The notes under the pieces: generated by a model | Database searches by the model: none | Told to the model about the DNA's origin: nothing | What the model saw: the letters and a program-made list of their open reading frames with translations, nothing else | Source: Mogibacterium sp. | GTDB taxonomy: Bacteria; Bacillota; Clostridia; Peptostreptococcales; Anaerovoracaceae | Assembly (NCBI GenBank): GCA_017404265.1 | Contig: JAFRCS010000006.1 | Span: 125,502 to 189,501 of the forward strand | Reading direction: 5' to 3' | Length of the DNA: 64,000 nt | Position numbers and translations under genes: made by a program | Shown: piece after piece, positions 1 through 64,000 of the stretch | Layout of the letters: each line of letters starts with the position of its first letter | Numbering within the stretch: the stretch's first letter is position 1

Positions 1-333
1 CCTATAGCCGCAGGCCTCGCCACGTTCTTCGCGTTCAGCATGAACAGCGCGATGACCATGCAGCAGCCGGGAGCAAATCCGGGACAGCAGAAGGCAATGA
101 ACGCGATCATGAAATACTTCTTCCCGCTGAGCATCCTCTGGCTCGCAAGATCGTATCCGGCAGGACTCGCGATCTACTGGGCCGGCGGTCAGTTCATGCA
201 GATCTTCTTTAACCTCAGGATCAATAAGATCAGAGAAGAAATGAAAGTTGAGAAAGAAAAGAAGAAACTGCAAGAGAGAGCCGAGAAGGAGCTTGCAAGG
301 AAGAAGAGAGCAAGAATGAAAGGAAGTTATTAA
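1..333 (+). CDS. yidC: Membrane protein insertase YidC/Oxa1, C-terminal fragment (5' end lies outside the window)
   Basis: The frame is open from nt 1. The tail ...YPAGLAIYWAGGQFMQIFFNLRINK followed by a Lys/Arg-rich C-terminus is typical of Gram-positive YidC. It sits immediately upstream of jag, as in the conserved yidC-jag pair. Confidence 0.8.
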   Translation, partial: PIAAGLATFFAFSMNSAMTMQQPGANPGQQKAMNAIMKYFFPLSILWLARSYPAGLAIYWAGGQFMQIFFNLRINKIREEMKVEKEKKKLQERAEKELARKKRARMKGSY

Positions 334-336
334 TAG

Positions 337-1206
337 ATGAGATCTTCAGAAAAATGGGGAGTCGATGTAGAGACTGCAGTGGATCTCGCGCTTAAAGAAC
401 TCAGGATCAGCAGGGACGAAGCAGAGATAGAAGTCCTTGAGGAATCCTCCAATGGATTCCTTGGTATCGGTTCCAAACTGGCAAGAGTAAGAGTGACGGC
501 CAAGGAAGCTGAACCGCAGACAAGAGAGAAAGCTACATTCGACGACATAGACGCGATCCTCGCAGGGCTGCCGGAGAATTCGGCGCAGAAACTGCCTGAC
601 GAGGTCAGAGCGGAATACGACAAGTTCGAAGCAGAAGAAAGGGAAGACGCAAGAGCAAGAGAAAAAGCCCGCAGCAAAGAGAAGAGCCGCAGCAAATCGA
701 AAAAGAGATACAGCCTGTCGCTTGAAGACACTATGCTGTATGAAGTCAAGAAGCTGGATCCCGCAGTGGATCATCCGCTTGAAAAGTTCCTCAGGGACAT
801 CGCGGAGCAGATGGGCGTCGACCTCGACTTCAGTGTGAAAGCCGGCGATGAGCTGGTATTTGTAGAGATCACCGGCAAGGACACCGGAACCATAATCGGC
901 AAGAGGGGATCAACCCTCGACGCAGTCCAGTGCCTCGCAAGCTACGTGGTCAACAAGGACTCCGACAAGTACATCAGGGTCATCCTCGATGCGGAGAACT
1001 ACAGAGCCAAGAGAGAAAAGACACTCGTCAACCTTGCTAACCGCCTGGCGGGCAAGGTCGAGAGGACAGGAAGACCGACGACACTCGAGCCAATGAATCC
1101 TTACGAAAGAAAGGTGATACACTGCACGCTGCAGAACCACCCGAGCGTAAAGACAAGGAGCGAGGGCAAGGATCCTTACCGCAAGGTCATAATCGAAACC
1201 AAGTAA
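337..1206 (+). CDS. jag: Jag/KhpB RNA-binding protein (Jag_N, KH and R3H domains)
   Basis: The C-terminal sequence MNPYERKVIHCTLQNHPSVKTRSEGKDPYRKVII is R3H-like. A KH-like GKDTGTIIGKRGSTLDAVQ is present. Its position directly after yidC fits the conserved pair. Confidence 0.8.
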   Translation: MRSSEKWGVDVETAVDLALKELRISRDEAEIEVLEESSNGFLGIGSKLARVRVTAKEAEPQTREKATFDDIDAILAGLPENSAQKLPDEVRAEYDKFEAEEREDARAREKARSKEKSRSKSKKRYSLSLEDTMLYEVKKLDPAVDHPLEKFLRDIAEQMGVDLDFSVKAGDELVFVEITGKDTGTIIGKRGSTLDAVQCLASYVVNKDSDKYIRVILDAENYRAKREKTLVNLANRLAGKVERTGRPTTLEPMNPYERKVIHCTLQNHPSVKTRSEGKDPYRKVIIETK

Positions 1207-1218
1207 ATATTGCAAATG

Positions 1219-1250
1219 AAAAGAGCGTTCCTTCCGGAACGCTCTTTTAT
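1219..1250. terminator. Bidirectional rho-independent terminator between convergent genes
   Basis: Perfect 11-bp stem aagagcgttcc/ggaacgctctt with a 4-nt loop, an A-run upstream and a T-run downstream. It lies between jag (+) and the 1260..1715 gene (-). Confidence 0.65.
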
Positions 1251-1259
1251 TGCTTAAGC

Positions 1260-1715
1260 TTAATTTCCGCTCGAGTCCGCCGGTGCGTCTGCCGATGTAA
1301 ACGTCTTTGACACAACGACCTCATCGCCCCATGTATAGTTGACGACTGTGGTTATGCCCGTGATGCCGGACGCGTCTTCTATGCTCTTCGCGATGCCGCC
1401 GAATGTGCCGCCCGCCGAGTCAAGCGCGCTCTGGAGCGCGGCCTGGATCTCCTCGCTATGAGCGAGTTCCTCTGTATAACCCTCCATCGTGGAAAGGTCG
1501 AATGTATAGATGATGGCGTTTTCCTTGATTTCAACAAGAACGTTGGAATCGTTCATGGCGCTGTCGATAGCGTTCTGTACTTCCGCGTCATCCTTGACGT
1601 ACTTCTCCAGTGTCATAGGTTCTTCAGGTGTGCTGCCGCCACCGCCGCAAGAGGCCATGATCATGGTCATGCCTACCAGCATGGCAAGAAGAACGAGTAA
1701 TATCCTCTTTTTCAT
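1260..1715 (-). CDS. Putative lipoprotein, function unknown
   Basis: Signal peptide with a lipobox, MKKRILLVLLAMLVGMTMIMASCGGGG. No other motif recognised. Confidence 0.6.
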   Translation of the reverse strand: MKKRILLVLLAMLVGMTMIMASCGGGGSTPEEPMTLEKYVKDDAEVQNAIDSAMNDSNVLVEIKENAIIYTFDLSTMEGYTEELAHSEEIQAALQSALDSAGGTFGGIAKSIEDASGITGITTVVNYTWGDEVVVSKTFTSADAPADSSGN

Positions 1716-1732
1716 TAGTGGTCCCTCCTTTT

Positions 1733-2272
1733 TTAGTTACCGCCTGAGCCGCTGGCCATTCCGCCAAATAGGCTGTTGAGCAGACCGCCGCTTTCTTCTT
1801 CATCATCGCTGCCGCTGTTGAGGCTGTTGCTCTTATAGCCGCTGTCATCAGTGTCAGTGGTGGTGCTGCCATTGTTATCGTATGTACTGTTGCTGTTGCT
1901 GTCTTTATCGTTGTTGCCGTAGCGCTTCTTAGCTTCCTCTGCCTCCTTCAGAGCAGCTTCAAGCTCCTTCTCAGCCTTTGTCTGCACCTTGTCGACGTCC
2001 TTTACGAAGTCGCTGATGATCTCATAGACTTCCTTGCGGGTCTTCGCGGTCTCAAGATCTTTCTTTGCTTCATCGATGTAGCCCTGGATGATGCTCTGCT
2101 CGGCAGTGTCATAATCCGAGACATCCACGTTTTCTACAGCCTTGAGCGCGTCGCGCGAAGCCATCTTGCCGTCAAGTATCCTGTAGCCATAAGCTCCGCC
2201 TACAGCTGAAGCGATCATGAGAATAAGCACAAGCAGAAACTTTGCTCCAAATCCGCCCTTTTTGTTGTTCAT
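1733..2272 (-). CDS. Membrane-anchored hypothetical protein with coiled-coil and Ser/Asn/Asp-rich tail
   Basis: One N-terminal TM helix (FLLVLILMIASAVGGAYGY), followed by low-complexity sequence. Only 17 nt separate it from the lipoprotein gene on the same strand. Confidence 0.5.
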   Translation of the reverse strand: MNNKKGGFGAKFLLVLILMIASAVGGAYGYRILDGKMASRDALKAVENVDVSDYDTAEQSIIQGYIDEAKKDLETAKTRKEVYEIISDFVKDVDKVQTKAEKELEAALKEAEEAKKRYGNNDKDSNSNSTYDNNGSTTTDTDDSGYKSNSLNSGSDDEEESGGLLNSLFGGMASGSGGN

Positions 2273-2355
2273 AGTTTTTTCTCCGAATTAATCAAATGAT
2301 TGAAAATAATGTATCAGATGTGAAAAGTATACCATATTATCAGGCATATTCGCTT

Positions 2356-3564
2356 CTAATATTTATCCACGCGCGTCACGGAGCCTTCTTCTATACGGAA
2401 CAGGGTGCCGCCGCGAAGATCTCTGATGACCTCATCGTTCAGCTCGGCCGATGTGATGAAGAGCTGCACGTCGTCTATCTCGCTCACCAGGAACTTCTGC
2501 CTGTCGAGGTCGAGCTCCGAGAGCACGTCGTCCAGAAGAAGCACCGGCGGTTCATCAAGCATCTGCCTGGCTATCCTTATCTCCGCCAGCTTTAGCGAAA
2601 GAGCTATCGTTCTCTGCTGTCCCTGCGAGCCGTACTTTCTGGCATCCTTCCCGTTGATATAAAACTCTATGTCATCACGGTGCGGGCCGATGCTGGCATA
2701 GCCGTTATATATGTCGCGGTCACGGTTGTGGTATATCTGGCTGAAGAGTATCTCGCGCCCTTCAGGCCCTGTCACGAAGTCGCAGGTCGTCTTGTATTCT
2801 ATCTTAAGATCTTCCCTGCCGCCTGATATCTTGTGCATTATCTCGCCGGCCTCGCTGCTCAGCATCTCGACGAATTCCTTGCGGAACCTGATGATCTCGT
2901 AACCCGAATCAGCCAGCTGGCGGTCGTAGATGTCCATCATCTCCTCATTGAACCTGCGGCTGTTGTCGTACGGACTGCGCTCATCTGCTGCCGCGCCGCT
3001 TTGCAGATCGTTTAGACTTAGGTTGTCAGCGCGGGTGAAGGTCTTTTTCTTTACATTGAAGTAGCCCTTGAGCAGCGCGTTCTTCTCTCTGAGAGCCTCG
3101 TTATAGCGCTTTAAAGCGTCATAGTACATCGGTCTCATCTGCGAGAGTTCGCGGTTGATGAAGTTGCGTCGCCTGTCCGGGCTGTCCTTTATGATGCGAA
3201 GGTCGTCCGGAGAGAAGATGATGACCACGACGTTGTTGAGAAGCTCGGTGGTCTTGCGTATAACCTTGCCGTCCTTCTTTATCATCTTCTTGCCGTCGGA
3301 TCTCAGAACTATGTTGATGTTCTTGTCGATATCTTCCGAAGTGATATACGTGCTTACCCTGCCCTGGGACTCGCCAAAGCTTATGAGGTCCGCCGAATTG
3401 GACGTGCGGAAAGACTTGGCGAAAGCGGTCAGGTAGATCGCCTCGATGAGATTGGTCTTGCCCTGGGCGTTCTCGCCCACGATAATATTGCGGCTGTCGT
3501 CAAAGTCGAGCTCGAGGCGTTTATAGTTTCTGAAGTTTTCCAAAATGATGCTGTTTATCTTCAT
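2356..3564 (-). CDS. recF: DNA replication/repair protein RecF
   Basis: MKINSIILENFRNYKRLELDF...GENAQGKTNLIEAIY (Walker A) and ...PVLLLDDVLSELD (Walker B). The track ORF extends to 3879, but the RecF homology starts at the ATG at 3564 (reverse complement of cat at 3562..3564). Confidence 0.9.
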   Translation of the reverse strand: MKINSIILENFRNYKRLELDFDDSRNIIVGENAQGKTNLIEAIYLTAFAKSFRTSNSADLISFGESQGRVSTYITSEDIDKNINIVLRSDGKKMIKKDGKVIRKTTELLNNVVVIIFSPDDLRIIKDSPDRRRNFINRELSQMRPMYYDALKRYNEALREKNALLKGYFNVKKKTFTRADNLSLNDLQSGAAADERSPYDNSRRFNEEMMDIYDRQLADSGYEIIRFRKEFVEMLSSEAGEIMHKISGGREDLKIEYKTTCDFVTGPEGREILFSQIYHNRDRDIYNGYASIGPHRDDIEFYINGKDARKYGSQGQQRTIALSLKLAEIRIARQMLDEPPVLLLDDVLSELDLDRQKFLVSEIDDVQLFITSAELNDEVIRDLRGGTLFRIEEGSVTRVDKY

Positions 3565-3781
3565 GCGTCTATTATTACACAGTTTTGACGCGCAAAATAG
3601 ACTTTTTAAAACGCATTTCTGACAGTTTTTTAAGCTGTTTTTGAACGCTAAAAAACAATGCATTTTTTGCAAACCTTGAAGAACAGCAATTGCAAGGCTT
3701 TCGGGAGTTTGATGTAGGATTTGGGGCGAATATTTGCGATTTAAGGGATTTTTTCGAAAATACAAGATATTGTGGTAAAAC

Positions 3782-3810
3782 TTGCAATAAAATCGCTTAT
3801 ATGGTAAAAT
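3782..3810 (+). promoter_or_regulatory. Putative sigma-A promoter for gyrBA
   Basis: TTGCAA (3782..3787), 17-nt spacer, TAAAAT (3805..3810), with an extended -10 TGg immediately upstream. It lies about 105 nt upstream of the gyrB ATG. Confidence 0.45.
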
Positions 3811-3851
3811 ACGGGCGAACACACAAGAGGGATACAATGCCCGTTTTTTAA

Positions 3852-5840
<1,989 letters not shown>

Positions 5841-5852
5841 TAAGGAGAGAAG

Positions 5853-8366
5853 ATGGCAAATCTACTCGACAACAGCAACATAATCGAGCACGAAATATAC
5901 GACGAGATGAAAAACTCGTACATCGACTACGCGATGAGCGTAATCGTAGGACGTGCTCTTCCGGACGTGCGCGACGGACTCAAGCCGGTACACAGAAGGA
6001 TACTGTACGGCATGCACTCCCTCGGCATCACACCGGACAAACCGCATAAGAAGTCGGCGCGTATCGTCGGCGAGGTAATGGGTAAATACCACCCGCACGG
6101 AGACTCCTCCATCTACGACGCAATGGTCAAGATGGCTCAGGACTTCTCGACACGCTATCCGCTCGTTGACGGACACGGAAACTTCGGTTCGGTCGACGGC
6201 GACGGAGCAGCTGCATCGAGATATACCGAGGCAAGGATGTCGCCATTCTCGCTGCAGATGGTACGCGACATCGAAAAAGACACCGTCGATTTCGTGGACA
6301 ACTACGACGGCGAGGAACAGGAACCTGCGGTACTTCCGTCCAGAGTTCCTAACCTGCTGATCAACGGATCCAACGGTATCGCGGTCGGCATGGCCACGTC
6401 GATCCCGCCTCACAATCTGGGCGAGACCATCGACGCATGCGTCAAGCTGATAGACGAGCCTGAAGCTTCGATCGCCGACCTGGCCCGCATCATCAAGGGA
6501 CCGGACTTCCCGACGGGAGCAATCATCCTCGGCAAGCATGCGGCCCGCGAGGCCTACATGACAGGCCAGGGCAAGGTCAATGTCAGATCCGTCTGCGAGA
6601 TCGAAGAGGACAAGAAGGGACGCATGCGCATAATCGTCAGCGAGATCCCGTTCCAGGTCAACAAGGCCAGACTCATTGAGTCGATGGCCGACCTCGTAAA
6701 GGAAAAGAAGGTAGAGGGCATCTCGGCGATCCGCGACGAGTCGAACCGCGAGGGCACGCGCATAGTCATAGAGCTCAAGAAAGACACAAACCCTAACGTC
6801 ATCCTCAACAGGCTCTATAAGCACACTGCCCTTCAGACTTCTTTCAGCATGATAATGCTGGCGCTGGTGGACGGCGAGCCTAAGATCCTCAACCTGAAGC
6901 AGATACTCGAGGAGTACCTGAAGCATCAGAAGATAGTAGTCACAAGAAGGACGCGCTTCGACCTCGCCAAGGCAGAGGCCAGAGCCCACATCTTAGAGGG
7001 ACTCATCATAGCGCTCGACAATATCGACGAAGTCATCGCGACCATCCGCTCGGCATACAACGATGCCAAGGAAAAGCTGATGATAAGATTCGGACTCTCC
7101 GAGATCCAGGCACAGGCCATACTCGACATGAGGCTTGCCAAGCTGCAGGGACTTGAGCGCGAGAAGATCGAGAACGAGTACAACGAGCTTCTCAAGAAGA
7201 TCGCGTACTACAAGAGCCTGCTGGCAGATGAGCACAAGCTGATGGGAGTCATCAAGGATGAACTTCTGGAGATCAAGGACAAGTGGGGAGATCCGCGCCG
7301 CACCAAGATCGTCGCTGACGAGGGCGAGCTTGATGAAGAGGCTCTGATAGATGAAGAGGATGTCGCGATCACGCTGACACACCTCGGATACGTCAAGAGA
7401 GTCCCGGCCGACACCTACAAGGCTCAGCGCCGCGGAGGCAAGGGCATAGTCGGGCTGACGACTCGTGAGAGCGACTTTGTACGCGACCTCATAATCACCA
7501 GCACGCACGACTACCTGATGTTCTTCACCGACATGGGACGCGTCTATAAGATCAAGGCTTACGAGATTCCGGAAGCAAGCAGGACAGCCAAGGGCACACC
7601 TGTCATCAACTTCCTCAACCTCAACAGCACAGAGCGTGTGACGGCCATGATTCCTGTCAGAGAGTTCAAGGCCAATGAGTGCCTCGTGATGGTAACCAAG
7701 CAGGGAACCATCAAGAAGACTCCGATGACCGAGTTTGACACCAACCGCAAGGCCGGCCTCATTGCCATCACGCTCAAGGAAGGCGACAAGCTTATAAGCG
7801 TAGCGCTTGCAAGCGGCAAGGAGAACGTGCTGGTAGTCACCAAGCAGGGCAAGGCGATCGCCTTCAGTGAAGACGACGTCAGACCTATGGGCCGTAACGC
7901 CGGCGGAGTCAGGGCGATACTCCTGGAGAAGGGCGATGAAGTCGTTTCCATGGAACTCGACATCGATCAGACCCGCAAGATGCTGGTCATCACAGAAAAC
8001 GGATTCGGAAAGCGTACGCCGCTCGATGAGTACAGACTACAGGCCAGAGGCGGCAAGGGAGTCGCGACATACGACAAGACTAAGTTCAGCAAGACAGGAC
8101 TGCTTGTAGGAGCTACCCTTGTGAGCGAAGACGACGAGGTCATGGTGATCAACTCCAACGGAGTCATCATAAGGATCCGGGCCGACGAAGTCAGTACGCT
8201 TGGCCGCACCACGCAGGGCGTCAAGATCATGAAGGTCGAGAAGGGCAACCGCATCGTATCCTTCGCGAAGGTAGTCGATGAGGACTCAGCCCAGAAGCCA
8301 AGCACAGACGCGCCAAAGGACCCTAACGTAGGAGCCGACGGCAACGAGCAGCTGACACTGGTGTAA
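5853..8366 (+). CDS. gyrA: DNA gyrase subunit A
   Basis: [27 protein letters not shown], the QRDR-type [16 protein letters not shown], the active-site region [10 protein letters not shown], and C-terminal beta-pinwheel repeats. Confidence 0.97.
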
Positions 8367-8387
8367 AGGAATAAGAAAAAGAGTAAA

Positions 8388-8417
8388 AGCTTCGGCTGAA
8401 AAGCCGGAGCTTTTTTC
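8388..8417 (+). terminator. Rho-independent terminator after gyrA
   Basis: Stem agcttcggc/gccggagct (one G-U pair), 6-nt loop, then TTTTTT. Confidence 0.65.
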
Positions 8418-8488
8418 TTATTTCAGGTGGATCCAGTATGGTAATATGAGCAATGAGGAGTGAAAGGCTGTTGTAACGCATTAAAGCA

Positions 8489-9697
8489 ATGAAGAAGAAT
8501 AATATCGGGCTTTTATTAATAGTTGCGCTGCTGATCGCGTTAGCTGCGGTTTCCTTTGGAATTGCCCGTTCGAACAAAGCGAAAACAGAAGGGCAGAAGA
8601 AGCAGACTGCGGAAGCGGTAACTGAGCAGACGGAGCAGCAGGCAGAGGAAGAGACAGGCCCTCTTGCAACAGTTTTCTTTGCCTCGGATTACCAGCCTGA
8701 AGCGGGCTTCGATAAACCGGCAGACACATTGAGAGCTTTGCTCAAGACAGCAAAGACGGAAGGCAAGACCATAGACAGGATAGTCATCTGCGGCGACTAT
8801 ACGAATGACAGAGTTCTGCATGATTACCAGCTGAGCCCGGATGAGTCCATCGAAGAGATACGCGGGATAGCAAAGGAAGAGTTCTCGGGAATGAGCGATG
8901 ATGACATGATCTTTGTGCAGGGCAATCACGACAGACTGACTGAACAGATAACAGAAAGCGGTCTGCATGATGAAGGCGACTACCTGATTTACGTACTCAA
9001 TACCGAAGAGGATTTTCCATGGAAGCAGGGAAAGAAATCCGGTTGTTTGGCAAAGGTCACGAAGTCATCAGAGGCCATGAAAGAATGCTTTGATGATTTG
9101 ATACGGAAAGGGGAGACAAGGCCGGTCATCATAGCAGGACATGTACCACTGCACTTTACCGCAAGGACTTCTTCAAAACATTCGACAGGAGACAATTTGT
9201 ATTCATCGCTCATCTTCGATGTGGTGAATGAAGCAGCAGGGTCGCTGGACATAGTCTATATGTATGGGCACAACCATTCAAAGGGATGGGACTGCTACAT
9301 GGGAGGAAGCAGTGTCTTCAAGACAGCCGGCGATACCATTCTCATACCGTCATTCAACGAATACAAGATAGATACGGACACGTACTCGGAGGAAACACTC
9401 CGCTTCACTTATCTCAATGCGGGCTACACCGGATATTATATGAACTGTGCGGCTTCGCAATACGATGAGGGCGATCCGGACAAATATGCGGCTGCCGACA
9501 TGACACTTACGGGAACGGTCCTGCAGATCTATACAGACAAAATGATAATTACGAGATATGATGCAAACGGTCCGCATGTGCTTGGACATGCAGGCGCAGG
9601 TGATCCATACAAGGGAGGCATAGATAAAGACCTAATATCTGAGGATAATTACAGCAGGGAGACTCAGAGCCCGCAGGAGATCAGGAGGAGTTTCTGA
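8489..9697 (+). CDS. Membrane-anchored calcineurin-like metallophosphoesterase
   Basis: N-terminal TM anchor, then the ordered metallophosphoesterase motifs ASD, ICGDY, VQGNHD, AGHVPLH and YGHNH. Confidence 0.75.
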   Translation: MKKNNIGLLLIVALLIALAAVSFGIARSNKAKTEGQKKQTAEAVTEQTEQQAEEETGPLATVFFASDYQPEAGFDKPADTLRALLKTAKTEGKTIDRIVICGDYTNDRVLHDYQLSPDESIEEIRGIAKEEFSGMSDDDMIFVQGNHDRLTEQITESGLHDEGDYLIYVLNTEEDFPWKQGKKSGCLAKVTKSSEAMKECFDDLIRKGETRPVIIAGHVPLHFTARTSSKHSTGDNLYSSLIFDVVNEAAGSLDIVYMYGHNHSKGWDCYMGGSSVFKTAGDTILIPSFNEYKIDTDTYSEETLRFTYLNAGYTGYYMNCAASQYDEGDPDKYAAADMTLTGTVLQIYTDKMIITRYDANGPHVLGHAGAGDPYKGGIDKDLISEDNYSRETQSPQEIRRSF

Positions 9698-9804
9698 TTG
9701 CGGCAATGGGAGTAATATAGTAAAGTTGAAACAGGGTGCTGCTCAGGCAGTAACGAGGACAGGAGGTTATTAGTTAAAATTTGAGGTTATTGAAAGGAAA
9801 TGTA

Positions 9805-10887
9805 ATGAAGATGACGCTAAAGAAACTACTTGCACTGATAACCGTTATGGCCATGGTACTGTCACTTGCAGCATGCGGCGGCGGAAGCGGAGGCGGATCA
9901 AGTGAAGCTCCGGCAGAAGCGAACGCAGGTGTTGCAGAAATCGTATTCAGCGTGCCTGAAGCATGGACATGCAATAGTGCAACATTAGGAGATTATGTAT
10001 CGTATAAGACAGAGTCGGGTCTGGACTTTGGAGTTTCAGTATTTGATGAAGAGGATCTGGAAAACAGCAAGCAGTGGGATCCTGAACAAACAGCAGAAAA
10101 CATTCAGGAATACTTTGAACAGTCAAATACCAAACAGACAGACGAGGAACTGAAGGAGAGAGGCACCGAGCGAACCAAGGTTACGGTATGCGGCGTAGAC
10201 GGATACCAGTATGCAGGAAGCTCAGACAACGGCGTAGTGGGATTGAGCACATCCTTCCTCTATAATGGCAAGTCTTACCTGACATTCCTTGACAAACAGG
10301 ACGTATATGACGACGAAGGCAAAGTGAAGAAAGATGCCCCTGCAATCAGCGCTGATGATATGAAAGCATATGAGAGCATCCTCGCAAGCATCCAGAGCGG
10401 AGACGGCGATGCCATGCTGAAAGGATCTCTTACAGCTGATTCAATAGGATCGATCGCATTTGAAGTTCCGGAAGGTTACTCCGTAACATCCGTATCCGAT
10501 ACCTATATCACGCTCGCCAAGGATGGCAGTGAGGTCACAATAAACTGCAATCTGATTACTGAAGATGAACTCAAATGGTACGAGGATGAGAACGGAAACC
10601 ATCCTGAATCGCTCGAGGCAGAGTACAAGAACAGGACAGAGTACATGGGGGATGAAGATAAGGCGACTATCGCAGGCTTTGACGGATATAAAAACTGCTA
10701 TCCGTTTGAGGATGATAAGTACTATTACACAAGCGCGATGTTCCTCGGAAATGACGGCATCTATGATTTCGACATGAGCACCCCTGCGTGGGATGCAGAC
10801 GGCAACATCAAGGAAGGCGCAGTAGAACTGACAGAGGCTGACCGTGAAGTGTTCGATAACTTCGTTGCTTCACTGAAGGCAAAGTAA
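9805..10887 (+). CDS. Putative lipoprotein, function unknown
   Basis: MKMTLKKLLALITVMAMVLSLAACGGGSGGG contains a lipobox. The track ORF starts at a TTG at 9781. The ATG at 9805 is preceded by aaaggaaa and is the likelier start. Confidence 0.6.
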   Translation: MKMTLKKLLALITVMAMVLSLAACGGGSGGGSSEAPAEANAGVAEIVFSVPEAWTCNSATLGDYVSYKTESGLDFGVSVFDEEDLENSKQWDPEQTAENIQEYFEQSNTKQTDEELKERGTERTKVTVCGVDGYQYAGSSDNGVVGLSTSFLYNGKSYLTFLDKQDVYDDEGKVKKDAPAISADDMKAYESILASIQSGDGDAMLKGSLTADSIGSIAFEVPEGYSVTSVSDTYITLAKDGSEVTINCNLITEDELKWYEDENGNHPESLEAEYKNRTEYMGDEDKATIAGFDGYKNCYPFEDDKYYYTSAMFLGNDGIYDFDMSTPAWDADGNIKEGAVELTEADREVFDNFVASLKAK

Positions 10888-10920
10888 ACACAGGTAAAAC
10901 CAAAACAAAAGGCAGGAATC

Positions 10921-11979
10921 ATGAAGACATTACTGACAGGCGGAGCAGGGTATATAGGATCACACACCGCTGTGGCGATGCTTGAGGCAGGCCACGAAGT
11001 CGCTGTTGTGGACAATTACGTCAACAGCTCGGCAGAGGCGATATCGCGGGTAGAAAAGATCACCGGAAAGAAGGTATCGCTTTACGAGGCAGATGTTGCC
11101 GACAAAGAGAGCATGATGGAGATCCTCAGTGCTGAGATGCCTGACTGCATAATCCACTTTGCGGGACTCAAGGCAGTTGGCGAATCGGTGGCGATGCCGG
11201 TGGAATACTACAGGAATAATATAGACACGACGCTGACTCTTCTTGAATGCATGAGAGAGCTGGGACTTTCAAATATAGTATTCTCCAGTTCCGCTACCGT
11301 ATATGGAGAAGACCATATCCCTCCGTTCACTGAGGATGCGACAAAGGGCATGTGCACCAATCCGTATGGCTGGACCAAGTGGATGCAGGAGCAGATGCTG
11401 ACAGACGCGCAGTTCTCAAGCGAGGCTTCGGACGGAAGCGCCAACACAGCCAACGGCTGGAAGACTCCTCTGTCGGTAGTGCTTCTGAGATACTTCAACC
11501 CGGTCGGCGCTCATGAAAGCGGCCTGATAGGAGAAGACCCTCAGGGTATCCCTAACAATCTGATGCCTTACATCTCACAGGTAGCGGTCGGCAGACGTGA
11601 TCACCTGACAGTTTTCGGAAATGATTACGATACACCGGACGGCACCTGCCGCAGAGACTATATCCACGTGATGGATCTTGCGGAAGGACATGTGAAGGCA
11701 GCGGAATACGCCGTCACGCACAAGGGCACGGAAGTGTTCAATCTGGGTACGGGCTCGCCTTACAGCGTGCTCGAGATGGTGGATGCTTTCAGCCGCGCGT
11801 GCGGGCACGCTGTAGCCTATGAAATAGGCGCCCGCCGAGCCGGCGACGTACAGGACAGCTGGGCAGACGCCTCAAAGGCAAAGGCTGTGCTCGGCTGGGA
11901 GGCGAGCCGCGGCATCGATGAGATCTGCCGCGACGCCTGGAACTGGCAGAGCCACAACCCGCAAGGCTATCAGGAATAG
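10921..11979 (+). CDS. galE: UDP-glucose 4-epimerase
   Basis: MKTLLTGGAGYIGSHT (Rossmann GxxGxxG), SSSATVYG, a catalytic YxxxK region (NPYGWTKW), and LRYFNPVGAHESG, typical of GalE. Confidence 0.9.
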   Translation: MKTLLTGGAGYIGSHTAVAMLEAGHEVAVVDNYVNSSAEAISRVEKITGKKVSLYEADVADKESMMEILSAEMPDCIIHFAGLKAVGESVAMPVEYYRNNIDTTLTLLECMRELGLSNIVFSSSATVYGEDHIPPFTEDATKGMCTNPYGWTKWMQEQMLTDAQFSSEASDGSANTANGWKTPLSVVLLRYFNPVGAHESGLIGEDPQGIPNNLMPYISQVAVGRRDHLTVFGNDYDTPDGTCRRDYIHVMDLAEGHVKAAEYAVTHKGTEVFNLGTGSPYSVLEMVDAFSRACGHAVAYEIGARRAGDVQDSWADASKAKAVLGWEASRGIDEICRDAWNWQSHNPQGYQE

Positions 11980-12076
11980 TAACAAAGAGCTTTTCCAAGA
12001 ACAATTAGAGGTTTAAACATCTAAAGCACATAAAAAGTATTGTGAGTAACAACTAGAAATTGGAAAGGAGGGGTCC

Positions 12077-13108
12077 ATGAAAAAAATCACAAATCTGGTT
12101 ATTGGTTTATTACTGATGGCGCTTGTGGCGACTGGATGCGGCACAGATAACAGTAATATAGAGCAGCAAGAAGAAGAAACGATGGTTGAAACCCACTATA
12201 CTGAGAATCAGACAGAAATGGGCAACTATATGAACACTAATTATGCATATATTGCCAATGGGTGGGTGTATACAATTGGTTGGATGGATTCATCTGGTGA
12301 TGAGCTGTTTCTGAAAATGCGTACGGATGGGTCTGATGATACTATATTGCACTACTCTGATAGTGCCCAATTCATTAATGTTAAGGGCGAATATATATAT
12401 GCTGTTTTAGAAGGAAGCAACACTCCTAGTATTTATAAATACAGGTTAGGAGGAGATGAAGAAAAGCAACTGGTTAATGACGCGTATTATTTACAGATAG
12501 TAGGAGATTACCTTTATTATTGTAAATATGAAAATGATAGGGCGGTTAACTATTGCAGAGCAGATCTTCAGGGAGAAAACGAAGAAGTAGTATTTGACAA
12601 AGAAATATATTGGCCATATTTAGTTGATAATCAACTTTACTACCAGGATGACGCTGATAATGAAACGCTTCATGTCTATGATTTAGAATCAAAAGAAGAT
12701 AAAAAAATAACAGATAACAGAACCTACCAATATGTGCTGAATGATGACTATATTTATTGCATACAATATGAAGGTGAAAAAAAGGAGAACGAAAAAGCAC
12801 AAGTAGTAAAAATTAATCTGGAGACACTTGAAAGAAAAGTCTTATATGAAGGAGCGAATGACGGCTCCCTAGGAGTAAAAGAAGATCGTCTATATTTTAT
12901 AAATGCAAATGATGAATGCAGATTGTATAGTATAGATAAGAATGGGGAGAATATTAGTCTTGTATCACAGGATCCATATTGTTGGGCACCATGCATATAT
13001 GATGACAAGCTAATATATATATGCTCTGACAATTATGAATATGTTGAAGATATATTTATTTGCAACCTCGACGGTAGTAGTAAAGTGAGTATAAGTAAAG
13101 ATTATTAA
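12077..13108 (+). CDS. Putative lipoprotein with Tyr-rich repeats (DUF5050/beta-propeller-like), AT-rich gene
   Basis: Lipobox LMALVATGCGTD. Recurrent motifs of the type D..IYY/YIY every 40-50 aa. By eye, noticeably lower GC than the flanking genes. Confidence 0.55.
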   Translation: MKKITNLVIGLLLMALVATGCGTDNSNIEQQEEETMVETHYTENQTEMGNYMNTNYAYIANGWVYTIGWMDSSGDELFLKMRTDGSDDTILHYSDSAQFINVKGEYIYAVLEGSNTPSIYKYRLGGDEEKQLVNDAYYLQIVGDYLYYCKYENDRAVNYCRADLQGENEEVVFDKEIYWPYLVDNQLYYQDDADNETLHVYDLESKEDKKITDNRTYQYVLNDDYIYCIQYEGEKKENEKAQVVKINLETLERKVLYEGANDGSLGVKEDRLYFINANDECRLYSIDKNGENISLVSQDPYCWAPCIYDDKLIYICSDNYEYVEDIFICNLDGSSKVSISKDY

Positions 13109-13115
13109 ACAAATG

Positions 13116-13147
13116 AACAGCGCTGGCTATTATGCCAGCGCTGTTTT
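13116..13147. terminator. Bidirectional rho-independent terminator
   Basis: Perfect 12-bp stem aacagcgctggc/gccagcgctgtt, 6-nt loop, T-run. It lies between convergent 12077..13108 (+) and dtd (-). Confidence 0.7.
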
Positions 13148-13167
13148 ATAGAGAGAAGAAACAACTT

Positions 13168-13614
13168 TTACAACGCATTAGAATCAAGAATGATTGTAAA
13201 CGGTCCGTCGTTCAGCAGTTCGACAGCCATCTCCTCGCCGAACATTCCTTTCTCGACTACAGGTACGCGCTCGCGGCATTTCTCGAGGATATACTCATAA
13301 AGTGCATTCGCGTGCTCAGGCGATCCGGCATCGACGAACGACGGCCGGTTGCCCTTCTTACAGTTAGCATAAAGTGTAAACTGTGAGATTATAAGAAGTC
13401 CGCCTTCAACGTCCGCCAGCGAAAGATTGGTCTTCCCCTCAGCGTCCCTGTTGATGCGAAGGTTAATCATCTTATTGACCATCTTGTCAGCGATGGCTTC
13501 ATCATCGGCATCACACACGCCAACAAGCACCATATATCCGCGGTCGATCTTGCCGACCACTTCGCCGCCTACACTTACAGACGCGTGCTTTACACGCTGT
13601 ATCACAAAACGCAT
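13168..13614 (-). CDS. dtd: D-aminoacyl-tRNA deacylase
   Basis: [15 protein letters not shown]...GYMVLVGV...[17 protein letters not shown]...; the length (148 aa) and motifs are typical of Dtd. Confidence 0.9.
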
Positions 13615-13629
13615 AGTTTATTTCCTTTA

Positions 13630-14364
13630 TTATTCATCCAACGCAGCCCGGATAGTCGCTTCTATCTGCTTCTGGGCTTCATGCTGATGCTCACGGTCCA
13701 TGTCCTCTATATGCACCAGCGGGTGTGCAGTTATCTTTATATGTGCAGGGTTCCACGTCCCTTTCTCTTCAAAGAAATGATATGTGCCGTCGATGGTCAC
13801 GGGCAGGATAGGAACTTTCGCCTTCTCAGCAAACTTGAAAGCGCCGGCCTTGAATTCGCCCATTTCGTGCTTCTGCGAGCGGGTCCCCTCAGGGAAGATG
13901 CAGAGACTGAAACCCTGATCGAGCATTTTCTTGGCCTCGCCCAAAGCCTTGACCGCCTCTTTAGGATTGTTGCGCACCAGATAGATAGAGCGCGAATACT
14001 CTACAACATCAGCCAGGATAGGATACTTGCTCCATTCCTTCTTGGAGACATATCCCATAGGGCCATGCTCCTTCATCAGCCACAGTGTGGCGCATATGTC
14101 CGCGAAACTCTGGTGATTGCTGTAAATCATGAAAGGGCCATCCTCAAGGGATGGGACGTTCTCTTCTCCGTAAACCTCATATGTGAGACCAAGCACCGGA
14201 GACATGGTCTCCACCCAGCGTTTCTGGGCATCCCAGATCAGTTCCTTCTCGCCACGAAGATCACCGACAGCGCGCAGCGCTTCAGCCTGCTTCTTGATTG
14301 AAGTGAATTTCTTTGTCTCTATATATCCCTTTATGAATCTAGGTCCTGTCTTGAAAATATTCAT
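13630..14364 (-). CDS. plsC: 1-acyl-sn-glycerol-3-phosphate acyltransferase
   Basis: HX4D motif NHQSFADI and FPEGTRS. The start is set at the ATG at 14364, which is preceded by AAGGGAGG. The track ORF extends upstream to 14487 with no RBS. Confidence 0.8.
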   Translation of the reverse strand: MNIFKTGPRFIKGYIETKKFTSIKKQAEALRAVGDLRGEKELIWDAQKRWVETMSPVLGLTYEVYGEENVPSLEDGPFMIYSNHQSFADICATLWLMKEHGPMGYVSKKEWSKYPILADVVEYSRSIYLVRNNPKEAVKALGEAKKMLDQGFSLCIFPEGTRSQKHEMGEFKAGAFKFAEKAKVPILPVTIDGTYHFFEEKGTWNPAHIKITAHPLVHIEDMDREHQHEAQKQIEATIRAALDE

Positions 14365-14451
14365 ATGCAAAGCCTCCCTTACACCCGAATTGTAGCACAA
14401 AACAGGGCAGGCGCATAAAGAATTTAACAAAGCCGGAAAAGGTAGTTTTTG

Positions 14452-14481
14452 TTGAGAATACCTGGCCCGTGCAGATATAAT
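14452..14481 (+). promoter_or_regulatory. Putative promoter for rubrerythrin
   Basis: TTGAGA (14452..14457), 18-nt spacer, TATAAT (14476..14481), about 45 nt upstream of the rbr ATG. Confidence 0.4.
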
Positions 14482-14526
14482 AAACATGATACTAAGGGTC
14501 CAAGACAGAGATAAGGAGGAAATGTC

Positions 14527-15066
14527 ATGGCAAACAAATACGAAGGAACACAGACAGAAAAGAACCTGCAGGCCGCTTTCGCAGGCGAGTCACAGGCACG
14601 CAACAAGTACACCTATTTCGCTTCCAAGGCGAAGAAAGAAGGCTTTGAGCAGATCGCTGCGCTCTTCCAGAAGACTGCCGACAATGAGAAAGAGCATGCC
14701 AAGATGTGGTTCAAAGAGCTCGAAGGAATCGGCACAACAGCGGAGAATCTGTTGGCAGCTGCAGAAGGCGAGAACTACGAATGGACCGATATGTACGAGG
14801 GCTTTGCGAAAACAGCTGAAGAGGAAGGATTCAAGGCATTAGCAGGCAAGTTCCGCATGGTAGCGGCTATCGAGAAACATCATGAAGAACGTTACCGTGC
14901 TCTGCTGCACAATGTGGAGGCGCAGGAGGTCTTCGAAAAGAGTGAGGTCAAGGTTTGGGAGTGCCGCAATTGCGGACATATCGTTGTGGGCACCAAAGCT
15001 CCACAGATTTGCCCGGTATGCGCGCATCCGCAAGCCTATTTCGAAATCAACGCAGAGAATTATTAA
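14527..15066 (+). CDS. rbr: Rubrerythrin
   Basis: N-terminal ferritin-like di-iron domain ([38 protein letters not shown]). C-terminal rubredoxin-like CRNCGH...CPVC. Confidence 0.9.
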
Positions 15067-15086
15067 GAATACAAAAGGAGGTATCT

Positions 15087-15989
15087 ATGAAGGGAATAGT
15101 ACTTGCAGGAGGCGCCGGCACAAGGTTATATCCGCTCACGTTGGTGACATCGAAACAATTATTGCCGGTTTATGACAAGCCGATGATTTTCTATCCGCTG
15201 TCAACATTGATGCTTGCCAAGATCAGGGATATCCTGATTATCAGCACTCCGGAAGATACTCCGAGAATAGAAGAACTTCTGGGAGACGGCTCCAAGTTCG
15301 GAGTCAAGCTTTCATATGCTGTACAGGAAAAACCCGAAGGACTTGCCCAAGCATTTACTATAGGCCGTGAGTTTATAGGAGATGACTCCTGCGCGATGGT
15401 TCTTGGTGACAATATCTTCTATGGAAACGGACTTAACCATAAACTGATGGATGCCCGAAAAGATGCCGAGAAAGGGACCGCTACTATTTTTGGTTACTAC
15501 GTTCAGGATCCAAAGCGCTTTGGCATCATGGAATTCGAAAAGAGCACTGACAATGACCGGTCAGTTAAGGTCATCTCAGTCGAAGAGAAGCCTAAACAGC
15601 CAAAGAGCAACTACGCGATCGTTGGTCTGTATTTCTATCCTAAGGGCGTGAGCGACATGGCAGATAGGGTCACACCGTCCGCGCGCGGCGAGCTTGAGAT
15701 CACCACGCTCAACGACATGTATCTGCAACAGGGAAGACTGAACGCACAACTTCTTGGACGCGGCTATACCTGGATGGACGCTGGCACATTCGACAGTCTG
15801 CAGAAAGCCACTGACTTTGTCAGCATGATAGAGCAGTATCAAGGTATGACAATTTCTTCACCGGAGGAAATCGCGTATCACATGGGATGGATCGATGATG
15901 AGATGCTCGCAAAGAGTGTCAGACGTTACGGTAAGAGCCCATATGGTGAACGACTCAAAGCGGTACTCGAAGGAAAGGTCATAATCTAA
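15087..15989 (+). CDS. rfbA: Glucose-1-phosphate thymidylyltransferase
   Basis: MKGIVLAGGAGTRLYPLTLVTSKQLLPVYDKPMIFYPL..., GLAQAF, LGDNIFYG. The start is the ATG at 15087 after AAAGGAGG. The upstream part of the track ORF overlaps rbr and is spurious. Confidence 0.9.
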   Translation: MKGIVLAGGAGTRLYPLTLVTSKQLLPVYDKPMIFYPLSTLMLAKIRDILIISTPEDTPRIEELLGDGSKFGVKLSYAVQEKPEGLAQAFTIGREFIGDDSCAMVLGDNIFYGNGLNHKLMDARKDAEKGTATIFGYYVQDPKRFGIMEFEKSTDNDRSVKVISVEEKPKQPKSNYAIVGLYFYPKGVSDMADRVTPSARGELEITTLNDMYLQQGRLNAQLLGRGYTWMDAGTFDSLQKATDFVSMIEQYQGMTISSPEEIAYHMGWIDDEMLAKSVRRYGKSPYGERLKAVLEGKVII

Positions 15990-16127
15990 AATACAGATAA
16001 CAGCAGCCTGATCGATATAACTTTCTGCGAATCGTGGTTGCAATAATCTTACTGATAAAAACAAGGCAAAAGGACAGTCGCTGGATCAACAACCGGTCAG
16101 CGATGATATTTGTTGTGTGTCAACTAC

Positions 16128-16146
16128 CATTGTATTTAATACAATG
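16128..16146. promoter_or_regulatory. Perfect 9+1+9 palindrome upstream of the phosphonate operon (candidate operator)
   Basis: CATTGTATT-T-AATACAATG, located 39 nt upstream of the 16185 ATG. Confidence 0.3.
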
Positions 16147-16184
16147 ACAGACTCATATCCGAGTCAAAAACAGGAGGGTCGATA

Positions 16185-18194
16185 ATGAAAGCATTAATAC
16201 TCAATTCCGGACTTGGACATCGTATGGGAGTTCTTACATCTGAACAACCAAAGTGTATGACGGAGATCTCTGCAAGAGAAACTATCTTAAGCAGACAGCT
16301 GAGACTCCTTGCGGAAGCCGGGATCCAAAACGTTATCATGACCACCGGCTATTATGATTCGATTCTCGTAAATTACTGCAGGGAGTTGGATTATCCGCTC
16401 AACATCACTTTCGTGAACAATCCACTGTATGCAGAGACAAATTATATTTACTCGATATATTGTGCCAGGGAATATCTCGACGATGACATAGTTTTGATGC
16501 ACGGGGATGTAGTCTTTGAAGCTTCTGTACTTGATGACATCCTTGCTTTTGAAGGGAGCTGTATGAAAGTCAGCTCTACGACACCCCTTCCTGACAAAGA
16601 TTTCAAAGCTATAGTAAAGAACGGAATAGTCAAGGCGGTAGGGGTGGAGTATTTTGATTCCGCAATGGAAGCCCAGGCCCTATACAAATTGAACAAATCA
16701 GACTGGAAAATCTGGCTTGAAAAGATAACGGAGTACTGTGATGAAGGCAATACCGGCGTATATGCTGAGAACGCTCTTAATGAAGTGACCGATAGTTGTG
16801 TGATCCGCGCATACGATGTTCGCGAAAGGCTGTGCGCGGAAATCGATACACCGGAGGATCTTGCGGTAGTAAAGGCAAACCTTTCAGAGGTAGAGAACCG
16901 AATTGTTTATATGTGCTTCTCGACAGACATACTCCACAGTGGTCACATTGCCATAATCAAGAGAGCCTCGAAGTTGGGCAAGCTTGTTGTGGGCGTTCTC
17001 ACGGACGAAGTAATAGCGTCATACAAGAGATTTCCTTTGATTCCGTTTGAAGAAAGAAAAAGTCTATTTGAAAACATCAACTGTGTTGACAGAGTCATAG
17101 AGCAAGATACCCTGTCGTATTTAAAAGTTCTCAATGAACTGAGACCTGACTATGTAGTTCATGGAGATGACTGGCAGAGCGGATTTCAGAAGCCTATAAG
17201 AGACGAAGTCGTATCGGTCTTGGCTTCATATGGAGGAAAGTTGGTAGAATACCCGTACAACACGGATGATAAATATAAAGACATAGAATCAAGAACAAAA
17301 GCTGAATTAGCTATGCCTGACATAAGACGAGGAAGACTTCGGAGGATGCTTGAGACCAAAGGCTTAATAACCGCTATGGAAGCGCATGACGGCCTTACAG
17401 GACTGATAGTTGAGAATACAGTAGTCTATCAGCATGGTGAAGCAAGACAGTATGATGCCACTTGGGTCTCATCGCTTTGCGATTCGACAGCAAAAGGCAA
17501 GCCGGATATCGAGCTGGTCGATATGACTTCAAGATTCCGCACAATAGAAGACATCACCGAAGTGACCACTAAGCCTATCATTTTCGATGGAGACACCGGC
17601 GGCAAGACCGAACACTTTATATATACGGTAAGATCACTTGAAAGACTCGGAGTGTCTATGGTGATCATAGAAGACAAGACCGGTCTCAAAAAGAATTCAC
17701 TGTTTGGAACCGAGGTAAAACAGACTCAGGAATCGATCGAAAATTTCTGTGAGAAGATCAGGGCTGGCAAGAACGCTCAAAGAACAAAAGAATTCATGAT
17801 CTGCGCGAGGATAGAATCGCTTATCCTTGAAAGGGGTATGGACGATGCCCTCCAAAGAGCGTTTTCCTTCGTTGGCGCCGGAGCTGACGCTATCATGATA
17901 CATAGCCGAAAGAAAGATCCGGGTGAGATATTCGAGTTTATAGAGAAGTTCAGAGAAAAAGACAGATCAACGTATATCGTTCTGGTACCAACATCCTTCA
18001 ACTCAATTAAGGAAGAAGAGTGGAAAGAACGTGGTGCTAACATCGTTATTTATGCCAATCAGCTAATGCGGGCAACAGTTCCGGCTATTCAGGAAGCCGC
18101 AAAGACTATCCTTGAGTGTCATAGGGCAGAGGAATGCGACAGGATGCTGATGCCTTTCGAAGAGATCATAAGATTGATTCCTGCAGAAGAGTAG
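16185..18194 (+). CDS. ppm: Tri-domain fusion: LicC/PntC-like nucleotidyltransferase + HxGH cytidylyltransferase (TagD-like) + phosphoenolpyruvate phosphomutase
   Basis: aa 1-235: MKALILNSGLGHRMG (GxGxR NTP-transferase). aa ~236-375: IVYMCFSTDILHSGHIAIIKRASKLGKLVVGV (HxGH cytidylyltransferase fold). aa ~385-669: AMEAHDGLTGLIVE, WVSSLCDS, FDGDTGG, and the Ppm-specific EDKx5NS motif (IIEDKTGLKKNS, nt 17670..17699). Confidence 0.85.
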   Translation: MKALILNSGLGHRMGVLTSEQPKCMTEISARETILSRQLRLLAEAGIQNVIMTTGYYDSILVNYCRELDYPLNITFVNNPLYAETNYIYSIYCAREYLDDDIVLMHGDVVFEASVLDDILAFEGSCMKVSSTTPLPDKDFKAIVKNGIVKAVGVEYFDSAMEAQALYKLNKSDWKIWLEKITEYCDEGNTGVYAENALNEVTDSCVIRAYDVRERLCAEIDTPEDLAVVKANLSEVENRIVYMCFSTDILHSGHIAIIKRASKLGKLVVGVLTDEVIASYKRFPLIPFEERKSLFENINCVDRVIEQDTLSYLKVLNELRPDYVVHGDDWQSGFQKPIRDEVVSVLASYGGKLVEYPYNTDDKYKDIESRTKAELAMPDIRRGRLRRMLETKGLITAMEAHDGLTGLIVENTVVYQHGEARQYDATWVSSLCDSTAKGKPDIELVDMTSRFRTIEDITEVTTKPIIFDGDTGGKTEHFIYTVRSLERLGVSMVIIEDKTGLKKNSLFGTEVKQTQESIENFCEKIRAGKNAQRTKEFMICARIESLILERGMDDALQRAFSFVGAGADAIMIHSRKKDPGEIFEFIEKFREKDRSTYIVLVPTSFNSIKEEEWKERGANIVIYANQLMRATVPAIQEAAKTILECHRAEECDRMLMPFEEIIRLIPAEE

Positions 18195-18207
18195 TCCGGA
18201 GGGTCAA

Positions 18208-19170
18208 TTGATATACAGAGGCTTTGAAGAAAACAAAAGAATGCTCGAAGGGAAAAACCTGTTTTTGGTTTGCAGGGGCTCGTTTGACAGTCTTAAGATA
18301 GCGGGTTTTATCAAAGGCCTTGATTCATGTAGATTCAGCGGGTTTACTCCTAATCCGGGAAAAGAAGAAGTCATGGATGGAGTCGAGGCTTTTAAGGAAT
18401 CCGGATGTGACACCATACTCGCCGTCGGAGGAGGCAGTTCTATTGATGTAGCTAAATGCATAAAGCATTACAGCAAGTCTGAGGCACCTATCATCGCCAT
18501 ACCTACAACTGCAGGCACGGGAAGCGAGTCAACGCATTTTGCAGTTGTATATGAAAGCGGCAACAAGATTTCGGTCGCTGCTCCTGAACTTTTGCCGGAT
18601 ATAGTAATACTCGAGCCGTCAACGCTCCTCAGCGTTCCGGAGTATACACGCAAGGCCACTATGCTGGATGCTCTTTGCCACGCAATAGAATCGCATTGGG
18701 CAAAGAAAGCAACCAACGAGAGCCGGGAATACGCAGAAAAAGCGATAAAACTTATCCTTAAGGGTAAAGATGCCTATCTGGAAAATAAAGAAGAAGGCAA
18801 CGCCATTATGATGGATGCTGCTAATCTGGCAGGACAGGCGATCAACATATCGACCACAACTGCTGCCCATGCTATGTGCTATAAGATCACCGGCATGTAT
18901 GGATTCCAGCATGGCCATGCCGCCGCCATTTGCCTTCCTGAAGTATGGAAGCATATCGATGCTGCGCCGGGGATCACAATAGGAGAATTTAATGCTTTGC
19001 TTGAAGAACTCGGCATGGAGTATCCGGTGAGCGATGATGTTTCAAGAGATATAGAACGGCTGACCGACTCCGTAAATACACAAAGACTTTCTAACAATCC
19101 TGTCATTTTCAATAGAGAGCAGCTCGCAGTTATGTATGGAAATATAATCAGACAAAACAGGGACTGCTGA
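18208..19170 (+). CDS. Iron-containing (group III) alcohol dehydrogenase, candidate phosphonoacetaldehyde reductase
   Basis: GGGSSIDVAKC, LCHAIESHW, HAMCYKIT..FQHGHAAA (metal-binding His residues). TTG start at 18208, 4 nt after GGAGGG; an alternative ATG lies at 18241. At 320 aa it is shorter than the ~380 aa usual for this family. Confidence 0.7.
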   Translation: MIYRGFEENKRMLEGKNLFLVCRGSFDSLKIAGFIKGLDSCRFSGFTPNPGKEEVMDGVEAFKESGCDTILAVGGGSSIDVAKCIKHYSKSEAPIIAIPTTAGTGSESTHFAVVYESGNKISVAAPELLPDIVILEPSTLLSVPEYTRKATMLDALCHAIESHWAKKATNESREYAEKAIKLILKGKDAYLENKEEGNAIMMDAANLAGQAINISTTTAAHAMCYKITGMYGFQHGHAAAICLPEVWKHIDAAPGITIGEFNALLEELGMEYPVSDDVSRDIERLTDSVNTQRLSNNPVIFNREQLAVMYGNIIRQNRDC

Positions 19171-19198
19171 GCTGCTGAAACAGAAGACGGAGACGATA

Positions 19199-20317
19199 AT
19201 GAAAATAGAGACATTCGTAAAAATACTTGGTGCTGACTTTTATGCCGGCGTCCCTGATTCACAGCTGAAAGCCCTATGCAATTATCTTATAAACACATAT
19301 GGAACAGATGGCACACATCATATCATCGCTGCAAATGAGGGAAACTGTACTGCATTAGCAGCAGGCTACCATCTTGCAACGGGCAAGGTGCCTGTGGTTT
19401 ACATGCAGAATTCGGGCGAGGGCAACATAATCAATCCGGTCGCTTCATTGATGAATGACAAGGTCTACGGTATACCATGCATTTTCGTTGTTGGTTGGCG
19501 TGGTGAACCGGGCGTGAAGGATGAGCCTCAGCACAAATATCAGGGCGAAGTGACCATTAAGCTGCTTGAGGATATGGACATTTCCACCTATATAATAGGA
19601 GAACACACTACGGAAGAAGAACTCGAAGATGTGATGGAGGATTTCCGAGGCATGTTGGCTGCTGGCAAACAGGTAAGCTTCGTGGTTCGTAAGGGAGCTC
19701 TCGAATATGGAGGTGTCTCAAAGTACGCCAACGGCAATAAACTGATCAGAGAGGATGTTGTGCGCCATATAATCGATGTGACCGGCGATGATCCTATTGT
19801 TTCGACTACAGGAAAAACATCCAGAGAATTATTCGAGCTGCGAGTTTCACGCAACGAGACGCATGGACACGACTTTCTGACAGTTGGATCGATGGGACAC
19901 AGCTCATCGATCGCGCTTGGACTCGCAATGCAGAGGCCTGACAAAAAAGTCTGGATCATCGACGGTGATGGATCGATGCTGATGCACATGGGAAGCATGG
20001 CTCTTATAGGAGCCTATTTGCCAAAGAATATCGTGCACATCGTAATAAATAACAGCGCTCATGAAAGTGTAGGAGGGCAGCCTACGGTGGCCGGGCACAT
20101 GGATATAGCCAAAGTCGCAGAAGGTTGCGCTTATCCCAATGTAATTTCTGTAGATACACTTGAAAACCTTGATGCTGCACTTGAGGCTGCGAAAAGGAAA
20201 GATGAATTGACCTTCATAGAAGTAAAAAGCGCCATCGGAGCAAGAGACGATCTCGGAAGACCAACTACAAGTGCAAAAGAAAACAAGGAAAGCTTCATGA
20301 AAGAACTTATGAAATAA
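19199..20317 (+). CDS. ppd: Phosphonopyruvate decarboxylase (ThDP-dependent)
   Basis: Short (~370 aa) ThDP enzyme with YAGVPDSQL at the N-terminus and the ThDP motif IIDGDGSMLMHMGS...VINNSAHESVGG. It is adjacent to the PEP mutase, as in known phosphonate clusters. Confidence 0.85.
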   Translation: MKIETFVKILGADFYAGVPDSQLKALCNYLINTYGTDGTHHIIAANEGNCTALAAGYHLATGKVPVVYMQNSGEGNIINPVASLMNDKVYGIPCIFVVGWRGEPGVKDEPQHKYQGEVTIKLLEDMDISTYIIGEHTTEEELEDVMEDFRGMLAAGKQVSFVVRKGALEYGGVSKYANGNKLIREDVVRHIIDVTGDDPIVSTTGKTSRELFELRVSRNETHGHDFLTVGSMGHSSSIALGLAMQRPDKKVWIIDGDGSMLMHMGSMALIGAYLPKNIVHIVINNSAHESVGGQPTVAGHMDIAKVAEGCAYPNVISVDTLENLDAALEAAKRKDELTFIEVKSAIGARDDLGRPTTSAKENKESFMKELMK

Positions 20318-20328
20318 AGGAAACCATC

Positions 20329-21207
20329 ATGGAAGAAATGATACTTGTTAAAGACAAAAATGGCATTGAGTTTTATACTACTGAAAGCTATAGCATAGAA
20401 GACATCGAGAAGACCCAAAAGAAATCTGTCGAGATGATGTCTGTCATCGTTAATATTTTTGAAAAACATGGGATCGATTACATGATCGCACATGGTACGC
20501 TGCTTGGTCTGATAAGGCATAAAGGGTTTATTCCGTGGGACGATGACTGCGACCTGTTCGTCTTTGACTGGGATTATGCGCGGGCTATAGAGCTGCTGAG
20601 AAGAGAACTGCCTGACGATATGATCGTTCACAATCGAAGATCAGATCCGATATATTGGCCGGAATGGACAAAAATACGTGACCTTTACAGCGATACGTAT
20701 GAATCGCTTTGGGTAATAGACCGCAAATTCAAATATCACGGCATCTGCGTAGATATCCTGAAAGTCACGGTAGTGAACAAGTTCGAATACGAAAACGAAG
20801 AACAGATAGATATACTTAAAGACAGGCTAAAAGGAAGACAGAACAACAAGCATAAATATGCCGCGACACACTCTCTGTACAGATATTCAAAAAACATGGC
20901 AGGCATATTGATCGACAAAGGACGCCTTAACAAGCTGGAAAAAGAGAAAAAGCAGTCGACAAAAAAAGTCTGTATCGGCAACAAAGGAACGATTATAGAA
21001 TGTTTTTTTGATCTTGAGGATGCATTGCCGGTAAAAAAGATGGTCTTTGAAGGTGTCGAGGTGGCTGTTCCGAACAATCCGGATGGCGTACTGCATTCAA
21101 TGTACGGGGATTACATGAAAATGCCGGAGCTGAAAGACAGAAAACCTCATTTTGATAAAGTAATCTTTCTTGATAGAGAAGAAGAACACGGAAAACAGGA
21201 AAAATGA
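20329..21207 (+). CDS. licD: LicD-family phospho-headgroup transferase
   Basis: MIAHGTLLGLIRHKGFIPWDDDCDLFV (LicD DxD core). Size is typical (292 aa). Confidence 0.8.
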   Translation: MEEMILVKDKNGIEFYTTESYSIEDIEKTQKKSVEMMSVIVNIFEKHGIDYMIAHGTLLGLIRHKGFIPWDDDCDLFVFDWDYARAIELLRRELPDDMIVHNRRSDPIYWPEWTKIRDLYSDTYESLWVIDRKFKYHGICVDILKVTVVNKFEYENEEQIDILKDRLKGRQNNKHKYAATHSLYRYSKNMAGILIDKGRLNKLEKEKKQSTKKVCIGNKGTIIECFFDLEDALPVKKMVFEGVEVAVPNNPDGVLHSMYGDYMKMPELKDRKPHFDKVIFLDREEEHGKQEK

Positions 21208-23507
21208 CAGAAAAACCTAAGGTATCAGTCATATGTATCACATACGGGCATGAGGATCATATTGCGCAGGCTCTCGACAGTTTTCTGATGCAGAAAACGG
21301 AGTTTCCGTTTCAGATCTTAGTCGGAGAGGATAATGGCCCTGACAAAACTGCCGAGATCGTAAAGAACTATGCAGAAAAATACCCGGACAAGATCGTTCC
21401 TTTCATCCGCAAGGAGAGTATTGGAGCGCAAAGGAATCTGGTGGATCTGTGCAGGCGTGCGGAAACCGAGTACCTTGCATTTTGTGAGGGCGATGATTAC
21501 TGGATGGATGAATACAAACTACAAAAGCAATTCGATCTGATGGAAGCACATCCGGAGTATAATATGTGCTTTCATAACACCATGATAATGGCAGATCCAT
21601 CGTGGTATTTGTATGAATGCTATGACCGGGATGATAATGGCAGCATCGTCTTTCCAGGATCAATACCGGATTACGATACAACGCTTACCGAAATGAAGGC
21701 CGATAATTACATTAAGTACAGCCCGGCTCATTCATCATCAATGTTTTACAGATGGGATAACAGCAAGGAGATACCAGAGTGGTATTATACCCAAATATAC
21801 TGGGAACACTCACTGGTAATGATTCAGGTCGGGGACGGACTTATCGGTTATATTCCCGAAACGATGTCTGTCGGCGGGCTTTCAGAGGAAAGAGCGCCGG
21901 AGCATGAATCAAAGACAGATCTCTATATAAAAAGCCAGCAGAACCGGATAGAAATGGCCGTTGATATCGAGAGCTATTATTTAAGTCACTATGGTCTTTT
22001 TGCAAATTCAGAAATAAGAGACCGCATTGTCCACGAATTCAACGATTATATTCAATACATTATAAATACTGAGAATGATGATCTGTTAAGAGAAGCATAT
22101 ATAAAATATGCATATCCAGCCAGTCTGGCAATAGAAGCAAATTTAAGAAACCAATCAACTATCAATAAGTTAAAAAGTCTTTACTCTGAAAATGGCTTCC
22201 AAATGCTTATAACAGATAGTGACGTAAAAGAGGGGGTTTCAAAATTAATCGATAAAAGAAAAATCAAAAAGAAAGAAAAAATAAAAGAAAACATAAGAAA
22301 ACGATTAAACGCATATGTTAAAGATAACAAAGCGATCGAAGACAAAAAACTATGGGTCTTCAGTTATGATAACCAGTGGTACTATAGCGGAAATGTAAGG
22401 CATCTGTACGAATACATTCTGGCATATCACCCTGAAATCAGCGCTGTCTGGATCACAAGAAGCATAACGCTGACCAAACTGTTTGATTCTGAAGGAAAGC
22501 CATATGCAAAGATAGGAAGCGAAGAATGTAAGCATGTTTTGGAAAAGGCAGCGGTTGCTTTTGTCAACAACTACAAAATACTATCATTTGGTATAGAAGG
22601 GATCAATAAGAACACTAAGATCGTCCGGCTTGGAGACGGGATCCGGCCAGAAGGAAAAGAAAGGTTCAATGCATATCAGAGGGACCTGAGAACAGTTCCT
22701 TTTATTACAGCAGAAGAGATCATCAGTAAGCATCCGGAGAATTATGATAAAGAAATGCTCACGGAAGAAACACGAAGCTATTTCACAGAGGATTATCCAA
22801 ACACATTCCTTCAACTTGCAGAAAATGACAGGATGCTGCGGTTTTATAATGAAGTAATGGGTATTCCCGAGGAGGCGATCATAAAGTGCGTATCGCCAAG
22901 GTGCTTTGCTGTCAGGGAAAAACCGAAAGAAACAAATAACGTGATCGCTCTGTGTCCCGGCTTCAGAGCAAGGGTGTCAGATCAAATAGAATACGCGGAC
23001 GCTTTATTAAAAAATATTGACAGCATCAATGCTTTTCTTGAAAAAGAGGACTGCTTCCTCAGGATCATGATCCCTAACGACTATTATCATGAAGTAAGAG
23101 AAAAATTGCAGAAAGGAACAGACCGGTTCCCAAGAATGGAAGTCAGCGAGCCGGCAGAAGATCTGTTCTCCGAACTGATCAATATCGATGCAATGATAAC
23201 GGACTGGTCATCAGCAATGTTTGACTTTGCATTACAGAATAAGCCGGTCGTTTTATTGAATCCGGATAAGATTGAACAGGATGTCCCTGGCGGTATGCTG
23301 TATAAACTTGACGAAGTCGCGCCGGGGGCAAAGGCAGATGACTGGGAAGAGGCTCTGAATATGATTCTGGAAAGAATGAATGATCCGGATATTGACAGCG
23401 ATAAGAGAAGAAAAACTGTGGAAACAATTTATGATACAGCTGTCAATGGTGATAAGGATCTCGAATGTATCGTTACAGAGATAAAGCAGCGCCTTGACAT
23501 CCAATAA
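21204..23507 (+). CDS. Fusion of GT2 glycosyltransferase (N-terminal) and TagF-like CDP-glycerol glycerophosphotransferase (C-terminal)
   Basis: N-terminus: KVSVICITYGHEDHIAQALDSFL...VGEDNGPDKT...CEGDDYW (GT-A fold, DxD). C-terminus: ALCPGFRA... and ITDWSSAMFDFALQNKPVVLL (TagF family). The start overlaps the licD stop (ATGA). Confidence 0.75.
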   Translation: MTEKPKVSVICITYGHEDHIAQALDSFLMQKTEFPFQILVGEDNGPDKTAEIVKNYAEKYPDKIVPFIRKESIGAQRNLVDLCRRAETEYLAFCEGDDYWMDEYKLQKQFDLMEAHPEYNMCFHNTMIMADPSWYLYECYDRDDNGSIVFPGSIPDYDTTLTEMKADNYIKYSPAHSSSMFYRWDNSKEIPEWYYTQIYWEHSLVMIQVGDGLIGYIPETMSVGGLSEERAPEHESKTDLYIKSQQNRIEMAVDIESYYLSHYGLFANSEIRDRIVHEFNDYIQYIINTENDDLLREAYIKYAYPASLAIEANLRNQSTINKLKSLYSENGFQMLITDSDVKEGVSKLIDKRKIKKKEKIKENIRKRLNAYVKDNKAIEDKKLWVFSYDNQWYYSGNVRHLYEYILAYHPEISAVWITRSITLTKLFDSEGKPYAKIGSEECKHVLEKAAVAFVNNYKILSFGIEGINKNTKIVRLGDGIRPEGKERFNAYQRDLRTVPFITAEEIISKHPENYDKEMLTEETRSYFTEDYPNTFLQLAENDRMLRFYNEVMGIPEEAIIKCVSPRCFAVREKPKETNNVIALCPGFRARVSDQIEYADALLKNIDSINAFLEKEDCFLRIMIPNDYYHEVREKLQKGTDRFPRMEVSEPAEDLFSELINIDAMITDWSSAMFDFALQNKPVVLLNPDKIEQDVPGGMLYKLDEVAPGAKADDWEEALNMILERMNDPDIDSDKRRKTVETIYDTAVNGDKDLECIVTEIKQRLDIQ

Positions 23508-23534
23508 AACTAAGCAGAAATATACAATAAGAAA

Positions 23535-23570
23535 CCTCCCGCAGTGTAATCATACACGCGGGAGGCTTTT
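23535..23570. terminator. Rho-independent terminator between convergent operons
   Basis: Stem cctcccgc/gcgggagg, 15-nt loop, TTTT. It lies between 21204..23507 (+) and licB-like (-). Confidence 0.55.
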
Positions 23571-23604
23571 CTATTGCTATTAATCACTAATACATAAAAC
23601 GCGT

Positions 23605-24549
23605 TTATTTCTCTTCCTTGCTGAATAGCTCTTTGTAGTCCGCGCCTGAAAGAATACCAAACACCAGGACTCCGATCGTACACAGAATAGTGATCGGATT
23701 CAGCAGAGCGTAATTCTTGAAGAATACTACCGCGATTATTACGGCCCAGGCGGAATATGTGATATTCAAAGCCATGGACTTGGACGCTCCGATTTGCGAA
23801 ATAGCTCTGTAGTAGAAGAGATATGATACTGTTGCGCTAAGAGCGGCAATAGCAATCGTTGGGATCAGCATTCCGGTTCCGCTGAAGAGGCTTATCGTGA
23901 AGCCCCATCCTTTCAGCAGAGGGAGAAGTATCAGTCCATATACGAGCGCCGAAGTGGTCTGACGGATCTGAAGAGCAAGGTCGTCTGTGACCAGCGGATC
24001 CTGAACACACTTCGCGATGATGACAGCTTCGATACCCCAGCCGAATGAGCACATGAGAGCACCGAGTACGCCCAGCCAGAAATTCTTGATGCTGAGGTCA
24101 GGTGAATAGCTCAGACCATATACTCCAAGCAGAGTAAGGATCAGGAAAACCCAACGATACCAGCGCATTTCCTCTTTGAGGAAATAATGCGCTATTACTG
24201 CGCCTATAGCAGGGAACATCGCTGTCGATACCGCGCCAATGGAAGCGCCCATGTTAGCAACCGCCATTACATAGCCGGTCATGCCGATCGGGCCGCCGAT
24301 GACTGCCGCCAGAGCAACAAACTTGCCGCTTCTGGTCTTGAACGCCCTTACCAGATCCGGAAGCCTACCCCTGAAACCGTTATACGCGCATGCCCATATC
24401 GCGGAAAAAGCGTCGTGGATAAAAGTTGATACGAAAGGAGCTAAAAAGATTGCCTGTTCCGTCGATACAAAAGGTGTCATAGCAAGCGCGATACCAATGA
24501 TCGTCGTTTCTATTCCCCAGGTTAGACCTGCCATTATTCCTGCAAACAT
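23605..24549 (-). CDS. licB: DMT-superfamily transporter, LicB-like (putative choline permease)
   Basis: About 10 predicted TM helices. Segments resemble my recollection of pneumococcal LicB: FIHDAFS, GGPIGMTGYVMAV, MFPAIG, WGIEAV, QIRQTTSAL, SYLFYYRAI, LNITYSAWAVIIAVVF. It lies directly downstream of a choline-kinase gene. Confidence 0.65.
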   Translation of the reverse strand: MFAGIMAGLTWGIETTIIGIALAMTPFVSTEQAIFLAPFVSTFIHDAFSAIWACAYNGFRGRLPDLVRAFKTRSGKFVALAAVIGGPIGMTGYVMAVANMGASIGAVSTAMFPAIGAVIAHYFLKEEMRWYRWVFLILTLLGVYGLSYSPDLSIKNFWLGVLGALMCSFGWGIEAVIIAKCVQDPLVTDDLALQIRQTTSALVYGLILLPLLKGWGFTISLFSGTGMLIPTIAIAALSATVSYLFYYRAISQIGASKSMALNITYSAWAVIIAVVFFKNYALLNPITILCTIGVLVFGILSGADYKELFSKEEK

Positions 24550-24567
24550 TATTTACCTCCTTTTACA

Positions 24568-25482
24568 CTAACCAAGCTTTTTATAAGCTTCGATATTGTT
24601 CTTGAGTCTCAGATATCTTCCGTCCGCGTATTCTTGCATGAAATCGCCGTCAAACGGAACGCGGGTAAGACCCCACAGAGTCCACAGATAATCAACATAG
24701 AGCTTTGCTGCTATGAAATACTTCTTCTCTTCAAGGGATGGCTCTCTCTGATAGTAATCCAGAAGGAGTTCCGCTTCCTGCTCTTCGTTATAACCGATCT
24801 CTATGGAAAGGCAGGAAAGATCCCACATAGCCTCGTTCATGCCGGAATACTCCCAGTCGATCAGATACAGCTTGCCGTTCTTATCAAGAACCCAGTTGCC
24901 GATTAGGGAATCGTTATGGCATGGTACGCGAGGGATAGGTCCGTTGGCGTCAACAGATGCCTTGATATCCATGACAGTCTGCTTAACTTCATCATAGTCA
25001 TCATAGAAAGCAACTCCGCCGTCACGAATGATCTTTTCATACAGGTCAGCCATTTCGAAAACTTCAAATTTAACTCCTGTGTCTACTCCGCAGGTGTGCA
25101 GCTTACGGAAGATGTCCGCTGCCTGTTTGATATTTTCACTTCTGCACATTACCTCTTCGGTCATAGGCTGCGGGTCATCAATAAAACGCATGACCTTACG
25201 TCCATCATCTCCAAAATACAAAAGTTCGGAATCTATACCCAGACTGCAGGCAAGCTCCGTGCTCTTTCTCTCGTCATCTCTGACGATCATCTCCTCGGTG
25301 CCTTCTCCCGGGATCCTTACAAGATACTCGTTTCCGTCCGCGCGGGTAACCCTGTAAGAATGATTAGTCATTCCACCAAGACGGCAGATATCGACGTACT
25401 CATCATCCTCAAAAACGGAACCAAGCAACGCTTTGACCTTAGGAAGGTCAGAATCTTCAATTTCTCTGATTAATTCAGCCAT
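24568..25482 (-). CDS. licA: Choline/ethanolamine kinase (LicA-like, APH fold)
   Basis: GMTNHSYRV, Brenner motif CHNDSLIGNW, and the choline-kinase motif LIDWEYSGMNEAMWDL. Confidence 0.8.
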   Translation of the reverse strand: MAELIREIEDSDLPKVKALLGSVFEDDEYVDICRLGGMTNHSYRVTRADGNEYLVRIPGEGTEEMIVRDDERKSTELACSLGIDSELLYFGDDGRKVMRFIDDPQPMTEEVMCRSENIKQAADIFRKLHTCGVDTGVKFEVFEMADLYEKIIRDGGVAFYDDYDEVKQTVMDIKASVDANGPIPRVPCHNDSLIGNWVLDKNGKLYLIDWEYSGMNEAMWDLSCLSIEIGYNEEQEAELLLDYYQREPSLEEKKYFIAAKLYVDYLWTLWGLTRVPFDGDFMQEYADGRYLRLKNNIEAYKKLG

Positions 25483-25564
25483 TATATCCTCCTTGTTATT
25501 ATTTGAAAGACCTGATCATACAGCATTCTTTTACGAATCTGATGGCTTGCCTATCAAATATGTT

Positions 25565-25593
25565 TTTACACGGTGTTCATATTACCATATAAT
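25565..25593 (+). promoter_or_regulatory. Putative sigma-A promoter for the 25727 gene
   Basis: TTTACA (25565..25570), 17-nt spacer, TATAAT (25588..25593). Confidence 0.5.
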
Positions 25594-25611
25594 CATATCA
25601 AAAATGAACAC
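25573..25611. promoter_or_regulatory. Candidate operator 1: inverted repeat GTGTTCAT-N23-ATGAACAC bracketing the -10 box
   Basis: Perfect 8-nt arms at 25573..25580 and 25604..25611, enclosing TATAAT. Confidence 0.4.
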
Positions 25612-25661
25612 TTTTTTTAATACAATACATATTTATTCATAGAAACCACAGTCGTTGCGCC

Positions 25662-25700
25662 TTGTTCATTTTTATGCTATTATTCCCACTGTTTGAACAA
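25662..25700. promoter_or_regulatory. Candidate operator 2: TTGTTCAT-N23-TTGAACAA, same 39-bp geometry as operator 1
   Basis: TGTTCA/TGAACA cores with the same 25-nt separation as in operator 1, located 27 nt upstream of the 25727 ATG. Confidence 0.4.
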
Positions 25701-25726
25701 AGATAACTTCCAAAAAGGAGACCGAA

Positions 25727-27493
25727 ATGACCAGAAATGAGTTTAATCTGCTTTACGCAATTAAGAAGTACGGAATACAGAGCTACAGAAAAATGAAAGA
25801 TATGGCCTTTGTTTCAGTTGGATATGTGTCTCAGACAATGAAATCCTTCTCTGAACAGAACTATATCGACGATAACGGCATAACAGAACTTGGGATGCAG
25901 GCGCTGCTGCCGTACAAAGTCGATTCAGCGGTTATCATGGCGGCGGGAATGTCCACCCGCTTTGTTCCGCTTTCCCTGGAGAAGCCGAAGGGCTTGCTTG
26001 AAGTTAAGGGCGAGGTACTTATTGAGCGCCAGATAAAACAACTGAAAGAGGCAGGCATAGAGAATATAGCCATCGTTCTGGGATACAAGAAAGAAGCGTT
26101 TTTTTATCTTGAGGATAAATACGATGGCATCAAAATAATCATCAATCCGGAATATAATACCAAAAACAACACACATACTTTGTATTTGGCTCAAAACTGC
26201 ATTAAGAACACTTATATTTGCTCCTCTGACGACTACTTCGTAGAAAATCCTTTTGAGGAGTATGTATATCAGTCATATTACGCGGCCATTCACGTAAAAG
26301 AAAAAACCAATGAATGGTATATGATCCCGGACAAGAAGGGCAACATATCCAAGGTAAGACTCTGCGGAGAAGAAGGCGATATAATGCTGGGCCATGTGTA
26401 CTGGGACAGAGAGTTCAGCGCCGCAATGTTGGGAATACTCAACGCGGATCATGAAATAGGCAATTACGATCAGTCGCTTTGGGAGCAGATTCTGATGGAG
26501 AATGTCAAAGAGCTGCCTCCAATGGAGATAAAGGTCTATCCGGACGATGTCATCTTCGAATTCGATTCACTTGATGATCTCCGTAAGTTCGATGCCAGTT
26601 ATATCAACAATACTCACAGCAGGATAATGAAGAATATCACTTCCTGCCTGAATTGTAATGAAGAGGATATTCTCAACCTTAAACCGATCAAGGAAGGAAT
26701 AACCAATACATCATTCGCCTTTGAGGTCAACAGGAAAAAGTATGTCTACAGGCATCCGGGCGAGGGGACAGAAGCTTTTATTTCACGCAAAGATGAAAAG
26801 AAAGCTCTGGAGCTTGCCAAACTTATAGGGGCTGATCCTACATTTATATATATGGATGACAACGAAGGATGGAAACTCTCAGAATATGTTGAAGAGAAAA
26901 GAGCACCTGATTATGGATCGGCAGATGATTCGAAAAGAGTCATTGGAGTAATGAAGACGCTGCATCAGCACGAGCTTCCTGACGGAAGAACCTTCAGCCC
27001 ATGGGAAGAAACGGGAAAACTGGAAGAACTTCTGCGCTCAGAGAAAGGCGGCATTGCCGATAAAGAATTCGATCAGCTTAAAGCCGATGTCGAAAAATGC
27101 TATAAGAAAACGATCGGAGACGGGGTAGAGACAAGGTTCTGTCACTGCGATACTTACGCGCAGAACTGGATGCTCACAGACAAAGGAGAGACGATACTGA
27201 TCGACTGGGAGTACGCGGGCAACGCCGATCCGGGCTGTGATCTGGGAGCATATATCATGGATTCCATGTGGGATATTCCGGACGCGGAGGCATTCATCAA
27301 AGAGTATTGCGGGAGTGAATATAATGATACTCTCAGATTCCATTATTTGGCATATACGGCAATCCTGTCATATTACTGGTATGTGTGGGCGCTCTACCGT
27401 GAGGCAAGAGGAGCGATAATGGGAGAGAGCCTTTATAACTGGCGCGTTATGGCAAGACGCTATAGTAAATACCTGTTAGAAAAATACAAATAA
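25727..27493 (+). CDS. Fusion: small N-terminal wHTH-like domain + LicC-like (choline-phosphate) cytidylyltransferase + LicA-like kinase
   Basis: aa 1-60: helix-rich, MarR-like (weak call). aa ~65-300: AVIMAAGMSTRFVPLSLEKPKGLLEV (LicC-type NTP transferase). aa ~310-588: GITNTSFAF, CHCDTYAQNW, LIDWEYAGNADPGCDL (choline kinase). Confidence 0.8.
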   Translation: MTRNEFNLLYAIKKYGIQSYRKMKDMAFVSVGYVSQTMKSFSEQNYIDDNGITELGMQALLPYKVDSAVIMAAGMSTRFVPLSLEKPKGLLEVKGEVLIERQIKQLKEAGIENIAIVLGYKKEAFFYLEDKYDGIKIIINPEYNTKNNTHTLYLAQNCIKNTYICSSDDYFVENPFEEYVYQSYYAAIHVKEKTNEWYMIPDKKGNISKVRLCGEEGDIMLGHVYWDREFSAAMLGILNADHEIGNYDQSLWEQILMENVKELPPMEIKVYPDDVIFEFDSLDDLRKFDASYINNTHSRIMKNITSCLNCNEEDILNLKPIKEGITNTSFAFEVNRKKYVYRHPGEGTEAFISRKDEKKALELAKLIGADPTFIYMDDNEGWKLSEYVEEKRAPDYGSADDSKRVIGVMKTLHQHELPDGRTFSPWEETGKLEELLRSEKGGIADKEFDQLKADVEKCYKKTIGDGVETRFCHCDTYAQNWMLTDKGETILIDWEYAGNADPGCDLGAYIMDSMWDIPDAEAFIKEYCGSEYNDTLRFHYLAYTAILSYYWYVWALYREARGAIMGESLYNWRVMARRYSKYLLEKYK

Positions 27494-27610
27494 CAGAGCA
27501 AAAATACAAAGGAAACGAGGCAAATAGGTTGAGTTTTTTGCCTGCAAGTGCTACCCTCTGATTACCACACTCTTAATATTTTTTAAGATTACTGAGGGAG
27601 GAATAGGCAA

Positions 27611-29014
27611 ATGAAGAAAAGTAGTTTATTAGTATTGCTGCTGTCAATGGCTATGGTGATGACATCGGTAATGTGCTCTTTTGCTGAGTCAGAAGCAACG
27701 GAAAATACGGACGGAGAAGTTGTGGCTGCTGAAGAGCAGGCAACTGTTGAGGCGCCTGTTGTTGAGGAACCAGCTGCTGAAGAGCCGGCAAACGTTGAAG
27801 CGCCTGCTGCTGAAGAACCAGTTGCTGAAGAACCGGCAAAGGATGCTACGGAAGAACCGGCTGCTTTGAGAGGCGGAAAAACAGGCTGGGATCAGGACGA
27901 ATACGGCTATTGGTACTATTACGAAAACGACAATATGGTATACGGCTGGAAGAGTATCAAAGGCTATTGGTACTACTTCGATAAAAAAGACGGATATATG
28001 TATTCCGACATCTGGGATGAGATTAACGGCAAGTATTATTACTTCGATAATTCCGGACATATGAAGACCGGATGGGTCAAGGATGTCAAAGGCTACGGGG
28101 ATGGTGCCTGGTATTACTTTAGCTCCGGAGGAGCAATGTGTGTTGGCTGGCTAAAGATTGGCGGTGCTTGGTATTACTTCGATGAGTACATAGATGAAGA
28201 TGACGATTACCTTTACGGCCAGATGGCAAACGGCATTTGGTGGAATAATAAAGCTGAAAAGGCTTATCTGTTCGGAAGCAATGGAAAGTGGCAGAGCGGA
28301 TTTACAGGTTGGAAGAGCGAAACTTACACCTATGATGGAACTAAGTACACCGATTGGTACTATTTCAAGAAGGGAACAGGTATTAACGGCTTTCAGAAGT
28401 TTAGCAATAAATGGTATTATTTCGACGGAGGTTGGATGCTTGCCGACAATTGGTTGTCTTACAAAGGCTATTGGTACTACTTCGATAAGTCCGGAGTCAT
28501 GAAGACCGGCTGGCTCAAAGATACCTGGACTGATGAAGAAGAGGGAGTAACTTATATTACTTGGTATTACTTCAAGTCGAATGGAGCAGAAGCCTTCGGT
28601 TGGCAGAAAATCAGTGGCAAATGGTATTACTTCGATGAAGAAGACGGATATATGTATTCCGACTTCTGGGATGAGATTAATGGCAATTATTATTACATCG
28701 ATAAGTCCGGAGTCATGAAGACCGGCTGGCTCAAAGATACCTGGACTGATGAAGAAGAAGGAGCAACTTATATTACTTGGTATTACTTCAAGTCGAATGG
28801 AGCAGAAGCCTTCGGTTGGCAGAAAATCAGTAACAAATGGTATTACTTCGATAAAGAAGACGGATATATGTATGCCAATGCATGGGCAGAGGATTCTAAA
28901 GGGTGGTATTACATGGATGAAGACGGCCACTGCGTCACAAACAAGACTATAGAGATCGATGGCGAAGAATATACATTCGGCAGCGATGGAATATGCTTGA
29001 ATCCGCCATTCTAA
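27611..29014 (+). CDS. Secreted cell-wall/choline-binding-repeat protein (CW_binding_1 type)
   Basis: Signal peptide, an (A/V)EEPA linker repeated about 5 times, then about 17 copies of the ~20-aa GW..(W/Y)YYF...G.M.TGW repeat. It ends ...GICLNPPF. Confidence 0.85.
   Translation: MKKSSLLVLLLSMAMVMTSVMCSFAESEATENTDGEVVAAEEQATVEAPVVEEPAAEEPANVEAPAAEEPVAEEPAKDATEEPAALRGGKTGWDQDEYGYWYYYENDNMVYGWKSIKGYWYYFDKKDGYMYSDIWDEINGKYYYFDNSGHMKTGWVKDVKGYGDGAWYYFSSGGAMCVGWLKIGGAWYYFDEYIDEDDDYLYGQMANGIWWNNKAEKAYLFGSNGKWQSGFTGWKSETYTYDGTKYTDWYYFKKGTGINGFQKFSNKWYYFDGGWMLADNWLSYKGYWYYFDKSGVMKTGWLKDTWTDEEEGVTYITWYYFKSNGAEAFGWQKISGKWYYFDEEDGYMYSDFWDEINGNYYYIDKSGVMKTGWLKDTWTDEEEGATYITWYYFKSNGAEAFGWQKISNKWYYFDKEDGYMYANAWAEDSKGWYYMDEDGHCVTNKTIEIDGEEYTFGSDGICLNPPF
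28485..28852 (+). repeat. Tandem coding duplication, 216-bp period
   Basis: 28485..28636 and 28701..28852 are 152-nt copies that differ at about 4 positions by eye. Confidence 0.8.
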
Positions 29015-29030
29015 AACATTAATGATAGAA

Positions 29031-29062
29031 GTGGGGGGCTGTAAAGGCCCCTTACTTTTTTT
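29031..29062 (+). terminator. Rho-independent terminator (first copy of a conserved inter-CBP cassette)
   Basis: G/C-rich hairpin ggggct-gtaaa-ggcccc with a flanking extension, then a 7-T run. Confidence 0.55.
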
Positions 29063-29151
29063 AGTTTAATGTGGATTTACAACAATGCTGTAAAATGATA
29101 ATCTCCAAAAGGTAACAGATATCATTAACCAAGCCAAACAGGGAGAACAAG

Positions 29152-30732
29152 ATGAAAAGGAAAAGCTTACTGGTATTATTGCTGTCGGTTATGATGGTGC
29201 TGTCTCCGGCACTTTGCGCTTTTGCTGATTCAGAAGCAACGGATAATGCGGGTGAAGGTCAGCAGCAGGAAGTTGTGGTCGATCTCACCGAAGAGGAAGA
29301 CGCTCCTGAAACCATTGAGGATCCTGTGGCTGAAGAAAAAGCCATTGAGGAAGCAGATAAAGCATCGGAAGAGCAACCTGTTATGAGGGGCGAGCCAAAA
29401 GACTCAGGCTGTTCACATATAAACAAAGACACTTATGTTGACTGGAATAGCGATGAAGTTCAAATCGAAGAGATCGAAGGTGATGACTGCTATCACAGAG
29501 TTATTGGCGATATATACATTGTCACATACTGCGAAGATTGTGGTGAAGACCTCAAATGGACTCCATATGGAGATAATGAAATCTTAGCTAGCCATGATTA
29601 TGGCAGCAATCATGTTTGTACGCTCTGCGGCCATGTGAACGGATGCAAACATAAAAAGACTTATGTATGGTATGACTATGATGAAGTTGAAATCACTGAT
29701 GATGAGAATGGCGATACCCACAGCGTCACAGGCTATATAACCAGAAAAACCACTTGCAAATACTGTGAGGAAGACCTGGAGACAGAGAACCTTGGTTATA
29801 CGACTGTACATGAAGAACACGACTATGTGAGTGGTGTCTGCGATTTATGCGGACACAAGAGGAACGAAAATTGGGCAAATAATGGAACCTATTACTACGA
29901 TGCGAACGGAAAGCTGGCAAAGGGCTGGAAAAAGATTGACGGCGAATGGTACTACTTCGATAAGTCCAGCGGCGTAAAGAAAACAGGATGGCTCAAAGAC
30001 GGCAGCTATTGGTATTACTTAGATCCGGCTGTATCGGAAATCAGCGGAGTCTCCGGCGCCATGGCAATCGGCTGGAAAAAAATCAGCAAGAAGATGTATT
30101 ACTTCGACAGCTCAGGAAAAATGAAGACAGGCTGGCTCAAATTGACCCATACTGATGAAGACGGAGAAACATATACTGACTGGTATTACTTAAACTCGAG
30201 CGGAGCACAGCTCTTTGGCTGGCAAAAGATCAGCAATAAGTGGTACTACTTCGAAGAGAACTACTTCGAAGATGACTATGACGAAGATGACTATGATGCT
30301 GGATACATGGCGACAGGGATCTGGTATGTCGATAATGTGGAAAAGGCTTATCTGTTTGGCAGCAACGGCGTGTGGCAGAGCGGATTTACAGGCTGGAAGA
30401 GTGAAACTGTCATCTTTGGCGATGGAGACAAATACACGTATTGGTACTACTTCAAGAAAGGCGTAGGTGTTAACGGCTGGCAGAAGATCAGCAATACCTG
30501 GTATTGCTTCGAAGACGGTTATATGCTTGCAGATACATGGGCTTCTGACAGCAGCGGAGAGTACTGGCTGGGCAGCAACGGCAAGATCACCAAAAATAAA
30601 TGGATCAAAGACTATAATGGAAATTGGCGTTACATGGGCTCAAACGGCCATCCGGTATGCAATAAATGGATCAAGGATTCAAAAGGCTGGTGTTACCTGG
30701 ATGAAAATGGCATCATGGTCACCAACGGCTGA
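29152..30732 (+). CDS. Secreted cell-wall-binding-repeat protein with two Cys/His-rich modules; ends at an in-frame TGA
   Basis: Signal peptide MKRKSLLVLLLSVMMVLSPALCAFA, acidic linker, 2 CxH...CxxCG...CxxCGH modules, then CW repeats. The stop at 30730..30732 sits where paralogues have Trp. Confidence 0.8.
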   Translation: MKRKSLLVLLLSVMMVLSPALCAFADSEATDNAGEGQQQEVVVDLTEEEDAPETIEDPVAEEKAIEEADKASEEQPVMRGEPKDSGCSHINKDTYVDWNSDEVQIEEIEGDDCYHRVIGDIYIVTYCEDCGEDLKWTPYGDNEILASHDYGSNHVCTLCGHVNGCKHKKTYVWYDYDEVEITDDENGDTHSVTGYITRKTTCKYCEEDLETENLGYTTVHEEHDYVSGVCDLCGHKRNENWANNGTYYYDANGKLAKGWKKIDGEWYYFDKSSGVKKTGWLKDGSYWYYLDPAVSEISGVSGAMAIGWKKISKKMYYFDSSGKMKTGWLKLTHTDEDGETYTDWYYLNSSGAQLFGWQKISNKWYYFEENYFEDDYDEDDYDAGYMATGIWYVDNVEKAYLFGSNGVWQSGFTGWKSETVIFGDGDKYTYWYYFKKGVGVNGWQKISNTWYCFEDGYMLADTWASDSSGEYWLGSNGKITKNKWIKDYNGNWRYMGSNGHPVCNKWIKDSKGWCYLDENGIMVTNG

Positions 30733-30924
30733 GCCAGGGACTCCTGGGGCTGTTGCTGGATAGGTGACAAGGGCTACATGGTCGAGGAGACTAAGTGGAT
30801 CTCATACGAAGGATACTGGTACTATATCGAAGACGGATACAGAGTTGAGGACGATACAATATGGATCGACGGTTGTTACTATTCATTCGATATCAATGGA
30901 ATATGTGAGAATCCGCCATTCTAA
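30733..30924 (+). pseudogene. In-frame 3' remnant of the 29152 gene (63 codons + stop) cut off by the TGA
   Basis: Same frame as 29152. It encodes ARDSWGCCWIGDKGYMVEETKWISYEGYWYYIEDGYRVEDDTIWIDGCYYSFDINGICENPPF*, that is, further CW repeats and the family-typical ...NPPF C-terminus. Confidence 0.75.
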
Positions 30925-30938
30925 ACCAATAACAGAAG

Positions 30939-30968
30939 AGGGGGTCTGAAAAGGCCCCTTACTTTTTT
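30939..30968 (+). terminator. Rho-independent terminator (second copy of the conserved cassette)
   Basis: agggggtc-tgaaaa-ggcccctt hairpin followed by TTTTTT. Confidence 0.55.
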
Positions 30969-31066
30969 ATAAGGAAAACATGGATTTACAAAAGCGCTGT
31001 AAAATGATATTCTCTAACAGATTGATAATAAGCATTAACTAAAGAAAAATAGTTAAGGAGAGATAA

Positions 31067-32347
31067 ATGAAAAGAAACAGTTTGCTGATCTTATTGCTGT
31101 CGATCCTGATGGTGCTGTCTCCGGCACTTTGCGCTTTTGCGGAATCAGAAACGATAGATAATACGGGCAATGATGACGGTCAGCAGGAAGCAGTAGTCAA
31201 TCTCATCGAAGAAGACGCTCCGGCAACTGTTGAGGAGCCTGTGGCTGAAGAGGAGACAGAGAAATCTTCGGAGGAGGAGGCAGCGCCTGAAGAAGTTGTC
31301 CAGGAAGAGCCGTCTGTCTTGAGGAGCGGCGCGGGATGGTCAGACGACGGAAACTATTATTATGACGAAAACGGCGATCCGCTCAAAGGATGGCAGGAAA
31401 TCGACGGAGCAAGGTATTTCTTCAACGAAAACACCGGATTAAAGAAAACAGGATGGCTCAAACAAGTTGACGAAGAAGGTGTTGTCTACTGGTATTTTCT
31501 TGGCGAAGATGGCCGTTTAGTCACAAACTACTGGGCGTCTGACAGCAAGGGCCTGTGCTGGATCGGACCGGACGGTTATATGATCGAGCAGACCAAGTGG
31601 ATAAAAGTCGGAAATGACTGGTACTATATCGAAAAAGGATACCAGGTCCGGAACAAATGGAAGAAAGACTCTAAAGGCTGGTGCTATCTGGGATCGGACG
31701 GTCTTATGGTCACAAACGACTGGGCTCCGGACAGCAAGGGCTGGTGCTGGATAGGATCGGATGGCTACATGGTCGAACAGAACAAGTGGCTTAAAATCGG
31801 AGATTACTGGTACTATATCGAAAAAGGATACAGGGTCGAGAATACCTGGAAGAAAGACTCCAAGGGCTGGTGCTATCTGGGCGGAGACGGCCGCATGGTC
31901 ACAAACGACTGGGCCCCTGACAGCAAGGGCTGGTGCTGGATAGGTCCGAACGGATATATGGTCGAAACAAGCGGCTGGAAGGAGATCGACGGCGATTGGT
32001 ACTATTTGGAAAAGGGATATAGAGCTCAGGATAGATGGCTCAAAGATTCCACAGGCTGGTGCCATGTGGGTGAAGATGGCCGTATGGACAAAAACGAACA
32101 GATACCGGATTCCAAAGGCTGGTGCTGGGTGGACGAAAACGGCTATCAGGTAGTGGATCAGTGGGTAGTTGAACGCGGCAACTATTATTACTACGTTGAT
32201 TCAAGCGGCTATCAGGTTGAAAACAAGAAGAAGTATTATATAGGAGCTAAAAACGGATATCTGGCCGGATACTACAATTTCGACGAAGACGGAAGATGCA
32301 TCGACGAAAACGGAAGATACACGAATCCACCGAGAAAAACAAACTAA
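31067..32347 (+). CDS. Secreted cell-wall-binding-repeat protein with Cys-containing repeats
   Basis: The signal peptide is nearly identical to that of 29152. An acidic linker is followed by CW repeats organised as 63-aa super-repeats containing GWCW/GWCY. Confidence 0.85.
   Translation: MKRNSLLILLLSILMVLSPALCAFAESETIDNTGNDDGQQEAVVNLIEEDAPATVEEPVAEEETEKSSEEEAAPEEVVQEEPSVLRSGAGWSDDGNYYYDENGDPLKGWQEIDGARYFFNENTGLKKTGWLKQVDEEGVVYWYFLGEDGRLVTNYWASDSKGLCWIGPDGYMIEQTKWIKVGNDWYYIEKGYQVRNKWKKDSKGWCYLGSDGLMVTNDWAPDSKGWCWIGSDGYMVEQNKWLKIGDYWYYIEKGYRVENTWKKDSKGWCYLGGDGRMVTNDWAPDSKGWCWIGPNGYMVETSGWKEIDGDWYYLEKGYRAQDRWLKDSTGWCHVGEDGRMDKNEQIPDSKGWCWVDENGYQVVDQWVVERGNYYYYVDSSGYQVENKKKYYIGAKNGYLAGYYNFDEDGRCIDENGRYTNPPRKTN
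31520..32086 (+). repeat. Three tandem 189-bp coding repeats
   Basis: Repeat units start at 31520, 31709 and 31898 (gtcacaaac...), and a degenerate fourth starts at 32087. Confidence 0.8.
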
Positions 32348-32359
32348 AGCAATGATTCA

Positions 32360-32388
32360 AGCTCCGGCGAGAGATCGCCGGAGCTTTT
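32360..32388 (+). terminator. Rho-independent terminator
   Basis: Perfect 10-bp stem agctccggcg/cgccggagct, 6-nt loop, TTTT. Confidence 0.7.
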
Positions 32389-32509
32389 ATTTGCTCCTGA
32401 CAGCACAAGTTTCCTAAACATCTTTTAGGTTGTTTTTGGGGATATCGGATGATAACCTTTTTTAGAAAGAAGACTTTATTATTAAAGGCTGTCAAAGGGA
32501 GCAATAAAT

Positions 32510-34861
32510 ATGAAAAGAAAAAGCATATTAATATTACTGCTGTCAATGGTCATGGTGCTTTCGCCGGCACTCAGCGTTTTTGCTGATTCAGAAACAGCAG
32601 ATGATAATACAGGAAACGGTCAGCAGCAGGAGGCCGTGGTCGATTCTGCTGAAGACCGGGAAACTCCGGCTGTCGTTGAAGAACCTGCGAATGAAGATCC
32701 GGTGGCTGAGGAGCCTGCGCCTGAAGAGCCTGTTCAGGAAGAAGTTGTTAATGAAGAGGCAGCAGGATCGGACGCTCCGGAAGCCGAACCGGAAGGCATG
32801 AAAGCAGCACCGGCAAAGGCGGCGTGTACGCATTACAGAACGTCCTTAGAAGTTGTATTGGGAAGTAACGTCAGCTATTCAGAGATTACGGGCGACGATG
32901 AATACCATAAGGTCACAGGAGATGCGTATTGGGTCGAGACCTGTGTTGACTGCGGCGCGGAAGTGTGGAGCGAGAAGATCGAAACCTTACCGCATAATTA
33001 CAATTCGAATCATGTGTGCGTTGACTGCGGTCACAGCAATGCCTGCGAACACACAGCCGGAAGGGGAGAAGAAACAAGATACAACGGGACGCTTACATAT
33101 GAACAGATCGAGGGAAACAACGAGTTCCATAAAGCAAAGGGAGACATTTATAAGGTAGAATACTGTCTGAGCTGTGGCGAGGCTCTGGATTCGGAATATA
33201 AAGGCGAGTTCAAAGATGAACATATATATGGAGAGGATCATGTTTGCAAGTTGTGTAGTTATAAAAACACCTGCGGGCATCCTTCGACATACACCACATA
33301 TGAGTATGATGATGACGATGTTACCATAACAGACTGTGGCAGGAACCACAGCGTTATGGGAAAGATCTATGAAATAACAAGCTGCGAGATCTGTGGAGAA
33401 GACTTTGAGGTAAGAGAAGTCGATGCCGAAGATCAGCCTATATATGAGAGTCATTATTATGATGATTCCGGCATCTGCATGGGATGCGGACATGCAAGAA
33501 ATACAAACTGGTCATCAGATGGCAATTCTTACTACGAAAACGGCAAAAAGGTCACCGGCTGGAAGCTGATAGATGAGGAATGGTATTACTTTAATTCGAG
33601 CGGAGTCAAGAAGACCGGCTGGCTCAAGAGCGGTGACTACTGGTATTACCTGGATCCTGAAGAGGGAGACGCCGGTGCTTTCAGCGGAGCCATGGTCACA
33701 GAATGGCAAGAGATCAAAAACAAGTGGTATTACTTCAATCCGGTTTCCGGAAGAATGAAGACCGGCTGGCTCTATCTCACCGAGATAGATGAAGATGACG
33801 GCACTGAATATTCCGACTGGTATTATTTCAACTCAGACGGAGCGCAGCAATTCGGCTGGCAAAAGGTCAAAAGCATCTGGTACTATTTCGAAGAAGCAGA
33901 CTATGAAGGCAACATGGCATATGGACTTTACTATGTCGCAAAATCCAAAAGGGTCTATATGTTCAATGAAGACGGAAAATGGCTCGAAAACTTCACACAG
34001 TGGTACAGTGAAGAATGGGTAGATGATGAAGGCAACAATCACATAGACTGGTACTATTTCAATAACGGCAAAGCAGCAAAGGGCTGGCAGAAGTTCAACA
34101 ACTACTGGTACTATTTCAATGACCGCAGCATCATGGCAGCAAACGCCTGGGCAAAAGACAACACAGGCTGGTGCTGGCTGGAGGCGGATGGCCGTATGGC
34201 AACAGACAAGTGGCTCGAATACAAGGGCTCATGGTATTTCATCAAACCTGACGGCCATATGGCTGAGAGCTGCTGGCTGCAGGATGAAAACGGCTATCGC
34301 TGGGTAGATGCCAGCGGTAAGAATCCGAGGAACAAGTGGTTCCTGATAGACGATGAGTGGTACAAGGCTGATGCGGATGGATACAGATTCGCAAACTGCT
34401 GGGCAACAGACAGTACAGGGAAGTACTGGATGGATGCAAACGGCAAGATCACCAGAACCAGATGGATCTTTGACCCGGCTGACGGCGAATGGTATTACAT
34501 GAATGCTGACGGTTATATCACAGTAAGCAAATGGGTCAGGGATTCAAAGGAGTGGTATCTGCTTGATGAAAACGGCCACATAGTTAAGAATTCCTGGGCA
34601 CAGGATTCCCACGGATGGCTCTATCTTGATGGTAACGGCTACATCCTCAAGAACGGCTGGGCAAAAGACTCGGTGGGCACATGCTGGGCAGGCAGCGACG
34701 GTTACCTGTTAAAGAGCCAGTGGATCGAGTATGAAGGAGATATGTATTACGTCAATGCCAGCGGCTACAGAGTTGAAGGCAAGACCGTAACGATCAGCGG
34801 CAAGTCGTACACTTTCGACAGCAACGGAAAATGTCTGAATCCGCCTAAACCTGCCGGTTAA
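32510..34861 (+). CDS. Secreted cell-wall-binding-repeat protein with three Cys/His-rich modules
   Basis: Related signal peptide, Pro/Glu linker, 3 CxH...CxxCG...CxxCGH modules (nt 32825..33493), then more than 20 CW repeats. Confidence 0.85.
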   Translation: MKRKSILILLLSMVMVLSPALSVFADSETADDNTGNGQQQEAVVDSAEDRETPAVVEEPANEDPVAEEPAPEEPVQEEVVNEEAAGSDAPEAEPEGMKAAPAKAACTHYRTSLEVVLGSNVSYSEITGDDEYHKVTGDAYWVETCVDCGAEVWSEKIETLPHNYNSNHVCVDCGHSNACEHTAGRGEETRYNGTLTYEQIEGNNEFHKAKGDIYKVEYCLSCGEALDSEYKGEFKDEHIYGEDHVCKLCSYKNTCGHPSTYTTYEYDDDDVTITDCGRNHSVMGKIYEITSCEICGEDFEVREVDAEDQPIYESHYYDDSGICMGCGHARNTNWSSDGNSYYENGKKVTGWKLIDEEWYYFNSSGVKKTGWLKSGDYWYYLDPEEGDAGAFSGAMVTEWQEIKNKWYYFNPVSGRMKTGWLYLTEIDEDDGTEYSDWYYFNSDGAQQFGWQKVKSIWYYFEEADYEGNMAYGLYYVAKSKRVYMFNEDGKWLENFTQWYSEEWVDDEGNNHIDWYYFNNGKAAKGWQKFNNYWYYFNDRSIMAANAWAKDNTGWCWLEADGRMATDKWLEYKGSWYFIKPDGHMAESCWLQDENGYRWVDASGKNPRNKWFLIDDEWYKADADGYRFANCWATDSTGKYWMDANGKITRTRWIFDPADGEWYYMNADGYITVSKWVRDSKEWYLLDENGHIVKNSWAQDSHGWLYLDGNGYILKNGWAKDSVGTCWAGSDGYLLKSQWIEYEGDMYYVNASGYRVEGKTVTISGKSYTFDSNGKCLNPPKPAG

Positions 34862-34900
34862 TACATGGGGCAGAAAGACGGACAATAATCGATCGATTGA

Positions 34901-34935
34901 ACAGCCTGCAGGACTTGTATCCTGCAGGCTGTTTT
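34901..34935 (+). terminator. Rho-independent terminator
   Basis: Perfect 13-bp stem acagcctgcagga/tcctgcaggctgt, 6-nt loop, TTTT. Confidence 0.75.
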
Positions 34936-34969
34936 GCCTGATATATGCAGCACATATATTGATAAACAA

Positions 34970-34998
34970 TGCATAAAAGCAGGCCTATATGATATAAT
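34970..34998 (+). promoter_or_regulatory. Putative extended -10 promoter of the long tag-like operon
   Basis: TGaTATAAT at 34990..34998, with a weak -35 TGCATA 17 nt upstream. It lies 40 nt upstream of the 35038 ATG. Confidence 0.45.
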
Positions 34999-35037
34999 CA
35001 TTTAGTTAAATTACACTTGACCGCAAGGAGAAACTTA

Positions 35038-36273
35038 ATGCTACTATACATCGATCCCGGCACGGGAAGCATGCTTTTTACGATCCTGATAGGCGTGCTT
35101 GGAGCTGGTGCTTACAAGTTCAAGGACATGACTGTCAAGGCTCGTTTTTTGTTGAGCGGGGGCAAGACCAAATCAACTGACAACGAACATCCTGACTATG
35201 TGATATTTTCGGATCACAAGCGTTACTGGAATGTTTTCGAACCGGTTTGCGATGAGTTCGAAAAAAGAAAAACGCCTATCGTATATATGACCGCTTCACC
35301 TGACGATCCGGCTCTGGACAAAGAGTATGAATACGTAAAGACGGAATTCATCGGCGAGGGAAACAAGGCGTTCGCGTCCCTGAACACAATGCACGCGGAT
35401 ATCGTGCTGTCCACTACGCCAAGTCTGGATGTCCTTTACTGGAAGAGGTCGAAGCATGTCAAACACTATGTGCATATTCCTCATGCAGCAAGCGACCTGA
35501 CCATGTACAGAATGTTTGGCATCGATTTCTACGATACGATACTGACGTCCGGTGATTACCATGAGGAACAGATACGCGCACTCGAGAAAGTAAGGAAGCT
35601 TCCTGAGAAAGAAATAGTTAAAGTGGGGCTGCCTTTCCTCGATACGATGAAGGATCGCGTTGACAAAGCCGGCAAGGTGAGTAATGAAAAAAAGACTGTT
35701 CTTGTAGCGCCTTCATGGGGATCGAGCGCGATTTTCAGTAAATACGGCGGCAGGATCATTGACGAACTTCTAAAGACGGATTATGACATAATCATCAGGC
35801 CTCATCCGCAGTCGTTTACCAGTGAAAAGGAAATGATAGACTCGCTGATGCAGAGTTATCCTGAAAGTGACCGTCTTCACTGGAACAGGGATAACGACAA
35901 TTTTGACGTACTGAGGAGAGCTGACATCATGATCTCGGATTTTTCGGGAGTCATGTTCGATTTCAGCCTGGTCTTTGACAAGCCGCTCATCTACACTGAT
36001 GCGGAATATGATGACGCACCTTACGATGCCTGCTGGCTCGATGAAGAGCCTTGGACCTTCAGAGTTCTGCCTAAGCTGGGATCGAAATTGACAGAAGAAA
36101 ACATGAAGGATATTGGGGCCCTTGTTGAGAAATGTTTGACAGATAAAAGCTTTGAGCAGGGCAGGGCCGAGGCCCGTGCCGAGACCTGGGCTTACATCGG
36201 TGAAAGCGCATCTCGCGTGGCTGATTATCTGATCGATAAACATGAAAAGATGAACAGAGAGATCATCAGCTGA
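35038..36273 (+). CDS. CDP-glycerol glycerophosphotransferase family protein (TagB/TagF-like) with N-terminal TM helix
   Basis: VLVAPSWGSS and ISDFSGVMFDFSLVFDKPLIY (TagF family C-terminal motifs). The ATG at 35038 follows AAGGAG; the track ORF starts at an upstream TTG. Confidence 0.75.
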   Translation: MLLYIDPGTGSMLFTILIGVLGAGAYKFKDMTVKARFLLSGGKTKSTDNEHPDYVIFSDHKRYWNVFEPVCDEFEKRKTPIVYMTASPDDPALDKEYEYVKTEFIGEGNKAFASLNTMHADIVLSTTPSLDVLYWKRSKHVKHYVHIPHAASDLTMYRMFGIDFYDTILTSGDYHEEQIRALEKVRKLPEKEIVKVGLPFLDTMKDRVDKAGKVSNEKKTVLVAPSWGSSAIFSKYGGRIIDELLKTDYDIIIRPHPQSFTSEKEMIDSLMQSYPESDRLHWNRDNDNFDVLRRADIMISDFSGVMFDFSLVFDKPLIYTDAEYDDAPYDACWLDEEPWTFRVLPKLGSKLTEENMKDIGALVEKCLTDKSFEQGRAEARAETWAYIGESASRVADYLIDKHEKMNREIIS

Positions 36274-36276
36274 CAG

Positions 36277-36959
36277 TAAGGAGCACGAATGACTTTTGGA
36301 GAAATAATATACAAGATTCTAATAGGACCTCTCGAGCTGTTTTTCGAGGTCGTATTTGAGATAGCGAACAGACAGGTAAGCAACCCTGCCTATGCCATTA
36401 TCATGCTGAGTCTCGCGATGAACATCCTGGTTCTGCCGCTTTACCGCAGAGCCGACGCCGTTCAGGCTGAGGAAAGGGACCGTGAGAACGCGCTGGCGCC
36501 GTGGATCAAACACATCAAGAAGACGTTCAAAGGCGATGAGCGCTTCATGATGCTTCAGGCGTATTACCGCGAGAATGATTACAAGCCGACGGATTCACTG
36601 AAGGGATCGATCTCACTGCTGCTCGAGATCCCGTTCTTTATCGCGGCATATCACTTCCTCTCGAACCTGCAGACTCTGAGGGGAGTCGGATTCGGCCCTA
36701 TAAGCGACCTTGGCGCACCGGACGCGCTGATCAATATCGGAGGGATGTCAGTCAACGTTCTTCCGATACTGATGACACTCATAAACGTCATATCCGCAGC
36801 GATATACATGAAGGGTTTCCCACTCAAGAGCAAGATACAGATGTACGGCATAGCCGCCATCTTCCTTGTCTTCCTGTACAAGTCTCCGGCGGGACTGGTA
36901 TTCTACTGGACGCTGAACAATCTGTTCTCGCTGTTCAAGAACATCTTCTACAAGATACC
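36277..36959 (+). repeat. 683-bp direct repeat, copy A (RBS + YidC-like module)
   Basis: Aligns without gaps to 39065..39747 (offset 2788 bp). I counted about 42 substitutions in the coding part. Confidence 0.85.
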
Positions 36960-39063
36960 TAATCCGAAATTGATTCTGAGCATCGGGATATCTTTTCTGA
37001 GTGCAGCGCTCTTAATAGTAGTACTGTTCTTCTATCCGGGCGGAAGCGTAAGGATAAAAACGATTTGTGCAGCGGCTTTATTCCTGATCCAGATACCTTC
37101 AACTTATTATCTGATCAATAAGGACAAGCCAAGATCGGTCACTCTTATTCGCAGAGGCGAAGAACTGTTCACGCCAAGCTGCATCATACTGGCGGTCACT
37201 AGCGGGCTGTTGATCCCGAGCGCAATTATAGGTGCTTCTGTAGAGGAGTTCATAGAATTATCGAGCTATATTTCACCATTCTGGTATATCATAAGCGCCT
37301 TAACGATCGCGTTCGGAGTGTTCATTGTGTGGTTCAGGGTGTTCTTTTCTCTTGCGAGCGAGCAGGGGAAAAAGGTTTTGGGCCTGTGCACCTGCATAGC
37401 GGCGGTTGTTTCAGTTGTGGATTACATGTTCTTCGGGAAAAATTACGGGAACATTTCATCATTGCTGGTTTATGATAGCAAGCCTTCGATCAGCAATTCG
37501 GAATGGCTGCTGAATCTCCTGGTTATTACCGTTGCCGCGTTAGTTGTATTCGTGTTATCAAACAAGAAGACCGGCTTTGTGAGGCTGTTTGCTATAGTCA
37601 TGTGTACAGCGCTGCTGATAATGGGTGTCTTAAATTGTGTAAACATCAGCTCTACTCTGAATAAATCAAAAGACAGCATAACGGCTGCTACACAGGAAGA
37701 GCCCGAACTAAGACTCAGCAAGACCGGTAACAATGTCATTGTAATAATGCTGGACAGAGCGTGCGGCTACTACCTTCCGTATCTGTTGAACGAAAACCCG
37801 GAAATAGGAGAGATTCTTCAAGGATTTACTTTCTATCCAAATACGGTCTCATATGGACAGGTCACCAATGTGGGTTCTCCCGGGCTGTACGGAGGATATG
37901 AATACACTCCGGAAAAAATAAACGAGAGAGATACGGAAACACTGGCGAGCAAGCAGAATGAGGCTTTAAGGGTGATGCCGTACATCTTTGATGATAATGA
38001 TTACGATGTCACGGTATGCGACCCGTCATACGCGGGATATAAATGGATCCCGGATCTGACGATATATGATGAGCGGCCGGAGATCCATAAATACATTACA
38101 AACGGGAAATTCTCGGCAGAGGAATATGGTTACTATGCCGCGGGAGGTCAGAAGAACGCTATCAGAAAAAGGAATCTTTTCTGCTACAGCATTTTCAGAA
38201 TGGCGCCGATCATTTTCCAGCCTACATTGTATTCAAGCGGAAGCTATAACGGAACGATCACTGATGAAAGCAGCGGACTTCAGATCAGAAACGGTTCTCT
38301 GACTGCCGAAGGCTATAACAACGCTTTTATGAGTCCGTACGCAACGCTTTGCAATCTGTCAGAGATCTCCACGCTGACTGATAACAATAACGGCGCCTTT
38401 GTTATGATGAGCAATGATACTACTCATGAGCCGCAGCTGCTGCAGGAGCCGGATTATGTTCCAAGCATCGTGGTCGACAACACGAAGTTCGAGACAGACG
38501 GATTCAACAGGACTGACGCCGATGGGAACGAGATAAACATAGGAGAGGAAACAAGCATGATCCATTACCATGCCGATATGGCGGCACTGCTGAAGCTGGG
38601 GGAATGGTTCGAATGGATGAAGAAAAATGACATATATGATAATACCAGGATCATCCTTGTTTCAGACCACGCCAGAGCTTTAGTAGGGGATGAGATCATG
38701 CCGGTGGATGCCGATGGAGGCGGAGTCGCGGAGGACAGAGAACTGGATATGTTCTCATTCAACGCGCTGCTGCTGGTAAAGGACTTTAATTCCAATGATC
38801 CTCTTAAGATCGACAACAGCTTTATGACAAACGCGGATACGCCGATAATCGCGACCGAAGGCCTGGTCGATGATCCGAAGAACCCGTCAACAGGCCGCTC
38901 GTTAAAAGATGAGGTAAGCAAAGACGGCACACTGGATCTCATATACACATATGACTGGACAGTTGAAAAAGAAAAGGGGTGCGTGTTCCAGCCAAGCTAT
39001 TGGTTCTCTGTTCATGATGACATATTTGAGAGAGAGAACTGGAATTATCTGGGATATTATTAA
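36289..39063 (+). CDS. Fusion protein: YidC/Oxa1-like membrane module + polytopic linker + LtaS/sulfatase-like (alkaline-phosphatase superfamily) ectodomain, copy 1
   Basis: aa 1-222 align by eye with YidC (AIIMLSLAMNILVLPLYRR..., MMLQAYYRENDYKP, LLLEIPFFIAAYHFL, PAGLVFYWTLNNLFSLFKNIF). About 7 further TM helices follow. The ectodomain carries VIVIMLDRA, YGQVTNVGSPGLYGGYEY, MMSNDTTHEP and ILVSDHA. Confidence 0.8.
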   Translation: MTFGEIIYKILIGPLELFFEVVFEIANRQVSNPAYAIIMLSLAMNILVLPLYRRADAVQAEERDRENALAPWIKHIKKTFKGDERFMMLQAYYRENDYKPTDSLKGSISLLLEIPFFIAAYHFLSNLQTLRGVGFGPISDLGAPDALINIGGMSVNVLPILMTLINVISAAIYMKGFPLKSKIQMYGIAAIFLVFLYKSPAGLVFYWTLNNLFSLFKNIFYKIPNPKLILSIGISFLSAALLIVVLFFYPGGSVRIKTICAAALFLIQIPSTYYLINKDKPRSVTLIRRGEELFTPSCIILAVTSGLLIPSAIIGASVEEFIELSSYISPFWYIISALTIAFGVFIVWFRVFFSLASEQGKKVLGLCTCIAAVVSVVDYMFFGKNYGNISSLLVYDSKPSISNSEWLLNLLVITVAALVVFVLSNKKTGFVRLFAIVMCTALLIMGVLNCVNISSTLNKSKDSITAATQEEPELRLSKTGNNVIVIMLDRACGYYLPYLLNENPEIGEILQGFTFYPNTVSYGQVTNVGSPGLYGGYEYTPEKINERDTETLASKQNEALRVMPYIFDDNDYDVTVCDPSYAGYKWIPDLTIYDERPEIHKYITNGKFSAEEYGYYAAGGQKNAIRKRNLFCYSIFRMAPIIFQPTLYSSGSYNGTITDESSGLQIRNGSLTAEGYNNAFMSPYATLCNLSEISTLTDNNNGAFVMMSNDTTHEPQLLQEPDYVPSIVVDNTKFETDGFNRTDADGNEINIGEETSMIHYHADMAALLKLGEWFEWMKKNDIYDNTRIILVSDHARALVGDEIMPVDADGGGVAEDRELDMFSFNALLLVKDFNSNDPLKIDNSFMTNADTPIIATEGLVDDPKNPSTGRSLKDEVSKDGTLDLIYTYDWTVEKEKGCVFQPSYWFSVHDDIFERENWNYLGYY

Positions 39064-39064
39064 T

Positions 39065-39747
39065 TAAGGAACACGAATGACTTTTGGAGAAATAATATAC
39101 AAGATTCTAATAGGACCTCTTGAGCTGTTTTTTGAAGTCGTATTTCAGATAGCGAACAGACAGGTGAGCAACCCTGCCTATGCCATTATCATGCTGAGTC
39201 TCGCCATGAACATCCTGGTTCTGCCGCTTTACCGCAGAGCCGATGCCGTTCAGGCCGAGGAAAGAGACCGCGAGAACGCGCTGGCGCCGTGGATCAAGCA
39301 CATCAAGAAGACCTTCAAGGGCGATGAGCGATTCATGATGCTTCAGGCGTTTTACCGCGAGAATGATTACAAGCCTACGGATTCTCTGAAGGGCTCGATC
39401 TCGCTGCTGCTTGAGATACCGTTCTTCATCGCGGCATACCACTTTCTCTCGAACCTTCAGACTCTGAAGGGAGTAGGATTCGGTCCTATAAGCGACCTGG
39501 GAGCGCCTGACGCGCTGATCAATATCGGAGGGATGTCCGTGAACCTTCTTCCGATACTGATGACGCTCATAAACGTCATATCGGCGGCGATATACATGAA
39601 GGGATTCCCGCTCAAGAGCAAGATACAGATGTACGGCATAGCCGCCATCTTCCTTGTCTTCCTGTACAAGTCACCGGCGGGACTGGTATTCTACTGGACG
39701 CTGAACAATCTGTTCTCGCTGTTCAAGAACATCTTCTACAAGATACC
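39065..39747 (+). repeat. 683-bp direct repeat, copy B
   Basis: See copy A. Confidence 0.85.
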
Positions 39748-41866
39748 GAACGCGAAGACGGTGCTGTTCTACTGCGCGCTCGGCCTCACGACCCTGCTGC
39801 TGATACTCGTTCTCTTTGTACATCCTATGAAGAGCGCGAGGGCTCAGGTCATGGTAGTCGCGGTCCTTGTCGCGCTTACCGGAGCGATCATTCTGTCAAG
39901 AAAGGGATTCAAAACCGGGAAACTGCTTAACACCAAAGAGACGGATGTGCTGTTTACGGAAGGATCACTGCTGCTGGCGGTTCTTACCGGAGCGCTGATC
40001 CCAACGACTGTTATCGCGGATTCTCCGCTTGAGTTCATAGATGCAAGCAATTACACCTCGCCGCTGTGGTACTTCGCCGCAGCAATGTGCCTGGCCGTGG
40101 GAACTTTCATAGTCTGGTTCAGGATATTCTATTCGCTTGCGGACAACAGCGGAAAGAACATCTTCACGAAGCTGATGTGGGCGGGCTCTGCCATCTGTAT
40201 CGTAGACTATTTCTTCTTCGGTAAGGGGTACGGCAATTTCTCGTCTCAGCTTCAGTTCGATGAAGATATCAGGATACCGGTCAAGGAGATGGCGATCAAC
40301 CTTTTGGTGATCGCCGCGGTCATCGCCATAGCCCTGCTGATATGGAAGAAGCTGCCTGTAGTCAAGGCTGTATACGCCGCCGCCTGCATGGCGATCATCA
40401 TCATGTCGGTGATCAACATATTCGGCATCGCGCAGGCTCTGGCACCGGTCAAGTCGTTGGTCGCGAAGGCCAACGAGAGCAAGCCTGAGATATCGCTCAG
40501 CAAGAACGGCAACAATGTAGTCGTCCTCATGCTTGACAGAGCGGCGAGCATTTACGTACCGTATATTTTTGAAGAAAAGCCGGAACTCAAAGAGCAGTTC
40601 TCGGGTTTCACATATTATCCGAATACCGTAACTTACGGAACTTCAACCAATACCGGCGCGCCAGGACTCTACGGCGGATATGAGTACGTCCCTGCCGCGA
40701 TGAATGAGCGGCCGGAACTCACCATACCTGAGAAAAACGACGAAGCGCTGAAGGTCATGCCTGTGCTGTTCGATGAGAGCGGTGCCAGAGTAATGGTCGT
40801 CGATCCTACGTACGCGGGATACAGCTGGATACCGGACCTGACCATCTATGATGACTATCCGGAGATCAAAACATATATCTCGGAGGGCAAGTTCTCGATC
40901 GATGAATACAGTTTTGAGTCGTTCAGCGAGCTTACCAGAGAAACCAGAAAGAGAAACTTCTTCTGCTACAGCCTGTTCAAGGCGGCTCCACTTGTGCTGC
41001 AGCCGACGCTGTACGACCACGGCAGTTACAACAGCAGCGCTACCATAGAGACGGCGCAGAACAGCCAGGGAGTTAAGGCCGTCGCGCAGACCAGAACGGG
41101 CCTGTCCACCGCGGAAGGCTTCGAGGAGCGTTTTATGGACGCTTATGCCGTGCTGTATCACCTTCCGGATATCACAACGGTAGCGGATTCTGATCAGGAT
41201 TCCTTCCTGATGATGAGCAACAACACCACTCATCAGCCGACACTGCTTCAGGAACCTGAATACGTGCCTGCTGCAGTCGTGGACAATACTGAATTCGATG
41301 AGACGCACAAGGTCAGAAAGTCGTGGGATGGAGAAGAGCTGGCTTTCGTAAAAGACGCTCAGGTCACGCATTACCAGGTCAACATGGCGACTTTCCTGCA
41401 GCTCGGCAAGTGGTTTGACTACCTGAAAGAACAGGGAGTGTACGACAACACCAGGATCATTCTGGTATCTGACCATTCATGGGATCTCTGGCATAAGGAG
41501 AGAATCCTTCTGAAGGTGGATGTCAGGGGAACCGGCAATGAGAGATACTTCGACACGACAGCGCTCAACTGCCTGCTCATGGTAAAGGATTTTAACGCCG
41601 ACACTTTTACTGTAGACAATAAATTCATGACCAATGCCGATACGCCTTATCTGGCTATGGAGGGCGAAGTCGACGACATGGTCAATCCTTTCACGGGAAA
41701 TGAGATCAGAGAAGTGGCAGCGGGAGAAAAGGGCAAGGAAGTGATGTTCACGCATAACTGGCAGATCGACGACAATCAGGGGAACACATTCCTTCCGGAC
41801 AGGTGGTTCAGCGTACATGATAATATATTCAACGAAAATAACTGGGAATATCTTGGAGTCTATTAG
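39077..41866 (+). CDS. Fusion protein: YidC/Oxa1-like module + LtaS/sulfatase-like ectodomain, copy 2 (tandem paralogue)
   Basis: Same architecture as copy 1. The first 222 aa differ from copy 1 at only 4 residues. The ectodomain carries VVVLMLDRA, YGTSTNTGAPGLYGGYEY, MMSNNTTHQP and ILVSDHS. Confidence 0.8.
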   Translation: MTFGEIIYKILIGPLELFFEVVFQIANRQVSNPAYAIIMLSLAMNILVLPLYRRADAVQAEERDRENALAPWIKHIKKTFKGDERFMMLQAFYRENDYKPTDSLKGSISLLLEIPFFIAAYHFLSNLQTLKGVGFGPISDLGAPDALINIGGMSVNLLPILMTLINVISAAIYMKGFPLKSKIQMYGIAAIFLVFLYKSPAGLVFYWTLNNLFSLFKNIFYKIPNAKTVLFYCALGLTTLLLILVLFVHPMKSARAQVMVVAVLVALTGAIILSRKGFKTGKLLNTKETDVLFTEGSLLLAVLTGALIPTTVIADSPLEFIDASNYTSPLWYFAAAMCLAVGTFIVWFRIFYSLADNSGKNIFTKLMWAGSAICIVDYFFFGKGYGNFSSQLQFDEDIRIPVKEMAINLLVIAAVIAIALLIWKKLPVVKAVYAAACMAIIIMSVINIFGIAQALAPVKSLVAKANESKPEISLSKNGNNVVVLMLDRAASIYVPYIFEEKPELKEQFSGFTYYPNTVTYGTSTNTGAPGLYGGYEYVPAAMNERPELTIPEKNDEALKVMPVLFDESGARVMVVDPTYAGYSWIPDLTIYDDYPEIKTYISEGKFSIDEYSFESFSELTRETRKRNFFCYSLFKAAPLVLQPTLYDHGSYNSSATIETAQNSQGVKAVAQTRTGLSTAEGFEERFMDAYAVLYHLPDITTVADSDQDSFLMMSNNTTHQPTLLQEPEYVPAAVVDNTEFDETHKVRKSWDGEELAFVKDAQVTHYQVNMATFLQLGKWFDYLKEQGVYDNTRIILVSDHSWDLWHKERILLKVDVRGTGNERYFDTTALNCLLMVKDFNADTFTVDNKFMTNADTPYLAMEGEVDDMVNPFTGNEIREVAAGEKGKEVMFTHNWQIDDNQGNTFLPDRWFSVHDNIFNENNWEYLGVY

Positions 41867-41889
41867 CGGAGCATATCTGAGGTAACGAC

Positions 41890-44640
41890 ATGCGTAAAGG
41901 CAAGACAAACATCAAGAAAACGATCAAAAAGCTCGGTAAAAAAGCCATCATAAAAGGATACCGTGTCGGGGTAGTCAATGACGAGATCGTGACATCTGTT
42001 GACATGTCTGTTGGCAGAGCTGAAAACCTGAGGATAGGCGGCAAGAAGTATGAGGCAAGGAACAATACCGTTAAACTGCCATATACTGCTGAGACAATGG
42101 CCGGAATTCTTGCCGGCGGAATGTCTGCTGATCTGGTGATCGGAAACAGAAAAAGAACCGCGGCTATCGCGCGTTCGTTCATGGTAGTTGAAGACGAAAA
42201 GATCGTTATCGAAAACAGACAATACGGGTATGACCGCAACGATCTTATCAAGCTGTCGGACATCAGTATCGGAGATACAGGTCTTTCTTTCAGTTATAAG
42301 AGTGTCGCCGGACAGCCGGACAAGCTGACGTTCGTCGTCATGGATAAGGACTTCAGGACAAAAGCCGTTTCACCGGTACTTTCCGGAGAGAGAGGCTCAG
42401 TCACGCTGGAAGACGTCCGGGCTATAGGCCGTGATGAAAGGCTGCAGCTGTTTGCTCTGACAGAAAAGAAAGCGATCCCTGCCGTCGTCGGCATCGACCG
42501 GAAACCGGAAGGAGTGACAGTCAGACAGCTGAACAACAGAGTATATCTGGAAGGGGACGGTTCCGGCTCTTATACTTTCAAGGCAGACAGAAGGCTGGCA
42601 GTAAAACCGTTCACGACAAAGACAAAGACAGTCGAATTCGATATCGAATTCGAAAATGACGAAGTGTTCCTTACGGTAGACCTTAAGAAGGCAGCAAGGG
42701 TGGTGCTTTTATGGCATGATCTCAGAACAGGCAATGAAGATGAGATAGCGACGGTCACATCGTCAAAGCATTCACTCATCGCTCTTAAGCCACAACTGGA
42801 AAGGAAACTGGTCCCGTTTGAGAGATATGCTCTGAGATATAAGATCATACAGAAGGAGAAGATCACAGAAAGCGGTTTCGTGTATGCTGATCTGCCAAAG
42901 AAGAGACTGTATTCAGAAAATGTTGTGCTGTCACATAACGGCAACCGTATAATGCGCATGTCCAACAGGTCGCTGGTGCTCGAAAAAGAGGACAGCATCC
43001 TCAGTTACCCGGAGAAATATGCATATGACTTCTCGGCAAGCGGATTCAAAGCTCATGCGCAAAACATCCGCCTTGAGGGACATGATCTCTGCTTTGATCT
43101 GTCCCTGCAGTCGACACTGCTCAGGATATCGTCCGTGTCGGTTTATGTAAATGATAACTACAGGAAAGAGTCGCGCTTTATTGAGGATGTCGTGTTCGAT
43201 ATGCCTGAAATGAAAAAGGAACTGCCGGTAAGGATCGATATGGAGCAGCTCAGCGACTTTTCCTACAACAACAGCAGGATAGCATTATGGGCAGGCGTCA
43301 GATATGTGAACGGCTATAGCGAAGATGATTTCATCTGCGCCGTTCCGAGAGAATACGCGGCCCGCGAAAGATTTTTGTTCGATCACACGAAAGACGGAAT
43401 GTCTACTGAATTATACCTTGGAGAGAACCACTTCAACCTTAAGCTGTGGCACACCTCTGAGGAAGAGCTCAGAAAAGGCATCAACTATCAGGAAGGAAGG
43501 GAAGCTTACTTCAAAACAGTAAAGAGTGAAGATATAGACAACCATCTGATACTCTTCGAAACCAATCTCGGCAAGAATTACACCGGCAATCCGAAGTATC
43601 TGTATGAATATATGATCTCGCGGCCGGAATACAGCAAGTTCAAATATGTCTGGGTGTATCCGGACAAAGAGAACTGCCCTATCCCGGGCGATCCTGTCAT
43701 CGTAGAAAGAGGTACCTCTGAATATTTTCATTACCTCGCGAAGGCAAAGTACAGGATCAACAATATAAGATTCCCGATCATCCATAAGAGGGAAGGCTCG
43801 GTATACCTGAATACATGGCATGGAACTCCGCTGAAGAAGCTGGGCTTTGATATAGAATGTGAGGGTCCTGAGAAGCATGCCTTTGCCGCGCTGTATCAGG
43901 AGAGTCTCAACTGGGACTATATGACAGTCGATAACGATTACGGTGAAGAAAAACTGACAGGAGCGTTCCGCTTCGAGGGAAAAGTCATCAAGAAGGGCTA
44001 TCCTATCAACGATATCTACTTTGACGAGGACAGAAAAAAGAGAGTCTGCGAAAGGATAGAAAGGGATTACCCCGTCACCAAAGAGAAAAAGGTGATCCTG
44101 TATGCGCCGACATGGAGAGATCTCAAGGGAGATTATGTGCGAGGCTATGAATTCAGCCTGCCGTTCGACATCCGGAAACTATATGACGCATTCGGAGATG
44201 AGTATGTCATCATCGTAAAGCTGCACCATCTGATCGCTAACAACCTTGTCATAGATGAAAAGTATAAGGACTTTCTCATCAATGCCAGCGATGAAGAGGA
44301 CATCATGGAGCTTCTGTGCAAGACGGATATCCTGATCACGGACTATTCGAGCGTCTTCTATGATTTCGCCAGCGCGCGCAAGCCTATGCTCTTCTATATG
44401 TATGACCTTGAAGAGTACCTCAATGAAACGAGAGGCACGTATATCGACGTAAATGATCTGCCGGGAGAGATCATAAAGGATGATGAAGGTCTTATCAGAA
44501 ATATTCAAAGCATCAGAGATGGTAACTACCGCTATACAGCTCAGCTCAGGGCCTTCTGCAATGAATTCGCAAAATACTGCAAGGGAACTTCGTCCCGGGA
44601 CGTTCTGGAAGCTGTGATAGATAAGGAGGATCTTAAATGA
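41890..44640 (+). CDS. Large TagF/TarL-like CDP-glycerol/ribitol phosphotransferase with ~520-aa N-terminal extension of unknown function
   Basis: C-terminal half: NYTGNPKYLYEYM, LNTWHGTPLKKLG, ILYAPTWRD, ITDYSSVFYDFASARKPMLFYMYDLEEY. Confidence 0.8.
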   Translation: MRKGKTNIKKTIKKLGKKAIIKGYRVGVVNDEIVTSVDMSVGRAENLRIGGKKYEARNNTVKLPYTAETMAGILAGGMSADLVIGNRKRTAAIARSFMVVEDEKIVIENRQYGYDRNDLIKLSDISIGDTGLSFSYKSVAGQPDKLTFVVMDKDFRTKAVSPVLSGERGSVTLEDVRAIGRDERLQLFALTEKKAIPAVVGIDRKPEGVTVRQLNNRVYLEGDGSGSYTFKADRRLAVKPFTTKTKTVEFDIEFENDEVFLTVDLKKAARVVLLWHDLRTGNEDEIATVTSSKHSLIALKPQLERKLVPFERYALRYKIIQKEKITESGFVYADLPKKRLYSENVVLSHNGNRIMRMSNRSLVLEKEDSILSYPEKYAYDFSASGFKAHAQNIRLEGHDLCFDLSLQSTLLRISSVSVYVNDNYRKESRFIEDVVFDMPEMKKELPVRIDMEQLSDFSYNNSRIALWAGVRYVNGYSEDDFICAVPREYAARERFLFDHTKDGMSTELYLGENHFNLKLWHTSEEELRKGINYQEGREAYFKTVKSEDIDNHLILFETNLGKNYTGNPKYLYEYMISRPEYSKFKYVWVYPDKENCPIPGDPVIVERGTSEYFHYLAKAKYRINNIRFPIIHKREGSVYLNTWHGTPLKKLGFDIECEGPEKHAFAALYQESLNWDYMTVDNDYGEEKLTGAFRFEGKVIKKGYPINDIYFDEDRKKRVCERIERDYPVTKEKKVILYAPTWRDLKGDYVRGYEFSLPFDIRKLYDAFGDEYVIIVKLHHLIANNLVIDEKYKDFLINASDEEDIMELLCKTDILITDYSSVFYDFASARKPMLFYMYDLEEYLNETRGTYIDVNDLPGEIIKDDEGLIRNIQSIRDGNYRYTAQLRAFCNEFAKYCKGTSSRDVLEAVIDKEDLK

Positions 44641-45920
44641 TCAATGTTCTGGTTTTCCCTTGCGGCTCAGAGGTTGGCCTTGAGGTCAACGAAGCTCTGA
44701 AGAGAGACAAGCATGTCAGACTTTTCGGACTCAGCTCGGTGCCGTGCCACGGGAAATTCGTATTCGACAATTACATTGAGGGGATATCGTTCATCAGCAG
44801 CGACACGTTCATCGACGAACTCAACGCTGTGATCGATCAGTATGATATCGATGTGCTTATTCCGGCGTATGATGACGTGATCCTTTACCTGTCAGACAAC
44901 AGGGACAAACTGAACTGCAGGCTGGTGACTTCAGGAGCGGAGACCTGTCATGTCGCGCGGTCCAAGGGACGGACGTATCAGAAGCTGGAAGGCTGCGATT
45001 TTGTTCCGCGCGTATACAGTCCGGATGAGATCACTGGATCCGACCTGCCGCTTTTCGCGAAGCCTGACATAGGCCAGGGGTCGCAGGGGGCATTCAGGAT
45101 CGATACGCTTGATGACCTGCAGGTCATAAGAGACAGCGATGAAGAGTACTTGATATGCGAGCTCCTTCCGGGCAAAGAATATACTGTCGACTGCTTCACG
45201 GACATGGATGGTGAGATAATCAGCATGTCCATGAGAAGCAGAAACAGGATACGCAACGGTATCAGCGTCAATACTGCTTCGGTGCCGCTGACGGATGAGG
45301 TAAGAGCGATCGGCCGTGCCATCAACGAAAGGATCAGCTTTGACGGCGTCTGGTTTTTCCAGATCAAGAAGGCAGCCGACGGCAGATTCAAGCTTCTTGA
45401 GGTAGCGCCGAGAGTTGCCGGAAGCATGTCGCTCAGCAGGGTCAGAGGGTTCAACTATATCCTGAACTCCGTTTACCAGACCATGGGGGTAAAAGTCTCC
45501 GGCGTTGAGCACATGCTTGAGAAGATAGAAGAGGACAGAGCCCTTTCCAACAATTACAAACTGTTCCTGGATTACAGCACGGTCTACATTGACCTCGATG
45601 ATACACTTATCTTTAAGGACAAGGTCAATACGGAGGCGATGGCCTTTGTATATCAGTGTGTCAACAGCGGAAAGAAAGTAAAGATACTTTCCAGGCACGC
45701 GCGCAGAGAACAGGATACACTGGATAAGTTCAGGATAGATGAAAGGCTGTTTGACGAGATCATCCACGTAGAGGATGAAGAACTCAAGAGCAGTTATATA
45801 AAAGAAAAAGACGCGATCTTTATAGACGATTCCTTCAGGGAAAGAGCCGATGTCTCGCGGGTCAACGGGATCCTGGTATTTGACATCGACTGCATTCCGG
45901 CTCTGACAGAGAATCAATGA
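44637..45920 (+). CDS. ATP-grasp enzyme fused to a C-terminal HAD-like domain
   Basis: N-terminal pre-ATP-grasp/ATP-grasp features (MINVLVFPCGSEVGLEV, LPLFAKPDIGQGSQG, ELLPGKEYTVDCF, LLEVAPRVAGS). C-terminal DxDxT motif VYIDLDDTLIF and a later FIDDS. The start overlaps the upstream stop (ATGA). Confidence 0.7.
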   Translation: MINVLVFPCGSEVGLEVNEALKRDKHVRLFGLSSVPCHGKFVFDNYIEGISFISSDTFIDELNAVIDQYDIDVLIPAYDDVILYLSDNRDKLNCRLVTSGAETCHVARSKGRTYQKLEGCDFVPRVYSPDEITGSDLPLFAKPDIGQGSQGAFRIDTLDDLQVIRDSDEEYLICELLPGKEYTVDCFTDMDGEIISMSMRSRNRIRNGISVNTASVPLTDEVRAIGRAINERISFDGVWFFQIKKAADGRFKLLEVAPRVAGSMSLSRVRGFNYILNSVYQTMGVKVSGVEHMLEKIEEDRALSNNYKLFLDYSTVYIDLDDTLIFKDKVNTEAMAFVYQCVNSGKKVKILSRHARREQDTLDKFRIDERLFDEIIHVEDEELKSSYIKEKDAIFIDDSFRERADVSRVNGILVFDIDCIPALTENQ

Positions 45921-45932
45921 ACGGTGGGATAT

Positions 45933-47693
45933 ATGGCAAAACAGGTCACATTATCAGTAACGGTACTCAGCTTCAATAACGCGCAGTATATCGAAGACTG
46001 CCTTGCGTCGATAGAAAAGCAGGGTATAGACAGCTACGAGGTGTTTATCGTTGATGACTGCAGCAGCGATAATTCCATTGAAGTGATCAAAAACTACATC
46101 GCGGACCGCCCGCAGTTTCACCTCATAGAAAAGACGGAGAACTCCGGCGGCGCCGTATCCTCTCAGATCGGCGTTGAAAGAAGCACCGGAAAATACTGCT
46201 CGATAATCGATTCCGATGACATCATCGCCGACGGAGCGTATAAGCAGCTGATAAAGAGGATAGAAGAGGACGGTTCCGACTTTGCCTCGGGCATGCCTCT
46301 GATACTCCATTCCGGCTACCTGTATGGATTCATGCCGAATGAGAAAGAGACTTCGGTTTTTGCAGAGAATACTGTGATCAGCGACGATAAGGCCAAGGCT
46401 AAATTCAGCTGTGTTTTCAGCTACTGGAATTGCATCTTCAAAACGGAATTTCTCAAAAAGAACGACATCCACATGGCGAGCGGACTGCTGATAGCAGACA
46501 GACCTTTCCTCTTCGATGCTATTTATAAAGCAGACAGGATCAGCCTGGACCACACAGTCGTATATTACTGGAGAAAGAAAAACAATCCTAAGAAGCAGTC
46601 GATAACCGATCAGAAAAACGAGTACCGGGTGATCGCCGACAGATGCGACTCATTTGAAACGCAGGTAAGGATAACGCTTAAAAACACTGAAGAAAAAGGC
46701 TCTCTCAATCTGGGGATGTGGGAGAATTCTTTCGAGAGACTGTTTTACCCGCTGACAGAACTGCTGAGATCGGAGAAGATCGACAGGGACTTTTTCACGG
46801 TAGTATGTGACAGGTACAGGTTCCTGCTGACGGAATATGCCGGGCTTTTCAGACAGCTTCTGGACGCAGGACACATCGCGACCCTCCACGCATTCTATAC
46901 AGTATGCCTTTTGACGCATGATTATGATGCTCTTCTGAACATCGCGGATGAAGAAACGATCCTTATAAAGCTGAGGGATCTGGCTACTGAAGAAGACAAG
47001 CCGATGTTCAGAGAGGCGATGTGCAAAGAGAATACTAAGATGGTCATGCAGAGGGTAGCCGCGGAAGGGGACAATGTATATGTATACGTCATGGTGCCTA
47101 ACGACTACAAAGATCTGATAAAGGTCAACAGCGTGACTGCCATAAGCAGAGTATATAAAATGGACCGCTATGAGCTGGACTTTGACAACGACAGGTTTCG
47201 CTTCAATATCAAAGATCTTCCGGAGTCCATCTACTACTTCAATCTTTCGTATAATATAGGTGAAGAAAGCTACATGCAGGAGATGGGCAGAAGTCCGCTC
47301 CCGGCCCCGGTCCTGTTCTATGAAGATGACGATTTCCTCATCACGAGCAACCGCAATGGAGGAAATCCTCTTACTATCATGAGGAAGAACAGATATACTT
47401 TTGTAGGGGACAGCAAAAGACCCCGCATATTCGTGAACAACGATGACGGAGATATCGACAGGCTGTTCTTCTACAATGTTATAGACAACAGGGAGAGTGA
47501 GCTCGAGCGTATCAGTGACGATATATATCAGTTTGGGCTGAACGATCTTCCGGAGGGCAGAAACGTGCTGCTTGCGAAACACGGCAACGGCACTATCTCC
47601 ACCGTCAACAAAGCACAGTTCACAAACAGCGCGAATCACATGAAAGCATATGAAAAGCTGTTCATGGCAAACGTGATCACGATAATCAAATAA
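45933..47693 (+). CDS. GT2-family glycosyltransferase with ~330-aa C-terminal extension of unknown function
   Basis: LSVTVLSFNNAQYIEDCLASIEKQ...FIVDDCSSDNS...IIDSDD (GT-A, DxD). ATG at 45933; the track ORF starts at a GTG at 45924. Confidence 0.75.
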   Translation: MAKQVTLSVTVLSFNNAQYIEDCLASIEKQGIDSYEVFIVDDCSSDNSIEVIKNYIADRPQFHLIEKTENSGGAVSSQIGVERSTGKYCSIIDSDDIIADGAYKQLIKRIEEDGSDFASGMPLILHSGYLYGFMPNEKETSVFAENTVISDDKAKAKFSCVFSYWNCIFKTEFLKKNDIHMASGLLIADRPFLFDAIYKADRISLDHTVVYYWRKKNNPKKQSITDQKNEYRVIADRCDSFETQVRITLKNTEEKGSLNLGMWENSFERLFYPLTELLRSEKIDRDFFTVVCDRYRFLLTEYAGLFRQLLDAGHIATLHAFYTVCLLTHDYDALLNIADEETILIKLRDLATEEDKPMFREAMCKENTKMVMQRVAAEGDNVYVYVMVPNDYKDLIKVNSVTAISRVYKMDRYELDFDNDRFRFNIKDLPESIYYFNLSYNIGEESYMQEMGRSPLPAPVLFYEDDDFLITSNRNGGNPLTIMRKNRYTFVGDSKRPRIFVNNDDGDIDRLFFYNVIDNRESELERISDDIYQFGLNDLPEGRNVLLAKHGNGTISTVNKAQFTNSANHMKAYEKLFMANVITIIK

Positions 47694-47705
47694 AGCGGAG
47701 ACAAG

Positions 47706-48821
47706 ATGATGGATAAAAAAATATTGGTGACACAGTCCACGATACCGCCGATGGATGAATATATCCGTGAGATAGAGTCTCTTTGGGAAACCAAATGGCT
47801 CACTAACATGGGAAGCAAGCACGTGCAGCTCCAGCAGGAACTTGCCGCTTACCTTGGCGTAGAGAATATCGAGCTCATGGTCAACGGACACATGTCGATA
47901 GAACTTGGCATACAGGTCTGCGGCTTTGAAAGGGGAAGCGAGGTCATCACGACGCCTTTCACTTTCACATCCACGACTCACGCCATAGTAAGGAACGGTC
48001 TGAAGCCGGTGTTCTGCGATGTGAAGCCTGATGACTACACCATTGACCCGGAAAAGATCGAGGCGCTGATAAGCGATAAGACGGTCGCCATCATGCCGGT
48101 ACATGTATACGGCAACATCTGTGACGTAGAAGCTATAGACAGCATAGCGCGTAAGCACGGCCTTAAGGTCTTATATGACGCGGCTCACACCTTTGGAGAA
48201 ACCTACAAAGGCAAAGGCGTAGGCAACTTCGGAGACATGTCGTTCTTCAGCTTCCATGCAACAAAAGTGTTCAACACTATAGAGGGCGGAGCGGTCTGTT
48301 TCCATGATGAGAAGTATAAGCAGTCGCTTTACGACATCAAGAACTTTGGGATCCATGGACCGGAAGAAGTAAAGGCTGTCGGAGGGAACGCCAAGATGAA
48401 CGAGTTCTGCGCTTCGATGGGGCTTTGCAACCTCAGACATGTGGACGAGGCGATCGAAAAGAGAAAGAAGGTAGTAGAACGCTACCGCGAAAAGCTTTCG
48501 GTCATAGACGGGATCAAGCTCAATGTCGTGCAGGACGGGGTCAAACAGAACTACGCGTATTTCCCGGTCGTGTTCGACCCTGAAGTATACGGGAAGAACC
48601 GCGACGAGGTCCAGGAGATACTGGCAGGATACGGGATCGGCTCCAGAAAGTATTTCTATCCGCTGACGAATTCCTATGATTGCTACGAATGGAAGTTCGA
48701 CACCGCTGAGACGCCGATCGCGAAAAGTATAAGCGACAACGTATTGTGCCTGCCTCTTTACGCCGATCTGTCTCTTGAAGACGTAGACAGGATCTGCAGA
48801 ATAATCACAGAGAAGTGCTGA
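47706..48821 (+). CDS. DegT/DnrJ/EryC1-family PLP-dependent sugar aminotransferase
   Basis: Fold-type I aminotransferase pattern: TTPFTFTSTTHA, YDAAHTFG, and FSFHATKVFNTIEGGA (PLP lysine). Confidence 0.85.
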   Translation: MMDKKILVTQSTIPPMDEYIREIESLWETKWLTNMGSKHVQLQQELAAYLGVENIELMVNGHMSIELGIQVCGFERGSEVITTPFTFTSTTHAIVRNGLKPVFCDVKPDDYTIDPEKIEALISDKTVAIMPVHVYGNICDVEAIDSIARKHGLKVLYDAAHTFGETYKGKGVGNFGDMSFFSFHATKVFNTIEGGAVCFHDEKYKQSLYDIKNFGIHGPEEVKAVGGNAKMNEFCASMGLCNLRHVDEAIEKRKKVVERYREKLSVIDGIKLNVVQDGVKQNYAYFPVVFDPEVYGKNRDEVQEILAGYGIGSRKYFYPLTNSYDCYEWKFDTAETPIAKSISDNVLCLPLYADLSLEDVDRICRIITEKC

Positions 48822-48822
48822 A

Positions 48823-49632
48823 ATGATTGAATCGATCAAAGAAATAGTAAGAGACCATATTCAATACAAAGACCAGATCAAGATGCTGGCTAAGTCAGAT
48901 CTGATAAAGACGTATCGCGGCGCCGCCCTGGGCTGGTCCTGGGCGATCATCAAGCCGCTGATCACGCTCTTTGTGTTCTGGTTCGCATTTTCCGTAGGAC
49001 TGAGGTCGGGCAAGCCGGTAGCGGGGTATTCCTTCTTCCTGTGGCTTGTAGCGGGATTCCTGCCATGGTTTTTCATGCAGGAGCTGATAACCGGCGGAGC
49101 CGCCTGTATCAGAAAATACAGCCCGCTCGTGACCAAGATGAAATTCCCTATCTCGATCATACCTACGTATTTCAATATCTCTCATTTATATACACATCTG
49201 GCGCTGCTGGTCATAACCATAGTGCTTTTTGCGGTCTCGGGACATATGCCGGACATCTATCTGCTGCAGATCCCGTTTTACATGCTTCTGATGGTGGCGT
49301 TCTTTATCGTATGGGCGCTCCTGGCGGGCATGCTTTCCGCTATCAGCAAGGATTTCCAGAATCTGGTCAATGCGCTTTCATCAGCGATCTTCTGGATGTC
49401 GGGTATCATCTATAACGTTGAGGATATCGAGAATACCTGGATAAGGGTCATGCTCAAGTTCAATCCGGTCACGGTAATATCCAGCGGCTACAGAAGAGCC
49501 TTCATTTATAAAAAGTGGTTCTGGCAGGACAAAGTATCACTGGTGTGCTTCTCGATCACCTTCCTGATTTTCCTGATCCTTGCGCTCACGGTATATAAGA
49601 AGCTGAGAAAAGAGATCCCTGACGTTTTATAG
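48823..49632 (+). CDS. tagG: ABC-2 type polymer export permease (TagG-like)
   Basis: Six predicted TM helices, ABC-2 size (269 aa), immediately upstream of the TagH-like ATPase. Confidence 0.8.
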   Translation: MIESIKEIVRDHIQYKDQIKMLAKSDLIKTYRGAALGWSWAIIKPLITLFVFWFAFSVGLRSGKPVAGYSFFLWLVAGFLPWFFMQELITGGAACIRKYSPLVTKMKFPISIIPTYFNISHLYTHLALLVITIVLFAVSGHMPDIYLLQIPFYMLLMVAFFIVWALLAGMLSAISKDFQNLVNALSSAIFWMSGIIYNVEDIENTWIRVMLKFNPVTVISSGYRRAFIYKKWFWQDKVSLVCFSITFLIFLILALTVYKKLRKEIPDVL

Positions 49633-49655
49633 GTCAGCAGAAACGGTACAGATAT

Positions 49656-50381
49656 ATGAGCAATGAAGTAGTAGTCAGATTTGACAACGTCACAAAGATG
49701 TACAAGCTGTATAAGAGCAGCAGAGCACGCTTCAAAGGGCTGTTCAGCAAGAAAGTTCCGTACAAAGAGAACAAAGCTGTTAACGGAATGTCTTTTGAGG
49801 TAAGGAAGGGCGAGAGCGTAGCGCTGTTTGGACGTAACGGTGCGGGCAAGTCCACCATGCTCAAGATGATCACGGGCGTTACCTTCCCGACTGAAGGCGA
49901 GATAACCGTCAAAGGCAAGGTGTGCGCTCTGCTCGAGCTTGGTGCGGGCTTTGACGCCGAGTCGACAGGCAGGGAAAACATAAGGTTCAAATGCAGCCTC
50001 ATGGGAATGAATGATGAAGAGATCGATGCGGTAGAAGATGATATCGTGCAGTTCGCGGACATCGGGGATTACATGGATCAGCCGCTGAGGTCCTATTCGA
50101 GCGGTATGAAAGCCAGACTCGGCTTCGCGATAAACGCCAACGCCCAGCCGGACATACTTATAGTTGACGAGGCGCTGAGCGTTGGAGACAGAAATTTCCA
50201 GAAGAAGTGCAAGGAAAAGATAGCCGAGATAATGGCTGACGACAATGTGACGCTTCTCTTTGTTACACACTCTCTCACGACGGCCAGAGATTTCTGTAAG
50301 CGCGGGATCGTGCTTGAGAAGGGAAAGATCCTATTTGACGGAACGATCGATGAGGCGATCAAATTCTACGAAACAAAATAG
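49656..50381 (+). CDS. tagH: Teichoic-acid/polysaccharide export ABC ATPase (TagH-like)
   Basis: Walker A GRNGAGKST, signature YSSGMKARLGFA, Walker B ILIVDEALSVGD. Confidence 0.85.
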   Translation: MSNEVVVRFDNVTKMYKLYKSSRARFKGLFSKKVPYKENKAVNGMSFEVRKGESVALFGRNGAGKSTMLKMITGVTFPTEGEITVKGKVCALLELGAGFDAESTGRENIRFKCSLMGMNDEEIDAVEDDIVQFADIGDYMDQPLRSYSSGMKARLGFAINANAQPDILIVDEALSVGDRNFQKKCKEKIAEIMADDNVTLLFVTHSLTTARDFCKRGIVLEKGKILFDGTIDEAIKFYETK

Positions 50382-50389
50382 TTTAACTG

Positions 50390-53300
50390 ATGAGAAATCC
50401 GTTACGATCGATAAAACGCAAAATCAAATACTATAAAAGCAGTGACCGCAAATACCGCGATCTCTGGTATTCATGTGATGTCGATGAACACTGCATAATG
50501 ATAGAGCCGGGGCGCGGAGAGACCGTGTCGGGCAATATGTTTGCGATACTGAAAGAGGTGGAGACCGGACCGGAGTGGTCTGATCTCAGGCCTTTTTTCG
50601 TTGTTACGGAAAAGACGCGCAAAGAAGCCGAAAGGAAGATCGAATATTACGGTTTCAGTAAAGTAAAGCTTGTTGAGAGGATGAGCGATGAATACCTGAA
50701 GCTCCTCGCAACGTGCAAATACTTTTTTTCGGATAACACGTATCCGGCGGAGTTCTGCAAGAAAACTGACCAGGTACTGGTAAACACATGGCACGGGACC
50801 CCGCTCAAACACATGGGCAAAGCCAATCTTGAAGGTGCCCGCGGCATGAGCAACGTGATGCGCAATTTCTTCATGTCGGACCACGCTCTTTTCCCGAATG
50901 ACTTTACGAGAGACGTCTTCATGAATGACTACCAGCTGAGTTCTCAATTCAGCGGCAGCGCAGTCATGCTTGATTATCCGCGGAATGACGCGCTCTACAA
51001 TGAAGAGATGAGGGCTGCAGTGCGCAGGGAGCAGGGCATTGAAGATAAGCGCGTGTACGCGTACATGCCGACCTGGAGGGGCAGCGACTCAAAATCTGTC
51101 AGCATGGAAGATCAGGAGAGAGAGATCACCGGGTATCTGGCTGCGCTGGATGGATCGCTCGCGGACGATCAGCTGCTGTTTGTCAATCTGCATCCATTCG
51201 TCGGAAGCAGACTGTCATATGACAGCTATAAACATATAAGACCGTTTCCGGGCGAATATGAGACCTACGATTTCCTGAACGCGACAGACGCGCTCATCAC
51301 GGATTACTCGAGCGTACTCTTCGATTATGCCGGGACAGGACGCAAGATAGTTCTGTTTACGTACGATCTGGAGGATTATCTTGAAAGCCGCGGCATGTAT
51401 CTCGATATACGTAAGATGCCTTTTGATATCTGCCGCACTCCGGACGAGGTCATAGCCGGCCTCAACAGCGAAGGATCGGTCGCTGACAAAAGGTTCCTGG
51501 ATACATTCTGCGCATACCGGCGCGGCGAAAAGAACTGCTCACGCAAGCTCCTTGAGATCGCTGCAGGAAGACAGAGCGATTCGGTAAAAATAATAAAGAG
51601 AGAGAATGACGGCCGTGCGAGGAACGTGATCGCAGTCAGGGATCTGAGCAAGGGCGTCACGAATGATCTGAAGCGGCTGATACAGAAGAATACTGAAGGC
51701 GGCGACCACGTCAGCGTGCTGTTTGGCGGAGGCATAAAGCCGGAATATATCGATACACTCAAAGAACTCGATACGTATGAAAACGTTGACTGGTACCCTT
51801 TGATCGGAGGCATCAGAGACGAAGACATGCCTCGCGAGGTAAGGCGCGTGCTTCCGGGCTGGCACATCGACAACGTCGGAAATTCAGATGATCTCAGAAG
51901 GAATTACCACAGACTCGTGTACCACCTGATACCCGTCAGGAAATATGCGATCCATGACAGAGGAGAGAACATAAGGATCTCGTTCCTGCAGGACAGGCTT
52001 TCCTATCTGGTCAGCGCCAGAGTAGGAGAGAGACCTTGTGAGCTCCAAAGGCGCGGAAACAAATACTTTATTGATATCCCTAAAGAGGATCTGACAGGAT
52101 TCTTCTTCCGCAACCGCATAGCCCTGATCGATGAGTTCGGGGAGGAGCACCGGATCATATCCGGAAGACGCCTGCCAAAGATATTAAGTATAATCCATAC
52201 TAAAGTCATAAAGCTTGGGATCAGCGCCGGAGGAGATGAAGAAGAAGACACGGCTCAGTCCGGCACAGGAGGGTCGATCTGCTATCTGCAGGAATACAGG
52301 ACCCGCACGGATCTTCTGGTCAGACCGGCAAACTATACCGACAGCTTCGGACAGAGAGTCAGGATAGCGCTTGCGTATTGTGCCGCAAAACTCAAAAGAG
52401 GCGGAACGACTCCTATATTGCTGTATGAGAAAAACAGCGAAAGATATGAGGAATCTGCGTCAGTCCTGTTCGAGAAACTGCTCGATATGGGATATGGCAA
52501 TGTTTATTACGTTATAAGAAAAGATTGCCCGGCGTGGAACGATGTGCCTGACAGGTACCGCTCAAAGCTGCTTGCAAAGTATTCATTCAGGCATTATCTG
52601 ATGCTGTTCAGATGCAGGACGTTCATAGCGACCGAACGCATCACGCATAATATAGACCTCAGGCCGCTGAGCCCATTCCTGAGGTACTGGCTCGTACACG
52701 CGGGTTACAACTTCGTTTTCCTGCAGCACGGCGTTATGTACATGGTGTCGCTTGACGCCGAGAGGCGCGCTTTCTTCAGGCTGCGCGAACGCCCGGGATA
52801 CAAGAACAGGATAGTGACATCTTCAGAACTTGAGGCCGACCACTTCGTTTATAGAGGAGGTTTCGATCGCGAGGAGCTGTATGTCTGCGGCCTGCTCAAA
52901 TTCGACAGGGCGGAGAGAAATGAGACGCATGACCGCATCGTGATCATGCCTACCTGGAGACCGGGAGAGGCAAATCTCGCGACTGAGAACTTCCGCGAGA
53001 CCACTTATTTCAAGTTCATACAGAAGATATACGACGCGGTGCCGGACGATCTGAAAGATAAAGTTGTAGTGCTGCCGCATCCTTTGATCAAGAAGAGCGC
53101 TGTTGCCGCAGCGGAATCCGGCGGAGACATCGGGGACCGCGACGTGATAAGGCTGATGCTGCCTGACGTGACTCATGAGGAGACCCTCAGGATGACCGAT
53201 ACATTGATCACGGATTATTCATCGATCTCATACGACGCGTTCTACCGCGGGGCAAACGTTATATTCGACTGGGAAGAAAAGGATGATACGATCGCTTATT

Positions 53301-53512
53301 ACGGAAAGTCCTCGAGGCTGATGCTGACGGAGGACCTCGCGTTCGGCGAAGTGGCATACGACAAAGAACAGCTGAGAGAATCGATCATAAGAACATACGG
53401 CAAGGCTCAGAAAAAAGAGCATATCGAAAGGTTCCGCAAGATAGTGACGTATCACGACGGACGGAATACCGAAAGATTCATAGAGATGGCGAAAAAGGAC
53501 GGACTGCTTTAA
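50390..53512 (+). CDS. Double-domain TagF-like glycerophosphotransferase (two catalytic modules in one 1040-aa protein)
   Basis: Module 1: VNTWHGTPLKHMG, YAYMPTWRG, ITDYSSVLFDYAGTGRKIVLFTYDLEDY. Module 2: FLQHGVMYMVS, IVIMPTWRP, ITDYSSISYDAFYRGANVIF. Confidence 0.8.
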   Translation: MRNPLRSIKRKIKYYKSSDRKYRDLWYSCDVDEHCIMIEPGRGETVSGNMFAILKEVETGPEWSDLRPFFVVTEKTRKEAERKIEYYGFSKVKLVERMSDEYLKLLATCKYFFSDNTYPAEFCKKTDQVLVNTWHGTPLKHMGKANLEGARGMSNVMRNFFMSDHALFPNDFTRDVFMNDYQLSSQFSGSAVMLDYPRNDALYNEEMRAAVRREQGIEDKRVYAYMPTWRGSDSKSVSMEDQEREITGYLAALDGSLADDQLLFVNLHPFVGSRLSYDSYKHIRPFPGEYETYDFLNATDALITDYSSVLFDYAGTGRKIVLFTYDLEDYLESRGMYLDIRKMPFDICRTPDEVIAGLNSEGSVADKRFLDTFCAYRRGEKNCSRKLLEIAAGRQSDSVKIIKRENDGRARNVIAVRDLSKGVTNDLKRLIQKNTEGGDHVSVLFGGGIKPEYIDTLKELDTYENVDWYPLIGGIRDEDMPREVRRVLPGWHIDNVGNSDDLRRNYHRLVYHLIPVRKYAIHDRGENIRISFLQDRLSYLVSARVGERPCELQRRGNKYFIDIPKEDLTGFFFRNRIALIDEFGEEHRIISGRRLPKILSIIHTKVIKLGISAGGDEEEDTAQSGTGGSICYLQEYRTRTDLLVRPANYTDSFGQRVRIALAYCAAKLKRGGTTPILLYEKNSERYEESASVLFEKLLDMGYGNVYYVIRKDCPAWNDVPDRYRSKLLAKYSFRHYLMLFRCRTFIATERITHNIDLRPLSPFLRYWLVHAGYNFVFLQHGVMYMVSLDAERRAFFRLRERPGYKNRIVTSSELEADHFVYRGGFDREELYVCGLLKFDRAERNETHDRIVIMPTWRPGEANLATENFRETTYFKFIQKIYDAVPDDLKDKVVVLPHPLIKKSAVAAAESGGDIGDRDVIRLMLPDVTHEETLRMTDTLITDYSSISYDAFYRGANVIFDWEEKDDTIAYYGKSSRLMLTEDLAFGEVAYDKEQLRESIIRTYGKAQKKEHIERFRKIVTYHDGRNTERFIEMAKKDGLL

Positions 53513-53515
53513 AAG

Positions 53516-54637
53516 ATGGAACGAGAGGGCAGAAAAAAGATCGCGATAATAAGCCGTGAGAGCGACAGCAAGACGCTCGACGTCTCCATGCTGGAGGCAG
53601 AGCTGCTTAAACGCGGGCATAAAGTGAAAGTGCTCAGCAAGCTCCTGACCAAGGAGAAGTCTTTTAAAGCGCTCGGATATATCGGTCATGTGATCAGACA
53701 GGAGGCTGCGATACTCGATTCCGATGTTGTAGTGCTTGACACATACTGTATACCGGCCAGCATGATCCCTCACGGAAAGGGGACCAGGGTGGTCCAGATG
53801 TGGCATGCTCTTGGCGCTGTCAAGAAGTTTGGCTGGCAGACGGTCGGCAAGGAAGGCGGGTCTTCCGAGAAGATGGCTAAGCTGATGAAAATGCATAAGG
53901 GATATGATCACGTCATCTGCTCCAGCGACGTGACTGCCGAATACTTCTGTGAGGCTTTCAGGACAGAACGCGGGAAGATAGTAAAGTGCGGACTGCCACG
54001 CATCGACTATATCAAAAGCGTCACTGCCGGCGACAGACATGATGAGATGGCCGCTAAGATACTCTCAAGATATCCTCAGCTGAAGGAAGATGGCAGAAAG
54101 ACGATACTCTACGCTCCGACCTTCCGCAGGGGCAAAACGGTCGACGTGCAGAGCCTCGCAGACGCGCTGGATCCCGGGAAATCCGATCTGGTGGTGAAGC
54201 TGCATCCGCTCTACAGAGGGGGCACTGCCGTGGGCGAAAGCGGTTCTGCACAGGCAGACACTGCTCAGAAAGGCATCATCTACGATGAGGAATTCTCCAC
54301 ATTCGACTGGCTGTCGGTGGCAGACATGATCATCAGCGACTACTCATCACTGGTCATCGAATCAACGCTTGCAGACAAGCCTCTGTTCATATATGCCTAC
54401 GATCTTGAGGATTATGCGGAGAACACGGGCCTGAACATCGACTTCGAAAGCGAGCCTGTCGCGCCGTATGTTTTCAAAGACGCAAAGAAACTGGCTGACT
54501 GCATCGAAAAAGAAGATTACGACATGGACGCTCTGCGTGCGTTCAGGAACAGATATATAGATGTTGATACGGATAAATGCACTGCCGCGCTGGCTGATTT
54601 TATAGTATCCCTTTCCGGACGCAGTACAAAACCATGA
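53516..54637 (+). CDS. TagB/TagF-family glycerophosphotransferase
   Basis: VQMWHALGAVKKFGW, ILYAPTFRRG, ISDYSSLVIESTLADKPLFIYAYDLEDY. Confidence 0.8.
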   Translation: MEREGRKKIAIISRESDSKTLDVSMLEAELLKRGHKVKVLSKLLTKEKSFKALGYIGHVIRQEAAILDSDVVVLDTYCIPASMIPHGKGTRVVQMWHALGAVKKFGWQTVGKEGGSSEKMAKLMKMHKGYDHVICSSDVTAEYFCEAFRTERGKIVKCGLPRIDYIKSVTAGDRHDEMAAKILSRYPQLKEDGRKTILYAPTFRRGKTVDVQSLADALDPGKSDLVVKLHPLYRGGTAVGESGSAQADTAQKGIIYDEEFSTFDWLSVADMIISDYSSLVIESTLADKPLFIYAYDLEDYAENTGLNIDFESEPVAPYVFKDAKKLADCIEKEDYDMDALRAFRNRYIDVDTDKCTAALADFIVSLSGRSTKP

Positions 54638-55542
54638 AAAAGAAAAGGGCTGATACAACGTTGGTAATAGTGCTCGCATTGCTGATCCTCCTTGTCATTA
54701 TTTCTCTGGTGTGGATACTGCACATAGGAAACCAGAGGAGTATCGCGCGGGCGAGGGATGAAGCCGCCAGGGAACAGCAGGAGGCACAGCAGAAGGCAGA
54801 AGAGGAAGCAGCTGCCAAAAGGGCTGAGGAAGCAGCGATCGCATCACACGTGTATTCGCACCGCGGCTCCGCCGGTCCCGAAGAGCATACTTTCAAGGCT
54901 TACGATGCAGCCATCGAGGCCGGGTCGCACAATATTGAACAGGATGTCGTCATTTCGTCTGATGGAGTTCTCTACGTTTCGCACGATCTTAATGCCGTGA
55001 CTATGACAGGCTACAACGGAATGTATGAGTATATAAGTTCTGAGACCATCGACAGCCTTACGACAGAGGCGGGCAATAAGGTGCTCAGGCTCAGCGAGGT
55101 CTTTGATAGGTACGGCAGGGACATCAACTACATTATCGAGCTGAAGCCCGACAGTGATGCGTGCATAGAGGCGTTCGAGGCACTTGTGGACGAGTACGGT
55201 CTCGCTGATGTCATAACCGTGCAGTCGATGTACTCTCATGTGCTCGAAACTCTGGAAGAGAAGTATCCCGACATGCCTAAGCTCTACGTGTGCAGGAGCC
55301 AGGGGGACTTTGAATACGCTTTAGACAAATCTTATATAGATATTATTTCAGTGAAGGCGTCCGCCGGCCTCATGACCGGGAGCAACTGCAGCGCGGCGCA
55401 CGAAAACGGCAAGGCTTTCAGCGCGTGGACGCTCGATACAGAAGAATCGATAAAGGATGCCATAGACATGGGCGTAGATACATACTTTACCAATGACACG
55501 CCGCTCGCGCTCTCTCTTGAGAGAGAATACAGAAATAACTAA
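54634..55542 (+). CDS. Membrane-anchored glycerophosphodiester phosphodiesterase (GDPD family)
   Basis: N-terminal TM anchor, then HVYSHRGSAGPEEHTFKAYDAAIEAGSHNIEQDVVISSDGVLYVSHD (GDPD HR...E..D...H core). ATGA overlap with the upstream gene. Confidence 0.8.
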   Translation: MKKKRADTTLVIVLALLILLVIISLVWILHIGNQRSIARARDEAAREQQEAQQKAEEEAAAKRAEEAAIASHVYSHRGSAGPEEHTFKAYDAAIEAGSHNIEQDVVISSDGVLYVSHDLNAVTMTGYNGMYEYISSETIDSLTTEAGNKVLRLSEVFDRYGRDINYIIELKPDSDACIEAFEALVDEYGLADVITVQSMYSHVLETLEEKYPDMPKLYVCRSQGDFEYALDKSYIDIISVKASAGLMTGSNCSAAHENGKAFSAWTLDTEESIKDAIDMGVDTYFTNDTPLALSLEREYRNN

Positions 55543-55562
55543 TGCAGACACGGAGGTCAGCG

Positions 55563-56816
55563 ATGAATATAACTAAGACATTCAAGAAGGCGGTATTTGA
55601 CATCGCAAAGAAGAACAAGACATTCCGCCGGGTCTTCAGGGGCAGCAGGGATGCAGCTTACCGGGCTAAAATGACGCTTGACGATCCGTTCGGCAAGATC
55701 GATGATAAGCTGGTATACTTCCGGACTTTTTCCGGACGCGGCTACAGCGATTCACCGAAGGCCATGTATGAGTACATGCTGACAGCTCCTGAATACAGGG
55801 ACTACAGGTTCGTCTGGTGCTTCAAGGAGCCCGAGAAGTACGACTTTCTGCTGAAGAACGACCGCACTGAGATCGTGAAGTTCAGGACCATGGCAGACAA
55901 CAAAGCTCTTAGAAGGGCAAAGTACTGGATCACGAATTACCGCATGCTCAATCATCAGTATCCGCGCAAGGGACAGGTCTATCTGCAGTGCTGGCACGGA
56001 ACGCCGCTCAAGAGGCTCGGATATGACATCATCGAGAGCGACAACGCGATGAATTCCCTCAAGGAGATCAAAGAAAAGTACAGGACTGATGCCCGTAAAT
56101 TCTCGTATATCCTTTCACCTTCGCCTTTCGCGACCGAGAAATTCGCGACTGCATGGAACCTGAACGAGACGGGCCAGAGAGGAAAGATCATAGAGAAAGG
56201 ATATCCGCGCAATGACAGGCTAGCCGTCGCGGATGAGGAGGAGCGCACGCGTCTCAGAAAAGAGCTGGGCGTAGAGGACCGGAAGGTCATCCTTTATGCT
56301 CCTACCTGGAGGGACAACCAGCACACGAGCGGCCAGGGCTACACATACAAGACCGAGGTCGATTTTGACAAGCTGCAGAAGGAACTGGGCAGTGAGTACA
56401 TCATTCTCTTCAGAGCGCACTATCTGGTCGCCAACAGCTTTGACTTCGGGCGCTACGAAGGCTTTGTCAAGGACGTGTCGTCATATCCCGACATCAATGA
56501 CCTTTATATCGCGTCAGATATACTTGTCACAGACTACTCGAGCGTGTTCTTCGATTTCTCGATCCTTGAGAGACCTGTCGTTTTCTATATGTATGACCTC
56601 GATCATTACGCGAACGAAATGAGAGGATTCTATCTTTCGATCGAAGAACTTCCGGGACCTATAGTCAAAACCGAGGACGACCTCATTGCCGAGATAAGAA
56701 AAACGGAAGGATGGACAGCGGACGAAAAGTATCTGGAGTTCAAGAAACGCTTCAATCCATACGAAGACGGCAACTCCTCCAAGCGCGTCCTGTCAGAGGT
56801 GATCCGGGAGTCTTAA
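55563..56816 (+). CDS. TagF-like CDP-glycerol glycerophosphotransferase
   Basis: LQCWHGTPLKRLGYD, ILYAPTWRDN, VTDYSSVFFDFSILERPVVFYMYDLDHY. The ATG at 55563 follows GGAGG; the track ORF starts at 55542. Confidence 0.8.
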   Translation: MNITKTFKKAVFDIAKKNKTFRRVFRGSRDAAYRAKMTLDDPFGKIDDKLVYFRTFSGRGYSDSPKAMYEYMLTAPEYRDYRFVWCFKEPEKYDFLLKNDRTEIVKFRTMADNKALRRAKYWITNYRMLNHQYPRKGQVYLQCWHGTPLKRLGYDIIESDNAMNSLKEIKEKYRTDARKFSYILSPSPFATEKFATAWNLNETGQRGKIIEKGYPRNDRLAVADEEERTRLRKELGVEDRKVILYAPTWRDNQHTSGQGYTYKTEVDFDKLQKELGSEYIILFRAHYLVANSFDFGRYEGFVKDVSSYPDINDLYIASDILVTDYSSVFFDFSILERPVVFYMYDLDHYANEMRGFYLSIEELPGPIVKTEDDLIAEIRKTEGWTADEKYLEFKKRFNPYEDGNSSKRVLSEVIRES

Positions 56817-56922
56817 TATATATATAGATTAACAAGCATACAGATTGATTGAATACATCCGCCCCGGCAGATATGATTCCTTATACGATAAATAGTACAA
56901 GGAAAAGTGTCGGGGTATTATT

Positions 56923-58218
56923 ATGGATGTTTTGAGACAAACCAAACGGGCGCTGGCAGTCATTTTGGTGGCAGTGATGGTGCTATCGCTGTCATTCACC
57001 GATGTTCACGCGGCCAGCAGCAAGGTATGGCTGACCAGCTATAACACTCCTACTACTGTCAGTATGGGACACTCTTATAGTATCAAGGGCTGGATCAAAG
57101 CCAGCAAGAAGATCTATTCTGTCGAGATCGGAATAGCCAATGCCGATACTGAGCAATGGGAGTATAAGTACACAAAGTACAAGATCAACAGCAAGTCCTT
57201 CAATATCAAGAAGGCCGATCTGACGCTGAAATTCGGCAACCTGAGCCCCGGAACATATTACTACAGGATCCATGTAAAACTTAAAGGTGAGAAGTACGTA
57301 AATGTTCTGAACAAGAAGTTTACGGTCGTGGACCAGACCGCCAGCACGGTAGATCTTACTGCGGCTGACAACACCGGCATCTCGCTGAGCGGAGCCAATG
57401 CGCCGGACACCTATACTGTAGGTAAGGAGTTCAAACCTAAGGGAACGGTCTCCTCAACCAGCAAGATCAAAAAAGTCGAAGTGGGTATCGTTTTCTCCGC
57501 GACCAACAAGTGGACGGACTATAAGTACACTGCCAATGTGAACACTTACAACTTTGACCTCAGCAAGACCGCATCGACACTGAAGTTCGATAAGATCCCG
57601 GCCGGAGCATACCGTTACAGGATGTATGCTCACACTGAGGACGGAATAAAGATAGTATTCAACAAATCATTCACCGTAAGGGCAAGCAATAAGCCTCAGC
57701 AGGCGGTCAACTGGGCGGTCAATATCGCGAATGACAATTCATTCTCATACGGCAAAAAGCCGGAAACCAGCAGACTTGGATGCTACTTCTGCGGCACCAA
57801 CCAGAAGAGGAAGCCAAAGGGATATGAGAAGACATACGTATGCCTGACATTCCTTGGAGCGGCCTATGCACACGGCGCTAAAGACCCTGAGATCCTCAAG
57901 GCATGCCAGAACTGCAAGATGGTAATGTACTCCAACAATGACAACTTCAGCAAGTTCTCCTGCTGGATGAAGATCGGATCATGCAAGGAACTGGCGATAG
58001 GAGATCTGCTGCCGGGAGACGTCATAGTTGACTGGTCGGCGGGCAACAACAACGGACATGTATGGATGTTCGTCGGAGGGGACAAGTTTGTCGACGCTGA
58101 AGGCATCGCGGATTGCTGGGGAGCGAACTCCATAGCAGTCAGGTCGGGAGCCGCAAGGAAACTCGCGGCCGAGGGCAGAGACAGCAGCCTGAACTACGTA
58201 ATGAGATACATCCACTAA
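56923..58218 (+). CDS. Secreted protein: two Ig-like ~110-aa repeats + C-terminal papain-like (NlpC/P60-like) Cys/His domain
   Basis: Signal peptide. The C-terminal ~170 aa has a candidate catalytic Cys (KTYVCLTF) followed by the PGDVIV...GHVWMFVGG...DAEG order typical of NlpC/P60. It is paralogous to the C-terminus of 61977..63380. Confidence 0.55.
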   Translation: MDVLRQTKRALAVILVAVMVLSLSFTDVHAASSKVWLTSYNTPTTVSMGHSYSIKGWIKASKKIYSVEIGIANADTEQWEYKYTKYKINSKSFNIKKADLTLKFGNLSPGTYYYRIHVKLKGEKYVNVLNKKFTVVDQTASTVDLTAADNTGISLSGANAPDTYTVGKEFKPKGTVSSTSKIKKVEVGIVFSATNKWTDYKYTANVNTYNFDLSKTASTLKFDKIPAGAYRYRMYAHTEDGIKIVFNKSFTVRASNKPQQAVNWAVNIANDNSFSYGKKPETSRLGCYFCGTNQKRKPKGYEKTYVCLTFLGAAYAHGAKDPEILKACQNCKMVMYSNNDNFSKFSCWMKIGSCKELAIGDLLPGDVIVDWSAGNNNGHVWMFVGGDKFVDAEGIADCWGANSIAVRSGAARKLAAEGRDSSLNYVMRYIH

Positions 58219-58234
58219 TAAAGAAGCAATAATA

Positions 58235-58267
58235 AAAGAAGCAGGCGGTCGTTACGCCTGCTTCTTT
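58235..58267. terminator. Bidirectional rho-independent terminator
   Basis: Perfect 13-bp stem aaagaagcaggcg/cgcctgcttcttt with a 7-nt loop. It overlaps the last codons of the minus-strand gene. Confidence 0.65.
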
Positions 58268-59157
58268 ATTGTGATCGACCGAATGCTTTCGGATATAGTC
58301 TTGTCACATTCTTCAAGCGATCCCGGATCATAAAGGATGCCTTCCAGAACGTATACAGACATCCCGTCTTCTTCCTGTACTGCGAAGTAGAATGAAGAAC
58401 TGGTGTATATACTTCCGGAACTCGCTTTTTTCGAATCCTCATTTGATGTGATACGGAATCCGTGAAGGTCTCCCTCCTGCAGAGGCTGGTGTGTGCTGTT
58501 ATCATCCTCTGTGACTTCCCAGTCATCGAACCAGTTATCAACTGTCTTGCCCTCTGCTATTTTGGAGTTTGGTGTGAAAGAGTCTCTGTAAAGCGATATG
58601 TCATAAAGAGGCTCGTTCTCATCACTTCTATATGAAGCTGTCACAGCGCGTGGCACCGAAGGGAAATCCGCATCCTCACTGCCCCATGTATAAGAGATGT
58701 TGTAGGAAACATTGCCTTCTGTCGAAACATCTGCGGAAACATCGTTTACAAAAAGTCTCCCATCTGAGCAGGTGATATGATCCACTTGTGCCGGATCCGT
58801 GTAAACCATATCATCGTTCCTGTTGAGAGATACTGACCGCAGGAATACCGGTATGCATACGACCAGCATCACGAGCTCGATCAGAACGATGATGGCAGCG
58901 GTCTTCCTTGGAAGGTACTTAGGAAGGTTCGGAAGGAGCTTTTTATTTTTCGCCTTTTTCTCAGGGCTCGCTTCCGCAGGGGATCCGGCATCTGCTGACT
59001 CGCCGGGATCTTCCTCAGATGCTTCTTCAGTCCCGCTCTCTTCTTCAGCCTGAGGCTCGACTGGTTCAGGCGCATCCTCCGGCATGACATCTGCTGCCGC
59101 TGCTGCTGACTCTTCTGTCTCTTCAGTTGTCTTTTCTATAGTTTTCTCTTCGTCCAT
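58252..59157 (-). CDS. Single-pass membrane protein with acidic N-terminal tail, function unknown
   Basis: Glu/Pro/Ala-rich first ~75 aa, one TM helix (AAIIVLIELVMLVVCIPVFL), and a ~190-aa extracytoplasmic domain with no recognised motif. Confidence 0.5.
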   Translation of the reverse strand: MDEEKTIEKTTEETEESAAAAADVMPEDAPEPVEPQAEEESGTEEASEEDPGESADAGSPAEASPEKKAKNKKLLPNLPKYLPRKTAAIIVLIELVMLVVCIPVFLRSVSLNRNDDMVYTDPAQVDHITCSDGRLFVNDVSADVSTEGNVSYNISYTWGSEDADFPSVPRAVTASYRSDENEPLYDISLYRDSFTPNSKIAEGKTVDNWFDDWEVTEDDNSTHQPLQEGDLHGFRITSNEDSKKASSGSIYTSSSFYFAVQEEDGMSVYVLEGILYDPGSLEECDKTISESIRSITIKKQA

Positions 59158-59229
59158 ACTTTAAGCTTTCAAATGATTATTCAACGATTTCATATTTTAC
59201 CAAGCAATCAAGCAATTGCACAATACTTA

Positions 59230-59238
59230 TGCTATAAT
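59230..59238 (+). promoter_or_regulatory. Putative extended -10 promoter element for the MBOAT operon
   Basis: TGcTATAAT at 59230..59238, about 45 nt upstream of the start. No good -35 element. Confidence 0.4.
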
Positions 59239-59283
59239 ATTCCTGCACTTTTCACATAAAAGATGCATTTAAGGAGACTGCAG

Positions 59284-60705
59284 TTGTTATTTTCAAGCAA
59301 TATATTTCTATTCGTATTCCTTCCCGGAGTCATTCTGATCTACTACACCATTCTTAAATGGTCGAGGCCTCTTCAGAATATTTTTTTGCTTGCTGCAAGT
59401 CTTTTCTTTTACGCATGGGGCGAGCCGAAATTCGTTCTTGTAATGATGCTGTCCATCATCATCAACTGGGCAGCCGGCATGGTAATATCAGCCTTCGAAA
59501 AACAGGACAACAAAACAGGAGAGAAAGCGGCGCTTTCTGCCGCCATATTCTTCAACCTTCTTATCATTTTCATATTCAAGTATCTTGGCTTCACGGTAAG
59601 CAACATCGATTCGCTGTTCGGAGCAGATATAAAAGTTCCGGATATAGCGCTTCCTATCGGTATTTCATTCTTTACTTTCCAGGCCATTTCTTATGTTGTG
59701 GACGTGTACCGCGGCAAGGCAGGGGTGCAGAAGAACATCCTTTATGTCGGGCTTTACATATCTTTCTTCCCGCAGTTGATCGCCGGACCTATCGTCAGGT
59801 ACGAGACTATTGCAGATCAGATCAACAACCGCAGAGAGACGTGGGAGGGCTTTTGTGACGGAGTCAGTAGATTCATCATCGGATTCTGCAAGAAGATACT
59901 TATTGCGAACAACCTGGCGCTGGTGGCAGACAAGGCTTTCGAGCTTTCGGGACTCGGGGAGCTCTCGACGGGCATGGCCTGGCTGGGCGCCATAGCATAT
60001 ACACTCCAGATATTTTATGACTTCTCCGGGTATTCGGATATGGCCATCGGACTTGGAAAAATGTTTGGTTTCCAGTTCCTTGAAAACTTCAATTATCCGT
60101 ATATATCGAGATCGGCAGCTGAATTCTGGCGCAGATGGCATATGTCTCTCGGCACCTGGTTCAGAGACTATGTCTATATCCCGCTCGGCGGAAGCCGTGT
60201 GAAGACCGGCAGGCACATACTGAACCTGTTCATCGTCTGGCTGTGCACGGGAGTCTGGCATGGAGCAAACTGGACATTCATACTGTGGGGCATGATGTAC
60301 TTTGTGCTTCTGGTGTTTGAGAAGTATTCGAAGTTCAACGATTGGACCGGGACAGCGACCGACAGCATCAAACGCATATATGTGCTGTTCTTCATCATCA
60401 TGGGATGGATACTGTTCAGGGCTGATGATCTGCCTGCCGCTGCCGCTTATTACAAGTGCTGCTTCGGAGTATCAGGAGGACCGCTGACAGACAGCAATTT
60501 CATCGAATACATCCGGCAGTATTCAGTATATCTGGCCGCCGGCATCCTGTTCTCGATGCCTGTGGCAAAATGGGTCAGGGACCACACAAAGAGGACGGTC
60601 GCGGGAGATCTTCTGTATTCGGCATGCCTCGCCGCGCTGTTCATCGCATCGATATCCTTCCTGGTCAAAGGAAGTTATAATCCGTTCATCTATTTTAATT
60701 TTTAG
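59284..60705 (+). CDS. MBOAT-family membrane O-acyltransferase (AlgI/DltB/PatA-like)
   Basis: (M)LFSSNIFLFVFLP N-terminus, FWRRWHMSLGTWFRDYVYIPLGG, and TGVWHGANW (catalytic His). The TTG at 59284 lies 7 nt after AAGGAG. The in-frame ATG at 59263 has no RBS. Confidence 0.85.
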   Translation: MLFSSNIFLFVFLPGVILIYYTILKWSRPLQNIFLLAASLFFYAWGEPKFVLVMMLSIIINWAAGMVISAFEKQDNKTGEKAALSAAIFFNLLIIFIFKYLGFTVSNIDSLFGADIKVPDIALPIGISFFTFQAISYVVDVYRGKAGVQKNILYVGLYISFFPQLIAGPIVRYETIADQINNRRETWEGFCDGVSRFIIGFCKKILIANNLALVADKAFELSGLGELSTGMAWLGAIAYTLQIFYDFSGYSDMAIGLGKMFGFQFLENFNYPYISRSAAEFWRRWHMSLGTWFRDYVYIPLGGSRVKTGRHILNLFIVWLCTGVWHGANWTFILWGMMYFVLLVFEKYSKFNDWTGTATDSIKRIYVLFFIIMGWILFRADDLPAAAAYYKCCFGVSGGPLTDSNFIEYIRQYSVYLAAGILFSMPVAKWVRDHTKRTVAGDLLYSACLAALFIASISFLVKGSYNPFIYFNF

Positions 60706-60713
60706 GAGTTGGT

Positions 60714-61895
60714 ATGGGCAAGACAGGCAAAATGCTGCTGACCATATTCTTCATAGTGACAGTAGTTCTGTTTGGAGGAACGACGCTGCTGCAGGCCCGC
60801 GGCAGCATCCTTGAGGTCGTCAGAAACGACTCCATATCTGAGATCCCGCCGGCGATCGAAGCAGAGCTGACGGACAATTTCAAGAGCCGCAACAACTGGA
60901 TCAATATCAATGGCCTGTTCCAGAGGATGATCGGCGTCACCGTGATACGTGATGCCGGCGACATCGATGTCTTCAAGATGTCGAACGGACAGCTGACATA
61001 TGAGTATCCGGACTGCGACATGACCTACGCAGCGCAAGAAGTCATCAGCCTGGACAGGTTCGTCAAAGAGAAGGGACTCGACTTCATGTATATCCAGCTG
61101 CCATGCAAGGCATACACTGATGAGATCATGCCCCCGGGCACACACACCTACGGATATGCGGATTCAGATGAACTGATCAGCCGGCTGAAAGCTAACGATG
61201 TTGATATTCTGGACCTCAGAGAAGAGATAGAAAAGGAAGGCTTCGATATCCCGCCGCTGTTCTTCAACACCGACCATCACTGGAAGCCTTCGACAGCACT
61301 GTGGGCTTCGAAAGTCATATCCGAAAAATTTGCCGGGACCATTGATGGCTACTATTACGATCCGGATATCTACAACGCGGACAATTATGAGAGGAAGGTA
61401 TATGAGGACTGGTTCCTTGGTTCGCTTGGCAGACGTACGGGAGTGTTCTTTGGCGGCCTGGATGACTTTGAGACACTGATCCCGACTTTTGATACAGACT
61501 TCGATCTTTATACCGAGTCGCAGACCAACGGGTCCCCTAAAGAGAAGTCCGGACCGTTCAGCAAGTCGCTTATGAAGCTGAGCATACTGGATAAGAAAGA
61601 CTATTTCAGCCCAATGACTTACTTCACATACATGGGCACGGAATACCGCCTGAGCGACATCACAAACAACATGGCGGACAATGACAAGAAGATCCTTATT
61701 TTAAGGGATTCCTTCTCATGCGCATTGCTTCCGTATCTCTCTCTGTCAGCCGGAGAGATAACGGCCATAGACATGAGATATCACAGTGAGCTGAAGATCA
61801 AGGAATATATAAACAACAACGATTTTGACGCCGTAGTAGTCGCGTACAATCCAAGCATGTTCAGAGAAGAAGGGGCGTTTGATTTTGACAGATAA
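60714..61895 (+). CDS. DHHW-motif protein (AlgJ/AlgX/DltD-like SGNH partner of MBOAT)
   Basis: N-terminal TM anchor and FFNTDHHWKPSTALWASK (DHHW motif). It lies immediately downstream of the MBOAT gene. Confidence 0.7.
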   Translation: MGKTGKMLLTIFFIVTVVLFGGTTLLQARGSILEVVRNDSISEIPPAIEAELTDNFKSRNNWININGLFQRMIGVTVIRDAGDIDVFKMSNGQLTYEYPDCDMTYAAQEVISLDRFVKEKGLDFMYIQLPCKAYTDEIMPPGTHTYGYADSDELISRLKANDVDILDLREEIEKEGFDIPPLFFNTDHHWKPSTALWASKVISEKFAGTIDGYYYDPDIYNADNYERKVYEDWFLGSLGRRTGVFFGGLDDFETLIPTFDTDFDLYTESQTNGSPKEKSGPFSKSLMKLSILDKKDYFSPMTYFTYMGTEYRLSDITNNMADNDKKILILRDSFSCALLPYLSLSAGEITAIDMRYHSELKIKEYINNNDFDAVVVAYNPSMFREEGAFDFDR

Positions 61896-61906
61896 AAGAT
61901 AATCAG

Positions 61907-61935
61907 TTGTTAAGAACGCCGAGTTGTGTTAAAAT
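61907..61935 (+). promoter_or_regulatory. Putative sigma-A promoter for 61977 gene
   Basis: TTGTTA (61907..61912), 17-nt spacer, TAAAAT (61930..61935), with an extended -10 TGt. Confidence 0.5.
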
Positions 61936-61976
61936 GTACATCTGATAGCAGGCCGTAACCGTAAGAGAAAATACTT

Positions 61977-63380
61977 ATGTGGAGAACTAATAGAACACGG
62001 ATATTGATCATAATAACGTCTGCACTCCTTCTTGTAGGAGCGCAGTTTGCGTATGCGAAAGATTCGACCGGAATGACGGTTTTCAATACAAATCTGATCA
62101 CAACTGACGTGGACGCAACATATATCGAGGGCAAAGTCGATAATGCTGTCGGACAGACGATATCCGTAAAGATCGGCCCAAGAAGCGTAGCTGAAAAGAC
62201 TATGCCTAACACCGGCGGGGAAGCATCGTTCAGGATCAAGATCCCGGGCAAATTCATCAGCAAAAACATCATGACGGTATACACGGTCAAAGAGAAAGAC
62301 CCTGAGACCGGAAAGACACTGGATCGCGAAAGAGTAGAGGTCAACTTCGTTGACAGAGAACAGCAGGAGATCACTCTTGATAAAGAAGATTACGATCTCA
62401 CATTCCCGGGCAATGACAGAGAAATCTCGGCTGAAGCAAGCTCCGGCGATGATCTGATCTACAGCTCCAGCAATCCGGACGTCGCTACTGTCGATGAAGA
62501 CGGCAAGATCACCACGACCGGCGAAGGCGACGCTACTATAACAGTAAAGCAGATCGGAAACGGTCAGTATGATGAAGCTGAAGCGTCATTCAATGTCTCC
62601 GTAGAGGAGATAGATGCTTATACCGTTACATATCACTCCAGCGCAGATAAGGATGAGACAGTAAAACAGGTCATCCCTAACGGCTCCACAGAAAGCCTGC
62701 AGGAGAACGGCTTCGAATACGATGAGCGTGAGTTCCTCGGATGGGCCGCGTCAGATGACGGACTGGTAGAGTACACGGATGCTCAGTCGGTCAGCGACCT
62801 CGGAGAGCCGGGCGACAACATCGATCTGTACGCTGTGTGGACAGGCGACGGCATCAGAGCGGCGGTCGCATGGGCAGTAAAGATAGCCAATGACGATTCG
62901 TTCACATACGGTAAAAAACCTCAGACGAGCAACCTGGGATGCTACTTCTGCGGAACCAACCAGAAGAGAAAGCCTAAGGGATATGAGAAGACGTATGTAT
63001 GTCTCACATTCGTGCATGCAGCATACGCACACGGCGCAGGAGATCCGGTGATGCTGAGAGAATGCCAGAACGCAAGCCATGTGCTCTCGGTAAACAACGA
63101 TAACTTCTCGCACTATTCATGCTGGCAGAAGGTCGGACTTACAAAGAATCTTACGATCGATGATCTTCAGCCGGGCGACGTCATATGCTGGTACTCATCA
63201 TCCGGATACAGCAATGGCCATATGGCGATGTATATAGGAAACAATCAGATCTGCGACGCCGAAGGCATCAAGGACTGCTGGGGACCTGCTTCGATAGCAG
63301 TTCGCGGAAACGCTGCCGGCCAGCTCAGAAGCGCCACAAGGCACAGCTCAAAGAGCTACGTCATGAGATACGTAGGCTAG
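61977..63380 (+). CDS. Secreted protein: Big_2-like Ig domain + Listeria/Bacteroides-type repeat + C-terminal NlpC/P60-like Cys/His domain
   Basis: LIYSSSNPDVATVDEDGKITTTGEGDATITV (Big_2-like); YTVTYH...REFLGWA...LYAVW (Flg_new-like repeat). The C-terminus is paralogous to 56923..58218 (YGKKPQTSNLGCYFCGTNQKRKPKGYEKTYVCLTF...PGDVICW...GHMAMYIG). Confidence 0.6.
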   Translation: MWRTNRTRILIIITSALLLVGAQFAYAKDSTGMTVFNTNLITTDVDATYIEGKVDNAVGQTISVKIGPRSVAEKTMPNTGGEASFRIKIPGKFISKNIMTVYTVKEKDPETGKTLDRERVEVNFVDREQQEITLDKEDYDLTFPGNDREISAEASSGDDLIYSSSNPDVATVDEDGKITTTGEGDATITVKQIGNGQYDEAEASFNVSVEEIDAYTVTYHSSADKDETVKQVIPNGSTESLQENGFEYDEREFLGWAASDDGLVEYTDAQSVSDLGEPGDNIDLYAVWTGDGIRAAVAWAVKIANDDSFTYGKKPQTSNLGCYFCGTNQKRKPKGYEKTYVCLTFVHAAYAHGAGDPVMLRECQNASHVLSVNNDNFSHYSCWQKVGLTKNLTIDDLQPGDVICWYSSSGYSNGHMAMYIGNNQICDAEGIKDCWGPASIAVRGNAAGQLRSATRHSSKSYVMRYVG

Positions 63381-63410
63381 ATAAAGCAGTATATATAAAG
63401 ACAACGATTT

Positions 63411-63440
63411 AAAGGATGATCCAACAAATCATCCTTTTAT
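63411..63440 (+). terminator. Rho-independent terminator
   Basis: Perfect 10-bp stem aaaggatgat/atcatccttt, 7-nt loop, T-rich tail. Confidence 0.6.
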
Positions 63441-63460
63441 TATGGTAAAATTAATTCACT

Positions 63461-64000
63461 ATGAAAAGAATTCTGATACTGGGCGCGGGCAACGCGCAGA
63501 TAGACGCAATTGAATATTGCAAGGCTCACGGATACGAAGTGGTCGGCTGCAGTTATACGACTGTTGACTGCGGTATTCCGCATCTCGATATATTTGAGCA
63601 GGTCGACATCAAGAGTGTAGAAGGAGTGGTGGCTCTGGCGCAGAAGTACGGAGTTTCCGCGATCTATTCGATAGGTTCGGATCTTGCGATGCCTACCGTA
63701 ATGATGGCAAGCACACAGCTCGGACTCCCTCACTTTATTACCGCAGAGACCGCCGAGATCTGTCACTCCAAAGGAAAGATGAGAGAAACTCTGGGAGGCA
63801 GCTTCGAAGGCAACGCGGCATATATGGTCTGCGGCACTCTTGAAGAGGCGCTGCGCTATACGGGCTTTCCGGCAATGATGAAACCGGTAGACTCGCAGGG
63901 ACAGCGCGGATGCTTCAAAGTGGAGTCTCCTGAGGATATAAAAGCGCATTTCGCAGCCTCTCTGGACTATTCCTTCGAAGGAAAGGTCATAATTGAGCAG
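63461..64000 (+). CDS. ATP-grasp family protein, N-terminal fragment (runs off the window)
   Basis: My own translation: MKRILILGAGNAQIDAIEYCKAHGYEVVGCSY...GFPAMMKPVDSQGQRGCFKV... The frame is open to nt 64000. It is absent from the ORF track because no stop is reached. Confidence 0.6.
   Translation, partial: MKRILILGAGNAQIDAIEYCKAHGYEVVGCSYTTVDCGIPHLDIFEQVDIKSVEGVVALAQKYGVSAIYSIGSDLAMPTVMMASTQLGLPHFITAETAEICHSKGKMRETLGGSFEGNAAYMVCGTLEEALRYTGFPAMMKPVDSQGQRGCFKVESPEDIKAHFAASLDYSFEGKVIIEQ

Follow-up and report, generated by a model that had tools for sequence, protein, structure and literature searches.

A predicted 2-hydroxyethylphosphonate cassette and LicD-family transferase in a wall-polymer locus of Mogibacterium sp.

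A five-gene operon headed by a nucleotidyltransferase-PEP mutase fusion

Five co-directional, tightly packed genes lie on the plus strand of DNA from Mogibacterium sp., a rumen/gut Clostridium-type bacterium. The whole stretch of 64 kb that was analysed is referred to here as the window.

16185-18194, plus strand: gene 1, a triple fusion (669 aa) of two nucleotidyltransferase domains and a PEP mutase
16185-16889, plus strand: gene 1 domain 1 (aa 1-235), PntC/LicC/IPCT-type nucleotidyltransferase (Pfam NTP_transf_3)
16890-17279, plus strand: gene 1 domain 2 (aa 236-365), Fom1-type 2-hydroxyethylphosphonate (HEP) cytidylyltransferase (CyTase; Pfam CTP_transf_like; HSGH motif)
17310-18194, plus strand: gene 1 domain 3 (aa 376-669), PEP mutase (Ppm; TIGR02320; Pfam PEP_mutase 1.9e-51)
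18208-19170, plus strand: compact group-III Fe-alcohol dehydrogenase (ADH; 320 aa; TTG start; Pfam Fe-ADH 2.9e-33 and ADH_Fe_C)
19199-20317, plus strand: phosphonopyruvate decarboxylase (Ppd; 372 aa; Pfam TPP_enzyme_N/C)
20329-21207, plus strand: LicD-family phospho(no)-alcohol transferase (292 aa; Pfam LicD 9.3e-33)
21204-23507, plus strand: gene 5 (767 aa), a GT2 (aa ~1-230; Pfam Glycos_transf_2 7e-17) fused to a degenerate TagF-like domain (aa ~380-740; Glyphos_transf 1.4e-20)

An earlier note on this DNA had described these genes as five closely packed ORFs, and the layout is as it was read. The gaps between genes 1 to 4 are 13, 28 and 11 nt, and the licD stop and GT2-TagF start share a 4-nt ATGA overlap. 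GGAGG-like ribosome-binding sites precede all five starts, and the same genes are called on 21 independent metagenome contigs; the five-gene observation is far beyond chance. All five proteins lack TM segments. The motifs singled out in the note are present in the translations: EDKTGLKKNS in Ppm, GDGS...NN in Ppd and PWDDDCD in LicD.

The note had placed a PEP mutase at the C-terminus of gene 1. This domain clears the NCBIfam equivalog TIGR02320 (395.7 bits against a cut-off of 319.55), EDKTGLKKNS is the exact translation of nt 17670-17699 (the full IIEDKTGLKKNS spans 17664-17699), and the catalytic Asp, Lys, Asn, Ser, Arg and His align with those of Mytilus Ppm (1m1b). Judged from its sequence, the domain is a bona fide PEP mutase. 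What the note had missed are the two nucleotidyltransferase domains in the N-terminal 365 aa, through which the nucleotidyl activation that it invoked is built into gene 1. Domain 2 matches the CyTase domain of Fom1 (5x3d) with 137 bits (E 2.7e-39); the alignment covers 124 residues, of which about 57% are identical by hand count. TagD (1coz) reaches only 44 bits. The AlphaFold model of domain 1 (pLDDT 88.8) has PntC (6pd2; TMq 0.85) as its top PDB match, followed by IPCT and LicC, and 22% of its positions, GxGxR and HGD among them, are invariant over 72 homologues. Domain 1 is conserved equally to the other nucleotidyltransferase domain, which counts against the explanation favoured below, where it is assigned neither a substrate nor a role.

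Ppd clears its own equivalog (TIGR03297; 456.4 against 312.5). With both enzymes over their cut-offs, the biosynthetic pathway that the note had Ppm and Ppd enter is supported. The third enzyme belongs to the Fe-ADH family, as claimed, and keeps the GGGS and the Asp/His metal ligands despite two internal deletions, but it fails the curated phosphonate model TIGR03405 (Phn_Fe-ADH; 137 against 423.7 bits). So do all 20 of the 20 cassette ADHs tested, each far under the cut-off, and this also counts against our explanation. The ADH is predicted on context to be a phosphonoacetaldehyde reductase that yields HEP.

Distribution of the cassette

Relatives of the fusion-ADH-Ppd cassette were found in 281 species-level genomes. 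We kept 80 loci, across which the cassette is 65-86% identical, and 74 of these could be analysed for neighbourhood. The cassette spans four phyla; the hosts are Clostridia, Negativicutes, Bacteroidales and one Gastranaerophilales MAG, and nearly all come from herbivore guts. The cassette is thus widely shared and not peculiar to the Mogibacterium sp. genome. In 67 of the 74 loci the gene after the fusion encodes an ADH of the same family, and Ppd is found in 63. Flippases, GT2/GT4 glycosyltransferases and sugar-nucleotide enzymes recur as neighbours. Within 3 kb of the cassette, LicD occurs in 19 loci and a TagF-like gene in 17, both together in only two. The closest relatives (L001, L081 and L083) have another, larger LicD or none nearby, a further point against the explanation that we favour.

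Choline and polymer genes of the window

The operon adjoins a choline module, and further polymer genes lie on either side (Pfam assignments, except rmlA).

15087-15989, plus strand: rmlA, glucose-1-phosphate thymidylyltransferase (300 aa on metagenome contigs; TIGR01207)
23605-27493, mixed strands: choline module
23605-24549, minus strand: licB-like EamA
24568-25482, minus strand: licA
25727-27493, plus strand: licC-licA fusion
35017-41866, plus strand: TagF418 and YidC pair module
35017-36273, plus strand: TagF418, a TagF-like protein of ~410 aa
36289-39063 and 39077-41866, plus strand: two YidC/alkaline-phosphatase-fold (YidC/AP) fusions
44637-50381, plus strand: polymer module
44637-45920, plus strand: ATP-grasp
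45924-47693, plus strand: GT2
47706-48821, plus strand: DegT aminotransferase
48823-49632, plus strand: TagG
49656-50381, plus strand: TagH

The window also encodes four choline-binding-repeat proteins, four canonical TagFs and a GDPD; it holds no tagD, a caveat on the glycerol-phosphate polymer that the note had proposed as the acceptor. Among its annotated ORFs of at least 150 aa there is no radical-SAM, dioxygenase, PhnX/PhnW or CDP-alcohol phosphatidyltransferase gene.

The TagF418 family keeps two invariant His residues. In two loci (L173 and L174), the TagF418 and YidC/AP pair is syntenic with homologues of the choline module (48-74% identity) as a LicD-free unit. In L051 the pair also borders the phosphonate cassette, and in five loci the gene just upstream of the cassette's fusion gene encodes a YidC-TagF418-like fusion. 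This synteny suggests that TagF418 and YidC/AP are probably an alternative head-group installation pair, here for phosphocholine, and that the choline module is probably a head-group system separate from the adjoining phosphonate operon.

LicD and GT2-TagF travel together. Every LicD orthologue (53-68% identity) has a GT2-TagF partner, and GT2-TagF orthologues (37-50%) were found in six loci (L084-L086 and L170-L172). In four of the six (L084, L085, L086 and L172) the pair adjoins Ppm/Ppd/ADH genes, and choline genes are absent from all six. L170 offers a Rosetta-stone fusion, in which LicD and a cassette-type ADH form a single protein. The L171 pair has no phosphonate gene within 10 kb, and therefore the pair is not strictly dedicated to phosphonates, another point against our explanation. 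The rmlA gene (427.9 against a TIGR01207 cut-off of 360.65) is a conserved companion of this module, with homologues of 53-66% identity adjoining LicD/GT2-TagF in L084-L086, L091-L093, L170 and L171. Homologues of the 44637-50381 genes adjoin the pair in L084-L086 and L170-L172, so that these genes and LicD/GT2-TagF are parts of the same conserved polymer module.

Predicted route and its alternatives

From these domain identities, intact motifs, conservation and synteny, we infer HEP as the product, LicD as its transferase, a wall-polymer acceptor and two head-group routes. Genes 16185-20317 would be a cassette for supplying CMP-HEP, complete in itself and shared horizontally. The Ppm domain would convert PEP to phosphonopyruvate, and Ppd would pull the reaction forward by decarboxylating this to phosphonoacetaldehyde, which the compact Fe-ADH would reduce to HEP. 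Next, the Fom1-type CyTase in the middle of gene 1 would make CMP-HEP from HEP and CTP. At the cytoplasmic face, soluble LicD, translationally coupled to the GT2 with its catalytically degenerate TagF-like domain, may move the HEP-phosphonyl group onto a sugar hydroxyl of a lipid-linked, teichoic-acid-like wall-polymer precursor, and TagGH (48823-50381) would export the polymer. The choline genes would feed a second, separate route via TagF418 and the YidC/AP proteins that anchors the four choline-binding-repeat proteins. We regard this explanation as a whole as probable.

The LicD step has the most serious competitor. LicD1 and LicD2 are phosphocholine transferases in pneumococci, and the Mogibacterium LicD could serve the adjoining choline module in the same way, leaving HEP to be installed by a TagF-family enzyme, be it TagF418 together with the YidC/AP proteins or a different TagF in the locus. 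The window holds a single LicD, alongside licA, licB, licC and the choline-binding-repeat proteins, and this counts against our explanation, as the window must supply a phosphocholine transferase too. At least 10 LicD-free loci have a TagF-like gene immediately before the cassette, six of these genes being TagF418-type with YidC, and in L016 LicD-LicC/A directly precedes the fusion gene. Against this stand the six choline-free orthologue loci, the LicD-free choline units of L173 and L174, and the translational coupling of licD to an operon headed by ppm. We consider this alternative rather unlikely. Because LicD orthologues lie beside phosphonate genes without choline genes while the choline genes travel with a different pair, LicD is likely the HEP transferase, a predicted CMP-HEP:glycan enzyme whose catalytic PWDDDCD region aligns with that of FKRP (6kaj). 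The link between LicD/GT2-TagF and phosphonates drawn in the earlier note is supported by four of the six other lineages.

It is somewhat less likely still that HEP lies within the chain rather than pendant on it. LicD would join HEP through its phosphonate to a sugar as an ester, and GT2 would glycosylate the free HEP hydroxyl, giving a poly(glycosyl-hydroxyethylphosphonate), or phosphono-teichoic acid. HEP has both groups, LicD and GT2 come as a translationally coupled pair in every case, and the window is without tagD. The note had correctly read gene 5 as a GT2-TagF fusion, but the TagF-like half lacks both catalytic His motifs (WHG and the second His) that the four canonical TagFs keep. 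This loss counts against the explanation that we favour; in an in-chain route, such a non-catalytic domain could be a polymer-binding scaffold. However, the canonical TagFs, GDPD and TagGH favour an ordinary polyol-phosphate chain, and GT2-TagF fusions occur without phosphonate genes nearby in L171 and, as remote relatives, in L090-L093.

A lipid acceptor is improbable. LicD would then act on a diacylglycerol-type acceptor, making a phosphonolipid or modifying a glycolipid/LTA anchor, and not wall teichoic acid. Its sole NCBIfam match is the diacylglycerol cholinephosphotransferase Mf1, but at 84.5 bits this is far under the 225-bit cut-off. Alkaline-phosphatase-fold membrane proteins, for which lipid donors are typical, occur in the locus and beside the cassette in L051, and sulfatase-rich ppm clusters of Selenomonas were earlier assigned to phosphonolipids (PMC8942020). 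On the other side, the window has no CDP-alcohol phosphatidyltransferase, and the genes conserved alongside LicD encode glycosyltransferases, sugar-nucleotide enzymes and TagGH.

A diffusible, fosfomycin-like phosphonate or a catabolic cluster is very improbable: the early steps (Fom1-like CyTase-Ppm, Ppd and Fe-ADH) are those of fosfomycin biosynthesis (PMC6697681) and PhpC-type ADHs can act catabolically (PMC13576164), but no Fom3/Fom4/FomD-, HEPD/MPnS-, peptide-ligase-, exporter- or PhnX/PhnW/PhnY/PhnA-type genes adjoin the cassette in the window, Ppm and Ppd set a biosynthetic direction, and, in keeping with the note's view that the product is not a diffusible antibiotic, the Mogibacterium locus and all 74 related loci are of surface-glycan or teichoic type, with tailoring and catabolic types not among the recurrent neighbours.

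Relation to known systems

The prediction is sound, but the pathway is of a known kind and does not amount to a new type of system. The pneumococcal lic system (LicB, LicA, LicC and LicD1/2) places phosphocholine on teichoic acid by a shared logic, in which a head group is supplied, activated with CTP and handed by LicD to a lipid-linked precursor of teichoic acid, and lic genes and choline-binding-repeat proteins adjoin the Mogibacterium operon. In contrast to the pneumococcal head group, the predicted Mogibacterium one is made de novo with a C-P bond, and the choline genes appear to use the TagF-like/YidC-AP pair instead of LicD.

The Pnt phosphonyl-tailoring pathways of Atopobium rimae, Olsenella uli and Treponema denticola (Rice et al. 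2019, PMC6697681) likewise combine a nucleotidyltransferase-fused Ppm with nearby LicD-like transferases and glycosyltransferases and have a predicted cell-surface destination; PntC is also the nearest structure to the N-terminal domain of gene 1. In those pathways 2-aminoethylphosphonate is made by AEP transaminase and then activated, whereas the Mogibacterium cassette has Fe-ADH in place of the transaminase, with HEP as the predicted product. The same study counted 42 triple fusions (2.8% of Ppm) without characterising them. The earlier note had therefore overstated the novelty: nucleotidyltransferase-Ppm fusions with LicD, the triple fusions and the HEP branch were already catalogued there and by Li & Horsman 2022 (PMC8942020), with no product characterised.

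Glycomyces and Stackebrandtia make phosphonoglycans in which HEP is described as ester-linked to polysaccharide and as produced via Ppm, Ppd and a PhpC-type ADH (Yu et al. 2014, through citations in PMC8942020 and PMC13576164; MIBiG BGC0000806). They are likened here by description only, as Actinomycete exopolysaccharides that are not known to have a TagF/TagGH teichoic-type context.

The early steps of fosfomycin biosynthesis in Streptomyces wedmorensis (Fom1 CyTase-Ppm, Fom2 Ppd and FomC Fe-ADH) use the same enzyme set in the same chemical order, from PEP through phosphonopyruvate (PnPy), phosphonoacetaldehyde (PnAA) and HEP to CMP-HEP. The HEP cytidylyltransferase of Fom1 is biochemically characterised, according to work cited in PMC6697681, and in both Fom1 and gene 1 the CyTase stands N-terminal to Ppm. 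Unlike the fosfomycin cluster, the cassette is without the Fom3 methyltransferase, FomD and the Fom4 epoxidase; gene 1 adds a PntC-like domain in front, and the cassette lies in a wall-polymer locus (LicD, glycosyltransferases and TagGH) of a gut anaerobe.

Organization of the phosphonate gene cluster

The five co-directional, closely packed open reading frames (ORFs) described in the earlier note are real, and the motifs that it quoted are present in the translations (EDKTGLKKNS at nt 17670-17699, GDGS...NN and PWDDDCD). Their coordinates and domain assignments are as follows.

Genes of the phosphonate cluster (window coordinates)
16185-18194, + strand: gene 1, triple fusion with C-terminal PEP mutase (Ppm) domain (ORF; Pfam PEP_mutase)
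18208-19170, + strand: gene 2, alcohol dehydrogenase (ADH), TTG start, 320 aa (ORF; Pfam Fe-ADH)
19199-20317, + strand: gene 3, phosphonopyruvate decarboxylase (Ppd) (ORF; Pfam TPP_enzyme_N/C)
20329-21207, + strand: gene 4, LicD (ORF; Pfam LicD)
21204-23507, + strand: gene 5, GT2-TagF fusion (ORF; Pfam Glycos_transf_2 and Glyphos_transf)

Gaps of 13, 28 and 11 nt separate genes 1 to 4, genes 4 and 5 overlap by an ATGA, and a Shine-Dalgarno-like site precedes each of the five starts. Identical gene calls, including the 320-residue ADH, were found on 21 metagenome contigs, and the LicD protein is 100% identical to one from a Mogibacterium sp. metagenome-assembled genome (MAG), which places the host within the Anaerovoracaceae (Clostridia). 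An Rfam scan of the window detected no riboswitch or other RNA family. Promoter and terminator scans gave counts not above shuffled expectation and no convincing internal terminator; the only promoter candidate is a weak site at 16117-16145. Transmembrane segments are absent from all five proteins, and the chemistry is therefore predicted to be cytoplasmic, ahead of export by TagGH.

Gene 1 encodes a PEP mutase fused to two nucleotidyltransferase domains

The C-terminal domain of the fusion protein matches PF13714 (1.9e-51), has the isocitrate-lyase/PEP-mutase fold and keeps the EDKx5NS motif. It passes the curated PEP-mutase equivalog TIGR02320 (395.7 bits vs a cut-off of 319.55), and scores for the hydrolase and lyase models fall well short of their own cut-offs. 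Alignment with Mytilus Ppm (1m1b) showed that DxDTG, EDK..K.NS, ARxE and HS(K/R) are all retained. The equivalog score and catalytic residues thus favor the original identification of a PEP mutase over a divergent member of the superfamily, and the domain is predicted to convert PEP to phosphonopyruvate. Public annotation calls the entire protein only "phosphoenolpyruvate mutase", which conceals its two activating domains.

The middle domain (aa 236-365), which lies N-terminal to Ppm, belongs to PF01467 and carries the HSGH cytidylyltransferase motif. Its closest reference is the 2-hydroxyethylphosphonate (HEP) cytidylyltransferase domain of Fom1 (5x3d; 137 bits, ~57% identity over 124 aa), with ECT and TagD at 52 and 44 bits, respectively. 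Because the domain is closest to Fom1 and so distant from TagD, a role as a CDP-glycerol synthase was ruled out. From the Fom1 identity and the neighboring ADH gene, we infer specificity for HEP. PF01467-Ppm fusions are found in 2-aminoethylphosphonate (AEP) clusters as well, for example in B. fragilis (PMC8942020).

The N-terminal domain (aa 1-235) is a LicC-like nucleotidyltransferase, for which the AlphaFold model has a pLDDT of 88.8. The model matches the phosphonate-specific nucleotidyltransferase PntC (6pd2, TMq 0.85) better than IPCT (0.80) or LicC (0.78), a ranking that confirms the predicted fold class only. Among 72 homologues, LNSGxGxRMG and HGD are invariant, and the proportion of invariant positions (22%) is as high as in the middle domain (21.5%), so the N-terminal domain probably retains activity. 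At the position where PntC (Glu104) and LicC (Asp) have an acidic residue in contact with the substrate amine, this domain has an invariant His (MHGD). The possibility that an AEP transaminase accounts for the second nucleotidyltransferase domain was rejected: the window encodes none, and AEP-transaminase-like genes were seen near just 3 of 80 related loci. Homologues of this domain also occur in other settings. In related locus L170 a stand-alone version (17618-18355, 245 aa, 40% identity) has as neighbors an MFS transporter gene and one for an ADH-LicD fusion, and in L173 a fusion of NTP_transf_3 with Aminotran_1_2 (7943-9778, 29% identity) is located between YidC/TagF pairs.

A predicted pathway to CMP-HEP

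The product of gene 3, two genes after ppm, contains the GDG...NN motif and passes the Ppd equivalog TIGR03297 (456.4 vs a cut-off of 312.5 bits). The proposal that this ThDP enzyme is phosphonopyruvate decarboxylase is thus borne out at the level of sequence and position. Gene 2 had been assigned to the group-III Fe-ADHs, and the fold holds: the protein is a compact group-III enzyme, shortened at its N-terminus and by two internal deletions, that keeps the GGGS NAD motif and the Asp/His/His/His metal ligands when aligned with solved Fe-ADHs. The curated phosphonate Fe-ADH model TIGR03405 is missed, at 137 bits (E 6.4e-40) vs a cut-off of 423.7. No curated model could be assigned to this ADH or to 19 others from related cassettes; across the 20 proteins, no match to TIGR03405 was better than E 1.8e-45 and all were far under the 423.7-bit cut-off. 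In 67 of 74 related loci a member of this ADH family comes directly after the fusion gene. The protein is therefore assigned as a putative phosphonoacetaldehyde reductase from its gene context, since the curated model is missed and the adjacency is conserved. PhpC-type enzymes are very divergent (PMC13576164).

Together, these enzymes would convert PEP to phosphonopyruvate, phosphonoacetaldehyde, HEP and finally CMP-HEP, from which LicD would move HEP onto a lipid-linked wall glycopolymer. The route to CMP-HEP, with a cell-surface destination, is the best-supported part of this scheme and is likely to be correct.

The cassette ADH also appears in other fusions. It is joined to an Aminotran_5 (AEP-transaminase-like) domain in loci L081 and L082 (12104-14191), and ADH-LicD fusions of 680-726 aa are encoded in L081 (18322-20502, - strand) and L170 (14431-16473). 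The L081 ADH-LicD copy is degenerate, having lost GGGS and the metal ligands; the ADH part of the L170 protein is of the cassette type.

The fusion-ADH-Ppd cassette is widespread in gut bacteria

Scanning a single genome for each species recovered 281 stretches with relatives, the best 80 of which share 65-86% identity across the full 669 aa. Hosts of these 80 include Lachnospiraceae, Oscillospiraceae, Ruminococcus and Mogibacterium, the Negativicutes Selenomonas and Anaerovibrio, ten MAGs labelled Bacteroidales, Bacteroidaceae, Prevotellaceae or Bacteroides, and one Gastranaerophilales MAG. Most were recovered from the gut of ruminants, rabbits, horses or mice. The gene order fusion-ADH-Ppd (Ppd-ADH in Bacteroidales) is preserved in about 85% of loci, and the neighboring genes differ, encoding flippases, GT2 and GT4 glycosyltransferases, sugar-nucleotide enzymes, LicD or TagF-like proteins. 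This pattern is the signature of a widespread, mobile precursor-supply module plugged into differing surface-glycan loci. A similarly foreign ppm/ppd cluster was noted in a rumen methanogen genome (PMC4987999). Relatives occur in 281 species-level genomes from four phyla, and the carriers include cultured strains (Ruminococcus flavefaciens 007c, Selenomonas caprae mPRGC8, Anaerovibrio slackiae, Butyrivibrio sp. DSM 10294 and Lachnospiraceae LC2019), which makes the prediction directly testable.

HEP-glycans are known from actinomycetes. Our literature search found no characterised triple fusion, LicD phosphonyl transferase or phosphonate-bearing teichoic acid, and no phosphonate-bearing teichoic-type polymer from a Firmicute. 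Fusions to nucleotidyltransferases account for about 60% of Ppm proteins, 42 triple fusions have been counted, and LicD neighbors and a cell-surface destination were already noted for Ppm fusions (Rice et al. 2019, PMC6697681); the HEP branch makes up 8.5% of ppm neighborhoods (Li & Horsman 2022, PMC8942020). With both architecture and HEP branch reported, this kind of system is known already, and the value of the present example is mainly that of a testable and very widespread system. The steps past nucleotidyl activation in surface phosphonate pathways have been termed enigmatic (PMC6697681). A recent study reported genes for HEP catabolism in rumen Fibrobacteria and left the source of HEP open (PMC13576164); the pathway proposed here, if true, would identify a HEP producer in the rumen.

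LicD as a candidate HEP transferase

The gene 4 product matches PF04991 (9.3e-33), and its GTLLGxxRHxxxIPWDDDxD segment aligns with the catalytic region of FKRP. Orthologues occur in six other loci (53-68% identity), paired in every case with a GT2-TagF fusion (37-50%). The window encodes all the usual companions of this pair, namely rmlA, an epimerase/dehydratase, DegT, an ATP-grasp protein and a GT2 of ~490-590 aa. Four of these six loci adjoin Ppm/Ppd/ADH genes; one of the four, from a Coriobacteriales MAG, is ordered fusion-Ppd-ADH-LicD-GT2/TagF-TagG-TagH. Another has an ADH-LicD fusion and the stand-alone N-domain homologue as its sole phosphonate-type genes, and the sixth shows no phosphonate gene within 10 kb. 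From this synteny we lean toward LicD as the HEP transferase, with CMP-HEP as the predicted donor.

In the chief rival reading, LicD would act for choline and HEP would be installed by a TagF-type enzyme. Genes for licB, licA and a licC-licA fusion directly follow gene 5 beside only one LicD, and a search of the window found no second. In 19 loci a LicD gene lies no more than 3 kb from the fusion gene, and in 17 a TagF-like gene does; only two loci have both, which suggests two alternative transferase families. Choline genes are found in none of the six LicD/GT2-TagF orthologue loci. Moreover, loci L173 and L174 combine licC, licA and licB homologues (48-74% identity) with homologues (48-59%) of the TagF-like gene TagF418 and of the YidC/alkaline-phosphatase (YidC/AP) genes beside it, and LicD is absent from both. 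The choline module thus looks self-contained, leaving LicD for HEP.

In the favored reading, the phosphonate would decorate a wall polymer. HEP could instead be an in-chain unit of the polymer, or the product could be a phosphonolipid or a modification of the LTA anchor. A diffusible phosphonate or a catabolic function is essentially excluded, because the annotated window ORFs include neither tailoring nor degradative genes; both readings were dropped, in keeping with the earlier claim that the product is not a diffusible antibiotic.

A possible second route for head-group installation

Downstream of the choline genes, four consecutive choline-binding/cell-wall-binding-repeat proteins (467, 526, 426 and 783 aa) are encoded at 27611-34861, and TagF418 and its neighbors follow.

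TagF418 and the YidC/AP fusion genes (window coordinates)
35017-36273: TagF418, TagF-like
36289-39063: YidC/alkaline-phosphatase-fold fusion, ~920-925 aa, first of tandem pair
39077-41866: YidC/alkaline-phosphatase-fold fusion, ~920-925 aa, second of tandem pair

Each YidC/AP protein has an N-terminal YidC/Oxa1 insertase domain, ~8 further transmembrane segments and a C-terminal ectodomain of the alkaline-phosphatase/"sulfatase" fold. The family is large, with at least 5,900 members at E<=1e-20, and its annotation reads just "membrane protein insertase YidC". Identity between the two paralogues is 97% over their first 230 residues (36289-36978 vs 39077-39766), 40% over the transmembrane region and 49% over the ectodomain, which suggests recent gene conversion or constraint on the YidC part alone.

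TagF418-type proteins (~410 aa) have two invariant His residues and an N-terminal hydrophobic segment. In loci L023, L046, L047, L050 and L054 a fused YidC domain replaces this segment, giving a 636-aa protein encoded directly upstream of the Ppm fusion. The TagF418-type/YidC combination directly flanks the phosphonate cassette in six loci that lack LicD, and YidC/AP homologues accompany the cassette in L051. TagF418-type/YidC proteins may provide a general second route for head-group installation, and YidC/AP, a TagF-like gene and choline or phosphonate genes may form a three-component system for extracytoplasmic head-group decoration.

These strands can be joined into one broader reading. 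A very widespread, horizontally exchanged gut and rumen cassette would yield HEP-containing "phosphono-teichoic acids", with HEP in the chain or as one of two head groups activated differently by the two nucleotidyltransferase domains of one trifunctional enzyme. Installation would proceed by two interchangeable routes (LicD-type, or TagF-like with a YidC/alkaline-phosphatase-fold membrane protein), and herbivore-gut bacteria would rank as a major, so far overlooked, producer of HEP in the environment. Taken as a whole, this reading is improbable.

Gene 5 and the wall-polymer locus

The earlier note described gene 5 as a GT2-TagF fusion whose start overlaps the licD stop. Both domains and the overlap are present, but the TagF catalytic histidines are not. 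The GT2 half looks intact, and the C-terminal half (aa 380-740) has the PF04464 fold (Glyphos_transf, 1.4e-20). In this half LGDG (LGTG or LGLG in orthologues) takes the place of WHG and the second His, before DYSS, is absent, a moderately secure result given the low identity of the aligned region. No match to solved TagF was found by sequence. With both catalytic His motifs missing, gene 5 should not be called a glycerophosphotransferase. A metagenome scan with the single GT2-TagF sequence gave no match, and a profile scan recovered only four full-length remote fusions plus many GT2-only matches.

The window encodes six TagF-like proteins including gene 5, together with TagGH (ABC2_membrane and ABC_tran) and a GDPD; four of the other five have the canonical WHG, within WHGTPLK, and the H(P/H/Y) motif. 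No tagD was found in the window beyond the Fom1-like domain, and the annotated window ORFs gave no match to tagO (PF00953) or an LCP ligase; they may be encoded in another part of the genome. A 1040-aa protein (50390-53512) has two TagF-like domains, the N-terminal one with WHG and the C-terminal one apparently without it in the alignment. At the end of the locus, an MBOAT membrane acyltransferase followed by an AlgX/SGNH-like protein (59263-61895) resembles a pair for O-acylation of the polymer. At the other end of the window, jag/khpB, gyrB and gyrA (337-8366) indicate an origin-proximal region. Cumulative GC skew climbs steadily along the window. G+C content is 0.55-0.56 in the 4-8 kb bins containing gyrB and gyrA vs 0.41-0.48 over the polymer locus (12-36 kb).

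Follow-up and report, generated by a model that had tools for sequence, protein, structure and literature searches.

A triple-fusion PEP mutase with a Fom1-type cytidylyltransferase heads a predicted 2-hydroxyethylphosphonate cassette

The gene analysed here, in which two different nucleotidyltransferase (NTase) domains precede a PEP mutase (Ppm) on one polypeptide, is a member of the already inventoried "triple fusion" class of PEP mutases, and as the best overall explanation of the evidence, we consider it probable that it heads a conserved three-gene cassette for 2-hydroxyethylphosphonate (HEP). We infer the substrates from homology, from the fusion itself and from the gene neighbourhood. 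In the proposed pathway, the C-terminal PEP mutase would turn PEP into phosphonopyruvate, the phosphonopyruvate decarboxylase (Ppd) encoded downstream would decarboxylate this to phosphonoacetaldehyde, and the adjacent Fe-dependent alcohol dehydrogenase (Fe-ADH) would reduce the latter to HEP; HEP and CMP would then be joined to CMP-HEP and transferred onto a wall or teichoic-type glycan by LicD, by the TagF-like enzymes that the operon encodes, or by both. Phosphonate surface decorations are widespread in gut, rumen and oral anaerobes and are chemically almost uncharacterised, and the gene family appears to be the entry point of the main HEP route in these organisms. The architecture was already on record in 2019 (Rice et al.); the HEP cassette, the signature of the N-terminal domain and the rule by which the two NTases are paired are new and come from the present analysis.

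Results

The gene encodes a genuine fusion of three domains

The gene is a single ORF of 669 codons that encodes three folded domains, a LicC-like NTP-transferase, an HxGH cytidylyltransferase (CyTase) and a PEP mutase (Table 1). The preliminary description of the locus had reported an uninterrupted reading frame without frameshifts and had named the three folds in this order, and both claims were borne out, the latter by Pfam, by an AlphaFold2 model of the whole protein (mean pLDDT 86.3, pTM 0.77, three folded domains) and by a Foldseek search of the model against the PDB; the motif that it quoted, FSTDILHSGHIAIIKRA, lies at residues 245-261. All three Pfam domains exceed their gathering scores on the one polypeptide, the combination by which we recognise a triple fusion: NTP_transf_3 (PF12804) at residues 3-120 (1.8e-8; 35.2 vs 27 bits), CTP_transf_like (PF01467), the middle segment, at 248-343 (5.8e-15; 56.1 vs 21 bits) and PEP_mutase (PF13714) at 386-643 (1.9e-51; 175.4 vs 31.5 bits). 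The fusion is not a sequencing artefact, because the identical protein is found on 10 contigs (NCBI, ENA and Logan) and full-length relatives, with 65-86% identity, are present in at least 281 species genomes. Cultured strains such as Ruminococcus flavefaciens 007c, Butyrivibrio sp. DSM 10294, Selenomonas caprae mPRGC8 and Anaerovibrio slackiae count among the carriers. A promoter and terminator scan of positions 15900-23800 returned nothing that exceeds the shuffled expectation.

To call the enzyme unusual, as had been done at the outset, was an overstatement. Rice et al. 2019 (Nat Commun 10:3698; PMC6697681, Fig. 2b legend) counted 42 triple fusions, 2.8% of Ppm proteins, which have the identical Pfam trio on one polypeptide and the same EDKxxxxxNS motif of Ppm as our protein; the class now extends to hundreds of species, and the layout is common among gut and rumen bacteria. 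Their report counts the class without assigning it a substrate, context or function, and in the literature on the triple fusion or on CMP-HEP transferases, we found no later characterisation beyond Rice et al. 2019 and Li 2022.

Table 1. Positions of the gene, its domains and the genes downstream within the analysed stretch
Feature	Position	Strand	Evidence or remark
Ribosome-binding site AGGAGG	16172..16177	+	7 nt 5' of the ATG; direct sequence reading
Triple-fusion gene, 669 aa	16185..18194	+	ATG start, no internal stops; stop codon 18192-18194
LicC/PntC-fold NTP-transferase, HEP-linked subfamily (predicted), aa 1-235	16185..16889	+	PF12804 and PF00483; 1JYK fold
Fom1-type HxGH cytidylyltransferase, aa 236-378	16890..17318	+	PF01467, match to 5X3D, fold, motif conservation
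PEP mutase domain, aa 379-669	17319..18191	+	TIGR02320, PF13714, 1S2U/1S2W fold, motif E496-D-K-T-G-L-K-K-N-S505
Fe-dependent alcohol dehydrogenase, predicted phosphonoacetaldehyde reductase, 320 aa (short)	18208..19170	+	Pfam Fe-ADH and ADH_Fe_C
Phosphonopyruvate decarboxylase (Ppd)	19199..20317	+	TIGR03297, 456.4 bits vs cut-off 312.5
LicD-family phosphotransferase, predicted CMP-HEP user	20329..21207	+	Pfam LicD, 9.3e-33
GT2::TagF-like fusion	21204..23507	+	Pfam Glycos_transf_2 and Glyphos_transf; start overlaps the licD stop

PEP mutase and the downstream cassette

The C-terminal domain scores 395.7 bits against the NCBIfam model PEP_mutase (TIGR02320), above the equivalog cut-off of 319.6 (319.55), and its modelled fold matches 1S2U/1S2W with a TM score of 0.75-0.78. 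The motif EDKxxxxxNS, known to set Ppm apart from its isocitrate-lyase relatives (Rice et al. 2019; PMC6697681), is present; D497 and N504 do not vary among 38 aligned relatives, the other motif positions are at least 90% conserved, and we predict that the domain forms phosphonopyruvate from PEP.

The order of fusion, Fe-ADH and Ppd recurs widely: Fe-ADH lies directly 3' in 67 of 74 related loci, and Ppd is found in 64 of the 74. The short Fe-ADH of our locus retains its motifs despite two loop deletions; its second-best NCBIfam match is Phn_Fe-ADH (TIGR03405), at 137 bits, which is below the cut-off of 423.7. Of 73 related loci, 29 contain a LicD-family ORF, and only 44 have a gene of the LicD or TagF-like kind in the flanking sequence that was fetched; in our locus, the GT2::TagF-like fusion is likely the builder of the decorated polymer or the maker of its acceptor. 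Aminotran_5 was absent among those recurrent neighbour-gene clusters of the 74 loci that have annotated representatives. The genome from which the window comes (the window being the whole 64,000-nucleotide stretch analysed) contains a single Ppm, and a search of it for an AEP transaminase gave none, the best match reaching 50.7 bits vs a cut-off of 360.8.

The middle domain is closest to the Fom1 cytidylyltransferase

Within the PF01467 fold, the HxGH domain is nearest to the Fom1 CyTase 5X3D, to which it is approximately 58% identical over 124 aa (E 2.2e-39, 137.6 bits), and its model superposes on the HEP-CMP-bound structure of that enzyme with a TM score of 0.94 and an rmsd of 1.1 A. Its motifs are H251xG253H254 (H251-S-G-H254), S-Y-K281-R282, H326-G-D-D-W330 and P357-Y358, and H251xGH254, K281, R282, R291, H326-G-D-x-W330 and Y358 vary little or not at all among the relatives. 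The domain has the Fom1 signature S-Y-K-R and H-G-D-D-W, absent from the CyTases of AEP loci, a signature that we defined on a small sample of five HEP vs four AEP loci with one outlier. The Fom1 CyTase makes HEP-CMP from HEP and CTP (PMC6697681; PMC9088020). Because of the homology to Fom1 and the adjacent Fe-ADH and Ppd genes, the middle domain, whose relationship to the HEP cytidylyltransferase of Fom1 is of orthologue grade, is predicted to make CMP-HEP.

The likeness to Fom1 of Streptomyces wedmorensis, an enzyme of the fosfomycin pathway, goes beyond the single domain: there, too, an HxGH CyTase is fused ahead of a PEP mutase, the same two signatures are found, and the partner enzymes Ppd and Fe-ADH make HEP. 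Fom1 has no LicC-fold domain, however, and in antibiotic synthesis its CMP-HEP is a handle that a radical-SAM methylase uses transiently, whereas the neighbours of our gene are surface-polymer genes that encode LicD, TagF-like enzymes and glycosyltransferases.

The N-terminal domain defines a distinct LicC-fold subfamily

The N-terminal domain has the LicC fold (TM 0.82 to LicC 1JYK), although its sequence similarity to the known enzymes is weak, with E values of 1.3e-10 for LicC 1JYK, the best PDB match, and 5.6e-7 for Tde-PntC 6PD1. Its motifs are G9xG11xR13...P22K23, T85-N-Y, H106-G-D108, K138-D-F-K141, Y193-A-E195 and E219xD221; the signature residues are conserved in 118-129 of the 129 alignment rows, H106 and D108 being invariant. 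With the phosphonyl-tailoring cytidylyltransferases PntC (Tde1415 and Ari1348), which are specific for AEP, and LicC of S. pneumoniae, it shares the GxG(T/S)Rx4-8PK loop and the Mg-binding Asp, here G9-L-G-H-R13...P22-K23 and D108, as well as the genomic association with Ppm and LicD; the loop has His at the T/S position in our protein, R13 in every row without a gap at that column and K23 in 126 of 129. The acidic residue that contacts the AEP amine in Tde-PntC, Glu104 (Rice et al. 2019; PMC6697681), and that corresponds to Asp105 in LicC is replaced by His106 in all 129 rows, K-D-F-K stands in the place of the D-D/E-W of AEP-type PntC and LicC, and the domain associates with Fe-ADH, the HEP enzyme, in place of an AEP transaminase.

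Because His106 replaces the acidic residue, we file the domain as PntC-like in fold and not as an AEP-PntC or a LicC. Judged from its sequence and associations, it is a distinct HEP-linked subfamily, first recognised here, and most likely the HEP-specific counterpart of the AEP-specific PntC, with a predicted preference for HEP and a predicted role in feeding LicD. Half of the 150 cluster representatives of the subfamily (75) are stand-alone proteins; approximately 46 are N::Fe-ADH fusions, four of which also include LicD, and approximately five are joined with a CyTase, as N::CyTase, N::CyTase::Ppm or N::CyTase::Fe-ADH.

The two nucleotidyltransferases are nearly always paired

Across 399 Clostridia genomes, the N-domain subfamily was found in 19 carriers, and in 18 of them, a Fom1-like CyTase is encoded in the same ORF or at most approximately 3 kb away. 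In the exception (G147, 78% complete), neither a CyTase nor a Ppm nor an Fe-ADH is encoded at a distance of up to 10 kb from the N-domain. In Ruminococcus albus 8, a stand-alone N-domain gene lies approximately 50 kb from the Cy-Ppm gene. None of the nine Cy-Ppm loci of the 399 genomes that lack the N-domain contains an Fe-ADH; five sampled Cy-Ppm modules adjoin an Aminotran_5 transaminase, confirmed by Pfam in four cases, and one of these modules shares its genome with the triple fusion. The subfamily was found in none of 300 other sampled genomes, and a repeat of the co-occurrence test in Bacteroidales had no carriers. The two NTase domains are equally conserved, with a mean identity of 66% to our protein, about one-third of the columns invariant and all catalytic motifs kept, and both look catalytically intact. 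Because they are nearly always paired, whatever the fusion arrangement, they are probably non-redundant.

The type of the CyTase largely follows the pathway. With the bit score to 5X3D taken as a proxy for closeness to Fom1, which is not in our Cy+Ppm tree, the CyTases of four of five HEP loci score 137-168 bits and bear the Fom1 signature, and the four CyTases of AEP loci score 94-99 bits. In the fifth HEP locus, L104, the CyTase scores 85 bits against 5X3D and is of the AEP clade, and the tree, in which one row (L087) was the wrong ORF and was disregarded, places L104 inside the AEP/other clade. A strict rule by which the CyTase clade gives the end product, which holds for 4/5 HEP and 4/4 AEP loci, is thus broken by L104. 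Where the Ppm has an AEP-type CyTase, two of three HEP branches bring an HEP-type CyTase of their own (N::CyTase::Fe-ADH), L104 again being the exception.

Discussion

One alternative concerns the middle domain, which the preliminary description had likened to TagD and had proposed as the source of CDP-glycerol for seven TagF-like domains in the window. Some of this stood: seven Glyphos_transf stretches were found, the domain shares the HxGH nucleotidyltransferase fold class of TagD/TarD (PF01467), no second PF01467 domain exists on the contig stretch, and TagD 1COZ is matched weakly, at 1.8e-10. The identification as a TagD-type glycerol-3-phosphate cytidylyltransferase did not, and we regard it as very improbable: the TagD model TIGR01518 scores 49.1 bits on the whole protein and 52.7 on residues 236-375 vs a cut-off of 165.4, and the Fom1 CyTase is by far the nearer relative in both sequence and fold. 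The C-terminal RTxGISTT-type motif, which is the CTP-binding motif of the GCT family, is also missing, and at the place where the TagD of the same genome has L-P-R-T-P-E-I-S-S, with the R-T-x-x-I-S pattern, the middle domain reads Y-P-Y-N-T-D-D-K. That TagD is a genuine stand-alone enzyme on another contig (C8; 202.7-203.7 bits), and of 73 loci that have the domain found here, 50 contain no TagF-like gene. For this teichoic-acid locus, the pathway prediction is corrected by the finding that the middle domain resembles Fom1 and is no TagD. An ordinary LicC, which would act as the phosphocholine cytidylyltransferase of the neighbouring choline module, is a similarly improbable reading of the N-terminal domain. 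Its stand-alone relatives are named "phosphocholine cytidylyltransferase family protein" in databases, LicC is its best match in the PDB, and genes for choline uptake and kinase lie at 23605-27493; the window already has a LicC::LicA fusion (25727-27493), however, the acidic and Trp positions common to LicC and AEP-PntC are missing from the domain, and in the sampled genomes, the subfamily tracks Fe-ADH and Ppm loci and not lic genes.

A further question is why one polypeptide should contain two transferases, and one point against our own best explanation is that an obligate pairing has no explanation if both domains make the same CMP-HEP. If one of them had lost catalysis and were retained as a relic that aids folding, oligomerisation or regulation, this would remove a redundancy that is otherwise puzzling, and there is precedent in ECT, which has tandem CT domains with one copy inactive; the GCT-type motif missing from the middle domain could be read in the same way. 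The active Fom1 lacks that motif as well, however, and the near-invariance of the middle-domain motif residues from H251 to Y358, its high identity to the active Fom1 domain, the GxGxR...PK loop, Mg-binding Asp108 and E219/D221 retained in the N-terminal domain, and the equal conservation of the two make a relic improbable and leave it unsupported for the middle domain in particular. It is likely that the two domains divide the work between them. The suggestion that they activate two different phosphonates fails for AEP plus HEP, a pair that is impossible in this genome because no AEP transaminase reaching the cut-off was found and there is a single Ppm. A more specific form, that the two act on different molecules or NTPs, strikes us as rather unlikely, and so does its concrete version in which the Fom1-type domain would make CMP-HEP and the LicC-fold domain either activate a second compound of the HEP pathway (phosphonoacetaldehyde, or a sugar-phosphate or polyol-phosphate that bears HEP) or make a non-cytidine conjugate; two activated intermediates would then be required to decorate the surface. 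The pairing of the domains across five fusion arrangements with few exceptions, the retention of an HEP-type CyTase even where the Ppm already has another CyTase, and the strong remodelling of the N-domain pocket residues, two invariant Lys included, speak for such a split, as does the occurrence of two NTases in AEP clusters too. Yet the conserved core consists of Ppm, Ppd and Fe-ADH only and a second small-molecule product is not evident, the signatures of both domains track HEP, and the N::Fe-ADH::LicD fusions fit a simple activation of HEP.

Related to this, we tentatively entertain the idea, which we would not call probable, that HEP decoration needs two non-redundant nucleotidyl activations: the LicC-fold domain would be a new HEP-specific subfamily of PntC, and the Fom1-type domain may have a chemically distinct job that involves a different substrate, nucleotide or acceptor route. 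Now that a putatively HEP-specific LicC-fold subfamily is seen to accompany a Fom1-signature CyTase in nearly every fusion arrangement, what had been a vague curiosity can be put as a simple question for the bench. If the idea is true, the triple fusion is a two-activator machine and not a redundant one, and the pattern of two NTases per cluster in AEP pathways, noted without explanation by Rice et al. 2019 (PMC6697681) and Li 2022, would be explained likewise.

Fusion gene and cassette

The preliminary description placed two nucleotidyltransferase (NTase) folds in front of a PEP mutase (Ppm) within one gene, and this stands: there is a single ORF, and Pfam, AlphaFold2 and Foldseek agree on its three domains. 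The protein scores 395.7 bits against the NCBIfam PEP-mutase equivalog (cut-off 319.6), and an AGGAGG lies 7 nt upstream of its ATG. With an alignment of 38 relatives as input, AlphaFold2 gave three folded domains (mean pLDDT 86.3, pTM 0.77), low confidence being confined to a pair of flexible loops of the mutase domain. In Foldseek, the mutase domain matched PEP mutases of mollusc and Streptomyces (TM 0.75-0.78), the middle domain the cytidylyltransferase (CyTase) of Fom1 bound to 2-hydroxyethylphosphonate (HEP)-CMP (5X3D; TM 0.94, rmsd 1.1 Å), and the N-terminal domain (N-domain) LicC (1JYK; TM 0.82). An assembly error does not account for the fusion: an identical protein was found on 10 contigs from three sources and full-length relatives of 65-86% identity occur in at least 281 species-representative genomes. 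Since the two NTase domains are equally conserved, each averaging 66% identity to the query with 32-33% invariant columns that include all catalytic motifs, we read both as active and non-redundant.

Coordinates of the fusion, its cassette and the compared loci (window positions unless stated)
Feature	Position	Strand	Remarks
Triple-fusion gene	16185-18194	+	single ORF, 669 codons
NTP_transf_3 / NTP_transferase	aa 2-120 of fusion		Pfam
CTP_transf_like	aa 248-343 of fusion		Pfam
PEP_mutase	aa 386-643 of fusion		Pfam
Fe-dependent alcohol dehydrogenase (Fe-ADH)	18208-19170		directly downstream of fusion
Phosphonopyruvate decarboxylase (Ppd)	19199-20317		TIGR03297, 456 bits (cut-off 312.5)
LicD	20329-21207		downstream of Ppd
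GT2::TagF-like fusion	21204-23507		downstream of LicD
19-bp palindrome	16128-16146		overlaps promoter-like match
GTGTCA-17-TACAAT	16117-16145		weak promoter-like match
Stand-alone tagD	contig C8 154871-155245 (L113:8872-9246)	-	window's own genome (G000)
HEP locus with APS-kinase-like gene	L089:8001-12817
Locus with N::Fe-ADH::LicD	L093:234-5764
Locus with two phosphonate modules	L103 (G319:C49:23000-42900)
Locus with N::CyTase::Fe-ADH	L114:4912-11256

Of the 74 related loci whose fusion ORF is full-length, 67 have an orthologous Fe-ADH and 64 a Ppd right behind the fusion; in Bacteroidales these two genes stand in swapped order. The rest of the neighbourhood varies and consists of genes for surface polysaccharides (GT2, GT4, Wzx-type flippases, epimerases, DegT); of 73 loci, 29 have a LicD-family gene and 23 a TagF-like one. 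From the known reactions of Ppm, Ppd and reductases of the PhpC/FomC type (Li 2022, PMC8942020; review, PMC9088020), the product of a cassette of Ppm, Ppd and reductase should be HEP, which in Fom1 a CyTase of the middle-domain type converts with CTP into CMP-HEP (PMC6697681, PMC9088020). The window's genome has this Ppm only, and an aminoethylphosphonate (AEP) transaminase was not found in it (best 50.7 bits, cut-off 360.8). The window's Fe-ADH falls below the phosphonate-specific equivalog cut-off and, through two loop deletions, is 320 aa long where more than 60 orthologues have about 372 aa; a Mogibacterium relative (L009, 329 aa) has the same deletions. The GGGS, TTAGTGSE, DAxxHAIES and HGHA motifs for cofactor and metal are kept. 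The promoter scan as a whole gave no excess over shuffled expectation; upstream of the fusion, it includes the match overlapping the palindrome.

Identity of the two nucleotidyltransferase domains

Judged by its sequence, the middle domain is a Fom1-type CyTase, not TagD. In a search of PDB sequences, residues 230-385 matched the CyTase domain of Fom1 with E 2.2e-39 (137.6 bits, about 58% identical across 124 residues), more strongly than ECT (3.7e-13) or TagD (1.8e-10). A TagD identity is contradicted by this match, by a score of 49-53 bits on the TagD equivalog TIGR01518 (cut-off 165.4) and by the absence of the C-terminal motif: in direct alignment, the genome's own TagD retains L-P-R-T-x-E-I-S-S where the middle domain has (Y/I)-P-Y-(N/S/T), as do Fom1 and all Ppm-associated CyTases. 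The window does hold seven TagF-like stretches, with the middle domain as its sole TagD-like module, but the CDP-glycerol supply proposed from this fails on the equivalog score and on the stand-alone tagD, whose search had also been proposed and which is present on contig C8 (202.7-203.7 bits). This gene is the genome's only genuine tagD, an orphan outside any teichoic-acid cluster and on a different contig from the TagF-like domains; with it, and with a Fom1-type middle domain, those seven stretches would be independent of the fusion for CDP-glycerol. It is flanked by an unannotated 303-aa gene and mscS/PAP2 genes.

The N-domain is, from its relatives and predicted pocket, a distinct HEP-linked subfamily of the LicC fold. 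A profile-free search of residues 1-235 against 1.84 billion cluster representatives returned 207 below 1e-30; the best 150 comprised 75 stand-alone N-domains of about 240 aa, about 46 N::Fe-ADH fusions (four with LicD too), about 5 joined to CyTase (N::CyTase, N::CyTase::Ppm, N::CyTase::Fe-ADH), 3 other N-only proteins with an unexplained tail or duplicated N, and 22 fragments. One N::CyTase::Fe-ADH cluster in the Atlas has 478 members. Such repeated fusion to an HEP-making and a predicted HEP-transferring enzyme provides Rosetta-stone evidence that the N-domain handles HEP. Aligned with PntC-like proteins of AEP loci and the window's own LicC, the subfamily retains the GxGxR...PK loop and Mg-binding Asp108 but has other residues in its pocket: His106, invariant in 129 of 129 rows, occupies the column of Tde-PntC Glu104 and LicC Asp105, which contact the substrate amine (Rice et al. 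2019, PMC6697681); K138-D-F-K141 stands against D-D/E-W in AEP-PntC and LicC; and T-N-Y-I-Y replaces x-N-N-I-S. We infer a pocket better suited to a neutral hydroxyl substrate than to a cationic one. In databases the stand-alone relatives go by "phosphocholine cytidylyltransferase family protein," a name that is probably wrong for them. Elsewhere in the window, a separate LicC::LicA fusion adjoins LicB and LicA.

Co-occurrence of the two domains

The N-domain subfamily (E < 1e-50) occurs in 19 of 399 sampled Clostridia genomes, a count in which relatives are not independent of one another, and 18 of the 19 have a Fom1-like CyTase on the same ORF or at most about 3 kb away; the sole exception is a MAG, 78% complete. 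The arrangements are N::Cy::Ppm, N beside Cy::Ppm, N::Fe-ADH with Cy::Ppm, N::Cy::Fe-ADH and N::Fe-ADH::LicD; in the second, the genes abut or overlap in the order of the fusion, which suggests that the triple fusion arose through stop-codon loss. In Ruminococcus albus 8, a stand-alone N gene lies about 50 kb from a Cy::Ppm gene. The nine Cy::Ppm loci without the N-domain subfamily have no Fe-ADH (0/9), and a distant LicC-like PntC occurs in three of them. Five Cy::Ppm modules adjoin an AEP-type Aminotran_5 transaminase (four Pfam-confirmed): four are among these nine loci, and the fifth sits beside a triple fusion. Thus, N-domain subfamily and Fe-ADH go one-to-one within the sample, whereas the Ppm-borne CyTase is common to AEP and HEP loci. 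At L103, two modules about 5 kb apart consist of triple fusion and Fe-ADH (HEP) and of Aminotran_5 transaminase, Cy::Ppm and Ppd (AEP).

The CyTases themselves differ, by signatures drawn from small samples: those of HEP loci share S-Y-K-R and H-G-D-D-W with Fom1 and score 137.6, 151.8, 167.5 and 146.4 bits against 5X3D, versus Y-N-K/R, H-G-D-N-W and 94-99 bits in four AEP loci; L104, also a HEP locus, stands apart with 85 bits. In the tree of Cy and Ppm, AEP loci, other loci and L104 form one clade (support 100/99) and the triple fusions a second (99/98), to which one split form is sister while another split form falls among them. Where Ppm bears an AEP-type CyTase, two of the three HEP branches seen (L114 and genome G070) bring their own HEP-signature CyTase in N::Cy::Fe-ADH, the most telling case; the third, L104, is the exception. 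The N::CyTase::Fe-ADH proteins of L114 and G070 (loci L111 and L102) have 740-751 aa and a Fom1-signature CyTase, and it is the Ppm, in the same locus or elsewhere in the genome, that bears the AEP-signature CyTase; Ppd was not seen within 9 kb in L114.

If both domains merely made CMP-HEP, their obligate pairing would lack an explanation. Two NTases per AEP cluster were noted, and not explained, by Rice et al. (PMC6697681) and Li et al. (PMC8942020). The two may differ in substrate or in nucleotide, or they may feed different downstream transferases, for which LicD and the TagF-like domain, translationally coupled in the window, are candidates. What value the fusion retains lies in the sharpened, testable question of why HEP is activated by two different nucleotidyltransferases.

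Distribution and related loci

To call the architecture unusual was an overstatement. In the survey of Rice et al. 2019 (PMC6697681), 33% of Ppm cases are fusions with PF12804, 23.6% with PF01467 and 2.9% with the two together, the last being "42 triple fusion proteins"; with its wide carriage among species, the present fusion is a fresh example of a class already catalogued. We found no characterisation of this class in that paper, in Li et al. 2022 (PMC8942020) or in the other literature searched. A word-indexed search returned at least 8000 candidates, of which the best 120 were almost all 668-700 aa long (one 656 aa), nearly all with the same three Pfam domains and the source name "phosphoenolpyruvate mutase." Carriers include Lachnospiraceae, Oscillospiraceae, Ruminococcus flavefaciens 007c, Butyrivibrio, Selenomonadales, some Bacteroidales and one Gastranaerophilales MAG, the closest among the matches listed being a Mogibacterium (86%). 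The N-domain subfamily occurs in 26 of the 399 Clostridia genomes, is absent from all 15 sampled genomes of the same family or order, and was found in 0 of 300 other Bacteroidales genomes. This patchiness, together with a GC content of 0.41-0.48 over window 12-24 kb (0.41-0.47 in the phosphonate module, 16-24 kb) versus a higher 0.49-0.56 upstream at 4-12 kb, suggests horizontal acquisition of the module and spread among gut and rumen bacteria.

At L093, a 912-aa N::Fe-ADH::LicD fusion is convergent with a 931-aa protein of the Stealth family, a hexose-1-phosphoryltransferase family, possibly another route to attach HEP-bearing units. The O-methyl-phosphoramidate pathway of Campylobacter uses a 3'-phosphorylated CDP donor; the HEP locus L089, where an APS-kinase-like 172-aa gene and two class-I methyltransferases lie between N::Fe-ADH and Cy::Ppm, recalls its logic.
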